64,000 nt of DNA from Eledone cirrhosa (lineage: Eukaryota), in contig OZ024741.1 of NCBI GenBank assembly GCA_964016885.1, forward strand, positions 353,462,001 to 353,526,000, written 5' to 3'. Below the pieces are notes generated by a model. The model saw only the letters and a list, made by a program, of their open reading frames with translations, was not told where the DNA came from and ran no database searches. A program made the translations under genes and the position numbers. Below, piece by piece: positions 1 to 64,000 of this stretch; the stretch's first letter is position 1; each line of letters begins with the position of its first letter.

Positions 1-3000
1 TACTGTGTATAGTATTTACTGTGTATAGTGCATACTGTGTATAGTGCATACTGTGTATAGTGCATAATGTGTATAGTGCATACTGTGTATAGTGCATACT
101 GTGTATAGTGCATACTGTGTATAGTATTTACTGTGTATAGTGCATACTGTGTATAGTATTTACTGTGTATAGTGCATACTGTGTATAGTGCATAATGTGT
201 ATAGTGCATAATGTGTATAGTGCATACTGTGTATAGTGCATACTGTGTATAGTGCATACTGTGTATAGTGCATAATGTGTATAGTGCATACTGTGTATAG
301 TGCATACTGTGTATAGTGCATACTGTGTATAGTGCATACTGTGTATAGTATTTACTGTGTATAGTGCATACTGTGTATAGTATTTACTGTGTATAGTGCA
401 TACTGTGTATAGTATTTACTGTGTATAGTATTTACTGTGTATAGTGTATAGTGCATATTGTGTATAGTGCATAATGTGTATAGTGCATACTGTGTATAGT
501 GCATACTGTGTATAGTGCATACTGTGTATAGTGCATACTGTGTATAGTGCATACTGTGTATAGTATTTACGGTGTATAGTGCATAATGTGTATAGTGCAT
601 ACTGTGTATAGTGCATACTGTGTATAGTGCATACTGTGTATAGTGCATACTGTGTATAGTGCATACTGTGTATAGTATTTACTGTGTATAGTGCATACTG
701 TGTATAGTATTTACTGTGTATAGTGCATACTGTGTATAGTATTTACTGTGTATAGTGCATACTGTGTATAGTATTTACTGTGTATAGTGCATACCGTGTA
801 TAGTATTTACTGTGTATAGTGCATAGTGTGTATAGTATTTACTGTGTATAGTGCATACTGTGTATAGTGCATAATGTGTATAGTGCATACTGTGTATAGT
901 GCATACTGTGTATACTGCATACTGTGTATAGTGCATACTGTGTATAGTAATTACTGTGTATAGTGCATACTGTGTATAGTGCATACTGTGTATAGTGCAT
1001 ACTGTGTATAGTGCATAATGTGTATAGTGCATACTGTGTATAGTGCATACTGTGTATAGTGCATACTGTGTATAGTATTTACTGTGTATAGTGCATACTG
1101 TGTATAGTACATACTGTGTATAGAGCATGCTGTGTATAGTATTTACTGTGTATAGTGCATACTGTGTATAGTATTTACTGTGTATAGTGCATACTGTGTA
1201 TAGTATTTACTGCGTATAGTGCATACTGTGTATAGTATTTGCTGTGTATAGTGCATACTGTGTATAGTATTTACTGTGTATAGTGCATACTGTGTATAGT
1301 ATTTACTGTGTATAGTGCATACTGTGTATAGTATTTACTGTGTATAGTGCATACTGTGTATAGTATTTACTGTGTATAGTGCATACTGTGTATAGTGCAT
1401 ACTGTGTATAGTGCATACTGTGTATAGTGCATACTGTGTATAGTATTTACTGTGTATAGTGCATACTGTGTATAGTATTTACTGTGTATAGTGCATACTG
1501 TGTATAGTATTTACTGTGTATAGTGCATACTGTGTATAGTATTTACTGTGTATAGTGCATACTGTGTATAGTGTATACTGTGTATAGTGCATAATGTGTA
1601 TAGTGCATACTGTGTATAGTGCATACTGTGTATAGTGCATACTGTGTATAGTGCATACTGTGTATAGTATTTACTGTGTATAGTGCATACTGTGTATAGT
1701 ATTTACTGTGTATAGTGCATACTGTGTATAGTATTTACTGTGTATAGTGCATACTGTGTATAGTGCATACTGTGTATAGTGCATACTGTGTATAGTATTT
1801 ACTGTGTATAGTGCATACTGTGTATAGTATTTACTGTGTATAGTGCATACTGTGTATAGTATTTACTGTGTATAGTGCATACTGTGTATAGTGCATACTG
1901 TGTATAGTGCATACTGTGTATAGTATTTACTGTGTATAGTGCATACTGTGTATAGTATTTACTGTGTATAGTGCATACTGTGTATAGTATTTACTGTGTA
2001 TAGTGCATACTGTGTATAGTATTTACTGTGTATAGTGCATACTGTTTATAGTGCATACTGTGTATAGTGCATACTGTGTATAGTATTTACTGTGTATAGT
2101 GCATACTATGTATAGTGCATACTGTGTATAGTATTTACTGTGTATAGTGCATACTGTGTATAGTATTTACTGTGTATAGTGCATACTGTGTATAGTATTT
2201 ACGGTGTATAGTGCATACTGTGTATAGTATTTACTGTGTATAGTGCATACTGTGTATAGTATTTACTGTGTATAGTGCATACTGTGTATAGTATTTACTG
2301 TGTATAGTGCATACTGTGTATAGTATTTACTGTGTATAGTGCATACTGTGTATAGTGCATACTGTGTATAGTATTTACTGTGTATAGTGCATACTGTGTA
2401 TAGTATTTACTGTGTATAGTGCATACTGTGTATAGTATTTTCTGTGTATAGTGCATACTGTGTATAGTATTTACTGTGTATAGTGCATACTGTGTATAGT
2501 GCATACTGTGTATAGTGCATACTGTGTATAGTGCATACTGTGTATAGTATTTACTGTGTATAGTGCATACTGTGTATAGTGCATACTGTGTATAGTGCAT
2601 ACTGTGTATAGTGCATACTGTGTATAGTATTTACTGTGTATAGTGCATACTGTGTATAGTATTTACTGTGTATAGTGCATACTGTGTATAGTGCATACTG
2701 TGTATAGTGCATACTGTGTATAGTATTTACTGTGTATAGTGCATACTGTGTATAGTGCATACTGTGTATAGTGCATACTATGTATAGTATTTACTGTGTA
2801 TAGTGCATACTGTGTATAGTATTTACTGTGTATAGTGCATACTGTGTATAGTGCATACTGTGTATAGTGCATACTGTGTATAGTATTTACTGTGTATAGT
2901 GCATACAGTGTATAGTGCATAATGTGTATAGTGCATACTGTGTATAGTATTTACTGTGTATAGTGCATACTGTGTATAGTGCATACTGTGTATAGTGCAT

Positions 3001-6000
3001 AATGTGTATAGTGCATACTGTGTATAGTGCATACTGTGTATAGTGCATAATGTGTATAGTGCATACTGTGTATAGTGCATAATGTGTATAGTGCATACTG
3101 TGTATAGTGCATACTGTGTATAGTGCATACTGTGTATAGTGCATAATGTGTATAGTGCATACTGTGTATAGTGCATACTGTGTATCGTATTTACTGTGTA
3201 TAGTGCATACTGTGTATAGTGCATAATGTGTATAGTGCATACTGTGTATAGTGCATAATGTGTATAGTGCATACTGTGTATAATGCATACTGTGTATCGT
3301 ATTTACTGTGTATAGTGCATACTGTGTATAGTATTTACTGTGTATAGTGCATACTGTGTATAGTATTTACTGTGTATAGTATTTACTGTGTGTAGTGCAT
3401 ACTGTGTATAGTGCATACTGTGTATAGTGCATACTGTGTATAGTGCATAATGTGTATAGTGCATACTGTGTATAGTATTTACTGTGTATAGTGCATACTG
3501 TGTATAGTATTTACTGTGTATAGTATTTACTATGTATAGTGCATACTGTGTATAGTGCATACTGTGTATAGTGCATACTGTGTATAGTGCATACTGTGTA
3601 TAGTGCATACTGTGTATAGTGCATACTGTGTATAGTATTTACTGTGTATAGTGCATACTGTGTATAGTATTTACTGTGTATAGTGCATACTGTGTATAGT
3701 GCATACTGTGTATAGTGCATACTGTGTATAGTGCATACTGTGTATAGTATTTACTGTGTATAGTGCATACTGTGTATAATATTTACTGTGTATAGTATTT
3801 ACTGTGTATAGTGCATACTGTGTAAAGTGCATACTGTGTATAGTGCAGAATGTGTTATAGTGCATACTGTGTATAGTGCATACTGTGTATAGTGCATACT
3901 GTGTATAGTATTTACTGTGTATAGTGCATACTGTGTATAGTATTTACTGTGTATAGTGCATACTGTGTATAGTATTTACTGTGTATAGTGCATACTGTGT
4001 ATAGTGCATACTGTGTATAGTGCATACTGTGTATAGTATTTACTGTGTATAGTGCATACTGTGTATAGTGCATACGGTGTATAGTGCATACTGTGTATAG
4101 TGCATACTGGGTATAGTGCATACGGTGTATAGTGCATACGGTGTATAGTGCATACTGTGTATAGTGCATACTGTGTATAGTGCATAATGTGTATAGTGAA
4201 TACTGTGTATAGTGCATACTGTGTATAGTGCATACTGTGTATAGTATTTACTGTGTATAGTGCATACTGTGTATAGTATTTACTGTGTATAGTGCATACT
4301 GTGTATAGTATTTACTGTGTATAGTGCATACTGTGTATAGTGCATACTGTGTATAGTGCATACTGTGTATAGTATTTACTGTGTATAGTGCATACTGTGT
4401 ATAGTATTTACTGTGTATAGTGCATACTGTGTATAGTGCATACTGTGTATAGTGCATAATGTGTATAGTGCATACTGTGTATAGTGCATACTGTGTATAG
4501 TGCATACTGTGTATAGTATTTACTGTGTATAGTGCATACTGTGTATAGTATTTACTGTGTATAGTGCATACTGTGTATAGTGCATAATGTGTATAGTGCA
4601 TAATGTGTATAGTGCATACTGTGTATAGTGCATACTGTGTATAGTGCATACTGTGTATAGTGCATAATGTGTATAGTGCATACTGTGTATAGTGCATACT
4701 GTGTATAGTGCATACTGTGTATAGTGCATACTGTGTATAGTATTTACTGTGTATAGTGCATACTGTGTATAGTATTTACTGTGTATAGTGCATACTGTGT
4801 ATAGTATTTACTGTGTATAGTATTTACTGTGTATAGTGTATAGTGCATATTGTGTATAGTGCATAATGTGTATAGTGCATACTGTGTATAGTGCATACTG
4901 TGTATAGTGCATACTGTGTATAGTGCATACTGTGTATAGTATTTACTGTGTATAGTATTTACTGTGTATAGTGCATACTGTGTATAGTATTTACTGTGTA
5001 TACTGCATACTGTGTATAGTATTTACTGTGTATAGTGCATACTGTGTATAGTATTTACTGTGTATAGTGCATACTGTGTATAGTATTTACTGTGTATAGT
5101 GCATACTGTGTATAGTGCATACTGTGTATAGTGCATAATGTGTATAGTGCATACTGTGTATAGTGCATACTGTGTATAGTATTTACGGTGTATAGTGCAT
5201 AATGTGTATAGTGCATACTGTGTATAGTGCATACTGTGTATAGTGCATACTGTGTATAGTGCATACTGTGTATAGTATTTACTGTGTATAGTGCATACTG
5301 TGTATAGTATTTACTGTGTATAGTGCATACTGTGTATAGTATTTACTGTGTATAGTGCATACTGTGTATAGTATTTACTGTGTATAGTGCATACCGTGTA
5401 TAGTATTTACTGTGTATAGTGCATACTGTGTATAGTGCATACGGTGTATAGTGCATACTGTGTATAGTGCATACTGGGTATAGTGCATACGGTGTATAGT
5501 GCATACGGTGTATAGTGCATACTGTGTATAGTGCATACTGTGTATAGTGCATAATGTGTATAGTGAATACTGTGTATAGTGCATACTGTGTATAGTGCAT
5601 ACTGTGTATAGTATTTACTGTGTATAGTGCATACTGTGTATAGTATTTACTGTGTATAGTGCATACTGTGTATAGTATTTACTGTGTATAGTGCATACTG
5701 TGTATAGTGCATACTGTGTATAGTGCATACTGTGTATAGTATTTACTGTGTATAGTGCATACTGTGTATAGTATTTACTGTGTATAGTGCATACTGTGTA
5801 TAGTGCATACTGTGTATAGTGCATAATGTGTATAGTGCATACTGTGTATAGTGCATACTGTGTATAGTGCATACTGTGTATAGTATTTACTGTGTATAGT
5901 GCATACTGTGTATAGTATTTACTGTGTATAGTGCATACTGTGTATAGTGCATAATGTGTATAGTGCATAATGTGTATAGTGCATACTGTGTATAGTGCAT

Positions 6001-9000
6001 ACTGTGTATAGTGCATACTGTGTATAGTGCATAATGTGTATAGTGCATACTGTGTATAGTGCATACTGTGTATAGTGCATACTGTGTATAGTGCATACTG
6101 TGTATAGTATTTACTGTGTATAGTGCATACTGTGTATAGTATTTACTGTGTATAGTGCATACTGTGTATAGTATTTACTGTGTATAGTATTTACTGTGTA
6201 TAGTGTATAGTGCATATTGTGTATAGTGCATAATGTGTATAGTGCATACTGTGTATAGTGCATACTGTGTATAGTGCATACTGTGTATAGTGCATACTGT
6301 GTATAGTATTTACTGTGTATAGTATTTACTGTGTATAGTGCATACTGTGTATAGTATTTACTGTGTATACTGCATACTGTGTATAGTATTTACTGTGTAT
6401 AGTGCATACTGTGTATAGTATTTACTGTGTATAGTGCATACTGTGTATAGTATTTACTGTGTATAGTGCATACTGTGTATAGTGCATACTGTGTATAGTG
6501 CATACTGTGTATTATGCATACTGTGTATAGTGCATACTGTGTATAGTGCATACTGTGTATAGTGCATACTGTGTATAGTATTTACGGTGTATAGTGCATA
6601 ATGTGTATAGTGCATACTGTGTATAGTGCATACTGTGTATAGTGCATACTGTGTATAGTGCATACTGTGTATACTGCATACTGTGTATAGTATTTACTGT
6701 GTATAGTGCATACCGTGTATAGTATTTACTGTGTATAGTGCATAGTGTGTATAGTATTTACTGTGTATAGTGCATACTGTGTATAGTGCATAATGTGTAT
6801 AGTGCATACTGTGTATAGTGCATACTGTGTATAGTGCATACTGTGTATAGTGCATACTGTGTATAGTAATTACTGTGTATAGTGCATACTGTGTATAGTG
6901 CATACTGTGTATAGTGCATACTGTGTATAGTGCATAATGTGTATAGTGCATACTGTGTATAGTGCATACTGTGTATAGTGCATACTGTGTATAGTATTTA
7001 CTGTGTATAGTGCATACTGTGTATAGTACATACTGTGTATAGAGCATACTGTGTATAGTATTTACTGTGTATAGTGCATACTGTGTATAGTATTTACTGT
7101 GTATAGTGCATACTGTGTATAGTATTTACTGCGTATAGTGCATACTGTGTATAGTATTTGCTGTGTATAGTGTATACTGTGTATAGTATTTACTGTGTAT
7201 AGTGCATACTGTGTATAGTATTTACTGTGTATAGTGCATACTGTGTATAGTATTTACTGTGTATAGTGCATACTGTGTATAGTATTTACTGTGTATAGTG
7301 CATACTGTGTATAGTGCATACTGTGTATAGTGCATACTGTGTATAGTGCATACTGTGTATAGTATTTACTGTGTATAGTGCATACTGTGTATAGTATTTA
7401 CTGTGTATAGTGCATACTGTGTATAGTATTTACTGTGTATAGTGCATACTGTGTATAGTATTTACTGTGTATAGTGCATACTGTGTATAGTGTATACTGT
7501 GTATAGTGCATAATGTGTATAGTGCATACTGTGTATAGTGCATACTGTGTATAGTGCATACTGTGTATAGTGCATACTGTGTATAGTATTTACTGTGTAT
7601 AGTGCATACTGTGTATAGTATTTACTGTGTATAGTGCATACTGTGTATAGTATTTACTGTGTATAGTGCATACTGTGTATAGTGCATACTGTGTATAGTG
7701 CATACTGTGTATAGTATTTACTGTGTATAGTGCATACTGTGTATAGTATTTACTGTGTATAGTGCATACTGTGTATAGTATTTACTGTGTATAGTGCATA
7801 CTGTGTATAGTGCATACTGTGTATAGTGCATACTGTGTATAGTATTTACTGTGTATAGTGCATACTGTGTATAGTATTTACTGTGTATAGTGCATACTGT
7901 GTATAGTATTTACTGTGTATAGTGCATACTGTTTATAGTGCATACTGTGTATAGTGCATACTGTGTATAGTATTTACTGTGTATAGTGCATACTATGTAT
8001 AGTGCATACTGTGTATAGTATTTACTGTGTATAGTGCATACTGTGTATAGTATTTACTGTGTATAGTGCATACTGTGTATAGTATTTACGGTGTATAGTG
8101 CATACTGTGTATAGTATTTACTGTGTATAGTGCATACTGTGTATAGTATTTACTGTGTATAGTGCATACTGTGTATAGTATTTACTGTGTATAGTGCATA
8201 CTGTGTATAGTATTTACTGTGTATAGTGCATACTGTGTATAGTGCATACTGTGTATAGTATTTACTGTGTATAGTGCATACTGTGTATAGTATTTACTGT
8301 GTATAGTGCATACTGTGTATAGTATTTACTGTGTATAGTGCATACTGTGTATAGTATTTACTGTGTATAGTGCATACTGTGTATAGTATTTACTGTGTAT
8401 AGTGCATACTGTGTATAGTGCATACTGTGTATAGTGCATACTGTGTATAGTATTTACTGTGTATAGTGCATACTGTGTATAGTATTTACTGTGTATAGTG
8501 CATACTGTGTATAGTATTTACTGTGTATAGTGCATACTGTGTATAGTATTTACTGTGTATAGTGCATACTGTGTATAGTATTTACTGTGTATAGTGCATA
8601 CTGTGTATAGTGCATACTGTGTATAGTGCATACTGTGTATAGTATTTACTGTGTATAGTGCATACTGTGTATAGTGCATACTGTGTATAGTGCATAATGT
8701 GTATAGTGCATACTGTGTATAGTGCATACTGTGTATAGTGCATACTGTGTATAGTATTTACTGTGTATAGTGCATACTGTGTATAGTATTTACTGTGTAT
8801 AGTGCATACTGTGTATAGTGCATACTGTGTATAGTATTTACTGTGTATAGTGCATACTGTGTATAGTATTTACTGTGTATAGTGCATACTGTGTATAGTA
8901 TTTACTGTGTATAGTGCATACTGTGTATAGTATTTACTGTGTATAGTGCATACTGTGTATAGTATTTACTGTGTATAGTGCATACTGTGTATAGTGCATA

Positions 9001-9750
9001 CTGTGTATAGTGCATACTGTGTATAGTATTTACTGTGTATAGTGCATACTGTGTATAGTATTTACTGTGTATAGTGCATACTGTGTATAGTATTTACTGT
9101 GTATAGTGCATACTGTGTATAGTGCATACTGTGTATAGTGCATAATGTGTATAGTGCATACTGTGTATAGTGCATACTATGTATAGTGCATACTGTGTAT
9201 AGTATTTACTGTGTATAGTGCATACTTTGTATAGTGCATACTGTGTATAGTATTTACTGTGTATAGTGCATACTGTGTATAGTATTTACTGTGTATAGTG
9301 CATACTGTGTATAGTATTTACTGTGTATAGTGCATACTGTGTATAGTATTTACTGTGTATAGTGCATACTGTGTATAGTGCATACTGTGTATAGTGCATA
9401 CTGTGTATAGTATTTACTGTGTATAATGCATACTGTGTATAGTATTTACTGTGTATAGTGCATACTGTGTATAGTATTTACTGTGTATAGTGCATACTGT
9501 GTATAGTGCATACTGTGTATAGTATTTACTGTGTATAGTGCATACTGTGTATAGTATTTACTGTGTATAGTGCATACTGTGTATAGTGCATACTGTGTAT
9601 AGTGCATAATGTGTATAGTGCATACTGTGTATAGTGCATACTATGTATAGTGCATACTGTGTATAGTATTTACTGTGTATAGTGCATACTGTGTATAGTG
9701 CATACTGTGTATAGTATTTACTGTGTATAGTGCATACTGTGTATAGTATT
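1..9750. repeat. 16-bp tandem satellite (TACTGTGTATAGTGCA; variants TACTGTGTATAGTATT, TAATGTGTATAGTGCA)
   Basis: Uninterrupted 16-bp periodicity from the window start to 9750; all ORFs here are repeat translations. Confidence 0.98.
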
Positions 9751-9845
9751 CCACCATCATCACAAGTTGTCAGAATTGCTCGAAACAAAATTTGAACTAT
9801 AATTTCACGAGTTCAGTTTAGTATGTTTATTCAGTTATCGATCTA

Positions 9846-10045
9846 NNNNNNNNNNNNNNNNNNNNNNNNNNNNNNNNNNNNNNNNNNNNNNNNNNNNNNN
9901 NNNNNNNNNNNNNNNNNNNNNNNNNNNNNNNNNNNNNNNNNNNNNNNNNNNNNNNNNNNNNNNNNNNNNNNNNNNNNNNNNNNNNNNNNNNNNNNNNNNN
10001 NNNNNNNNNNNNNNNNNNNNNNNNNNNNNNNNNNNNNNNNNNNNN
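9846..10045. other. Assembly gap (200 N)
   Basis: Run of N. Confidence 1.
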
Positions 10046-10358
10046 TGAGTCCCCAGTGTCCGCGCATTGCCTGGAGACTTAGCTGAGAATAGACTCCCTG
10101 ATGACGCAATGAATTCTCGATAGTTTGATTACGTAACTGACTTTATCCCATTGCAGAAACTAATTAGTTGGAGTGAAAATTTTAGTAAGTAAGTTAAATT
10201 TTAAAAATTTTTTTAAATTTTCTTATTTTACGTCTTTTATATTATTGTTCTGCATCCTCCTGCATTGAACCACCTAGGTACTATGACATAACCTGTGTAT
10301 TTGCTGGCATTAGCGTACATCCGTACGCATATGTTAGTAGATATACTAAATTCTCTCT
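10046..10358 (+). mobile_element. Partial copy of the ~523-nt HHR-bearing non-coding element family (retrozyme-like)
   Basis: Homologous to 39160-39450 and to the reverse complement of 59614-60125; ends in a (TA)n tract; truncated by the gap. Confidence 0.8.
10093..10174 (+). ncRNA. Type I hammerhead ribozyme motif
   Basis: actcc-CTGATGA-c gcaatg...cattgc a-GAAA-ctaattag-TT-ggagt; stem I actcc/ggagt, palindromic stem III. Confidence 0.75.
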
Positions 10359-10366
10359 ATATATAT

Positions 10367-10425
<59 letters not shown>

Positions 10426-10642
10426 CAGTATTTACGTATCGAGAAAGAGAAAAAAGGGGAGGATAGGTGATACATATAGTTATTTGCCAACTAGCGTATG
10501 CCAAAGGTGCTCGATACTAGTGCCGGCAGTATTAAATATTCGAAGTGTTAATATTTAGTGGGCTAGAGAGTTAGCAGAGCGCAAGCACGTGGGAAAGTAA
10601 AAAATCGGAGAATAGACCGTTAAAACATGTTTATTTAAAACA

Positions 10643-10682
10643 GCACCTACGTACGTTTCGCCCAGTTGGGCTTCTCAAGGGC
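10643..10682 (-). ncRNA. Minimal hammerhead motif, U3-A8 core variant (left arm)
   Basis: Reverse complement of 11008-11047. Confidence 0.65.
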
Positions 10683-11007
10683 ATAAATAATCACAAGTGT
10701 TCCTTATATTGCTCGGAAAGAGTTTTTGGGGTTAAATCCACATCAAGGTTCATTGCTCGCAAAAATATCTTGTTTTGATTTTGCAGCAGGTCAAGGGAGG
10801 TAACTCTGGTCGGTGTTAGGGCAGTCTTTCCCGGACAATTTTTTTTTTTTTTTGTCCGGGAAAGACTGCCCTAACACCGGCCAGAGTTACCTCCCTTGAC
10901 CTGCTGCAAAATCAAAACAAGATATTTTTGCGAGCAATGAACCTTGATGTGGATTTAACCCCAAAAACTCTTTCCGAGCAATATAAGGAACACTTGTGAT
11001 TATTTAT

Positions 11008-11047
11008 GCCCTTGAGAAGCCCAACTGGGCGAAACGTACGTAGGTGC
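11008..11047 (+). ncRNA. Minimal hammerhead motif, U3-A8 core variant
   Basis: gccc-TTGAGAA-gccc aact gggc-GAAA-cgtacg-TA-ggtgc. Confidence 0.65.
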
Positions 11048-11101
11048 TGTTTTAAATAAACATGTTTTAACGGTCTATTCTCCGATTTTTTACTTTCCCA
11101 C

Positions 11102-11136
<35 letters not shown>

Positions 11137-11334
11137 AGCTTGCTTGAAGCATTGTTGAATAGGAAACACAAAATTAAATTTGAAAACCAAAACAATGCTT
11201 TATGAAGAATGTTAAATTGCCAAGATAACAAAAGAATCTTATCTTAGCAAGTTTAAAGATCCCAAATAAAAAAAAAACCCATTATCAAGGAAGTAACCTT
11301 ATGAGAAAGACTTGCTTGTTTGGAGAGCATATAC

Positions 11335-11365
<31 letters not shown>

Positions 11366-13360
11366 TCTAGGGCGGGTAAAATTCCCGAGATCCATGGACG
11401 AGTTCTCTCTAGCGGTCTCTGTCCCTCATTATCGCTGCCATGTCCTGCGTCTCCAACAGACCTGTGTCTGTCCTTAGGGCATCAACATACGTTAACCTTG
11501 GTCTTCCTCTTCGAAGGGTGTCCATGTAGGGGCTCCCATGGGAGCACTGAGTGCAATGTTAACTCTGGATATCGGTGAGCATGACCAGCTAATTTCAGTC
11601 TCCTCTGTGTCACTTTTGAGCTGACGTTTGGGAGGCTCCCATACAACTCTGAGTTTTTCAACCTCAGTGTATACTGATTAATGTTCAGAGCCATCCTCAG
11701 CATTCTCGTGTAGCACCCATCCACCATCTGAGTGAGTTTCTTGGTCAGTGTCCAAGTCTCAGACACGTACAGCAGCATAGACTCCACTACAGCAATGAAG
11801 AGGCGGATTTTCAGGTCTCTACGAAGGTCCGACTTCCACACCGATCTCAAGCTGTGGCACGCCGCCCAGGCTTTGCTCTTCCTCTCAACGACATCATCTT
11901 CCGTATTCCCAATCTTTGCTCCCTAATACAGGAACCCTCAACCAATTCTAGCGCTTCCCGCCTACATTAGTGATCCCCTCTGGCTTCTCAACATTCTCTA
12001 CCAGATATTTTGTTTTAGTCTCATTCATTCTCAGCCACACACTCATTGACACAGTCTCAACCTCCTGCATCAAATCCTCTGCCTCCTTCGCTTGTTATGA
12101 GTGAGGTCCGGATGAGCTTAAGAAAGAGCAAGGCTAAGCCCCGGGGAACAATCTATGACTGGGGAGCTTTCAAGGAAGATAAGCTACAGGAGAGGTTCAC
12201 AGTGGAAGTGAGAAACAGGTTAAGTGTGGAGAGACAGAGGAGAGAGAGATTAGATGGACTGAGGAGAATGTGACGCGGAGGTACGGGCACTTCACCAATG
12301 CAGTGGCGGAAGCAAGTGAGACCCTGGTGCTGAGGAGAAAGAACAAAAGGAAGCACGTCAGTTCTGCAGACCCAAAAGTGTGTGCAGCCAGAGAACACCT
12401 GAAAGCTGCCAAGGACCAATTCTATGCTGATCCTACGGAGGAGAGGATGGAGACTGTGGAGGTGATGAGGGAAGAACTCTGTACCGCTTACACTGAGGCC
12501 AGAGAGCAGGCACTGATAGAATGGATCAGAAGTGTGTAGAGAGCGGTTGACAGGTCTGGATGTAAGGAGAGTTGGATGATCATCAACGAGATCACAGGGC
12601 GGAAGAGAAGGTGTTCGAGTCAGATCCAGGGAACAGGGCCCGAGGATAGGAAGAGGAAATGACTAGACCATTTTAGGACCCTACTAGCTAGGAGAACCGC
12701 CCTCCACAGCCCAGAGCACTGGGTAGATCAGGCGGCTGTTTGAAGAACTGGATATTGAGACAGCCCTTCACCAGAGAGGAGCTTCAGAGAGCCAAGAAGA
12801 AAATCAAGGAGGGCAAGGCTCATGGAGAAGATGGAATGGCATCAGATGTGATGAAGAGGTGTGATTTTGATGATATCATCCTCAGGTTCTGTAACCAGGC
12901 ACTGGAGAAGGGAGTTGCCCCGAATCAGTGGAGGATCAGTAACATCGTCCCATTGCCAAAGAAGGGAGATCTCTCTTACACCAACAACTACAGGGGGATC
13001 TCACTGACGTCACTTGTGGCAAAGACCCTCTACAGGATGATTCTTAACAGGATCCAGCCTGAGATGGAGAAGAAGCTCAGGGACAACCAGAACGGCTTCA
13101 GAGAGGGAAGTTCAACCACCAGTCACATCCTGATGATGAAGAGAATGTTAGAGGGAGCTAGAGCAAAGTGCTTTCCTGCGGTAATGGTTTTCATTGACTT
13201 TCGGAAGGCCTTTGAATTTGTGGACCGTCACTGCCTGATGAAAATCTTACAACCTTATGGAATCCCCAAGAAGTTAGTGGACCTGATATCACTACTCTAC
13301 ACCAACACCAAAGCCAAAGTCATTACACATGATGGGATGACAGAGTTCTTTGAGATAATG
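11366..13360. mobile_element. RTE-like LINE fragment with internal inversion (3' part on minus 11366-~12095; upstream RT part on plus ~12100-13360)
   Basis: Plus ORF 12740.. has [33 protein letters not shown]; minus ORF 11482-11850 has ESMLLYVSETWTLTK and RRLKLAGH; stops and frameshifts present. Confidence 0.88.
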
Positions 13361-13384
13361 GGAAAAAAGAGAAAACAGCGAAAA

Positions 13385-13567
<183 letters not shown>

Positions 13568-13604
13568 TCGAAATTAAGGTGTTTTTTCTTAATATCCTAC
13601 ACGG

Positions 13605-13830
13605 GTAGAGAAAAGAAGTTGAAAATGCAATTAGAGTTTTTAAGACGTTTTATTTAAGTTTCATGATTTTCAAAAATTAAGAAAAGATGTGTGTTACAAG
13701 TTGCCATAGCCTCACATTTCTCTATCGTTCTTAACTTTTGAAAATCCTGAAACTTGTGAAACCACTAATATTATAGATTATTGTAAGTAAACCGTCTTAA
13801 AGACTCCAATTGCATTTTCGACTTCCTTTT
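13605..13830. mobile_element. Diverged fold-back element between (TA)n tracts
   Basis: Inverted arms aaaagaagttgaaaatgcaattagag / ctccaattgcattttcgacttcctttt and gattttcaaaaattaagaa / ttcttaacttttgaaaatc. Confidence 0.55.
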
Positions 13831-13930
13831 TATATATATACATATATAAAGACATACACACACGCGCGCGCGCGCACACACACACATATATATAAATATA
13901 TATATGTATATATATATATATATGTATATA

Positions 13931-14255
13931 TAATATAAAACGAAAAATCAGTGATGCATCTGAACTCAATTTAGTGTGTGTTACAATTGTTTCGCCGGCA
14001 CCCAGCTCGAGACGCGATTATTGTGTGGATCTGTCTGATTCTGGACCCGCAGGTTCGACGGACACGTCTAATGATTTCGGAGCATATTCTTCCAGAATCA
14101 GACAGATCCACACAATGATCGCGTCTCGAGCTGTCCGCCGGCGAAACAATTGCAACGCACAATAAATTGAGTTCAGATGCATCATTGATTTTTCGTTTTA
14201 TATTATATCATACTCTGCTCTGTAAGAACATAGAGTATCCAACCGGCATACCGTA
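13931..14255. mobile_element. Fold-back element carrying only the 3' half of a hammerhead (GAAA-caattg-TA)
   Basis: ~115-bp inverted arms, right arm extended ~50 nt, (TA)n flanks. Confidence 0.65.
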
Positions 14256-14287
14256 TATGTATATATGTATATATATATATATGTATG

Positions 14288-14344
<57 letters not shown>

Positions 14345-14511
14345 GTGTATATATATATATATATATATGTATATGTATATATATAATTTGTTATACTTGG
14401 GGAGGGTTATATTTGTGTAATATTGCCAGAATTATATGTATATGTATATGTATATGTATGTATATGTATATATATGTATATGTATATATATGTATATATG
14501 TATATGTATAT

Positions 14512-14556
<45 letters not shown>

Positions 14557-14557
14557 C

Positions 14558-14588
<31 letters not shown>

Positions 14589-14626
14589 CAGTTGAAAATT
14601 GCAAACTCAACTGTCACCACATATTA

Positions 14627-14665
14627 TGAACCTGAAGATTGCGAAAGCATGAAAGTACTTGTTCA
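14627..14665 (+). ncRNA. Minimal type I hammerhead motif
   Basis: tgaac-CTGAAGA-t tgc GAAA gca t-GAAA-gtac-TT-gttca; 5-bp stem I, GNRA-capped stem II, palindromic stem III. Confidence 0.75.
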
Positions 14666-14851
14666 ATTAACACTTAGAATTTAATATTCTAACATACTAT
14701 TTCATTATAATACCATTATATATTTTAAAGGATTGTAAATAAAACGAGTAAATCAGACAAAGTTGGAATTCCTCTTATTAATATAATCTTCTATGCACAA
14801 TCATACACACCCGTGTATATTTACCTATCTATATCTCTCTCTATATATATG

Positions 14852-14938
<87 letters not shown>

Positions 14939-14939
14939 A

Positions 14940-15073
<134 letters not shown>

Positions 15074-15264
15074 TATATGTGTATATATATAACTTTGAAT
15101 AACTTTGAAATGTTTTGGCCAGTATTGGCCCAGGCCATGTCTAGCTTAATAGCACCACCTGGCGAAGTCTTTCAATTCAGGATTTGGGCACCATGGCCCA
15201 TTCGAGAAGAGAATTACTGTTTGCCGAGACATATCCGGGTGTGGGTGGTTTGTCCGGGATTGTA

Positions 15265-16100
<836 letters not shown>

Positions 16101-16631
16101 GTATAAAAGAGAAAACACAGGTAAGCATTAAGAGAAGGATTTTATTCAGGTATTTACGACCGTTTCATTGGTAAGTGCAACCTTATATTGCTATACTGCA
16201 TTCCTAGATGTTTGACTATATTGTGTGCCTCGTTGTTGATGTTTATCAGTGCCGCCTCATTAGTTTTTTTGTATTTCCTATGTAATTCCTTCCGTATGAA
16301 GCTATTGCATGTATTAACATCCATCGTATACACATATGAGGTTTTGTCCGCTTTGACAATAATTCCATTTGTGGTTCGCAGTTTTTTTAAGAATGTATTT
16401 ATGTCATTCTGGAGTTTATTATTCCTCCGCTTTTTGAATTTGGTATTCATAATCATCTTCAGTAAGTCCTGTTCAAAGGCATCCAGTTGAGGGTTGGTAG
16501 GTGGGTTCTTACACGATTTGAAGCCGTATGTTTCCTTTTTGTATTCCCCTTCTTGGCTATCTTTTCTTTTTTTCTTTCTCACCCCTTCTTTGCTTTTATT
16601 TTTGTCATTATTATCTTTATCTCTATATATA

Positions 16632-16690
<59 letters not shown>

Positions 16691-17272
16691 TCCCTCTCTT
16701 TCTCCCTCTCTATCCATCCCTCCCACTATGATCAATTTAATTCTCTTTAACTCACTACATTCCACGACATGAAGTCTGGTATCAAAACTGACCAAGGAAT
16801 CCTTCCACCTCTACCCCTTCCTCCATCTCAGTTTGTCACTCTACTTCCTACCTCTTCCCCCTTTGTCTCTCTCTATACTATTCCGTCTGTCCCTTCATCT
16901 TCTGATTCCTCTCTCTCTATACTAGTAAATACAATTCAAAATAAATGTTTTTCTCTATATATTAAGAATTATTTCAAGAGTTATTTACTATTTTGAAAAT
17001 TTGGACTGTGAACAACAATTATAATTGAGTGGCTGCTATTTGCAGTATAGCAATATAAGGTTGCACTTACCAATGAAATGGTCGTAAATACCTGAATAAA
17101 ATCCTTCTCTTAATGCTTACCTGTGTTTTCTCTTTCATACTTTATACTCCAAGATTGAACGGAATTCTTACAAACTTGTGGAGTTACCCCTAACCGTACG
17201 TTGAAACCATCCAGGAAACTGGCTTTCTTAACCAAAAACTGGATCAGAATAAGCAATTTTTTGCTTCTCTAA
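16101..17272. mobile_element. Penelope-like element remnant (second family) with inverted ends and an N-terminal ORF fragment on minus (~16200-16540)
   Basis: YGFKS..PP..LDAFEQDL..IVKADKT motif typical of the PLE RT N-terminal region; 16101-16200 inverted vs 17041-17140. Confidence 0.7.
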
Positions 17273-17289
17273 CTATATATATATATATA

Positions 17290-17488
17290 TTTCGTTTCTG
17301 AATTTGTTTAGCAAGATTCTTTATCTGAAAACGTGTGTTGAAACCGATATTGTTATACTTTGGGAAGGTCATGTTGCCAATAAGAAACACACGCACCAGT
17401 CGCTTTCACTTCAATTTATTGTAATAAATTGAAGTGAAAGCGACTGGTGCGTGTGTTTCTCATTGTCAACATCACCCTCCCAAAGTAT

Positions 17489-17495
<7 letters not shown>
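17290..17495. mobile_element. Short fold-back copy of the family at 26615-27385 / 32496-33046
   Basis: Shared tactttgggagggtcatgttgccaataa...ttcacttcaatttatt sequence; hairpin centre ~17421. Confidence 0.7.
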
Positions 17496-17544
<49 letters not shown>

Positions 17545-17730
17545 ACATATATATTTATTAAAATAACAGATTAAAGTTTAAGCAAAGAATCGCTGCTTTC
17601 ACCCTTAACAGGATCTTCTGAAACTAATCTGTTATTTTAATAAATATTTGCTCTACGGTTCTTATATATTTGATATATATTTATCGTTATCGAGCCCTCT
17701 TTAGATTTTAGTCTTCAAATTTATTATTAT

Positions 17731-17791
<61 letters not shown>

Positions 17792-18199
17792 CAGTTTAAC
17801 ACATTTTTATCCCCATATTCTCGTGAAAAGGTCTTTCACCTATATGAACGGCTCAAAGCCAGATGCGATTACATTATCTGTTTCACAGCTTACGGCTCGA
17901 CTCCGATTCAATTAGCTTATCAATGCGCTTTCATGATCACCGGCAGTTCAGCTATGTTTGTCTAAATGTGTTGGGCATATATTTATACATACAAGCCACT
18001 CCCAGATCATATATTCCAAAATAAAGTGATAAATCAGTGGATCAGTTAGCTCTATTTGATTGGATCAATGAACATCTCATCGTCCCTCAGTATGTAGATG
18101 TCCAATACAACTGAGACGACATTAAGTGCAGGTCAACTTTCTGGCAGATTGAGCCTTCCTGTTTTTCTTCTACCTCGAAATCAAACAGCAGCTGATGGC

Positions 18200-18650
18200 T
18201 CAATTCTGTGACCTCCTCATCAACTAGCACCCTTCTTCGTGATGAATGCACTCGTATCGGATGGCCGGACGCCTCTGCATGTGTGAGTCGCACAAATGCC
18301 GTTGAAGAACCGTTGTTTATGGGTTCTGTTTGCACCCGTCGGTTCCTTCAACACGTCACTCTGAACAACATAATCAGAAGACTTCATACGGTCGGCTTCC
18401 CAACACAACTGGAACAAGTTGGCCTCGGTCTCGCTGATAAACGCCCAGATAGGATAACTGTCTTCCCATTCGAAGGAGGTAAATCCCTCATTTGGGAAAC
18501 CCCATACCGCGGCTCATTCTACGTCTACAACCTTGCGGGTTCGACCACACAAACCGGGCACCGTCGTTCGTAATGCAGAATGACCGGCCGCTTCCTTTTC
18601 ATGCCTGTCGCCGTCGAGACCTCAGGTTTCCATAAATTGCAATAAATTCG
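18200..18650 (+). mobile_element. CRE-type non-LTR retrotransposon fragment (restriction-like endonuclease region), decayed
   Basis: H..LNNII..GFP..LE..GL...DKRPD.IT.FPFEGGKSLIW followed by F(M)PVAVETSG; matches the RLE domain pattern of CRE-clade elements. Confidence 0.7.
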
Positions 18651-19255
18651 TATCATTTAGCTGACGGCGTTATACGCCAAAGCTGTTATAGTATTTTACA
18701 TAGTCTCATTCCTGTGAGGAGGATATTAACTACAGCTAACATACATTCACAATTCAGTACTCGCTCAATGTTTTTAAAAATAGATTGTTTAAATACATCC
18801 TCGCCGATTGATAAGGCTTAAATAACGGAAACAATTTGTCAGCTCGATGTAACCGGTTGCATAGTTATCCGTTATATAGCAGGTGAGATTTCGAGTCCCA
18901 TAGGGGCTTATATGCCTAAATTTCTAGACTATTTTCAGAGTAAAAGTTATGCGTTGAAGCTGATAAATTTAATCTAACATACATTTAAAATTTATTCGGC
19001 GGGGATGGGGCAGATTGGTTGGGAAAGAGGCTTGCCTAGGCGAGTTTTGCTGTATTATGGACAGTAGTTAGAGGGTCAACTTCCTTCACATTTGCGCCTG
19101 CGCAAAGCTGTGGAATCAGGACTCACAAAGGAACGGGCGAAGGCTTCAAAAACATCATCTTTGTCCATTTCCTTGTTGTTTAAGTTTGGATGGCCTCGAG
19201 AATGTAACCTTATTAGGTAATGAAACTGTCTGGTGAGATCATGGCACTGGTCATC

Positions 19256-19304
<49 letters not shown>

Positions 19305-19417
19305 GGCGGGCTGACAATATATGTATGTATATTCACAATCCCTTATTTATGCATATATACATAAATACATACATACAGATATAAATACATGCATACATAC
19401 ATACATATATACATATA

Positions 19418-19688
19418 TGATGGCTGTCCCCTCGTTATCGAGTATGGCCATTGCACGATATACCATTATTAATAATTATTAATCAATTCTATCGTGCAAT
19501 GCCTGTGCGTGAAGATATTTTTTAAAGTGAGGAAAGACTGTGCACTGAGCCAATCCCACTCTCTGAGTGACAGTAGCTATAACCCGAAAAGAAGAAAAGC
19601 TCAACATCATCGGTAACTACTGAGCCGCAGGTTTTATATCGGGGTTATCCCAGTTTCCTGAGTTGCCGTCTAGAAGAATGCCCTCTAC
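19418..19688 (-). mobile_element. Short RTE-derived non-autonomous element (shares the RTE 3' tail ctcgataacgagggg.cagccatca)
   Basis: Tail matches 41063-41092 and 38910-38944; body similar to 38590-38730. Confidence 0.6.
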
Positions 19689-19693
19689 ATACA

Positions 19694-19727
<34 letters not shown>

Positions 19728-20593
19728 CATTACATTACATTACATTACATTACATTACATTACATTACATAGAAATTAAATACTCAAACTCAAGATAGAT
19801 TTCACCATAAAAAATGTTATTGCTGAAACTTTAAAATCGTTATTCATATTTTCACACAAGATTGTGAAAGAAGTAATTTTCACAAAACATATTTGAAAAC
19901 TGTCCATCGATCTTGTAGTAGTATGTATCATGAGATTGTCCTTGTGATGTGCTGTGTATAAAATGGTTTCTTCTCCTGAGATATAATGTTTACGAATACC
20001 TATTTAGGGAATTCTTGAAGTGTCAAAGGTAATATTATAATCTAAATTATATATAGATCCGTAATGTCAGCGTTGAATATATTTCGCATTCACGGTTAAC
20101 CTTGTGCAGATTGAACTTACCAGTCAACAAGTACGAGCAGTACGATGTATATATAAAATAATTCGCCCCGGTATTTAGCACGTTACCAGAGGTTTTGTAT
20201 CGACACCGCTGCATCGCGTTGACATTTAATTGTCCAATTCGAACATGAAATGTAACTTCCTACAATTTCCCCCTTGATTCTGCATCTTGTTGAGCTTTTT
20301 CAGATTATTTCTAAATATGGCCATCAGTTTTGTGGAATTTCCTTTGCCTGCACATTTAAAAGATTTGCTATTGCTAAAAAACAACAAAAAAAAATACATC
20401 TGCTTCAATTTATACCCAAACATACATATCTAACGCTTCTTTTCAACTGATTGATATGATATGGTTGACTTCACTTTAGCAGAACTGAATCAATTATATA
20501 AGGAACTGAATATACCTCAACCATAACACAGCATATTGCACGATATAAGTCTTCTTACACGAAGATAGATCACCATAAATAATCAAATCTCTT

Positions 20594-20683
<90 letters not shown>

Positions 20684-20692
20684 ACTCACTCA

Positions 20693-20735
<43 letters not shown>

Positions 20736-21130
20736 TTCAAAAGCACCGTAAGCCTTCTTATGCAAATTAGCGTAGCTTTCATATCAGACTTTACACAACT
20801 AAGCGAAACTCGCATCAATCAGCGTGTAACTGCTTTCCTATAGATTATCTATGGTCTAATACACAAACTAACCATAAACGTAAGTTATAGCACTTTCTCC
20901 ACTTTCTTTTCGCGCCTTCTCACCCTCTTCCGAAATTTCTCATGAGTAGCCATTTTGAATTTTGCCTAAATATTAAAAACTGGTAGAGAATATATGTACT
21001 CTATCAGTCTATTTATTAGGACGAAACTCAATTTGAGATTGTATAATTTAAGTACTGTTTAAAGATCACATCTATCTCTTAAGCTGTTATTGAATTCTCT
21101 TTATTAAATTTTTCCCTAATCACACACACA

Positions 21131-21260
<130 letters not shown>

Positions 21261-21308
21261 GAGAGAAATAGAGATAGATAGATAGATAAATAAATTGATA
21301 GATAGATA

Positions 21309-24300
21309 AATTTCTTTATTAGCCACAAGGTCACAAAAGAAGGGGACAAATACAAATGGGGAGTTTACATACATGTATATGAAAATAAAACTATTAATAC
21401 AATAACAAATAACAATTGAAATCCCCAATAGGGGGGGGGGGGGTTACTAGGGGTTGTACACACCCCGAAAAAATGTACAACTCTCATCTCCAGGAGCACC
21501 AAGAGTGAGTACTCCCTTCCTATCTTCCTCTTTTTCCTCAACCTACAGGCTTATATAGAGAGAAGGCCCAACCACTCGGGCCATCTTTGCCACATTTACC
21601 CACCTTTTATAAAATTTGCTGGAGTACAGCACCTCTCTCTCCATCCTGATTCTTCTTCCAAAATGATATTTGAAAAAACGAATCAGTTGCTCGTCGGAGA
21701 GAAAGGTGTCTGACCTCAGCCCTTTTAACCTCGTGCACCATATAACCTCTTTCACCATAGCCATACACATAGGAAAACCGCCTCTCCCTCGTATTTGAAG
21801 GAGGGTGGCGGTTTGATCATGAACATGGATTCGGTAGTCAACTGGATTGGTCCCACCCGCGACAATAGTCGTTCTACATAGCCTCACAGGTCGGTAACGC
21901 CCGAGCAGTGTATAAATGCGTGCGCGACGGTTTCCTCGTCGCGCACGCATCTCGGACAGATCTTTTCCGAAGGGTCCCTGCCCGGGCGCCCGTGTCTGTA
22001 GAGTCTGTCTCGAACTGGTAGAGCTCCTCGGTAGCACTGCCAGGCCAAGGACTTTTGGAAGTTGTCCATTGGTCCCAGGCGGAAGGTCCTACCGAACAGA
22101 TTGGCCAGTCGTCCTCCTCTACGCCTAGAGTTTCTCCGAGCGCGTCGTCGCACTTGCTATGGACCAACCCTCTATAGAATGTCGAAGTGAAGTCTCCACT
22201 GATCGCCGGGTCCGTTTGCCAGAGGACTGTGAGCGCCTGAGCACATTCGATGTGCCAGTCGCCCATTTTCCTCGGTCTTTGCTTGACCCAGGACTGCAGC
22301 TCGGTCGGTGAGACGAGTCGTGGGGAGGCTCGCCTCACGAACGGGCCCACACCGGTTGTCGGGGGAGGAATACGTGAAGGTGCCGCAGCCTTAGCGCGCG
22401 TTTGCGCATCGTAAGCCACGGCATCCTCAGCCCTCCGTTTGAAGGGTGTTGGCAGCAGATGGATCTTTTCACCAAAGGAGCCCGTTTCTTCCAAAGGTAT
22501 TGGAAGAGCGCGCCCTCCACTTTGGTGAGCGTTTTGGCTGCACAAGGCACGACGGTCAAGCGGTAGTAGATGACGGATGCTATAAAAGTGTTCGCCACCT
22601 CCGCTCGACCTTTCAAGGATAGTTTGCACTCGGCCTACTTCTGGGTGAGCGCAAACACCTCAGCCGTCACCTCGTTCCAGTTCTTCTCCACCTGGAGGTC
22701 CAGACCAAACCAGACCCCGAGCAGTTTTTCCGGTCCTTCCGTCCAGCGTCCGACGACGCCATCGGAAGGTATCGGTTTACCTCTCCACGTTCCGAGCTTC
22801 GCTCCTGTGACCCTTCAGTATTCCTCCAGTAAGGTGCCGATCTCCTCGATTTGCGAGGTACTCGACACCATTACTGTTACGTCGCCGACGCCGCTTTTCG
22901 TAGTCGCGGTTCCAAACGGATGCCCTGCAATAGCTCCAACTTCCGCAGTAGTGGCTCGAGAGTCAGTACGTACAGAAGGGAGGAGAGAGGGCATCCCTGT
23001 CGGATGGATCGCGTGATATTGAACGGCTCCGAGAGGTAGCCATTCACCTTGACCCTTGAGCAGATGTTGCTGATGTGCATTGCAGCAATCCAGCCCCTGA
23101 ACACGGGTCCGAAGCATGCCGCCCCGAGCACCGCATCCAGGTAACGATGGTCAAACCTATCGAAAGCCTTAGACTGATCCAAGTTGATCAGGGCCCCACC
23201 GAAGCCGAGTTTACACCCTACCCTCTCTATGATGTATCGCATGAGGTGGAGGTTGTTGTGTATGGACCTGGTCGGTATTGCGCATGTCTGCGCTTCTCCC
23301 ACCAGGTTTTCGACGACAAGCGCCAGCCTCTTTGCCAACACCTTGGCCAAAATCTGTAACTCTGTGTTTAAAAGAGTTATGGGCTGGAAGTTGCCTATGT
23401 CTTCCCCTTTATTCTCATCCTTCCTGACTAACGTGACTACGCCCTTGGTCACAGAACTGGGAATTCTACCGTTCTGCTGCCACTTGCAGTAGACTGCTTC
23501 CAGGAGACCAGAGAACAAGTCTGGCATTGCTACGTAAAATTCGTAGGGTAGACCGTCGAGACCTGGAGATTTGCGTTTGCCACATTGGCTCAGTGCGCCT
23601 CCTATCTCAGCGGCCGAAATCGGCCTTTCGCAGAACTTCTCCTCGCTGTCCGAGAGTCGCGGTAGGCCGTCGAGGTATGGACCGGAATCCATAGCCCCTC
23701 CCGGCGCGCCGCCTGCCCGAACAGTTGAGCTAAGTGCCGCTGAAAGGCCGCGCACATCTGCTTCGGCTCACGTATTACGCATCCGTCTTGGTCCTTCAAA
23801 GACCGAATCGTGGAATTGTTGCCACTTTTCGCCTCCGTCACTCGAGCCCAGCTAACAGCTTTGGCTCCCTCGTTTCCCAGAGCACGTATTTTGCTTCTGA
23901 CAACGCAGCCTTCATGCTTTGCGTCGAAGAACTGGTCCAAGGCCGTAATCGTCGCTAGCACGCTGGCTACGTTTCCACTCCTAAGTGCCTCTTCTACTTT
24001 ATCTACCAGTTCCTTTTCGGTCTTATTTCTATCTAACACTAATTCTTTACTAAAACCTATCGAGTCTAATCTAACTGCCCTCTTGAGAGAATACCACCAT
24101 TTGTTGTTGACAATGGCCCCCGTCAAGTGCTGCTTAACTAAAGTGCTAATCCGTCTACTGTAGGCTTTGCATGTCGGTAACGACAAGTTCAGTTTCCAGT
24201 AGCCGGGTCCCTGTCTATGGTTTTTGTCAAGGTTGACTAAGCATGTCACTAATTTGTGATCTGAATAGGCAACCATGAACATTTGTGGACAGCTTAACAT

Positions 24301-25608
24301 GTCCCTATCCTTATTTCTAACTAGAACCCTATCTAGGTACGATCTAGATGTTCCGCTAAGATTAGTCCACGTCCACAGTGACACAGTCGGAAAATCTAGT
24401 CGATATCTATCGGCCAGGTCAAATCGGCTGATTAACTGTTTGAGACTGTTATACCCCCCTCTATCGGGACATGCTCCCACATAGTCCCAACGTGCATCTA
24501 GGATTCCATTCCAGTCCCCCACTAACAGCAGGGAGCGAGACCTTCCCAGAAAAGTCTCTAGACGTTTGAAGAAGTCTGGCCGCAGTGTCCCGGATGGGGC
24601 ATATGCGGCCACCAGCCTGAAGGCCCCACCTTCACTATCGTCAACGTCTAGGACCACCAGTCGACCCTCCGGGTCCAGATGTACCGTCTGTGTTACGAGA
24701 TCCAGGTGTTTCCGCAGCAAAACGGCAACCCCACCCCCACCTCCCGGCTGACAGAGAGATGCGTAGATCGAAGATGGTAGTCGTCGAAGATGGGGGCCAG
24801 TTGCGCCAGCTGTGGATCCTGGACTCGAAAATGCCTACTACATCCATACTGTGCGATCTGAGGTCGTTTAAGAGTTTGCCCTGTTTCCAGGGCATCCCCA
24901 GGCCGCGTACATTCACACATCCAACTTTTATATTGGCCATGCTGGTGCTGAAAAGTTAAAAGAAGAGGAAAAGAAATCACTCACCTCTTCGTCTCCTGGG
25001 GACTAGGCTGCACAATTTCCATGGGCGTGTTGGAGGGGTTGTTTGGTGGGGTGGTGGTCTCTGGCGTGGTGGGGACGGAGATATCTGGTGGGTGTCAGGT
25101 GGGGTGGGGGTGGGGAAACATTTCAAAAGAAAGTGGTTATAAGGTTTGACGCAGGCGTTACCTACGTCGTTAGAAAAGTTTTCTTTTAACTGTTTATGTG
25201 TGTCCATGGAGATCCTAATCATTTTAAGATTAGGATTCTCCGAAGAGGGTGTAAAAATTTTCCCTTCGGTCTCCACCGAAAGGTTTTCATATATGGTGTC
25301 TATTAAAGTTTTATTGTTAGTATTTATGTAGGTGTAACATTTTTGTTGTGTTGTGTTGCTTTTTCTCTGTGGTTCTTGTGTGTGTTTACGTTTTGTTTTC
25401 AGTTTTCAGTTTTTGTTTGTGCTGTTTGCGTCGCTTGTGTTGGTGTTTGTGTGTTTGTTGCATTTTTGTTTGTGTTATGTCTTTTCTTTTTTGTTTTTAC
25501 TGGTCGGGAAGGCTCTCCCTCATCGTCACAGGGTGACGATGTTGAGGCCTCCTCCGTGTTGTTGGGGAGATGTACATTTTGTGGAGCTTTTAAGTGTGTG
25601 GATGTTTC
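21309..25608 (-). mobile_element. Tx1-clade LINE, 5'-truncated and decayed, flanked by (GATA)n
   Basis: APE + RT + zinc-finger ORF2; AATAAA at 21315-21320 on minus; GATA repeats at both ends; 24950-25608 assigned less securely. Confidence 0.85.
21543..24940 (-). pseudogene. Tx1 ORF2 (AP endonuclease, reverse transcriptase, zf-RVT), frameshifted
   Basis: VNVRGL, GDWN, SRSYLDR, SDHK, GYWKLN, KSPGLDGLPYEFY, DQSKAFDR, RQGCPLS, CPRC..ETVAHAFIHC; YADD motif damaged near 22885. Confidence 0.9.
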
Positions 25609-25631
25609 ATAGATAGATAGATAGATATAGT

Positions 25632-25665
<34 letters not shown>

Positions 25666-25947
25666 CGTGCGTGTGTGTGTGAACTGAATATACCCCAACT
25701 ATATCACAACATATTGCACGAGATAATTCTTCTTACACGAATATAGATCACCATAATTAACCCAATTGCATGTGTGTGTGTCTGGATGTGTGAGAGTGAA
25801 GCAAATTTCCTTAATCACGATCATAACTACATCTTACGTCACCATATTTTTGGTCATAGGAATAAAAACACTAGGTAATAATTTAACGTTACCACACTGA
25901 TCTTTATGTGTGTGTAGTTTGAAGAAATATTGACATATTTTGTGGAA

Positions 25948-26085
25948 AGTTTTTAGCAGAGACTTTAATGGGAAATTATTGGATATTTCTTTCATTGTCT
26001 CAATGTTTCTCGGCCCCCTTCTCTCTCTGCTTTTATCTGCTTCTCACCTCTCTCTCTCTCTCTCGCTCACTCTCTCTCCTTCTCT

Positions 26086-26154
<69 letters not shown>

Positions 26155-26325
26155 CACAAATACATATATATGTATATATATATAACACAAATATATATAT
26201 ATATATAACACAAATATAGACACATATATGCATACATATATATATATGCATATACTAAGTATTGAGTACTCTGGTGCGTTATGGTCCATCTGGTTCCTTA
26301 CCACAATTCCTTCGTTATATATGCA

Positions 26326-26362
<37 letters not shown>

Positions 26363-26389
26363 GTATGTATATATGTGTCTGTATTTGTG

Positions 26390-26481
<92 letters not shown>

Positions 26482-26606
26482 GAGAGTGAGCGAGAAAGAG
26501 AGAGAGGTGAGAAGGAGATAAAAGCAGAGAGAGAAGGAGGCCGAGAACATTGAGACAATCAAAGAAATATCCAATAATTTCCCATTAAAGTCTCTGCTAA
26601 AAACTA
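25948..26606. mobile_element. Fold-back element (arms ~25948-26090 / 26477-26606) with a microsatellite-rich interior
   Basis: Inverted gtttttagcagagactttaatgggaaattattgg / ccaataatttcccattaaagtctctgctaaaaac. Confidence 0.6.
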
Positions 26607-26614
26607 TATATATA

Positions 26615-27385
26615 CTTCGTTATTGAATTTGTTTTGCAGGATTTCTTATCTGAAAACGTATGTTGAAACAGATATTGTTATACTTTGGGAGAGTCATGCT
26701 GCCAATAAAAACACACTCACCTGTGATTTTCACTTCAATTTATTAAACATTTTCGCCTAGCTGGTTGGTTCGAGAACCAGATGATTATCATTTCTACGGA
26801 GTTTTGCATAGCAAAATCAACGTCGATGGATGAGCACGATATACATGCTACCCTATAACCCATATCCACACACAGAAAAGTTGCGATGCTCAGACAAATA
26901 ACAGAGGCAACAAACTTAAACGAACTCCAACAAAAATTAAACAGAAACCATGAGTGGAGTAGTAACATCACAACTAGTCATTAAGGACAAAATGAAGATA
27001 TACAGACACACACAAAAACCTACCTAACATAACAAATCAGACACACACAGATAGAACAAACAACCAACTAGTGACAAGTAAATAAACACATAAATAAAGA
27101 AATAAAAACACACACAAACCCGGATGTAACGCATGCGCAAATTAAGCACACAACACACAAAAACAAGATGATGTAGGACAGAACAAAGGAGAGACACAAA
27201 ATAAAAACCCAGTCACTGAGGAGGTCACAAAATGTGTGATGAAAGAGCTTTGACAATATATAAACAACCATCCGGCTATCAAACTAGCCAACCAGCCAAC
27301 CGGAAATTTATAATAAATTGAAGTGAAAACCAAGAGGTGTGTGTGTGTTTTTATTGGCAACATGATCCTCCCAAAGTATAACAAT
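26615..27385 (+). mobile_element. Non-autonomous PLE-like element with inverted 5' arm and HHR
   Basis: 26670-26770 inverted vs 27290-27385; same family as 17290 and 32496. Confidence 0.7.
27212..27254 (+). ncRNA. Type I hammerhead motif
   Basis: gtca-CTGAGGA-g gtcac aaaatgt gtgat-GAAA-gagc-TT-tgac; decayed homologues at 32847-32889 (+) and ~32705-32747 (-). Confidence 0.65.
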
Positions 27386-27463
27386 ATATATATATATATG
27401 TATGTGTGTGTATGTGTGTGTGCATTTGTGTTATATATATAACATAAATGCACACACGCACAC

Positions 27464-27582
<119 letters not shown>

Positions 27583-28132
27583 TCTCTCCTGCTATATGCG
27601 TTAACTTACATCTACATGATTCAATAGCCGTCACAGACGTTATACGATACATGATATAGGGAATAAACAATGTTAATCAGTGTCGAAAGAAGATAAAATA
27701 GAAGACTAGCTGATGTAATAAATAATATGATACGAGATGCAAACAATTTATATGGTAGTAAATATGACGGGAAACTCAAGGCCCATGATTCCCATGCATG
27801 TATGTACATATTAAATGCAGACGCGCTGTCTACCGGTTATTTCACGTTCTACCAGCCAACAACGGTTTGATTTTCCAAAGTATCTCTATACTTGGTTGGC
27901 TGCCATGGAATCAGCAGAGTTGGTCCGTGCTTTCTGATAACCTGTATCCACTATATTGAGCGACTGCCGTTTATTGCATAAATCTATTTTATATAACGTA
28001 GCACAAGGCATATTTCCAGAGAAGAAGAAGAAGAAGAAGAAGAAAGTTTCTTGAACATTTTAAATCTGGCGGAACATAAGCGATTTCTTACAGAAAAGAA
28101 AAGATATATAGAAAGATAGATAGATAGAGAGC

Positions 28133-28202
<70 letters not shown>

Positions 28203-28985
28203 CCGGTAAGAAGAACCGACCACTGTACTGGATTAGTAATTTTGAAACGATGAAAGGCAAAATTGACCTCAGCAGGATTTGAAATAAGTGAGGCGATACA
28301 AATATCGAGGTATCTTTAACCCTTAGCGACGCTGGCAGAAATGTTTTATAAGTCGAGTACATGTTACTGGTACTGGTTTCATCGACCTATGGGAACTTAA
28401 AGAGCGAGTCAATACTTGCCATGATTCGATCTAGAAACCAAGTGTGACGAAAGTGGTAAGAATGAAGGAACAAGAATGTATTTAAACAGTGTCCGCTGAA
28501 GCAGACACCCTCACCTACGTCACCGTTACTGTGTATGTGCATGTGCGTGTGGGTGTGTGTATGTGCGTGAGAGTGTATTTATGTGTATGTGTGTGTATGT
28601 GTGTGAGTGTGTGTATGTGTGTGTGTATGAATGTGTGTGTGTGTGTATGAATTTGTGTATGTGTATGTGTGTAATTAAAAATGTCTTTCTTCCGCACTAT
28701 TTAAAACCATATTGCACCACTTCTTGAAATACTGCTGGATTCCCAGCTCTGGGCATCATACTTAATAGAATACAAAAAGCAATCATATTCATTTCCCTCG
28801 ACGTTTTTGATGGAATTCATAATAAGTCATTTAATTGTTTGAGCGTGAACCCATTCCGAACATGGATCAAACTCTCACCACTCACGTAAACATAAATTAT
28901 GTATCTTAGTTATTATTCAAAATGTCTGTTTAAGAGATACACGAATTTCTATATCCGTTAAAATTTCATTATAGGGGGGGGGGGG

Positions 28986-29198
28986 ATTGGTAGTATCGGT
29001 AGAGCGTCGAACATAGAGTTATGCTTTGCGGCATAGAGTTAGACCTCTTTACGATCTGTGTTCAAACACTGCAGAGGTTAGTTTTGCCTTCCATCCTTAC
29101 GGGGGCGATAAAAGTACCAGTCACACACTGGTTCGATTTAATCGACTTTTTCCTCGCCCCAAATTGCTGGCCTTGTGCCTAAATCAGAGACCATTATT
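28986..29198 (+). mobile_element. tRNA-derived SINE with Meta-like core
   Basis: TGGTAGTATCGGTAG A box, GTTCAAAC B box, gccttccatccttacgggggcgataaaagtaccag core, ggccttgtgcctaaa tail. Confidence 0.8.
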
Positions 29199-29624
29199 CT
29201 AGGTGAAAGAAAATGCATCATAAAAATGTAACCATCGTAAGGCTAATTTGAAGTTATCCTAAGAGAAGATAAGATACATGTCATTGGAGCTTCTGTGGTA
29301 AGAATTCCATTGGAATTCAGTGATTTAATTTAAAGTGTGAAAGTCTTGACATGTATTCACTCCACTATACAACCTGTCATTGTACAGTCTATCACTGTAC
29401 ACTCTGTCACAGTACAGTCTATCATTGTGCTACAGAGAGGACTATAAAACTCGGGCAACAACGCTGTATGGCACTGCTGGACGGTGCCATACTGGAGGAG
29501 GCACCACAATCGTAGCGATGGCCAGGCAGCTGCTGATGAAGGGAAAGTTATGTAGTGTAATATAGTGTAAACCGCATGTAGAATATATAAATAATTATTT
29601 TATATATATATATATATATATATA

Positions 29625-29800
29625 GGAAAAGACTCAGGACCCCGACGACTGAGCTCCGGCCGTTTCGACAGGTAGATCTAGCCGGAGCTCGTCCGTCGGG
29701 CTCCTGACTCTTTTCCTATTACCCACTCTACTACCGTAAGTATCGAGTACTCTAGTGCGTTATGGTCCACCTGGTATATTACCACACTTTCCTTGTTCTC
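29625..29800. mobile_element. Family A short fold-back element (half-hammerhead)
   Basis: ccccgac..tgagctc..ccgtttcgac hairpin plus tattacccactctactacc...ttatggtccacctgg tail; (TA)n flanks. Confidence 0.75.
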
Positions 29801-29997
29801 TTATATATATATACACATACATATATATATATATATATATACACATACATATATATATATATATATATAAATATTCTTTCATCTTTTTACTTCAAAAACC
29901 TTGTTTGTAAATAAAATTATTCTTTCTTTCCCATTTCCTTAACATGTTCAACGTCACCTTATCTTCTCTCCTACATTTTATGCCAATATAAAATTCC

Positions 29998-30038
29998 CCC
30001 CTTTGATAATGCATAAAATGCTGAAACCGGTAATAGAC
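29998..30038 (+). ncRNA. Hammerhead-like motif with U3-A8 core and weak stem I
   Basis: TTGATAA-t gcat aaa atgc t-GAAA-ccgg-TA; stem I pairing is poor. Confidence 0.45.
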
Positions 30039-30272
30039 AATTATTAAATATATAAATAAATAAATAAATGCTATTGTTAATTAATAAATAAATTAACTAA
30101 TACCTTAACACTTTACACAAAGTAAAATATTTTGTTTTAAACATTTTCTAACCCAGAAAAAAGAGAGAAAAATAAAGGAAAAATATACTTTTCTTCCTAA
30201 TAATCGTCTTTTTCTCCCTATTTGCATATATATATATTTCAACTCGTGTGCTCCTTCTCCACATTTTATAAT

Positions 30273-30336
<64 letters not shown>

Positions 30337-30468
30337 ATACAGTAAAAGCCTGTTTAGACCATTACTCACCAGAGTACTCGATACTTTGGGTAGTAGAGTA
30401 CGGTAATATGAGTCTGGAACTAACTGTTGAAACGGCAAGAGCTCAGCTGTCGGATTCCCGACTCTTTC

Positions 30469-30516
<48 letters not shown>

Positions 30517-30642
30517 TTGAAAAATGAAACAAAACAAACACAGGAATGCAAAAATACAAAGTCATATTAGATTCAATATATATATGTGGGTGGGTGTTGT
30601 GCGAATATATGTGAGAATATATCCTAAATATGAGGTTTTCTA

Positions 30643-30696
<54 letters not shown>

Positions 30697-30725
30697 GAGA
30701 GGTATAATAGATACATAACGTTGCG

Positions 30726-30769
<44 letters not shown>

Positions 30770-30905
30770 ATAATAATAAATATGAAGACTAAAATCCAAA
30801 GAGGGCTCGATAAGGATAAATATATATCAAATATATAAGAACCGTAGAGCAAATATATATATACAATATATTAATAAATGGAAACTATATTTATAAAACC
30901 ATAAT

Positions 30906-30971
30906 TATTTTATTATATATATTTCAAGGGCGACCAAGGTAAATTATGGTGCGCTTTCATCAGATAAAATA
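30906..30971 (-). ncRNA. Type I hammerhead motif (left arm)
   Basis: Reverse complement of 31091-31156. Confidence 0.75.
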
Positions 30972-31090
30972 CAGATTTGTTTTATAAATAAATATTGACA
31001 TACCCGGAAAAAAGACAACCTCAGCGGTTGAAATTAGCTGAGGTTGTCTTTTTTCCGGGTATGTCAATATTTATTTATAAAACAAATCTG

Positions 31091-31156
31091 TATTTTATCT
31101 GATGAAAGCGCACCATAATTTACCTTGGTCGCCCTTGAAATATATATAATAAAATA
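31091..31156 (+). ncRNA. Type I hammerhead motif
   Basis: tattttat-CTGATGA-aagcgcacca..tggtcgccctt-GAAA-tatata-TA-ataaaata; 8-bp stem I. Confidence 0.78.
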
Positions 31157-31287
31157 ATTATGGTTTTATAAATATAGTTTCCATTTATAAATATATTGTA
31201 TATTTACTCCACTAAATTGTTGACTGCTTTATATCAGTTATAACAATTTTTAAGCCTGTTGAATCCCAACAAATTAAATATAACCTC

Positions 31288-31354
<67 letters not shown>

Positions 31355-31487
31355 TTATTTATTAAAATAACAGATTAAAGTTTAAGCAAAGAATCGATGC
31401 TTTCACCCTCAACGGTTCTTATATATTTGATATATATTTATCCTTATCGAGCCCTCTTTGGATTTTAGTTTCCAAATTTATTATTAT

Positions 31488-31591
<104 letters not shown>

Positions 31592-31664
31592 GTAATAGAA
31601 TGAAACGAAATTTCATTTCTCACTCTTAGTACGGCAGTTACTTAAATGTATATAATAAAATAAT

Positions 31665-31765
31665 TGTTTCTACTTTAGGCACAAGGCCAGCAATTACCCA
31701 GTGCATTACTGGTACTTTATTTTATCGACCCCGTAAGGATGAAAGGCAAAGTCAACCTCGGCGGG
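31665..31765 (-). mobile_element. 5'-truncated Meta-core SINE with 13-bp TSD (ATAATAAAATAAT)
   Basis: TSD at 31652-31664 and 31766-31778; near-identical to 52160-52260. Confidence 0.85.
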
Positions 31766-32161
31766 ATAATAAAATAATGTTGAACAAAAAGGTGACGTGG
31801 TTGCCTAAACACTATACGGCGTAATTCGGGCTGTTTGTTTGTTTACAAACAAACCGAGCATTATAATAAATGTTCGGTAAACCATTACGTGCATATATAT
31901 ATGTGTGCATGTATGTATATATATACATATTACTGTACGTCTGTATACATATATGTATGTACGTATACATACATACTTACATTTAAGTAACTGCCGTATT
32001 AAGAGTGAGAAATGAAATTTCGTTTCATTCTATTCTATTTATCGTTTTCGGTGCGCCCGGCCGACTAAACTCACTCGATATGCAAATTAAGCTGCTCAGG
32101 TGTTAATATGCGTGAGGAAAGTATATACTTTCAGACGTTCAACCATCTGGCAGGAAGGTAT

Positions 32162-32204
32162 ACGATGCTGACGATAGTTAATAAGCTTGAAACTAGTACA
32201 TCGT
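32162..32204 (+). ncRNA. Minimal type I hammerhead motif
   Basis: acgatg-CTGACGA-t agtt aata agct t-GAAA-ctag-TA-catcgt; perfect 6-bp stem I, GUA site. Confidence 0.82.
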
Positions 32205-32425
32205 TCCTGTGTCAGTCTTGAACAAAAAGGTGACGTGGTTGCCTAAACACTGTACGGCGTAATTCGAGCTGTTTGTTTGTTTACAAACACACCGAGCATT
32301 ATAGTAAATGTTCGGTAAACCATTACGTGCATATATATATGTGTGCATGTATGTATATATATATATATATACATACTACTGTACGTCTGTATATATATAT
32401 GTATGTACGTATATATATACATATA

Positions 32426-32495
<70 letters not shown>

Positions 32496-32498
<3 letters not shown>

Positions 32499-33039
32499 TT
32501 TCTGAATTTGTTTAGCAAGATTCTTTATCTGAAAACGTGTGTTGAAACCGATATTGTTATACTTTGGGAGGGTCATGTTGCCAATAACAAACACACGCAC
32601 CAGATGCTTTCACTTCAATTTATTATAATAAATTTATAAATTTAGGAATTTATAAATTTCCGGTTGGTTGGTTGGTTCCACAACCAGATGGTTGTTTATA
32701 TATTGTCAAAGTTCTGTCGTCACACATTCTGTGACCTCTTTAGTGACTGGGGATTCTTTTCTTTGTTTTTTGTGCCTCTCCTTTCCTACGCCATCTTGTT
32801 TGACGGAACAAAGGAGAGGCACAAAAAACAAAGAAAAGAATCCCCAGTCACCGAAGAGGTCACAGAATGTGTGACGACAGAACTTTGACAATATAGAAAC
32901 AACCATCTGGTTGTGGAACCAACCAACCAACCAACCGGAATTTTATAAATTCCTAAATTTATAAATTTATTATAATAAATTGAAGTGAAAGCAACTGGTG
33001 CGTGTGTTTCTTATTGGCAACATGACCCTCCCAAAGTAT

Positions 33040-33046
<7 letters not shown>
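32496..33046. mobile_element. Fold-back element (family E), both HHR copies with mutated cores
   Basis: ~230-bp inverted arms; cores CCGAAGA/CTAAAGA and GACA instead of GAAA. Confidence 0.75.
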
Positions 33047-33070
<24 letters not shown>

Positions 33071-33072
<2 letters not shown>

Positions 33073-33210
33073 ACGAGGGAAATGTGGTAAGGAACCAGAT
33101 GGACCATAACGCACCAAAGTACTCAATACTTAGGGTAGTAGATTGGGTAATAGGAACACGTGTGACCCCGACGGCAGAGCTCAAGCCGTTTCGACGGTTA
33201 ATTCTTCATA
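33071..33210 (-). mobile_element. Family A element, single arm
   Basis: aacgagggaaatgtggtaaggaaccagatggaccataacgc...ccccgacggcagagctcaagccgtttcgac. Confidence 0.75.
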
Positions 33211-33226
33211 ATTATTTATTCTTTTT

Positions 33227-34124
<898 letters not shown>

Positions 34125-34149
34125 CGCAACGTTATGTATCTATTATACA

Positions 34150-34193
<44 letters not shown>

Positions 34194-34860
34194 TAGAAAA
34201 CCTCATATTTTGGATATATTATCACATATATTCGCACAACACCCACCCACATGTATGTAGTTTTACATACATATGTATACGTATCTGAAATTTTCTTTCC
34301 AGCTTCGATTTGATATCATATGAGGTCACATAAATAGTCCATTAGCTGGATATTCTGTTGCAAACAGAAAAGCAATAAGATAAGATCTTTATCACCCTAA
34401 CTCATTTGCTCCATCGAAGATTTCATCATGGTTTCCAATATCCTTAATTGTGTTCCGCTTTTGAGAAAACTGCAACTTGCTTCCATTGTACGTTTTCTAA
34501 TTATCGTCTGCATTCAGTCAAATGTCTTGTCAAGAGTTTTTGCTTCGTTAAACTAAAACCAACAATTTTGTGAATACTATTTGGTAGAAAAGAAAAGAAA
34601 TGACCGAAATAAAATGAAAGGAACGATACAGTTTTATTAACAGACATGTAAAAAGGGGGTTTTTGGGGGGTTTTTTTTGTACGAAATCACTTAACACATC
34701 AGTGAATCGATTCGTGTTAAGCTAACATTAACCCCACGCACACGCACACATAGACTGAGACACACACACGCGCGCGCACATATCTAACACACGACCATAT
34801 ACAGTGACACACACATGCACACGCACACAGACAAACATACACACATATACACACACACAT

Positions 34861-34983
<123 letters not shown>

Positions 34984-35019
34984 TGTATATATATGTATTT
35001 ATACACACATATATATATG

Positions 35020-35052
<33 letters not shown>

Positions 35053-35186
35053 GTATTTATACACACATATATATATGTATATATATATATATATATATGT
35101 GTATATATATGTATTTATACACATATATATATATGTGTATATATATGTATATATATATGTGTGTGTGTATACATACATATGTATAC

Positions 35187-35224
<38 letters not shown>

Positions 35225-35249
35225 GTGTGTATACATACATATGTATACA

Positions 35250-35282
<33 letters not shown>

Positions 35283-35304
35283 GTATACATATGTATGTAT
35301 ACAC

Positions 35305-35336
<32 letters not shown>

Positions 35337-35354
35337 GTATACATATGTATGTAT

Positions 35355-35450
<96 letters not shown>

Positions 35451-35475
35451 ATATATATGTATACATATGTGTGTA

Positions 35476-35518
<43 letters not shown>

Positions 35519-35577
35519 GTAAATATATATAAAATAAAATAAATAAGTCAAATATTTAAAATTTGGCTTCGTTTATT

Positions 35578-35632
35578 ACTGCTATATATATTTCGGTGAC
35601 AGCCATCTTTGGCTGTGACCTCTTCAGGCAGT
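35578..35632 (-). ncRNA. Type I hammerhead motif (intact core)
   Basis: actgc-CTGAAGA-ggtcacagcca aaga tggctgtcacc-GAAA-tatata-TA-gcagt. Confidence 0.85.
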
Positions 35633-35915
35633 CCGAATTGGTGTGGTAGAGACGGGTACACATGTTGTTGAGGTGTTTAACTCCGTCAATACTCCGATAT
35701 GCCCAGTTCCTGATTGGGTTGTTATTTCTCTGAGGAACTGGAATCATATGAATTCGAACAAACGAATTTCAGCGTCAAAAATTCGTTTGTTCGAATTCAT
35801 ATGATTCCAGTTCCTCAGAGAAATAACAACCCAATCAGGAACTGGACATATCGGAGTATTGACGGAGTTAAACACCTCAACAACATGTGTACCCGTCTCT
35901 ACCACACCAATTCGG

Positions 35916-35970
35916 ACTGCCTGAAGAGGTCACAGCCAAAGATGGCTGTCACCGTAATATATATAGCAGT
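35916..35970 (+). ncRNA. Type I hammerhead motif with GAAA>GTAA mutation
   Basis: Same as the left arm except GTAA at 35954-35957. Confidence 0.7.
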
Positions 35971-36094
35971 AATAAACGAAGCAAAAATTTAAATATATGA
36001 CTTATTTATTATATTTTCCATTACTCCAAGTAACCAAACCAACCTCGCACTTCGTCGAGTCCTCCAATCTGTCGGTAAACAACCAACATATACT

Positions 36095-36137
<43 letters not shown>

Positions 36138-36139
<2 letters not shown>

Positions 36140-36330
36140 AACCAGTAAGACCCCGACGGCTGAGCTCAAGCCGTTTCGACGGCTAATTGAGTCCAGAATT
36201 AGCCGTCGAAACGGCTTGAGCTCAGCCGTCGGGGTATTACTGGTTCCTATTACCCACTCTACTACCCTAAGTATTGAGTACTTTGGTGCGTTATGGTCCA
36301 CCTGGTTCCTTACCACATTTCCTTCGTTAT
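36138..36330. mobile_element. Family A fold-back element (half-hammerhead)
   Basis: Hairpin centred ~36192; gtc-GAAA-cggct tgagctc agccg-TC-ggggt. Confidence 0.8.
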
Positions 36331-37749
36331 ATATATATATATATATACATAATGAGAGGTACGCACATACATGTGCATACATACACATGTATATATACAC
36401 ATATTTTTTCACAAGTATGTCTTGTCGACCCTAACCAGTGTTGCTCTATGAATATGAGAGACAAGATAATCGGAATAATTAAATTGACTCGATATCAGAG
36501 CTATGACACAGATATATACCTATTTTTTCTTCAATGCCCTGACTGTACAGTTTCGTTGGTCAGTATGCAACAATCTTATATCATAGAGATGCAACATTGT
36601 TGTGAGGTAACCCAGCTTTTCAAGGGAACACCTCGGGGAAAGAGCGCTTCCACACACGTCCGTTTGTTTGTGTGTGTGTGTGTGTGTGTGTGTAGATACC
36701 TCTTTTGTCTTGTTAACAAAACACCTTTACTAGATTTGAAGGGGAACCCACTCGGTGCAAATAGATCATATATATAAATATATATTTATGGAGATCGAGG
36801 GAGCGGGAGAGAGAGAGACGCGTAAGAGTATAAATAAACTTACTGACAATGGGTTGGTACCCTGTAAGTTCCTCGCCAAGGCTTAGAAAATTGTTTTATT
36901 AACTAAACAAAAAAGATGTACATTTTGGTGTGTGTGTGTGGGGGGGGGGGGGTCTCGAAATCGCTGATGGAGCAAATTCCACTGGCTATCTTCCGCGTCA
37001 ATGCTTTTGCCATCTTGTTTGCGAGGCGCACTTGAGATAAGTTATACTGTTAGGGATATAGAGTTTGATCCTCCATTCCACCGTCCTCATCGTTCATTAT
37101 TTATTATTTTCTTGCCCTTTTCTCTTCTTGTTTATTATTTAAAACTTCTCTTTTCCTCGATATATACTTCAGTTAAATTTACTTATGTAGCTACTTATTT
37201 ACGCAGGATAGTTTTGGTCTAAAACCTCATAGGAATTCTATTCTTTACGATGGGTTGAAGGGTTCTCTATTCTAACGTGACTGTTAAACTGAAAAGCATA
37301 ATTTATATATGAATATATATGCGTGTATCTGTATGCGAGCGCGTGTGTAAGCTGATTTATGTATGTTTGAACATAAATATTGCTGTTCCAGATTTCAAAC
37401 ATTGTATACTCTATAATTTATTTTAAAGAATCGGGAGTCATATTCTAATATTTCAGTCACAAATCGATTGTGTGTTACTAAGGAATTCTATAGCTCTCAG
37501 CTTCGATTTGATTTCACTCATGCAAAACTAAAACATCAACTACAATCACAATAACGATAATGTTTTTACCGCCTGACGATGGCTAGCAGTGGACCTAAAT
37601 TCCTATTACAAGTATAAGCAGTTATACTGAAATTACTACCATACATTCCGGCTTGGAGGCATCACATAACATCCTCTTGATATCAGTGTTTCAACATCCT
37701 CATACATTACACTGCATTTCACAACACCGTTACATACCATTATAACACC

Positions 37750-38095
37750 TCTACATGCTTACAATAGAATGGACCTTCATCGGTTTCGAAGAGACGAAGG
37801 TTTCAGATATTCGGTCAATGGAGTAGCTTGTAAGTGGCTGAGTATTCCATGGACATATGTCCTCTTAGTGTAATTTTTAAGGATATCGAACGTGACATTG
37901 TGTGGCAAGATTAGCCTTTTAAATTTCAGTTACTGGCCATCCGACAAGCTTCCAAACAGATTTTGTCAATCCAATTTCCCTCTCAAGGCATTCGTTGAGC
38001 CGAGGCTATTGTAAACAACACTTGCCCAAGATGTCACGAAGTGGAAGCGAACACGGAATCTAATGATTGCTAAGCGAGACTTTCTACTGTATGGT
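37750..38095 (-). mobile_element. Diverged tRNA-derived SINE (second family)
   Basis: cacttgcccaag.tgtcacg..gtggaagcgaacacggaatc resembles the reverse complement of a tRNA-type head with a cttgggcaagtg core. Confidence 0.5.
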
Positions 38096-38111
38096 TATGT
38101 ACAATATATAT

Positions 38112-38333
38112 AGCAAAGAGGGTGTGGTAAGATATCAGGCGGACCATAACGCACGAGGGTACTCGATACTTGGGGTAGTAGAGTGGATAATACGAAAAGG
38201 TTCGGGACCCCGACAGCTGAGCTCCGGCCGTTTCGACAGCTAGATCCGAACTAAGCCACCAGACTCGTGGCTTAGTTCGGATCTAACTGTCTAAACGGCC
38301 GGAGCTCAGCTGTCGGGGTCCCGAACCTTTTCA
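38112..38333. mobile_element. Family A fold-back element
   Basis: Hairpin 38194-38333 centred ~38262. Confidence 0.75.
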
Positions 38334-38348
38334 TATATATATATATAT

Positions 38349-38944
38349 TGGTGCTACTGGTAACATGTATCCCAGTACAACCTGTCTCATGGTCGGGTCG
38401 TTGGCGACTAAACTGGCAACCCCACCAAGGTTTCTTGGTGAGGAGGGTGACTTTGGACATCCTGCAGGACTAAAAACAAAACCTGTCAAAGGGCAAAGGA
38501 CTCTTAAGAGTCAATCGCCATACAAAATCACCGGGAGAGATGACCCCTTAGCCTTTGTCAAGGCAGAATTCTAGGAGGAGGAAAACTCTGATATAACACC
38601 TGCAACCCTGATGGTATCCAATGATGTTGACTTGTTATTCTTTTTGGTAAATATCATCTTGGTTAAGAGAGTGGGACTGGCTTTGTGCAGTGCATTTGCT
38701 CACTATAAAAGCGTCACGGCACAGGCATTGCCCTTATATCTGGAGATCTCTCTGCACTTGTCATCACATGGTACCATGGGCCCAGCACTGTGTGTCAATA
38801 ATTGTCACAGGTGTAGTGTTTGTACCAGAGTTTTCAAGTCGCTGGCTGGACTAAAAAGTCACACTCGTTCAGCGCATCGGTAGGGGTTCTCCTACATGGA
38901 TATAAAGTAGTGGCCGTACTCGAAAACGAGTTGGCAGCCACCAT
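38349..38944 (+). mobile_element. Bipartite RTE-derived non-autonomous element (putative 5'UTR-like part plus zinc-finger/3' tail)
   Basis: C2H2 remnant CSVCTRVFKSLAGLKSHTRSAH matches the RTE C-terminus near 41200; shared 3' tail; (TA)n flanks. Confidence 0.6.
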
Positions 38945-39197
38945 ATATATATATATATATATATATGAGAGACGTAAAATAAGAAAATTATAAAATTAAC
39001 TTACTTAACAAACCACTCTCCACTGATTGACCTCGATGTCACGTGATTGATTCTTTTGAATTTGCCGCCGACGCAGTAGGCAGTGATTTTCTCAATGGCT
39101 TGAAATTAGTCCACGCTTTCCTTTTTTCCATCCACTGAATTATTTTTGTATAAGTTCCCTGTGTCCACGTATTGCCTGGAAACTTAGCTGAGAATAG

Positions 39198-39280
39198 ACT
39201 TCCCTGATGACGAAAGGCTTCTCTGTACGCTTCTTCGGAAAGTATGTTTATTCCCTTTCAGAAACTAATTAGTTGGGAGT
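39198..39280 (+). ncRNA. Type I hammerhead motif
   Basis: acttcc-CTGATGA-c gaaagg...cctttc a-GAAA-ctaattag-TT-gggagt. Confidence 0.78.
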
Positions 39281-39720
39281 GAAATTTTAGTAAGTAAGTT
39301 AATTTTATAATTTTCTTATTTTACGTCTCTCATATTATTGTTCTGCAACCCCATGCATTGAACCAAAAAGTTACTAAGACAAAACCTATATATTTGCTAG
39401 CATAAGTATGCATCTGTGTATATATATGTTACTAGATATACTAATTCTTTATAATTATCTCCAAATTATTTGTCGAGCAAATATTGGCCAAAACCGCTGC
39501 TATAGTAACAGTCCGGCTGCTGTCTTCTTAACAAACCACTCTCCACTGATTGACCTCGATGTCACGTGATTGATTCTTTTGAATTTGCCACCGACGCAGT
39601 AGGCAGTGATTTTCTCAATGGCTTGAAATTAGTCCACGCTTTGCTTTTTTCCATCCACTGAATTATTTTTGTATAAGTTCCCTGTGTCCACGTATTGCCT
39701 GGAAACTTAGCTGAGAATAG

Positions 39721-39803
39721 ACTTCCCTGATGACGAAAGGCTTCACTGTACGCTTCTTCGGAAAGTATGTTTATTCCCTTTCAGAAACTAATTAGTTGGG
39801 AGT
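39721..39803 (+). ncRNA. Type I hammerhead motif (second tandem copy)
   Basis: Same motif 523 bp downstream. Confidence 0.78.
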
Positions 39804-39965
39804 GAAATTTTAGTAAGTTAATTTTATAATTTTCTTATTTTACGTCTCTCATATTAGTGTTCTGCAACCCCATGCATTGAACCACAAAGTTACTAAGACA
39901 AAGCCTATATATTTGCTAGCATAAGTATGCATCTGTGTATATATATGTTACTAGATATACTAATT

Positions 39966-40001
<36 letters not shown>

Positions 40002-40007
<6 letters not shown>

Positions 40008-40485
40008 CCGGAGGCCATATTTAGTTGAATCAGGTTTATTTAAAACTCCGTTATACATATTTCACTGAGGACTATCTGTTATGATAGCCTGAACTCTTCA
40101 AACTGCGAAACCTAAAATAAATATTGAAAGTTGCTAAGAAACTTTTGAATATTTGAATATGGAAAATTACAATAATCTCCCCGAAAAAAGTATTTTTTCA
40201 TGATACAAGGGGCCGGTTGAACGCGTGGTGTTGTTTCTACGACCACCGGTCCCTGTATATATAAGAGAGTGTTTAAGTTTGCTTGAATCATTTTGGAATA
40301 TAAAAAAATGTTCGTTTTGGAAGCTTCTACAAGGCAGATGGATAAATCTCCGGGTAACAAAATCAGTTGGCAGTAAGAAAATTGAACAGAAGGAATATTT
40401 TTCCTTCTTCCTACTGACACCTAATTTTGTTACTCGGAGATTTACCCATCTGCATTGTGGAGGCTTCCAAAACGACCATTTATAT
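40002..40485. mobile_element. Old element with decayed HHR-like motif (minus ~40047-40105) and a diverged hairpin 40306-40480
   Basis: Minus: TTGAAGA..ctatc/gatag..GAAA-tatgta-TA; imperfect ~75-bp inverted arms. Confidence 0.45.
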
Positions 40486-41062
40486 ATATACACATAACCA
40501 AGCATATTTCTATATATACACTCATACAAAATATGCATAATAAATCAATGTATTCAGAGATAGCAAAAAGATGGGTGAGAGGTATAAACGGTATAATATA
40601 AAGTGTAAGCAAATATAAAATGTAGAGCCATTCAGTCTGTTGATGGTATTAATTCCCAATTTGTCAATAGATACTTATCAAAGTCACGGCATTATTTGAA
40701 ATTTCTGGCCTTAAATTTATTGCAGTTCTTATGTAATCTACATCACTCAAGGATCTTCCACTTGATGTTGAAATCAATAGCCTATTCTTTCAAATTCCAG
40801 ATGTAATTGGACAATTTCGTTACATTCCTTTATGCATGAAATATATATGAAATTTATGTGAAGTATATATGAAATTTCTGAAGTAATGTTGTTAAATTTA
40901 CATCCCTTCATATCTATATAGTGTGTGTACGTGTATACATACATACATACGTACTTACGTACATACATACATACATACATACATACATACATACATACAT
41001 ACATACATACATACACATATACATACATACGTACTTACGTACATACATACATACATACATAC

Positions 41063-41090
41063 ATGATGATGGCTGCCCCCTCGTTATCGA

Positions 41091-41130
<40 letters not shown>

Positions 41131-42222
41131 GCACACACATAAACATATCTACACACACACGATAGCAATTACCAGCGTTGCGATCGAATGTGGCTTTGTA
41201 GCCCAGCCAATGATCTAAAATGTCTTGCACAGAGTTGGTAACCAAAACATTCACTAGGAATAGCCGACTGTGGTTGAAGTTCATGTACTTTTGCATGTCG
41301 TTTGAGCCCTCCTGCAAGCATGATGAGTAGCATCTCCAACAGCAGCCTGGTAGTCAACCACTGGTCTTACTTTATATCTGCGAAGATGACTTTCGAGTCC
41401 AGCTTTGCTTAGGCAGAGTCTCGCACAGACGTTGTATGTCAGCGCCATAGGAGGACCTTCACCGTCTGGAAATGCAACAGCAATGCCCTTCCTCATATCC
41501 TGCTTTACTTTCTCGTATACGATTCGAGATGTCTCAAAGGCAGTCTTTTTCCATTTATTACGATCAGCAGCAACATTTTCCCATGTATCAGCAGAGATGT
41601 TAGCGTCTTTTAAAGAGGCTTTCAAGGAATCCTTATACCCCTTTTTGGTTTATGTGGCGGTCGTTTTCCTTTAACTATCTCTCCATAAAAGAGTTGTTTT
41701 GATATTCTAGAATCCTTCATCCTGGCAAGGTGACCACCCCAACGGAGTCGTGGCTTAAGCACAAGAGCTTCTATACTGTCACACAGGGAGCATTCCAAAA
41801 TCTCGACATCACTGATGTAGTCCCTCCAGTGAACGCCATGGATCCGTCTGAGACACATCTGTTGGAAACGCTCCAATTGTTTAAGGTGGTGTCGATACCC
41901 AGGTCTCGCAGGCATAAAGAAGAGAAAAGAGCTCCCATGCCTTATATACCTTTATCTCTGTCTTCTTGCATGTCTCGCCGACCCCAGAGTTGCTTTTCTA
42001 GCTTTCCGAACGCATCACTTGCTTTCCTAATCCTGAGTGGGATTTCATTATCAAGGTTGCTGTATCGATTGACAGTGCTTCCCAGGTAGACAAACTGAAC
42101 AACCACTCCAAGTCGTTTACCATACACAAAGATATTTGGTTCACTGTACAGCTTACCAGGGGCAGGTCGGTACATGACGACGGTTTTCTTGAGACTGACA
42201 GTCAAACCTAGGGCAGTGCATG
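41063..42222 (-). mobile_element. RTE (BovB-like) LINE 3' fragment with C-terminal C2H2 zinc fingers, decayed
   Basis: KKTVVM, FVYLGS, RIRKASDAFGKL, LERFQQMCLRRI, RLRWGGHLARM, KQLFYGE, CARLCLSKAGLESH. Confidence 0.88.
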
Positions 42223-42482
42223 TATTTATATGCGTGTCTATATGTATGTATTACAAAATACAAACAGAAAGTAACAATTGCCCAAACTCATTTTAGTTTT
42301 ACGCTCGTTGGAAAAGGAAAAGCAATGTTTCAACATATTGAGCGTTAGAACTTCATCGCGAAAGAGTAAAGTGAAGAAAAAGAGAAGGTTGAACGGTTGA
42401 AGAAAAAATAAGGTTTATCAGGGTGGGTGATATAGGCAGGCAAGTAGACTGTGGTGGTGAGCTGTATGTATTTAAGTGTGTT

Positions 42483-42534
<52 letters not shown>

Positions 42535-42618
42535 GGATTATATTACACGGCCCGGAAAGATTCACTTCTTTGAGCTATTTAATTGTAAAAGACTATTTTG
42601 AGTTTCTAACTCAATCTA

Positions 42619-42686
<68 letters not shown>

Positions 42687-42821
42687 AGTGTAATTTTCTA
42701 CACAAAACGAAGGTTATAGAGAAAATTGAGGTTGGTAATGGCACATGGAATATATAAGAGAGAGAATACTTTTTTGTGAAAAAACATAATTTTATAAGGT
42801 AAGGAAATAATAAAGGGTATA

Positions 42822-42870
42822 AAAAATGACCGGTTTCGATGGGTCTGCAAAAGCCATCTTTTCAAATGTT
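42822..42870 (-). ncRNA. PLE 3'-end hammerhead motif, U3-A8 core (sense to the ORF)
   Basis: aacat-TTGAAAA-gatgg..ccatc-GAAA-ccgg-TC-atttt. Confidence 0.65.
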
Positions 42871-43220
42871 GATTAATATTAAGAAAAATTAATAATACGA
42901 AGAGTTAAAATTTGAGACTTGAAAATTCAAGTATAAAATTCATTGTGGGATTTCATAGCAGTTTTCATCTAGGTAGCAACAACAGGTTGACTGCTGTGTC
43001 CCTTTCTGGTAGTGAATGAGAAGTTATTTGGGGTGTGGGTTATTTTATAAAGGTCTGATTTAGCAATCGCCAGCTGCTGGTCAGTGAGGGGGTGGAAGCA
43101 ATATACACACACATATATCTTCCTGTGATGGGTAGGAGAGTGGAGCGTGATAGAAAAGGATTTAGTGCACTTACACCTATATATACACACATACCTTCAT
43201 CCACACATACATACATATAC

Positions 43221-43267
<47 letters not shown>

Positions 43268-43336
43268 CACACATACATACACACACACATACATATACAT
43301 ACACACATACACACACACACACATATATATACACAT

Positions 43337-43389
<53 letters not shown>

Positions 43390-43432
43390 TATATATACAT
43401 ATACACACATACATCCAGATACACACATACAT

Positions 43433-43526
<94 letters not shown>

Positions 43527-44066
43527 CCACACATACATACACACACACATATATATATACATACACACATACAAACATACACACACACACACACACACAT
43601 ATATATACACACATACACACACATATATATACACACACACACACACACATGCATATATATATATATATACACATACGCATACATCCAGATACCCACATAC
43701 ATACACACACACACACACACGCACACACAATACATACATCCACATGCACACACATACTCACACACACACACACACACATACATACACCCACACACAGAGA
43801 AATGGCCTTCAAATATATATATATATATATACATACAGACACATATTTTTTCCATAATATAAGAAGTTGGGGCAGTGAAATTAAAATAATTCTGTGTGCG
43901 CATATATATATAGATATATGTGTGTGCACGTGCAGGGTTTAACATGGATGTGTTGGTCACACAAAGGCATGGTCTGTCAATGAATAAACCTGATTCTACA
44001 GAATTGGTCTCTGGTCTTTAATAGTAGTGATTCCGTGTGTATGTGTGTTTATATTTTATGACAATT

Positions 44067-46160
44067 CTATTGGGGTGATAACCCGTTTAGTTTTGGTTTA
44101 AATTTGTTAAGGAATAGATTTTCTTTGTTTATTCTTTGTTGTTGTGTGAACGAATCTGAGCACTTGTAGAAGGGGAAGATTTTAAAGTTGGGTAGTGTCA
44201 TTCCTGCGCAGTTCGCAATATGGCTGCTCAAGGGGATTTTTCTTGTGTTAGCGTCCCGGATTTGTTGGCGGTGGATGGTCATTCTTTTGCGTAATGAGGT
44301 GCCCGTCTGTCCTATGTAGTTGTGTTTGCACCCACCGCAAGTTATTGCGTAAATCAAGTTCTCCGAGTTGCAGGTGAAATTGTTTTTTACTGTAAATGTT
44401 TGGCCATCTTTGAATGTAAATGTTTGTCCTTCAGTGAGGTAGAGGCACGTTCCACAGTTTGTTCTACCACATTTGGTAACTGTAGGGTTGAGGATTGGTT
44501 TGGGTATATTTGGTCCAGTGAGAATGCGTTTAAGTGATTTGGGTTGTCTTTTACTTTTAAGGATCTTGTGTGTTTCAAGAATAGACTTCATTTTTACATC
44601 TTTAAGTAGGATGGGGAGGTTTTTGTGTAGGTGATCAAACATTTCGGTATTTCTGGGGTTGAAAGTGGATACATATGGCAGGGTGTTGAGTGTGGTTTTC
44701 TGTTTTGGATTGTTAAGTTGATGGGGATTTAGGTGTTTTGCCCTGTCTATTCCATTGTTGATTATTTCAAGTGGAAAGGCTCTTAAGTCTTTTAGTTCCT
44801 TTAGTCTTTGCTCCCGTTTAGGTGGATCTGATACTATGGTACATATACGTTTGGCCAAATTGTAAGGAATGTTAAGTTTTGTATGTTTTGGGTGACTTGA
44901 TGTGAAAAAGAGGTATTGCTTGGAATCTGTGGGTTTATAGAATATATCTGTATCTAATTTCCCGTCTATTACAGAGATGAGAATATCCAAGAAGGCTAAT
45001 TCCTTAGGATTGGATTCCATTGTGAATTGTATGTTATTATCTATGTTGTTTATCATGTTTTTAAACGTAGTAAGTGAGTTCATGTCTTCTTGCCATAGGA
45101 TAAAGCAGTCGTCTAGATATCTTTTCCAATTGGCTTTGAGGTGTGTGTGGAAAGAGTCTCCAAATAAGAGAAGGGACTGACTGTATATTTGTTGTTCATG
45201 GAATCCCATGACTAGGTTGGCATATGTGGGTGCTACTTTCGTGCCCATTGCCGTACCTGATACTTGTCTGTATGTTGAACCATTGAATGTGAAGTAGTTA
45301 TTTTGTAGGATAAAGCGGAGTCCGTCAGTGATAAAATCTGTGTTGATGCGTGTCGGTATTTCTGATGGGTGTGTGTTAATCCAGTATTGGACTGCTGTTA
45401 TTCCATAGTTGTGAGGTATGTTTGTGTAGAGGTTTATTACGTCAAAGGAGACAAGAATTGTATTTGCACTTACTGTTTTAGGGAGGTGTTTCAGCATGTC
45501 AAGGTCATCTCGTATGTAGCTCTGTATATGTTGTAGAAAGGGTTTCAGTAGGATGTCCAGAAAGTTGCTAAGTCTGTGGGTTTCACATGTAGGGCCTGCT
45601 ATAATTGGCCTGAGTTTTAGGTCTTCTGGTGGTGTTAGTTCAATGTAATTGTTGGTTGAGGTGTCACATGCATCGTTTATGGGTTTACATTTGTGAAGTT
45701 TCGGTAAGCCGTAAAAAGAGCTTGTATTGCATTTGAAGTGGCTTATATAGTTAAACTCTTTTGTGGTTAAGCTGTTGCGGTATTTATTCAGTAAGGTCAA
45801 AAGGTTCCCCATTGTTTTGGTGTGTTTGTAGTTTTCTGTTTTTTCATAGTATGTGTTGTTTTCTAAAATGTTAAGTGCGAGGGTCCTATAGTAGTCCGTA
45901 TTCATAATCACAACAGTACTGCCTTTATCGGCTTCTTTGATAGTTATCTCAGGGTTGTTTCTAAGTGTGAATAATTCTTCCCATTCGTGTGTAGATAGGT
46001 TTGATTTCGTGTGTTTATTTGTAATTTTTTCATAGGGAAAGTTGGTGATGTGTTCGCAGTACGTGTCCAGTGCTTTATTTTTTCCCTTTTGTGGGCAGAA
46101 ATTGCTTTTATTTCTAACCAGTGATTCGTCTTCAGTGTTGGTGTCGTTGTGGTGTAGGTG
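44067..46160 (-). CDS. PLE reverse transcriptase plus Cys-rich linker plus GIY-YIG endonuclease (5'-truncated, uninterrupted ~700 aa)
   Basis: ADKG, FYGLPKLHK, RPII, SFDVINLYTNIP, GTAMGTKVAP, RYLDD, FLDI, CGRTNCGTC, LIYAITC..CKHNYIGQT; the first ~12 residues of the tracked ORF come from the inverted arm. Confidence 0.93.
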   Translation of the reverse strand, partial: HLHHNDTNTEDESLVRNKSNFCPQKGKNKALDTYCEHITNFPYEKITNKHTKSNLSTHEWEELFTLRNNPEITIKEADKGSTVVIMNTDYYRTLALNILENNTYYEKTENYKHTKTMGNLLTLLNKYRNSLTTKEFNYISHFKCNTSSFYGLPKLHKCKPINDACDTSTNNYIELTPPEDLKLRPIIAGPTCETHRLSNFLDILLKPFLQHIQSYIRDDLDMLKHLPKTVSANTILVSFDVINLYTNIPHNYGITAVQYWINTHPSEIPTRINTDFITDGLRFILQNNYFTFNGSTYRQVSGTAMGTKVAPTYANLVMGFHEQQIYSQSLLLFGDSFHTHLKANWKRYLDDCFILWQEDMNSLTTFKNMINNIDNNIQFTMESNPKELAFLDILISVIDGKLDTDIFYKPTDSKQYLFFTSSHPKHTKLNIPYNLAKRICTIVSDPPKREQRLKELKDLRAFPLEIINNGIDRAKHLNPHQLNNPKQKTTLNTLPYVSTFNPRNTEMFDHLHKNLPILLKDVKMKSILETHKILKSKRQPKSLKRILTGPNIPKPILNPTVTKCGRTNCGTCLYLTEGQTFTFKDGQTFTVKNNFTCNSENLIYAITCGGCKHNYIGQTGTSLRKRMTIHRQQIRDANTRKIPLSSHIANCAGMTLPNFKIFPFYKCSDSFTQQQRINKENLFLNKFKPKLNGLSPQ

Positions 46161-46469
46161 TAGGTGTAAGTGCACTAAATCCTTTTCTATCACGCTCCAC
46201 TCTCCTACCCATCACAGGAAGATATATGTGTGTGTATATTGCTTCCACCCCCTCACTGACCAGCAGCTGGCGATTGCTAAATCTGACCTTTATAAAATAA
46301 CCCACACCCCAAATAACTTCTCATTCACTACCAGAAAGGGACACAGCAGTCAACCTGTTGTTGCTACCTAGATGAAAACTGCTATGAAATCCCACAATGA
46401 ATTTTATACTTGAATTTTCAAGTCTCAAATTTTAACTCTTCGTATTATTAATTTTTCTTAATATTAATC

Positions 46470-46517
46470 AACATTTGAAAAGATGGCTTTTGCAGACCCA
46501 TCGAAACCGGTCATTTT
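46470..46517 (+). ncRNA. Hammerhead motif in the inverted arm of the PLE
   Basis: Reverse complement of 42822-42870. Confidence 0.65.
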
Positions 46518-46617
46518 TTATACCCTTTATTATTTCCTTACCTTATAAAATTATGTTTTTTCACAAAAAAGTATTCTGTCTCTTATATATTCCATGTGCC
46601 ATTACCAACCTCAATTT

Positions 46618-46669
<52 letters not shown>

Positions 46670-46675
<6 letters not shown>

Positions 46676-47055
46676 AACAGCCCGAATTAAGCCGTACAGT
46701 GTCAGCAACCATCGTCGTCCCTTTGTTCAACACTGACAAAGGAACGATGATCTATTTCAAGCTTATTAGCTATCGTCAGCATCGTATATCTTCCCGTTAG
46801 ATGATTGAACGTTTGAAAGTATATACTTTCCTTATGCATATTAACGGCTGAGCAGCCTAATTTGTATATCGAGTGAGTTTAGTCGGCTGGGCGTACTGAA
46901 AAGGATAAATGGAAAAGAATGAAACGAAATTTCATTTCTCACTCTTAGTACGGCTGATACTTAAATATAAGTATGTATACGTACATACATATACGTGTAG
47001 AGACGTACAGTAGTACTAAGAGTGAGAAATGAAATGTTGTTTCATTCTTTTCTCT
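46670..47055 (-). mobile_element. Permuted copy of the 438-nt family L with HHR (46744-46785, stem III decayed) and short inverted end
   Basis: Homologous to the inverse of 31930-32280; 47014-47050 is inverted vs 46915-46950. Confidence 0.75.
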
Positions 47056-47069
47056 CTATATATATATAT

Positions 47070-47275
47070 AACAAAGGAAGTGTGGTAAGGAACCAGGTGG
47101 ACGGTAATGCACCAGAGAACTCGATACTTAGGGTAGTAGAGTGGGTAATATGAAAAACGTCAGGAAACCGACGGGGTCATCCGGCCGTTTCGACAGCTAG
47201 TTCCGAACTAAGTTAGTTCGGATATAACTGTCGAAACGGCCGGATCCCAGCCATCGAGGCCCTGACCTTTTTCGT
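47070..47275. mobile_element. Family A fold-back element
   Basis: Hairpin centred ~47211. Confidence 0.72.
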
Positions 47276-47281
47276 ATATAT

Positions 47282-47427
<146 letters not shown>

Positions 47428-47727
47428 CGGCGATGAATTAGTTTTACAAGTATAACAATATATATATATATATTTATATACTTACACATGGACTTCTGAC
47501 CAAATAATATTTGGTATCGATGGGTTAAAAACATCTGTCAAATCAATTAGTGGTGCAGGTGGTGTATATATATAGAGAGAGATAGATAGATACACACACA
47601 TTCAAATATCACAGAGAGAAAGAGAGAGGGGGGGGGTGAAGTGCAACAGAAATGAAACATGGATTACAGGTTAAAATATAATCTAAATAGATGTGAATCA
47701 AAACGAGGATGTAGTTTATGGAACACC

Positions 47728-48160
47728 CAAATGATTTAGAAGTCGACCTTAAGTAGGGGCAATAACATTAATAAAGACATGAACGACACCACAACACTTT
47801 GTTTTGAAACTTTTGAAAGTATGTTTATAAGTATGGTAGATACTAGAGACGGTGGAGATCCTCTTTGGGTTCAATCCTGGACAAGAGATACATGTAACTT
47901 TTTTCAGTTTTTATTTTACAACCGATAGAAAAAAAATGAAAAGGTTTACTGGCAACCCTACTCCCGACCAGGATCGAACTTCAGACCAGGATCACCACCG
48001 TCTATGATTCCTCGAACTAGGCCACCGAGACAGCTACGAAAATGTACTGAAAATTGATAATTATAAACTTCCTTTCAAAATCAAAGTTAAAAAGATGTGG
48101 TGTCGTTCGTGGCTTTCCTAGAGCTACTAGTAATATTTAGGGTCGACTTCTAGTCGTTAT
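47728..48160. other. Diverged inverted repeat with two convergent tRNA-like heads
   Basis: gacggtggagatcct..ggttcaatcctgg on plus and gacggtggtgatcct..gttcgatcctgg on minus; outer arms agaagtcgacc and gaacgacaccaca inverted. Confidence 0.5.
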
Positions 48161-48405
48161 TGAAAGTCCCTGGATTTCGCAAAATACATAATATTTTTTA
48201 TTGGAGAAGGTAAGATATTTTTCCGTAAACGTTTGATTGCACTGTTTTGTTTCCACTTATGTATTTTTCGAAAATGTTATTTATTCATTATAAAAATTGA
48301 ATGATAGCATTCTATATGTAAGTGGGCCCCCTTCATCTCCTGGCAACCAATATTTTTTAGATCCAGTCCGCCACTGTGAGTGTATACAAATATATATATA
48401 TATAT

Positions 48406-48637
48406 AACGAAGGAATTGTGGTAAGGAACCAGATGGACCATAACGCACCATAGTACTCAATACTTAGGGTAGTAGAGTGGGTAATAGGAACAAGTATGAC
48501 CCCGACGGCAGAGCTCAAGCTGTTTCGACGGCTATTTCTGGACTAAATAAGAATTTTTTCAAAAATAATTCTTCTTTAGTCCAGAAATAGCCGTCGAAAC
48601 GGCTTGAGCTCTGCCGTCGGGGTCATACTTGTTCCTA
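48406..48637. mobile_element. Family A fold-back element
   Basis: Hairpin 48485-48637. Confidence 0.78.
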
Positions 48638-48704
48638 TATATATATATATATATATATATATACGATATTAAACAAATGGAAACTATATTTATAAAACCA
48701 TATT

Positions 48705-48770
48705 TATTTCATTATATATATTTCAGGGATACCATATTAAAAATATGGTATGCCTTCCTCAGACAAAATA
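48705..48770 (-). ncRNA. Type I hammerhead motif (inverted arm)
   Basis: Reverse complement of 50144-50209. Confidence 0.78.
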
Positions 48771-50143
48771 CAATATATAAACCGTTTTATAAATAAATTT
48801 GACATACCTAGAACAGTGCAACTTCCATTTAAAAAGCTGATTTGGTAGTGAAAATGTAGAGGACAGTTAAAAAGAAGGACGAAGAGAAAAAAGAAGAAAA
48901 AAGAAAAAAGAAGGGAAGAAGAAATGATTGCTTCTAATGAACTTGACAATACATTGTCAAATAAATTTGAAGGGTGGTTTTCTGTGGTTGATATGCGTGG
49001 CATACTATGTTTTTATTGCGTCCCTAGTCACTCCGTGGAATGACGAAGATATTCTTGGCGTTTTTAATATATTTTTTAATATATTTTTAATATATTGATA
49101 TCTGTTGTCTATTCTATGCTTGAACGATAATCATGTAAGTGAGGGCAAGAATATTATTATTAATATTAATGTACACTTTATGTCTATATATGTATGTATG
49201 TACATATATGTATGGTGGAATCTTTTGTAACGCAATGAAGTTTTCATGAAAATATGATTTTACAGAGCCGATCACGTAAATTCACATGTGTGTCCATAAT
49301 TGTCAACTTGAATTTGAGATAACCTTCTCTTTTCTTTTTCTTTTTTCATGAAAATACATATATACTTATGTATTTCAGTATTTTTGAAGTTTTATCTCAG
49401 ATTTTGCTTATAAACCTAAGAATTTTTAAACTAAACATGGGTCATTATTTTTTCATTTTTTCACACATTATTGATATGTGTCTCATTCATGAATATTGAT
49501 ATCTACATTGTAATACCTAATTCATATGAATTGATAATTCAAATCGACGAGACATAATATTTCAAATATATTTTAAATATATCATCTTTCTTTCTTTTTT
49601 CTACTCTACACTTGACGGGACTTACATATCGGCTGTTTTTTAACTGTATCTCTCCCACCTCGTATGATAGATATTACTCGATCTACCTCTTTTCTCCCAC
49701 CACATATATCTCTCTCTACCTCTCTTTATTTATCATATTTCTCTCCGTATCCTTAACACTATAACTAAATAAATAAATAAATAAATAATTACAGTACCCC
49801 CTTCCCTCCTTAATATCTCATTTGTACGCTGATCATCTGTCTCCAAGCTGCCTATCATTTTTCACTCCCTCAATATATTTCTCTCTCCCATATCTCTTTC
49901 TCTCTATCTCGCTCTGTTGCTTTCTTTGCATACATCTATTCATCTTCTTTTCTAAATATCCTTAGCGCTATACACTTTCTCTTTCTTCTTCCCTTCTTTT
50001 TTCTTTTTTTCTTTTTTCTTCTTTTTTCTCTTCATCCTTCTTTTTAACTGTCCTCTACATTTTCACTACCAAATCAACTTTTTAAATGGAAGTTGCACTG
50101 TTCTAGGTGTGTCAAATTTATTTATAAAACGGTTTATATATTG

Positions 50144-50209
50144 TATTTTGTCTGAGGAAGGCATACCATATTTTTAATATGGTATCCCTGAAATATATAT
50201 AATGAAATA
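50144..50209 (+). ncRNA. Type I hammerhead motif
   Basis: tattttgt-CTGAGGA-aggcataccatatt ttt aatatggtatccct-GAAA-tatata-TA-atgaaata. Confidence 0.8.
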
Positions 50210-50337
50210 AATATGGTTTTATAAATATAGTTTCCATTTGTTTAATATCGTAAACCTACTCCAAAACCTGTTGAGTGCTTTTATATCAGTTATAAAATAT
50301 TTACTCGTTGTAACCCTACAATTTTAAATAAAACTTT

Positions 50338-50381
<44 letters not shown>

Positions 50382-50461
50382 GAAAATGTTAAAAAAGTGT
50401 TTGAAAAGAACGCCTGGTATAAAAGATCTTTATAACATGTACACATTCATGTTAAAATTTG

Positions 50462-50504
50462 ATGTTAGCAAAGCCTGCTTTCTCCGTTTTGGATCATCAA
50501 ACAT
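50462..50504 (-). ncRNA. Hammerhead-like motif (U3.G8 core) within a diverged fold-back element 50380-50735
   Basis: atgt-TTGATGA-tcc aaaac gga-GAAA-gca ggctt tgc-TA-acat. Confidence 0.55.
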
Positions 50505-50937
50505 GTGTTATTAGGTTAAATTGTTTTTCCGTTAAAACTCCCGCCTGCTGATTCTCGACCACTCCAAAACGGAGAAAGCAGGCTTTGTTAACATCAAGTA
50601 TTAAAATAATTCTTTGTACATGTTATTTGACGAATTTGGAGGGTGATTACGGTTTGTTTCGCAGGCGTTTTCAGTTTAGGGTATTTTCTCAGGGAGAGTA
50701 GACTAATTGTATCAATAACGCTCTTATTTCCGAGTATATATATATATATATATAATCAAGGAAATGTGGTAAGGATTAGCCGTCGAAACGGTTTGAGCTC
50801 AGCCGTCGGGGTCCTACTCGTTCCTATAAATATATATATATATAGTTATGTAATAAATAATTGTTTATTACATAACTAAAAAGCTCTGTAGCCTACATAG
50901 AGCACTCTATTTTCTTTTACCTTTCCTACGGAAATAC

Positions 50938-50989
<52 letters not shown>

Positions 50990-52033
50990 TGTGTGTGTGT
51001 GTGTGTATCCATAACAAAGCAGGTGTGGTAAGATACCAGGTGGACCATAACGCACCAGAGTACTCAATACTTAAGGTAGTGGAGTGGGTAATAGGAAAAG
51101 AGTCAGTATATATATATGTGTGTGTGTATTCTCATCAGTGTGTTGATACTCTGTGTTGTCTATGTAGTATAGGCATTATATCGATATATAGAGAAATATA
51201 GAGAGATTCCTTGATTGCGTGATTGTGTGATTGATTGATTGGTTTATGATTGATTGCCTGTTTGATTGAAAACCAGCTAAGTTGATTGATTTATTGATGT
51301 TTATAAAGATCAATACTAATATAGATATATGTACGTACACTTACTCTCTTTTCTCTAACACGCACACACACACATATATATATATATGTATGTGTGTTTA
51401 TGTGAGTGTGTGTGAATGTGTGTGTGTGTGAGTGTGTGTGAATGTGTGGTGCTGTGTATGTGTGTGTCAGTAGAGAGGGCGAACAAAATACAAACAGATA
51501 GATGGACAGATAATCAATGAAAGAAAGATAGTTATATATAAATACATATATTGATAGAGTGAGAGATGAGGAAAGAGAGAGACTGAGACACACAGGCATG
51601 AATAGATAGAGAAAGAGAAGGCGCGTATGGGTGTGTGAGAAAGAGACGATAGTAGGGGTATGTAGGAATGTATTTGTGAGATGTTATAAGGAAATGTAGA
51701 GAGAGATAGACATATATTCTAGTATATATAGATAAAACACTGAATTGACACGCACATATTCACAAATACACACAAACACACTCACCTATATATACACACA
51801 GAAAAACATTTATATTGCTGAACATTTTTGGTTCTAAAATCTTAGTTAAATTTTATACGTGACATATTTAATATAGAAATGGCGCCTACGGGACTAGAAC
51901 TGTTTCATTCGGAGGAAATCATCAGGAAAGAAATATTTATACTCTGCTGTTTATTGAGTACCTTACTTACTGTAGTTACCCCCGATTGAACCCGGAATAA
52001 ACCCCGGAATAAACACCCACACACACCCACACC

Positions 52034-52077
<44 letters not shown>

Positions 52078-52156
52078 TATATATATATATATTATATATA
52101 TATATTATATATATATATTATATATATATATATATATTATATTTATATATATATAT

Positions 52157-52336
52157 AATTGTTTCTACTTTAGGCACAAGGCCAGCAAATTACCCAGTAC
52201 ATTACTGGTACTTTATTTTATCGACCCCGTAAGGATGAAAGGCAAAGTTAACCTCGGCGGGATTTGAACTCAGACTGTAAAGGGACGTAACTATGCTAGA
52301 AAGCATGGCGCCCAACCCTCTACCGATACTGCCAAT
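52157..52336 (-). mobile_element. Full-length tRNA-derived Meta-core SINE
   Basis: Reverse complement of ttggcagtatcggtagag...gagttcaaatcccgccgagg..gcctttcatccttacggggtcgataaa. Confidence 0.85.
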
Positions 52337-52339
52337 ATA

Positions 52340-52620
52340 TAATATTTTTTATATATATTATATTTATATATATATTATATATATATATTATATATATATA
52401 TGTTATATATATATTATATATATATATATATTATATATATATATAATATATATATATATATAATATATATATATATTATATTTATATATATATATATTAT
52501 ATAAATATATATATTATATATATATATATATTATATATATATATATTATATATATATATATATATTATATATATATATATATTATATATATATATATATT
52601 ATATATATATATTATATATA

Positions 52621-52652
<32 letters not shown>

Positions 52653-52688
52653 TATATTTATATATATATATATTATATATATATATAT

Positions 52689-52723
<35 letters not shown>

Positions 52724-52891
52724 ATATATATATATTATATATATATTATATATATATATAATATATATATTATATATATATATATATTATATATATATAT
52801 TATATATATATATTATATATATATATTATATATATATATATTATATATATATTATATATATATATATTATATATATATTATATATATATAT

Positions 52892-52959
<68 letters not shown>

Positions 52960-53102
52960 ATATATTATATATATATATATTATATATATATATATATTAT
53001 ATATATATATTATATATATATATATATTATATATATATATTATATATATATATATATTATATATATATATTATATATATATATATATTATATATATATAT
53101 TA

Positions 53103-53135
<33 letters not shown>

Positions 53136-53163
53136 ATTAATATATATATATATATATTATATA

Positions 53164-53227
<64 letters not shown>

Positions 53228-53255
53228 ATATATATATTTATTATATATATATATA
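52340..53255. repeat. Long degenerate (TA)n / (TATATATAT)n array
   Basis: Direct reading. Confidence 0.95.
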
Positions 53256-53259
53256 TCTA

Positions 53260-53452
53260 GAATGATATTAAATAAATGGAAACTATATTTATAAAACCAT
53301 ATTTATTTTATTATATATATTTCAAATGGTTTTATAAATATAGTTTCCATTTATTTAATATCATTGAATATTTACTCCACTGTGTGTTGAGTCCTCTAAA
53401 TCAGTTATAAACATTTATATTTGCCGGACTTCCAACAAATTAAATACCCCTT
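53260..53452. mobile_element. Short fold-back copy of family F truncated at the HHR GAAA
   Basis: Arms 53262-53300 / 53326-53365; left arm ends at ..tatatatatttca. Confidence 0.7.
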
Positions 53453-53571
53453 CTACTTATATATATATATATAAGTATATATACATATATATATATATTA
53501 TACATATATATATATGTGTGTGTGTGTGTGCGTGCGTGTGTGCATGTGTGCGTGTGTGGTTGTTTGTATAC

Positions 53572-53622
<51 letters not shown>

Positions 53623-53838
53623 AACCCAGACATATAGTGCACAATAAGATTGGAAACTAATATGCGAGACACATATAGTGATAGGCAGACATTCAGAAAG
53701 ACAGAAAGACAAAGTCTTGCAGGCAGATTGGCAAATAGTAAACTAGTCAGCGAGTCTCATTAGATAGATTATATTGATGTATAAAACTGGACATGTTTAC
53801 AAATGTACACTATTACATACACGTCTATGTGTGTATAC

Positions 53839-53873
<35 letters not shown>

Positions 53874-54307
53874 ATCAATAAATGTATACAAATGACAAGA
53901 CGTGTTTATTTTATATATATATATATATATTTATATATTTATATGTTTATATGTAGATAAATCTACCAAAATAAACGGTAGTGTCCATATATATATATAT
54001 TACATACACGTCTTGTCATATGTATACATTTATTGATTACATATATATATATAATTATATATATATATATATATATCATATATATATATATATATCAATA
54101 AATGTATACATTTATACATATATATATATAATAGGTATAATATATATATTATATGTATAATACAAATATATATGTGTGTGTGTAATTATAAGTATATTAC
54201 ACACACACACACAACCACACACAGAGACACACACACAGACACACACGCACAGACACAGACACACAGACATATACACACACACACACACATACACATGTAT
54301 ATATATG

Positions 54308-54378
<71 letters not shown>

Positions 54379-54571
54379 GACAATAATTAAATATATAAAT
54401 AGATAAATAAATGCCATTGTTAAATAATAAATAAATCAACTAATACCTTAACACTTCACACAAAGTAAAACATTTCGTTTTAATCATTTTCTAACCAAGA
54501 AAAAAGAGAGAGAGAAACAAAAAAGGAAAAAAATATGTCTTTCTTCCTAATAATCGTCTCTTTCTCTCTGT

Positions 54572-54617
<46 letters not shown>

Positions 54618-54620
<3 letters not shown>

Positions 54621-54767
54621 AACGAGTTGGACCCCGACGGCTGAGCTCAAGCCGTTTCGACGGCTAATTCTGGACTAAAAAAAAATAAAAAAAAATATTT
54701 TTTAGTCCAGAAGTACAGAATTAGCCGTCGAAACGGCTTAAGCTCAGCCGTCGAGGTCCTACTCGTT

Positions 54768-54770
<3 letters not shown>
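54618..54770. mobile_element. Family A fold-back element
   Basis: Hairpin with A/T-rich centre; (TA)n on both sides. Confidence 0.78.
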
Positions 54771-54844
<74 letters not shown>

Positions 54845-55209
54845 CAGAGTGAGAGAGATGTGATGCGCAATACGGAGATATATTTACAGACATAGTGTCA
54901 CAATGATTGAGTGGATACGAGAGAATGAAGAAGAAAATCACATTCCATACATATCTTCCTATCGACATTGGCCCCATCCAAATGACAGGAACGTAATGTG
55001 GCATTGAATATACGCCCAGTTGTAACATGTCTCTCTCTCTCTCCCTCCTTAGTCTCATTCTCCTCTCTCGCTCCTCTCTCTCTGTCTCTCCCTTCTCTCT
55101 CTCTATCTCTCTCCCTTATCATTCTTTCCCTGCCCTTCATATTGTCTCTCCAATCCTCTCTCTTACTGCTCTCTCTCTCTCCTCAGTTTCTCTCTCCTCT
55201 CTCCCCCTC

Positions 55210-55251
<42 letters not shown>

Positions 55252-55316
55252 CTCTCGCCATATAGAATATGAATATGAAATGAAATGACAATGAAATGGA
55301 GAACGTTATTCTAGAG

Positions 55317-57657
55317 CAGCATTTCCCAACCTTTTATAATAAATTCCACCTTAATGATATAGCAAAACAGTATGGCCCCCCTAAAAATTAAAATTTTTGA
55401 TATCATTTTTTTTTATGTAGAAATAATTTCGGCATGTCTTTTTATTTCAATCAAATCATTTAAAATTTATTATAAACCCTTTTTCAACAAAAAAACAGTA
55501 AAATAAGAACATATTATTTAATTTCAAAGAACAAATTAATGAGATTTCTGTAATTGTTTGTTTTCAACTAGTTTCTGGAATCTTGAAAGAATAGAGGTAA
55601 GAGCACACCTCAAGTCATCTTCAAATGCCAATTTGTTTCTTGTCTTTGATTTGATTGCTAGCATAGCAGAGAACCCGCTCTTACAAAGATAAGTAGATGA
55701 AAATGGCAGCAACACCTGGATCGCCATATCAGTTATTCTTGGGTAGGACACTTTCATAGAACACCAGAATTGATTCAATTCTTCTGTCTTAAACAAATTC
55801 TTTGATGTTGAGTCATTGATTAGTTCAAGGAATTCTTCTTGAGCGGCTTCTGGTACAACTTCCACATCACAAAGAAAGGGATTTCTTGTCAACTCAAGAT
55901 TTTGTTGACTTAGAACTAGGAAGTACCTCTGAAACTCATCCTCAAGTTGTGACAGATCCTCAGTTATTTCAAGTTCTGTGATCATTTGGAGTTGCTCTCC
56001 ATTTAGAATAGATGTCATTTTTGGAAACATTATAACATTACCTTGGTGAACTTTTTGCTTGTATAATACTAATTTTCCTAGAAAAGCACGGATAGTATCT
56101 GTATGTGACAGAATATTGCAATCTTTCCCTTGCAACTTTAAATTCAAACTATTGAGTATGTCGAAAATGTCAACAAGATAAGCAAGAAGAAGATCAAATT
56201 GATCATGTTGAAATTTTTCCAGAATGTCTTGCTTCTTTTGCTCTTCAACAAACTTTTTCACCACATTGCGACGCGAGAAAAACCTTTCCAAAAATTGACC
56301 AGCTGACAACCAACGGACAGCTGTGTAGTAAAGAAAATTTGTATACTTTGTTGCCAGGTCATCACAAAGTTGTTTGAACAAACGAGTATTCAGAGCTGAT
56401 GATTTGATAAAATTTACAATTTTGACAATGTCTTTGAAGAAATTATTTAATTTTTGAGCCAATGATTTTGATGCAAGGGCTTCCCTGTGTATGAAGCAAT
56501 GTACTCCTACTACTTGTGGTTCTTTAGCTTTTACCAGTGTTGGAAAACCAGACCTTGATCCAAGCATTGCTGGTGCTCCATCTGTTGTTATGCCTATGAG
56601 ACGTTGCTAAAGAATTCCTTGCTTGTCAATAAATGTAGAAATTGATTCCATGACATCAACTGCTTTCGTTGTACCCTCCAACGAATGACAGTAAAGAAAC
56701 TCCTCTTTCATATGACCATTAAACAAATAGCGACAGAAGACTAGGAGTTGAGAACACATGGAAACATCAGTTGATTCATCAAGCAGCAATGCAAACCATG
56801 GTGACTCCTTAATTTGCTCAACGATTTGATCCTTCAAATCTTCCGATATATCATTTATCCTTCGTTTTATCGTGTGATTTGACAAGGATGTATCATTTAA
56901 CTTCTTTGAAGCACTTTCTCCAACAAAAAGTTTAACCATCTCTTTGGCACAAGGCAAAATCAGTTCCTCGGCAATCGTATGCGCCTTCTTTTGTTGAGCA
57001 ATCAGATAAGCAACACGATAGAAAGCTTCAACAATAGTATCACTTACTTCAAGCTTTTGATTTTTTAAACCATCTGATTTCCTTTTAAAATAAGATTCAT
57101 CTTTTCCAAGTAGTTCAGGATGACATTTTGAAAGATGTAATTGAGCTAAGAAGGCCTCATAGAGTCATTTCCCAGTACCTTGAAACAAGTTACACATTGA
57201 GGCAAATCAATATTGTTCTTTTGCATGCAAACAAATCCCATTTGAAGATATGAATCATCATACTTTCTTTTTTTCTGTTTTTCTGACATTGAGAAATTCA
57301 CTAAAATAAATAAAAAAAAGTTTCTATATCCAGTTTTAAATGATAAATTTACTAAAATAAATAATATATATCCTGTTATAAAAATAAGTTTCTTTACTAA
57401 CTTTATTTACTAAAATATAAATTGTTATATCCAGATTTAAAAAATTATCAAGTGAATAATTATCACAATTAGAAAAGGTAGAAAGTTGATAAAAAGTTGA
57501 ATATAAAAATTTGAAGCAAGAAAAAGAAAAAATTGTTAGGAAACTACTCTTCTTTTTTATGTATGAAATTTTGTGATTTTTAGTTAATTTCAGTGGCTCC
57601 CCCAATAACTTGCTATGACCCACTGGTGGGCCATGGCCCCCTGGTTGGAAACCAATG
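55317..57657 (-). mobile_element. hAT DNA transposon (Charlie/Buster group), full length
   Basis: 8-bp TSD TTCTAGAG at 55309-55316 and 57658-57665; imperfect TIRs CAGCATTTCCCAACC / CATTGGTTTCCAACC. Confidence 0.93.
55536..57289 (-). pseudogene. Buster/Charlie-type hAT transposase (ZBED5/SCAND3-like family) with a frameshift ~57150 and a stop at ~56607
   Basis: BED finger PQCVTCFKVL..H..HP, ALLLDESTDVS, ITTDGAPAM, HCFIHREAL, VRWLS, LLPFSSTYLCKSGFS (catalytic E position reads K). Confidence 0.92.
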
Positions 57658-57818
57658 TTCTAGAGAGTGTGTTTAAAATGTCAAAAAGAGATGTCTCCTT
57701 GTGATATATGTATAGCTAGTTATAGTAAAGGATAAATAAAGAGGAAGGAGGAAAAAACAACGTGAAGTTTATACTGCCTAAAAGAAAACAACAGATATAA
57801 CAGATATACTAAGTACAC

Positions 57819-57886
<68 letters not shown>

Positions 57887-57948
57887 TTTTATATATATAT
57901 ATGTATATATTTATTTTTATATATAAATATATATATATACACACACAC

Positions 57949-58094
<146 letters not shown>

Positions 58095-58328
58095 TTAGAA
58101 ACACACAGATACATGCGGACACACACATATATACATGAATGCATCCGCACCCAACTGTGAGTTAAGGGTGCCAACTTCACCGATGTTGCTCAATGAATGA
58201 CTGGGACAGACCAATTCAGTTTGAACCAGACTGAACCAGTATCAGAGTTAAAAATACATTATGAAGAGAGAAGAAACATTTAGATATAATTAGTAATAAA
58301 ATGTATCATACCTAAACTGTTCCTAAAT

Positions 58329-58416
58329 TCCTCGACTACGTAGTTTCGTGGCATAAACAAAAACAATATATCAAAGATATAGAGTCCTTGCGAGGTCTGC
58401 CGACTTATCAAGAGGA
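58329..58416 (-). ncRNA. Type I hammerhead motif, U3-A8 core (left arm)
   Basis: Reverse complement of 59236-59323. Confidence 0.75.
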
Positions 58417-59235
58417 TACCTCATTTTACTAGTCTCAAGAACGCGTCTACACGACGTGAGAAAGAATCCCAAAAGGCGGAGGGGGAGATAGTCACGCGAT
58501 ATAACGGTCGAGAAACAGAGCTAAGCCTCTTATAACCACGAAAAAAATACCACGGAGGCGGAGGGGGTATTCATATCGAGGCCGTAGAAGAGGTAGTGAA
58601 GAAGGCGAGAAGTATGAGTAATGGAAGCTTTCCAGTTGTCCCCACACCTCAAAGATTGCTCGACCAGAGGGAGTTATTAATACATTTAGAAACACACAGA
58701 TACATGCGGACACACACATATATACATGAATGCATCCGCACCCAATTAGGTATGATACATTTTATTACTAATTATATCTAAATGTTTCTTCTCTCTTCAT
58801 AATGTATTTTTAACTCTGATACTGGTTCAGTCTGGTTCAAACTGAATTGGTCTGTCCCAGTCATTCATTGAGCAACATCGGTGAAGTTGGCTCCCTTAAC
58901 TCACAGTTGGGTGCGGATGCATTCATGTATATATGTGTGTGTCCGCATGTATCTGTGTGTTTCTAAATGTATTAATAACTCCCTCTGGTCGAGCAATCTT
59001 TGAGGTGTGGGGACAACTGGAAAGCTTCCATTACTCATACTTCTCGCCTTCTTCACTACCTCTTCTACGGCCTCGATATGAATACCCCCTCCGCCTCCGT
59101 GGTATTTTTTTCGTGGTTATAAGAGGCTTAGCTCTGTTTCTCGACCGTTATATCGCGTGACTATCTCCCCCTCCGCCTTTTGGGATTCTTTCTCACGTCG
59201 TGTAGACGCGTTCTTGAGACTAGTAAAATGAGGTA

Positions 59236-59323
59236 TCCTCTTGATAAGTCGGCAGACCTCGCAAGGACTCTATATCTTTGATATATTGTTTTTGTTTATG
59301 CCACGAAACTACGTAGTCGAGGA
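59236..59323 (+). ncRNA. Type I hammerhead motif, U3-A8 core, long stem II
   Basis: tcctc-TTGATAA-gtcggca...tgccac-GAAA-ctacgtag-TC-gagga; GUC site. Confidence 0.78.
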
Positions 59324-59392
59324 ATTTAGGAACAGTTTAGGTATGATACATTTTATTACTAATTATATCTAAATGTTTCTTCTCTCTTCATA

Positions 59393-59557
<165 letters not shown>

Positions 59558-59567
59558 TATGTTTATG

Positions 59568-59613
<46 letters not shown>

Positions 59614-59619
<6 letters not shown>

Positions 59620-60125
59620 ACGTAAAATAAGAAAATTTAAAAAAAAAATTTCAAAAGAATTAACTTACTTACTTAAATTTTCACTCCAACTAATTAGTTT
59701 CTGCAATGGGATAAAGACAGTTACGTAATGAACTGTTGAGAATTTCATTGCGTCATCAGGGAGGTCTATTCTCAGCCAAGTCTCCAGGCAATGCGCGGAC
59801 ACTGGGGACTCATATAAAAATAATAATAATTCGGTAAATGGAACAGCTATCGAGGACTGGATTCCAGGCACTGAAAATTCTCACTGCCACTGGTCAAATG
59901 GCCGATTCTAAAGAATCAATCACGTGACACAGAGGCTAGTCAGTAGGAATGGGATGGTAAGATGACAGACGCCTACTAACACCCCCCAAAAAATTTAGTA
60001 GTGGTTTTGGCAGGTTTGCTCGACAAATCAGTGATTTGGAGATAAATATAGATAATTTAATATATATACTAACATAAGCGCACAGATGTACGCCAATGCC
60101 AGCAAATACACAGGTTATGTCTTAG
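59614..60125 (-). mobile_element. Circularly permuted monomer of the ~523-nt family with HHR at 59683-59764
   Basis: Reads through the unit junction seen at ~39527; ctcc-CTGATGA-c gcaatg..cattgc a-GAAA-ctaattag-TT-ggag. Confidence 0.82.
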
Positions 60126-60132
60126 ATATGTA

Positions 60133-60241
<109 letters not shown>

Positions 60242-60292
60242 ATATATATATAAATGTATATATATATATATATATATATGGATATATATATG

Positions 60293-60355
<63 letters not shown>

Positions 60356-60683
60356 ACACATATATATATATGTATACATATTAACCACAGTACTACCTCA
60401 AATATCGAGTACTCTGGTGAGTAATGGTTTACTGGTTTTTACCACCTCCAATCTGATATACATATGTAGGTTGATTGGGGCTCAAAAGGGATCGGGCGAA
60501 GATTTTAAGAACAACATTTTTGCCCGTTCCCTTATCGCTTCAATTTGGATTGCCTCGAGAATGCAACTTTATTATGTAAGAAGCTGTCTGATGAGATCAT
60601 GGCACTGGGACACGGAATCGCGTGGCCACTGTCGTCATCGAGATAAAGGACTTTAACATCTGAATCTACTTTGCATTTCATTA

Positions 60684-60848
60684 TATTGGCAGTATCGGTA
60701 GAGCATCGGACGCCATGCTTTACAGCAAAGAGTTACGGCCTTTCAAATCCCGCCGAAGATAACTTTGCCTTTCATCCTTACGGGGTCGATAAAATAAAGT
60801 ACCAGTAATACATTGAGAAAATTTCTGACCTTGTAGAAACAATTATTA
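60684..60848 (+). mobile_element. tRNA-derived Meta-core SINE
   Basis: ttggcagtatcggtagag..ttcaaatcccgccg..gcctttcatccttacggggtcgataaaataaagtaccag. Confidence 0.83.
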
Positions 60849-60898
60849 TATATATATATAATTACAACAGTGGCATAAACAGGTAGTTATATATATAC

Positions 60899-61071
<173 letters not shown>

Positions 61072-61679
61072 TGGAAATTTAGTAAAATCGAATCTCTGGC
61101 GGTTTGCAAGTAAATTCGGCCTACTTATATGAAATGATGAGTTAGCAAAGCACTCGATAAGTTAGGGCCTTAGAGTAATAACATACGTTTAAATAGCTTG
61201 ACAAATCGCACATTCTGGTAGACAAATCTAACACACAATACTATACCAAAGTAACGATAGAACTAAGAGGTTGAGAAAAATACACCTGGACAAATCAAAC
61301 GATTAATCGTCTAAAGTGTTTCTTTGAATCCAAAATCAAATATCAGACTTACGTGACTGGCAAGCTCGTGGTATTCATGATCGAACGGAGGATTCAATTT
61401 TTCAACAGGATTTTCGTTCTACGCAGATCCGAGGTGATAAGCTAAATGCTGCTGCTACATGCGGCGTATCGTATCTATAGCTGTCACGTGTTAATTCCGG
61501 CAAGGGAAATAACCAGCGGTTTTTGGCGGGTCATTCAAAATGTTAGACAAAGGAAATATTTTAATTTCCGCTAATCATCATGATAAGCTCTCAACTAGAT
61601 GTTATAAAACAAACACAAATAATTAACCAATCAACAGAATTGTCTAATTAAATTAATTAGTTAATTATTAAATCTAGGA

Positions 61680-61758
<79 letters not shown>

Positions 61759-61855
61759 AGAGATGTCAACATGAATGGACCTGTTATTTTTATCTGAAGA
61801 CATTTCTTCCATTCCAACCCGCCCGTCCCCTCAATCTATCTTATTTCTCATTCTT

Positions 61856-61891
61856 TTTTCTGATGAAGGACTAGCGTCTGAAACGTTAAGA
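61856..61891 (+). ncRNA. Minimal hammerhead motif of PLE type
   Basis: tttt-CTGATGA-aggac tagc gtct-GAAA-cg-TT-aaga, within a short insert next to (TA)n. Confidence 0.62.
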
Positions 61892-63019
61892 TCCTCTTAC
61901 TGCTATATCAAGCGTTAACCTAATATATCCCTGTGTGTATGTGTATGTGTACATACACACACATATGTATATATACACATATAGACACACATATAATGTC
62001 TATATATCTACAAAACAAATAGTAGTAAGGAAAAAGAATTTTTCCTGTAGAAAATGTTGAAGAGACATTTTTGGTGAAATTTCAATATATAACAATATAT
62101 ATATATATATATATATGCCAGAAATAATAACAGAACACACCCACTGTTTGGTTTGGGTTGATTTTCGCTTCTGCATCTTTTATATCTCCATAGTTAATTT
62201 ATTTGGCAATCAATGTTTATTATTGATTGATCAGCGGTTAAAAATACAGATATATATATATATATATATATATATTTTACTCTTAATTCGGCCGGAGATT
62301 TACATTCCCATTTGCCCTTTAAAGCATAACTTTCCGTATTTACTACGGTTACGAGATGCGGTTTCTTATTCAGGTACAACCTCTGATTTTAGCCTAAGAA
62401 AATATCTATATGCGTGTGTAATTTATACATGCATATATTTATTTTTTTAATTTCAATTGAGTTCTTAACACGTTGGATTGATATTGTTTTCGAAAAAACT
62501 GATTAACCCGCGTGTATATTATTATTTTTTTTCCTCCTTCGTGGATCGTAGTTGTCTCCCCTTCCCGCTTAGTGACGCTATAATACTTCCTCAGTCAAAA
62601 ACTGCTGGAATTTCAAATTTGCCGGTCTTTCGATGCGGGAAGGAGCAACTTAACAGACACGAATTTTAACTGCGGTAAGAAAAATGTTTTTCTTATATCA
62701 AAGTTTAATGGGCTTCCACTGATGATTTATATGCGCCCACCTAAATATATTCTTACATGAATGTATATTAGGCTTCTACATAAACTGGAAATATTCTCCG
62801 AATTTGTAGAAAACTTATAATGAAACAATTGTTTGGAAAGAGAGATATATTTTAACTTTAATTATATCTCATAAAATAATACAACTGGCTTTTCCACATA
62901 ATACATATTGTTAGCACCCCAAACACTTAAATTGGGTTTATATTAAAATATAACCTAATGTTTGTTGAGTGAGATGGTTACCAGTCAGAGATTAGCTTTA
63001 AACTATCTCTGTTTTTGTA

Positions 63020-63056
<37 letters not shown>

Positions 63057-63690
63057 ATCAAAGTTCTTTCGTTGCACATCTGCAACATCATCAGTGGTAC
63101 TATTATGTTCCATCCTATTGTATTGTAATGTATATGCCATATGTATATATCTAGATAGATGTATATATATTTGTGTATGTGTGTTTGTACATGTTTGTGT
63201 GTGTGTGCATGTGTAAGTGTATGTATGTGATTGCGTGAAAGGTAAGAAGAGAAAAACAGATATATAACTTGAAAATATAGAGAGGAAAATCAGATAGAGA
63301 AACTGGGCAACAGAATTACTTAATGACAGAGAATCAGGTAACCAGTGAATAGCAATGCCTTGTTATAGTCACAACCTCGCAGACTGGAACCAGTAAGAGA
63401 ATAAAAGAATATGCAGACAGTCGGATAGGAAGAGTTACAAACAAGATGTTATAGATAAGACGTAAGTTGGTAAGGAAAAGATGAAGAAAATGGAGAAATC
63501 GGAAGTAGGGGCTACATCTCTATAGAGGAAAATGTCAGAAAATAGTGACAGAGTGTGTGTATGTGTGTATGTGTGTGTGTGTATGTTTGAAAGAGAGGGA
63601 GAGAGGGAAAGAAGGGGAGAGAGAGGGATTAGTATGTTTTTGATAGAATAAAATGAAGAGAGAGAGAGAGAAGGAGGAGAGATAGTGGGT

Positions 63691-63743
<53 letters not shown>

Positions 63744-64000
63744 GAGCAGGAGACATGAAATAAAGGAAATGTAAAATGGAATGGACGGTATGGAAGACTG
63801 AAGGAGATGTTTATATGATCGATGAAAATCCAGTAGCTCTCTTTCGCCATCAAATTATTCCAAGATCGAAGCCGTCGTTGTTCAATAGCAAGACATTGAT
63901 TATTTGTGGCGAAAGTTAATTTAGCAGCGCCGATGATGACTTCTTTTAATCCTTAAGAACCATTGTCTGAATTCCTCCATAAACAGTTTTGATGTCTTTG

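What the first reader, a model, noticed from the sequence alone, without database searches (positions are those of the whole stretch)
31593..32430. 438-nt HHR unit (family L): tandem copy plus a permuted copy at 46670-47055
Seen: a direct repeat with 438-nt period and a clean minimal HHR (6-bp stem I, CTAG stem III, GUA). The tandem begins ~20 nt downstream of the equivalent cleavage site, similar to family J. A second locus is permuted and inverted. This is a third, independent family with the same architecture.
Basis: partly seen in the sequence, partly recalled or inferred. Interest (0 to 1): 0.7.

Follow-up and report, generated by a model that had tools for sequence, protein, structure and literature searches.

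The report
Hammerhead retrozyme riding Penelope retrotransposons
A 438-base non-coding repeat carrying one hammerhead-ribozyme motif occurs about 1.5 times here and once more 14 kb away; it is likely an ordinary passenger of Penelope-type retrotransposons (a known kind of element), whose copy ends are likely set by where reverse transcription starts rather than by the predicted ribozyme cut.

Summary
Partly confirmed. The 438-nt period, the type I hammerhead (predicted cut after 32198) and the permuted, inverted copy at 46670-47052 are real. But the tandem is only ~1.45 units with one hammerhead. That hammerhead has a U·U mismatch under helix II, so it is not 'clean minimal', and the second locus's motif has lost its cleavage triplet. 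31652-31778 is an unrelated repeat. Both inverted copies end within 1 nt of the same unit position (+274/275 from the cut) against a TA microsatellite. The four 5' ends vary (+18-20, +168, +218, +236). This head-to-head, fixed-3'-end, (TA)n-targeted anatomy is the published signature of Penelope-like elements. It recurs in several other hammerhead families in the window and in an RT/GIY-YIG element at 42723-46617. [quoted passage not shown] Three families have a 5' end 17-21 nt past the cut, which is suggestive only (simulated P 0.06-0.14). Cleavage, expression and genome-wide copy number are untested.

The parts
31491..31591 (.). (TA)n microsatellite, left flank and likely insertion target of locus 1
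31594..31650 (-). Inverted 5'-truncated copy of the L unit (equals 31978-32034); its 3' end (+274 from the HHR cut) abuts the TA tract
   Evidence: 56 of 57 identical
31652..31778 (-). Unrelated dispersed repeat fragment (SINE-like; that label is recalled, not tested) with a 13-nt duplication at 31652-31664 and 31766-31778; likely a later insertion at the inversion junction
   Evidence: 97% to 52158-52263, 83% to 60747-60846, 80% to 29071-29131; duplication; alignments
31780..32217 (+). One full 438-nt L unit, GC 0.365; only low-complexity ATG frames of 41-59 aa over 31780-32430; starts 18-20 nt after the HHR cut position
31884..31979 (+). Internal TA/TG-rich tract forming a long predicted hairpin
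32010..32035 (+). Predicted hairpin plus pyrimidine run ending at site B (32034/32035), the shared 3' end of both inverted copies
   Evidence: fold; junctions
32150..32210 (+). Type I hammerhead motif: helix I 6 bp plus 6-bp extension beyond a 6-nt bulge, core 32168-32174, helix II 4 bp on a U·U mismatch, GAAA, CTAG palindrome, GUA; predicted cut after 32198
   Evidence: helix I pair probabilities 0.76-0.92; helix II 0.32-0.42
32218..32420 (+). Partial second unit (~0.45), no HHR; exact match ends near 32412 (+206) and then dissolves into (TA)n, about 11 nt or less short of where the inverted arm begins in unit coordinates (+218)
46670..47015 (-). Locus 2 forward copy, permuted (5' end +168, 3' end +78 to +81 of the next unit), 86% identical; HHR core at 46779 with degenerate helix III and no NUH
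47013..47052 (+). Locus 2 inverted 5'-truncated copy, joined by 3-nt microhomology; 3' end at +275 against TC/TA microsatellite
42723..46617 (-). 5'-truncated Penelope-like element (RT plus GIY-YIG-type motif, CX4CXXC linker = Neptune/Nematis type) flanked by inverted terminal repeats with a U3-A8 hammerhead; candidate type of helper enzyme, no DNA homology to L
   Evidence: ORF 44067-46211; RVT_1 E 2.9e-7; homologues; motifs; repeats 42723-43188/46152-46617; HHR; no L homology

Best explanation
Family L is a 438-nt non-coding repeat with one type I hammerhead motif per unit, and it is likely a non-autonomous retroelement (non-LTR retrozyme) copied in trans into (TA)n tracts by a Penelope-like RT/GIY-YIG enzyme. 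Shown in the sequence: head-to-head arrangement, two 3' ends fixed within 1 nt at +274/275, variable 5' ends, microsatellite flanks, an intact cut site inside the copies. Inferred: the enzyme nicks both strands of a TA tract, and each strand primes reverse transcription at a preferred internal site of a more-than-unit RNA (site B at +274/275; probably a second site A near +80). The two cDNAs stop at variable points and are joined head to head. Locus 1 fits twin priming on one RNA of about 700 nt: a 57-nt product from site B, and a ~640-nt product primed in the internal TA tract just upstream of it. Inferred: the hammerhead would cleave mainly as a dimer through its palindromic helix III, trimming multimeric transcripts and perhaps setting the template's 5' limit, but it does not define the insertion ends. 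A linear multimer is favoured as template; a circle with internal initiation is not excluded.
For: Both inverted copies end at 32034/32035-equivalent (chance ~0.007 on a 438-nt unit). 5' ends vary: +18-20, +168, +218, +236. The same anatomy, with one or two fixed 3' ends, occurs in other window families (with for the 591-nt family's cut): 523-nt family +57/59 and +170/171 in 5 of 5 rows; 591-nt family +77 and +242 (one locus); family at 30856-31290 +58 and +142 in 4 of 5 rows; 32497-33043 family two ends 54 nt apart in 6 of 6 rows; and the RT/GIY-YIG element's terminal repeat +105 in 3 of 3. Published PLE signature: 5' truncation, partial tandems, adjacent inverted 5'-truncated copy, optional tail, microsatellite bias (PMC8557442 passages; PMC3846280 passages). 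The purified Anolis PLE cuts and extends both target strands and starts RT internally, 85-92 nt after its HHR cut (my subtraction of its +26 cut from its +111-118 starts), with HHR cleavage dispensable (PMC11167929). Animal retrozymes are reported as PLE derivatives (bioRxiv 10.64898/2026.07.22.740005). A U·U mismatch at the base of helix II is known in a cleaving axolotl retrozyme HHR (PMC7229834). The unit is highly self-paired (circular fold z -6.85, 65% paired; z -2.65 without the TA tract). The 438 register is supported by both loci sharing the unit junctions.
Against: Only two loci and four arms of L are available; the host genome could not be searched. No DNA homology between L and the window's PLE terminal repeat, so no helper is identified. 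The A-to-B distance (~195 nt) is far longer than the 30-40-bp tail described. Neither forward copy ends at site B, and both end in microsatellite, so sites A and +206 could be later deletions. No Rfam hammerhead match. HHR divergence between the loci (8 of 63) is no lower than flanks (13 of 112, 14 of 108), so no sign of selection. Eight of nine Xenopus retrozyme dimers did not cleave in vitro, so a motif does not guarantee activity.
Confidence: 0.7

Rival explanations
1. One reading: HHR-to-HHR monomers (or the circles made from them) are the templates, and copy starts are set by the cleavage site; permutation arises from rolling-circle copying.
For: Forward copy starts at +18-20; 5' ends at +19 (591-nt family) and +17-21 (523-nt family); strong self-pairing; circRNAs are shown for other animal retrozymes (PMC7229834). 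A circle would also explain intact cut sites inside copies.
Against: 1 of 4 L 5' ends near the cut; none at +1 to +10 among the 12 downstream 5' ends listed; clustering P 0.14 (any window) or 0.06 (near the cut) by simulation; random permutation does not predict two 3' ends within 1 nt. A linear cut-to-cut monomer cannot template copies with an intact internal cut site (19 of 23 arms).
Confidence: 0.15
2. Both loci are dead remnants of an old PLE terminal repeat, reshaped by DNA-level duplication, fold-back and microsatellite slippage; the 438-nt unit was never mobilised as RNA.
For: All boundaries touch TA-rich DNA; locus 2's HHR is decayed; no selection signal; the Li et al. preprint discusses local satellite-type amplification of pLTRs.
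Against: Two loci 14 kb apart and 14% diverged share the unit junctions and the same inverted-arm end; independent DNA rearrangements would not converge on it. Several unrelated HHR families repeat the pattern.
Confidence: 0.1
3. L is a ribozyme-bearing SINE-like element mobilised by a LINE (LINE RT/endonuclease fragments lie at 12692-13657 and 22877-24834), with inversions from LINE twin priming.
For: LINE-type RT and exo/endonuclease domains are present; locus 1 fits twin-priming geometry.
Against: No poly(A) or repeat tail, no clear TSD at L ends, partial tandems and two fixed internal 3' ends as in the window's PLE; type I HHRs with palindromic helix III are reported in PLE repeats (PMC4209133).
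Confidence: 0.05

Closest known systems
Metazoan non-LTR retrozymes (Cervera & de la Pena 2020, PMC7229834; mussel 350-390 bp, axolotl 330/350 bp; Li et al. 2026 preprint)
   Same: Short (438 nt, top of the 150-450 range), low-GC, non-coding repeat with one type I HHR per unit, 6-bp helix I, 4-bp helix II, palindromic helix III, strongly self-paired; U·U base of helix II as in axolotl HHR_Amex2.
   Different: Only ~1.45 units with one HHR, so it fails the preprint's 'active' definition; it carries inverted 5'-truncated arms and fixed 3' ends. The word 'inverted' has 0 occurrences in the main text of PMC7229834 and occurs only in a reference title in the preprint. No sequence link to a published family was tested.
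Penelope-like elements and their pseudo-LTRs (Neptune/Nematis type; PMC8557442, PMC3846280, PMC11167929)
   Same: Partial tandem, inverted 5'-truncated copy, fixed 3' ends, microsatellite targets, HHR upstream of the 3' end; putative site A (+78-81) is close to the Anolis PLE's RT starts (85-92 nt after the cut).
   Different: No ORF; the repeating unit is 438 nt rather than 3-4 kb; the two 3' ends are ~195 nt apart rather than 30-40; not homologous to the PLE terminal repeat in this window.
PLE minimal hammerheads (min-HHR; Cervera & de la Pena 2014, PMC4209133)
   Same: CUGANGA followed by an extra nucleotide, palindromic helix III, predicted dimer dependence.
   Different: No G10.1-C11.1 pair, helix II short (4 bp, not 7-8), helix I long (6+6 bp); closer to the canonical retrozyme type than to min-HHR.

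Membership tests
Metazoan non-LTR retrozyme | Type I HHR with conserved core, GAAA and NUH | tested here: met
   Locus 1; locus 2 has lost the NUH; no Rfam hit
Metazoan non-LTR retrozyme | Repeat unit of about 150-450 bp, GC below 50% | tested here: met
   438 nt, GC 0.365
Metazoan non-LTR retrozyme | No protein-coding ORF, no LTR structure | tested here: met
   Only low-complexity 41-59-aa frames; PBS/PPT not specifically searched
Metazoan non-LTR retrozyme | At least two consecutive units each with a complete HHR ('active' definition of Li et al. 2026) | tested here: not met
   One HHR per locus; these copies are monomer-type offspring, and a multimeric master elsewhere in the genome is untested
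Metazoan non-LTR retrozyme | Predicted highly self-paired RNA | tested here: met
   z -6.41 linear, -6.85 circular, -2.65 without the TA tract
Metazoan non-LTR retrozyme | Self-cleavage in vitro; expression as linear/circular unit RNA | not testable with these tools
   No RNA data or assay available
Metazoan non-LTR retrozyme | Target-site duplication longer than 4 bp when present | tested here: inconclusive
   Flanks are microsatellite
PLE-mobilised insertion | Inverted 5'-truncated copy adjacent to the 5' end | tested here: met
   2 of 2 loci
PLE-mobilised insertion | Partial tandem with variable 5' truncation and fixed 3' end | tested here: met
   3' ends +274, +275; 5' ends +18-20, +168, +218, +236; n is small
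PLE-mobilised insertion | 30-40-bp tail at one end | tested here: inconclusive
   Ends differ by ~195 nt (locus 2) and ~55-70 nt (locus 1); both could be deletions
PLE-mobilised insertion | Insertion in microsatellite, (TA)n | tested here: met
   4 of 4 outer ends abut TA/TC/TG tracts; the window is microsatellite-rich, which weakens the test
Autonomous Penelope-like element | RT plus GIY-YIG ORF inside the unit | tested here: not met
   the nearby ORF belongs to a separate element
pLTR derivative of a named PLE | DNA homology to an autonomous PLE terminal repeat | tested here: inconclusive
   None within the window at word size 7, E<=5; rest of the genome and Repbase not searchable
PLE min-HHR | G10.1-C11.1 pair and long helix II | tested here: not met
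   U·U mismatch, 4-bp helix II against the consensus in the PMC4209133 supplement
PLE min-HHR | Palindromic helix III allowing a dimer | tested here: met
   Predicted self-duplex -6.8 kcal/mol at locus 1, +2.0 at locus 2

The most novel reading that the evidence does not exclude
Short hammerhead retrozymes in this genome are inserted by Penelope-type enzymes from linear, 1.5-unit RNAs whose 5' end was made by hammerhead cleavage in vivo. The 5' ends 17-21 nt past the cut in three unrelated families are the fossil record of that cleavage, and the two fixed 3' ends per family map the enzyme's initiation sites. Junction mapping in one microsatellite-rich genome would then settle which enzyme moves animal retrozymes, whether circles are needed, and whether PLE-type hammerheads cut in vivo.
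Probability: 0.2. Interest if true: 0.6.

Novelty: new member of a known kind. Interest (0 to 1): 0.3.

Why it matters
The element itself is one more family of a described class. The value lies in the junctions. The papers read infer PLE mobilisation of animal retrozymes from co-occurrence and pLTR homology and say the mechanism remains to be shown, and the role of HHR cleavage in PLEs is open. Here ORF-less HHR units carry the PLE integration signature, with fixed 3' ends that give concrete predicted initiation sites (+274/275 and about +80). A genome-wide end map would make both questions directly testable at little cost.

Tried and rejected
Rfam: no hit at gathering score in the window; at E<=10 on 31400-32600 the 75 matches held no hammerhead family and were mostly AT-repeat microRNA models, rejected as compositional. 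Exact search for the L HHR pattern in bacterial/archaeal genomes: 0. Scan of the same collection for relatives of the PLE protein, hoping for host-contaminant contigs with terminal repeats: 29 pattern matches, none confirmed. Phage collection: no match. No tRNA genes in the window. Homology of L to the other HHR families or the PLE repeat: none. Selection on the HHR between loci: not seen; two sequences give no covariation test. Assembly artefact: rejected because the tandem copies differ at 4 of 113 positions and, at the two of these positions covered by locus 2, each copy keeps the locus 2 base once. Coding role: rejected. Left out of counts: the 33073/47071/48407 family (no CUGANGA half seen) from both the 23-arm count and the simulation; the 32497-33043 family from the 23-arm count (it is in the 12-arm simulation with a cut position estimated by eye); the 10046 arm from the simulation (5' end hidden by an N gap). 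The 591-nt family's HHR was located by eye and was not returned by the scans. Unchecked: the host genome, transcriptomes, Repbase/Dfam, viral and metagenome collections.

Full report
Setting. The window is AT-rich animal-type DNA packed with dinucleotide microsatellites and starts with a 32-bp satellite. My impression that it is cephalopod-like is recalled and untested; the one named eukaryotic homologue among the 120 listed for the window's PLE protein is from a bivalve.

Observation. The repeat is real: 31780-31971 recurs at 32218-32417, spacing 438, 109 of 113 identical in its unique part. It is one full unit plus about 0.45, so the tandem holds one hammerhead. The motif has a 6-bp helix I (32162-32167 with 32199-32204), core 32168-32174, GAAA, a CTAG palindrome and GUA, with the predicted cut after 32198. 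A scan requiring a palindromic helix III found 13 such motifs in the window and 0 in each of 5 shuffles; a variant scan found 11, against 2 in 20 shuffles. In context helix I is well predicted (pair probabilities 0.76-0.92) and helix II less so (0.32-0.42). Helix II is 4 bp on a U·U mismatch and lacks the G10.1-C11.1 pair of PLE minimal hammerheads (PMC4209133 main text parts 1-2 and supplement file 2 part 2). The same mismatch is described for axolotl HHR_Amex2, which cleaves 22% in one hour as a monomer and better as a dimer (PMC7229834). Rfam does not recognise the motif. The 3' half is self-complementary (-6.8 kcal/mol), so dimer-dependent cleavage is the prediction, and locus 1 has no cis partner. 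Locus 2 (47015->46666, 86% over 357 nt) is permuted and inverted as stated, but its helix III and triplet are destroyed (self-duplex +2.0).

The interval is composite. 31594-31650 is an inverted copy of 31978-32034. 31652-31778 is an unrelated dispersed repeat, present three more times in the window, with a 13-nt flanking duplication. Locus 2 has its own inverted arm, 47013-47052. Both inverted arms end within one base of the same unit position (+274 and +275 from the cut) and run into microsatellite (chance about 0.007). The four 5' ends are at +18-20, +168, +218 and +236. The forward 3' ends are at +78-81 (locus 2) and about +206 (locus 1), both dissolving into microsatellite. At locus 1 the forward copy stops about 11 nt or less before the point where the inverted arm begins, the geometry expected if two primers copied adjacent parts of one RNA (the twin-priming model is recalled). 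A deletion between the internal TA tract and the flank would look similar.

Context. The same anatomy recurs in unrelated HHR families: head-to-head arms with one or two fixed 3' ends. The 523-nt family ends at +57/59 or +170/171 (5 of 5 rows); the 591-nt element at 58092-59395 at +77 or +242; the family at 30856-31290 at +58 or +142 (4 of 5 rows; the fifth stops at +132); the 32497-33043 family at two sites 54 nt apart (6 of 6). In the 523- and 591-nt families the tandem junction coincides with the outer of these ends. An element at 42723-46617 encodes an RT (RVT_1, E 2.9e-7) with a CX4CXXC linker and a GIY-YIG-type motif. It has 1070 homologues among 7999 candidates scored, many with a precomputed PF01541 domain. 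Its inverted terminal repeats carry a U3-A8 hammerhead and end at +105 in 3 of 3 copies. The linker motif suggests the Neptune/Nematis type (PMC8557442 passages); no tree was built. L has no homology to it, and the two are likely independent insertions in one TA tract.

Of 23 arms in seven families with a located cut, 19 read through an intact cut position (the tally was entered by hand), so most templates were uncleaved multimers or circles. Of 12 arms whose 5' end lies downstream of a cut, three from three families start at +17 to +21, one at +11/12, and none at +1 to +10. A uniform-truncation simulation gives P 0.14 for such a cluster anywhere and 0.06 near the cut. This is a lead, not a result, and stalling at the helix I extension would give the same picture without cleavage.

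Mechanism. Shown: anatomy and ends. From the literature: PLE insertions are 5'-truncated partial tandems with an adjacent inverted copy, an optional tail and a microsatellite bias. The purified Anolis PLE protein nicks AT-rich DNA on both strands and starts reverse transcription at internal RNA sites that match genomic ends; HHR cleavage is protein-assisted and dispensable (PMC11167929 parts 1-2). Inferred: a PLE protein binds a more-than-unit L RNA in trans, both target strands prime at preferred sites, and the products join head to head; the hammerhead trims multimers but does not set the ends. Confidence 0.7. Rivals: cut-defined or rolling-circle templates 0.15, DNA-level rearrangement of a dead repeat 0.1, LINE mobilisation 0.05.

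Against this reading. Two loci only; no helper identified; the inter-end distance is much longer than a published tail; no selection signal (HHR 8 of 63 differences against 13 of 112 and 14 of 108); part of the folding signal comes from the TA tract (z -6.85 with, -2.65 without); eight of nine tested Xenopus dimers did not cleave.

Comparison and novelty. It works like a PLE insertion and fits the non-LTR retrozyme class in size, GC, HHR type and folding, but these copies fail the two-HHR 'active' criterion of bioRxiv 10.64898/2026.07.22.740005 (parts 1-3 of 5 read), which already argues that animal retrozymes are PLE derivatives. I therefore file family L as a new member of that kind on structure, with activity unshown. 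I found no description of inverted arms or fixed ends for retrozymes in term searches of PMC7229834 and the preprint or in the listings; an octopus repeat annotation has no occurrence of 'hammerhead' or 'ribozyme' (PMC13282606 passages). Opposite-strand HHR pairs 100-700 bp apart are already noted in PMC4209133. I read parts 2-3 and the discussion of PMC7229834. Its supplement, the preprint's supplements and one supplement of PMC4209133 were not seen and may list related families; subscription papers and Repbase were not searchable.

Verdict. A real, well-formed but ordinary element; interest 0.3. The reusable result is the end map, which makes the mobilisation mechanism testable.

Noticed in passing
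58092-59395: Near-identical (99.6-100%) head-to-head, partially tandem element with a 591-nt unit and a U3-A8 hammerhead-like motif (cut after 59318 by eye); likely very young and the best candidate in the window for activity tests.
   Followed up: partly
10046-10354, 38967-39968, 59615-60125: 523-nt HHR family with an 8-nt palindromic helix III and a C·A mismatch under helix II; 39004-39968 holds two complete HHRs in tandem.
   Followed up: partly
39472-39480, 58986-58994: The 523- and 591-nt units share a 9-nt motif about 17-25 nt after their tandem junction; L lacks it. Possible promoter or protein-binding element.
   Followed up: no
14627-14665: Single HHR motif with the same U·U under helix II and a 4-nt palindromic helix III as L but unrelated sequence; a 1x1 mismatch under helix II occurs in three families here.
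   Followed up: partly
42723-46617; 33331-33842: 5'-truncated Neptune/Nematis-type Penelope-like element with an uninterrupted 693-codon frame and inverted repeats 98.9% identical; a third terminal-repeat copy at 33331.
   Followed up: partly
26255-26315, 29626-29796, 33073-33204, 36138-36327, 38114-38332, 47071-47273, 48407-48635, 50772-50827, 51014-51106, 54619-54769: Most abundant short family: head-to-head pairs with two fixed 3' ends 77 nt apart; many 5' ends stop just upstream of a GAAA motif resembling a hammerhead 3' half, and no CUGANGA half was seen.
   Followed up: partly
10588-11102, 13924-14213, 30856-31206, 32555-33043, 35531-36017, 40298-40489: Further long near-perfect palindromes; those at 10588, 30856 and 35531 carry an HHR in each arm.
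   Followed up: partly
16101-17140: Fragment that resembles a second Penelope-type ORF by eye (16154-16810, no Pfam hit) with a 100-nt inverted repeat 98% identical.
   Followed up: no
1-9747: 32-bp satellite, about 304 copies, 93% matches.
   Followed up: no
11482-13657, 22877-24834, 55536-57164: LINE-type RT and endonuclease fragments and a hAT-like transposase remnant.
   Followed up: no
61855-61895: Isolated minimal HHR-like motif with a weak helix I; no second copy examined.
   Followed up: no
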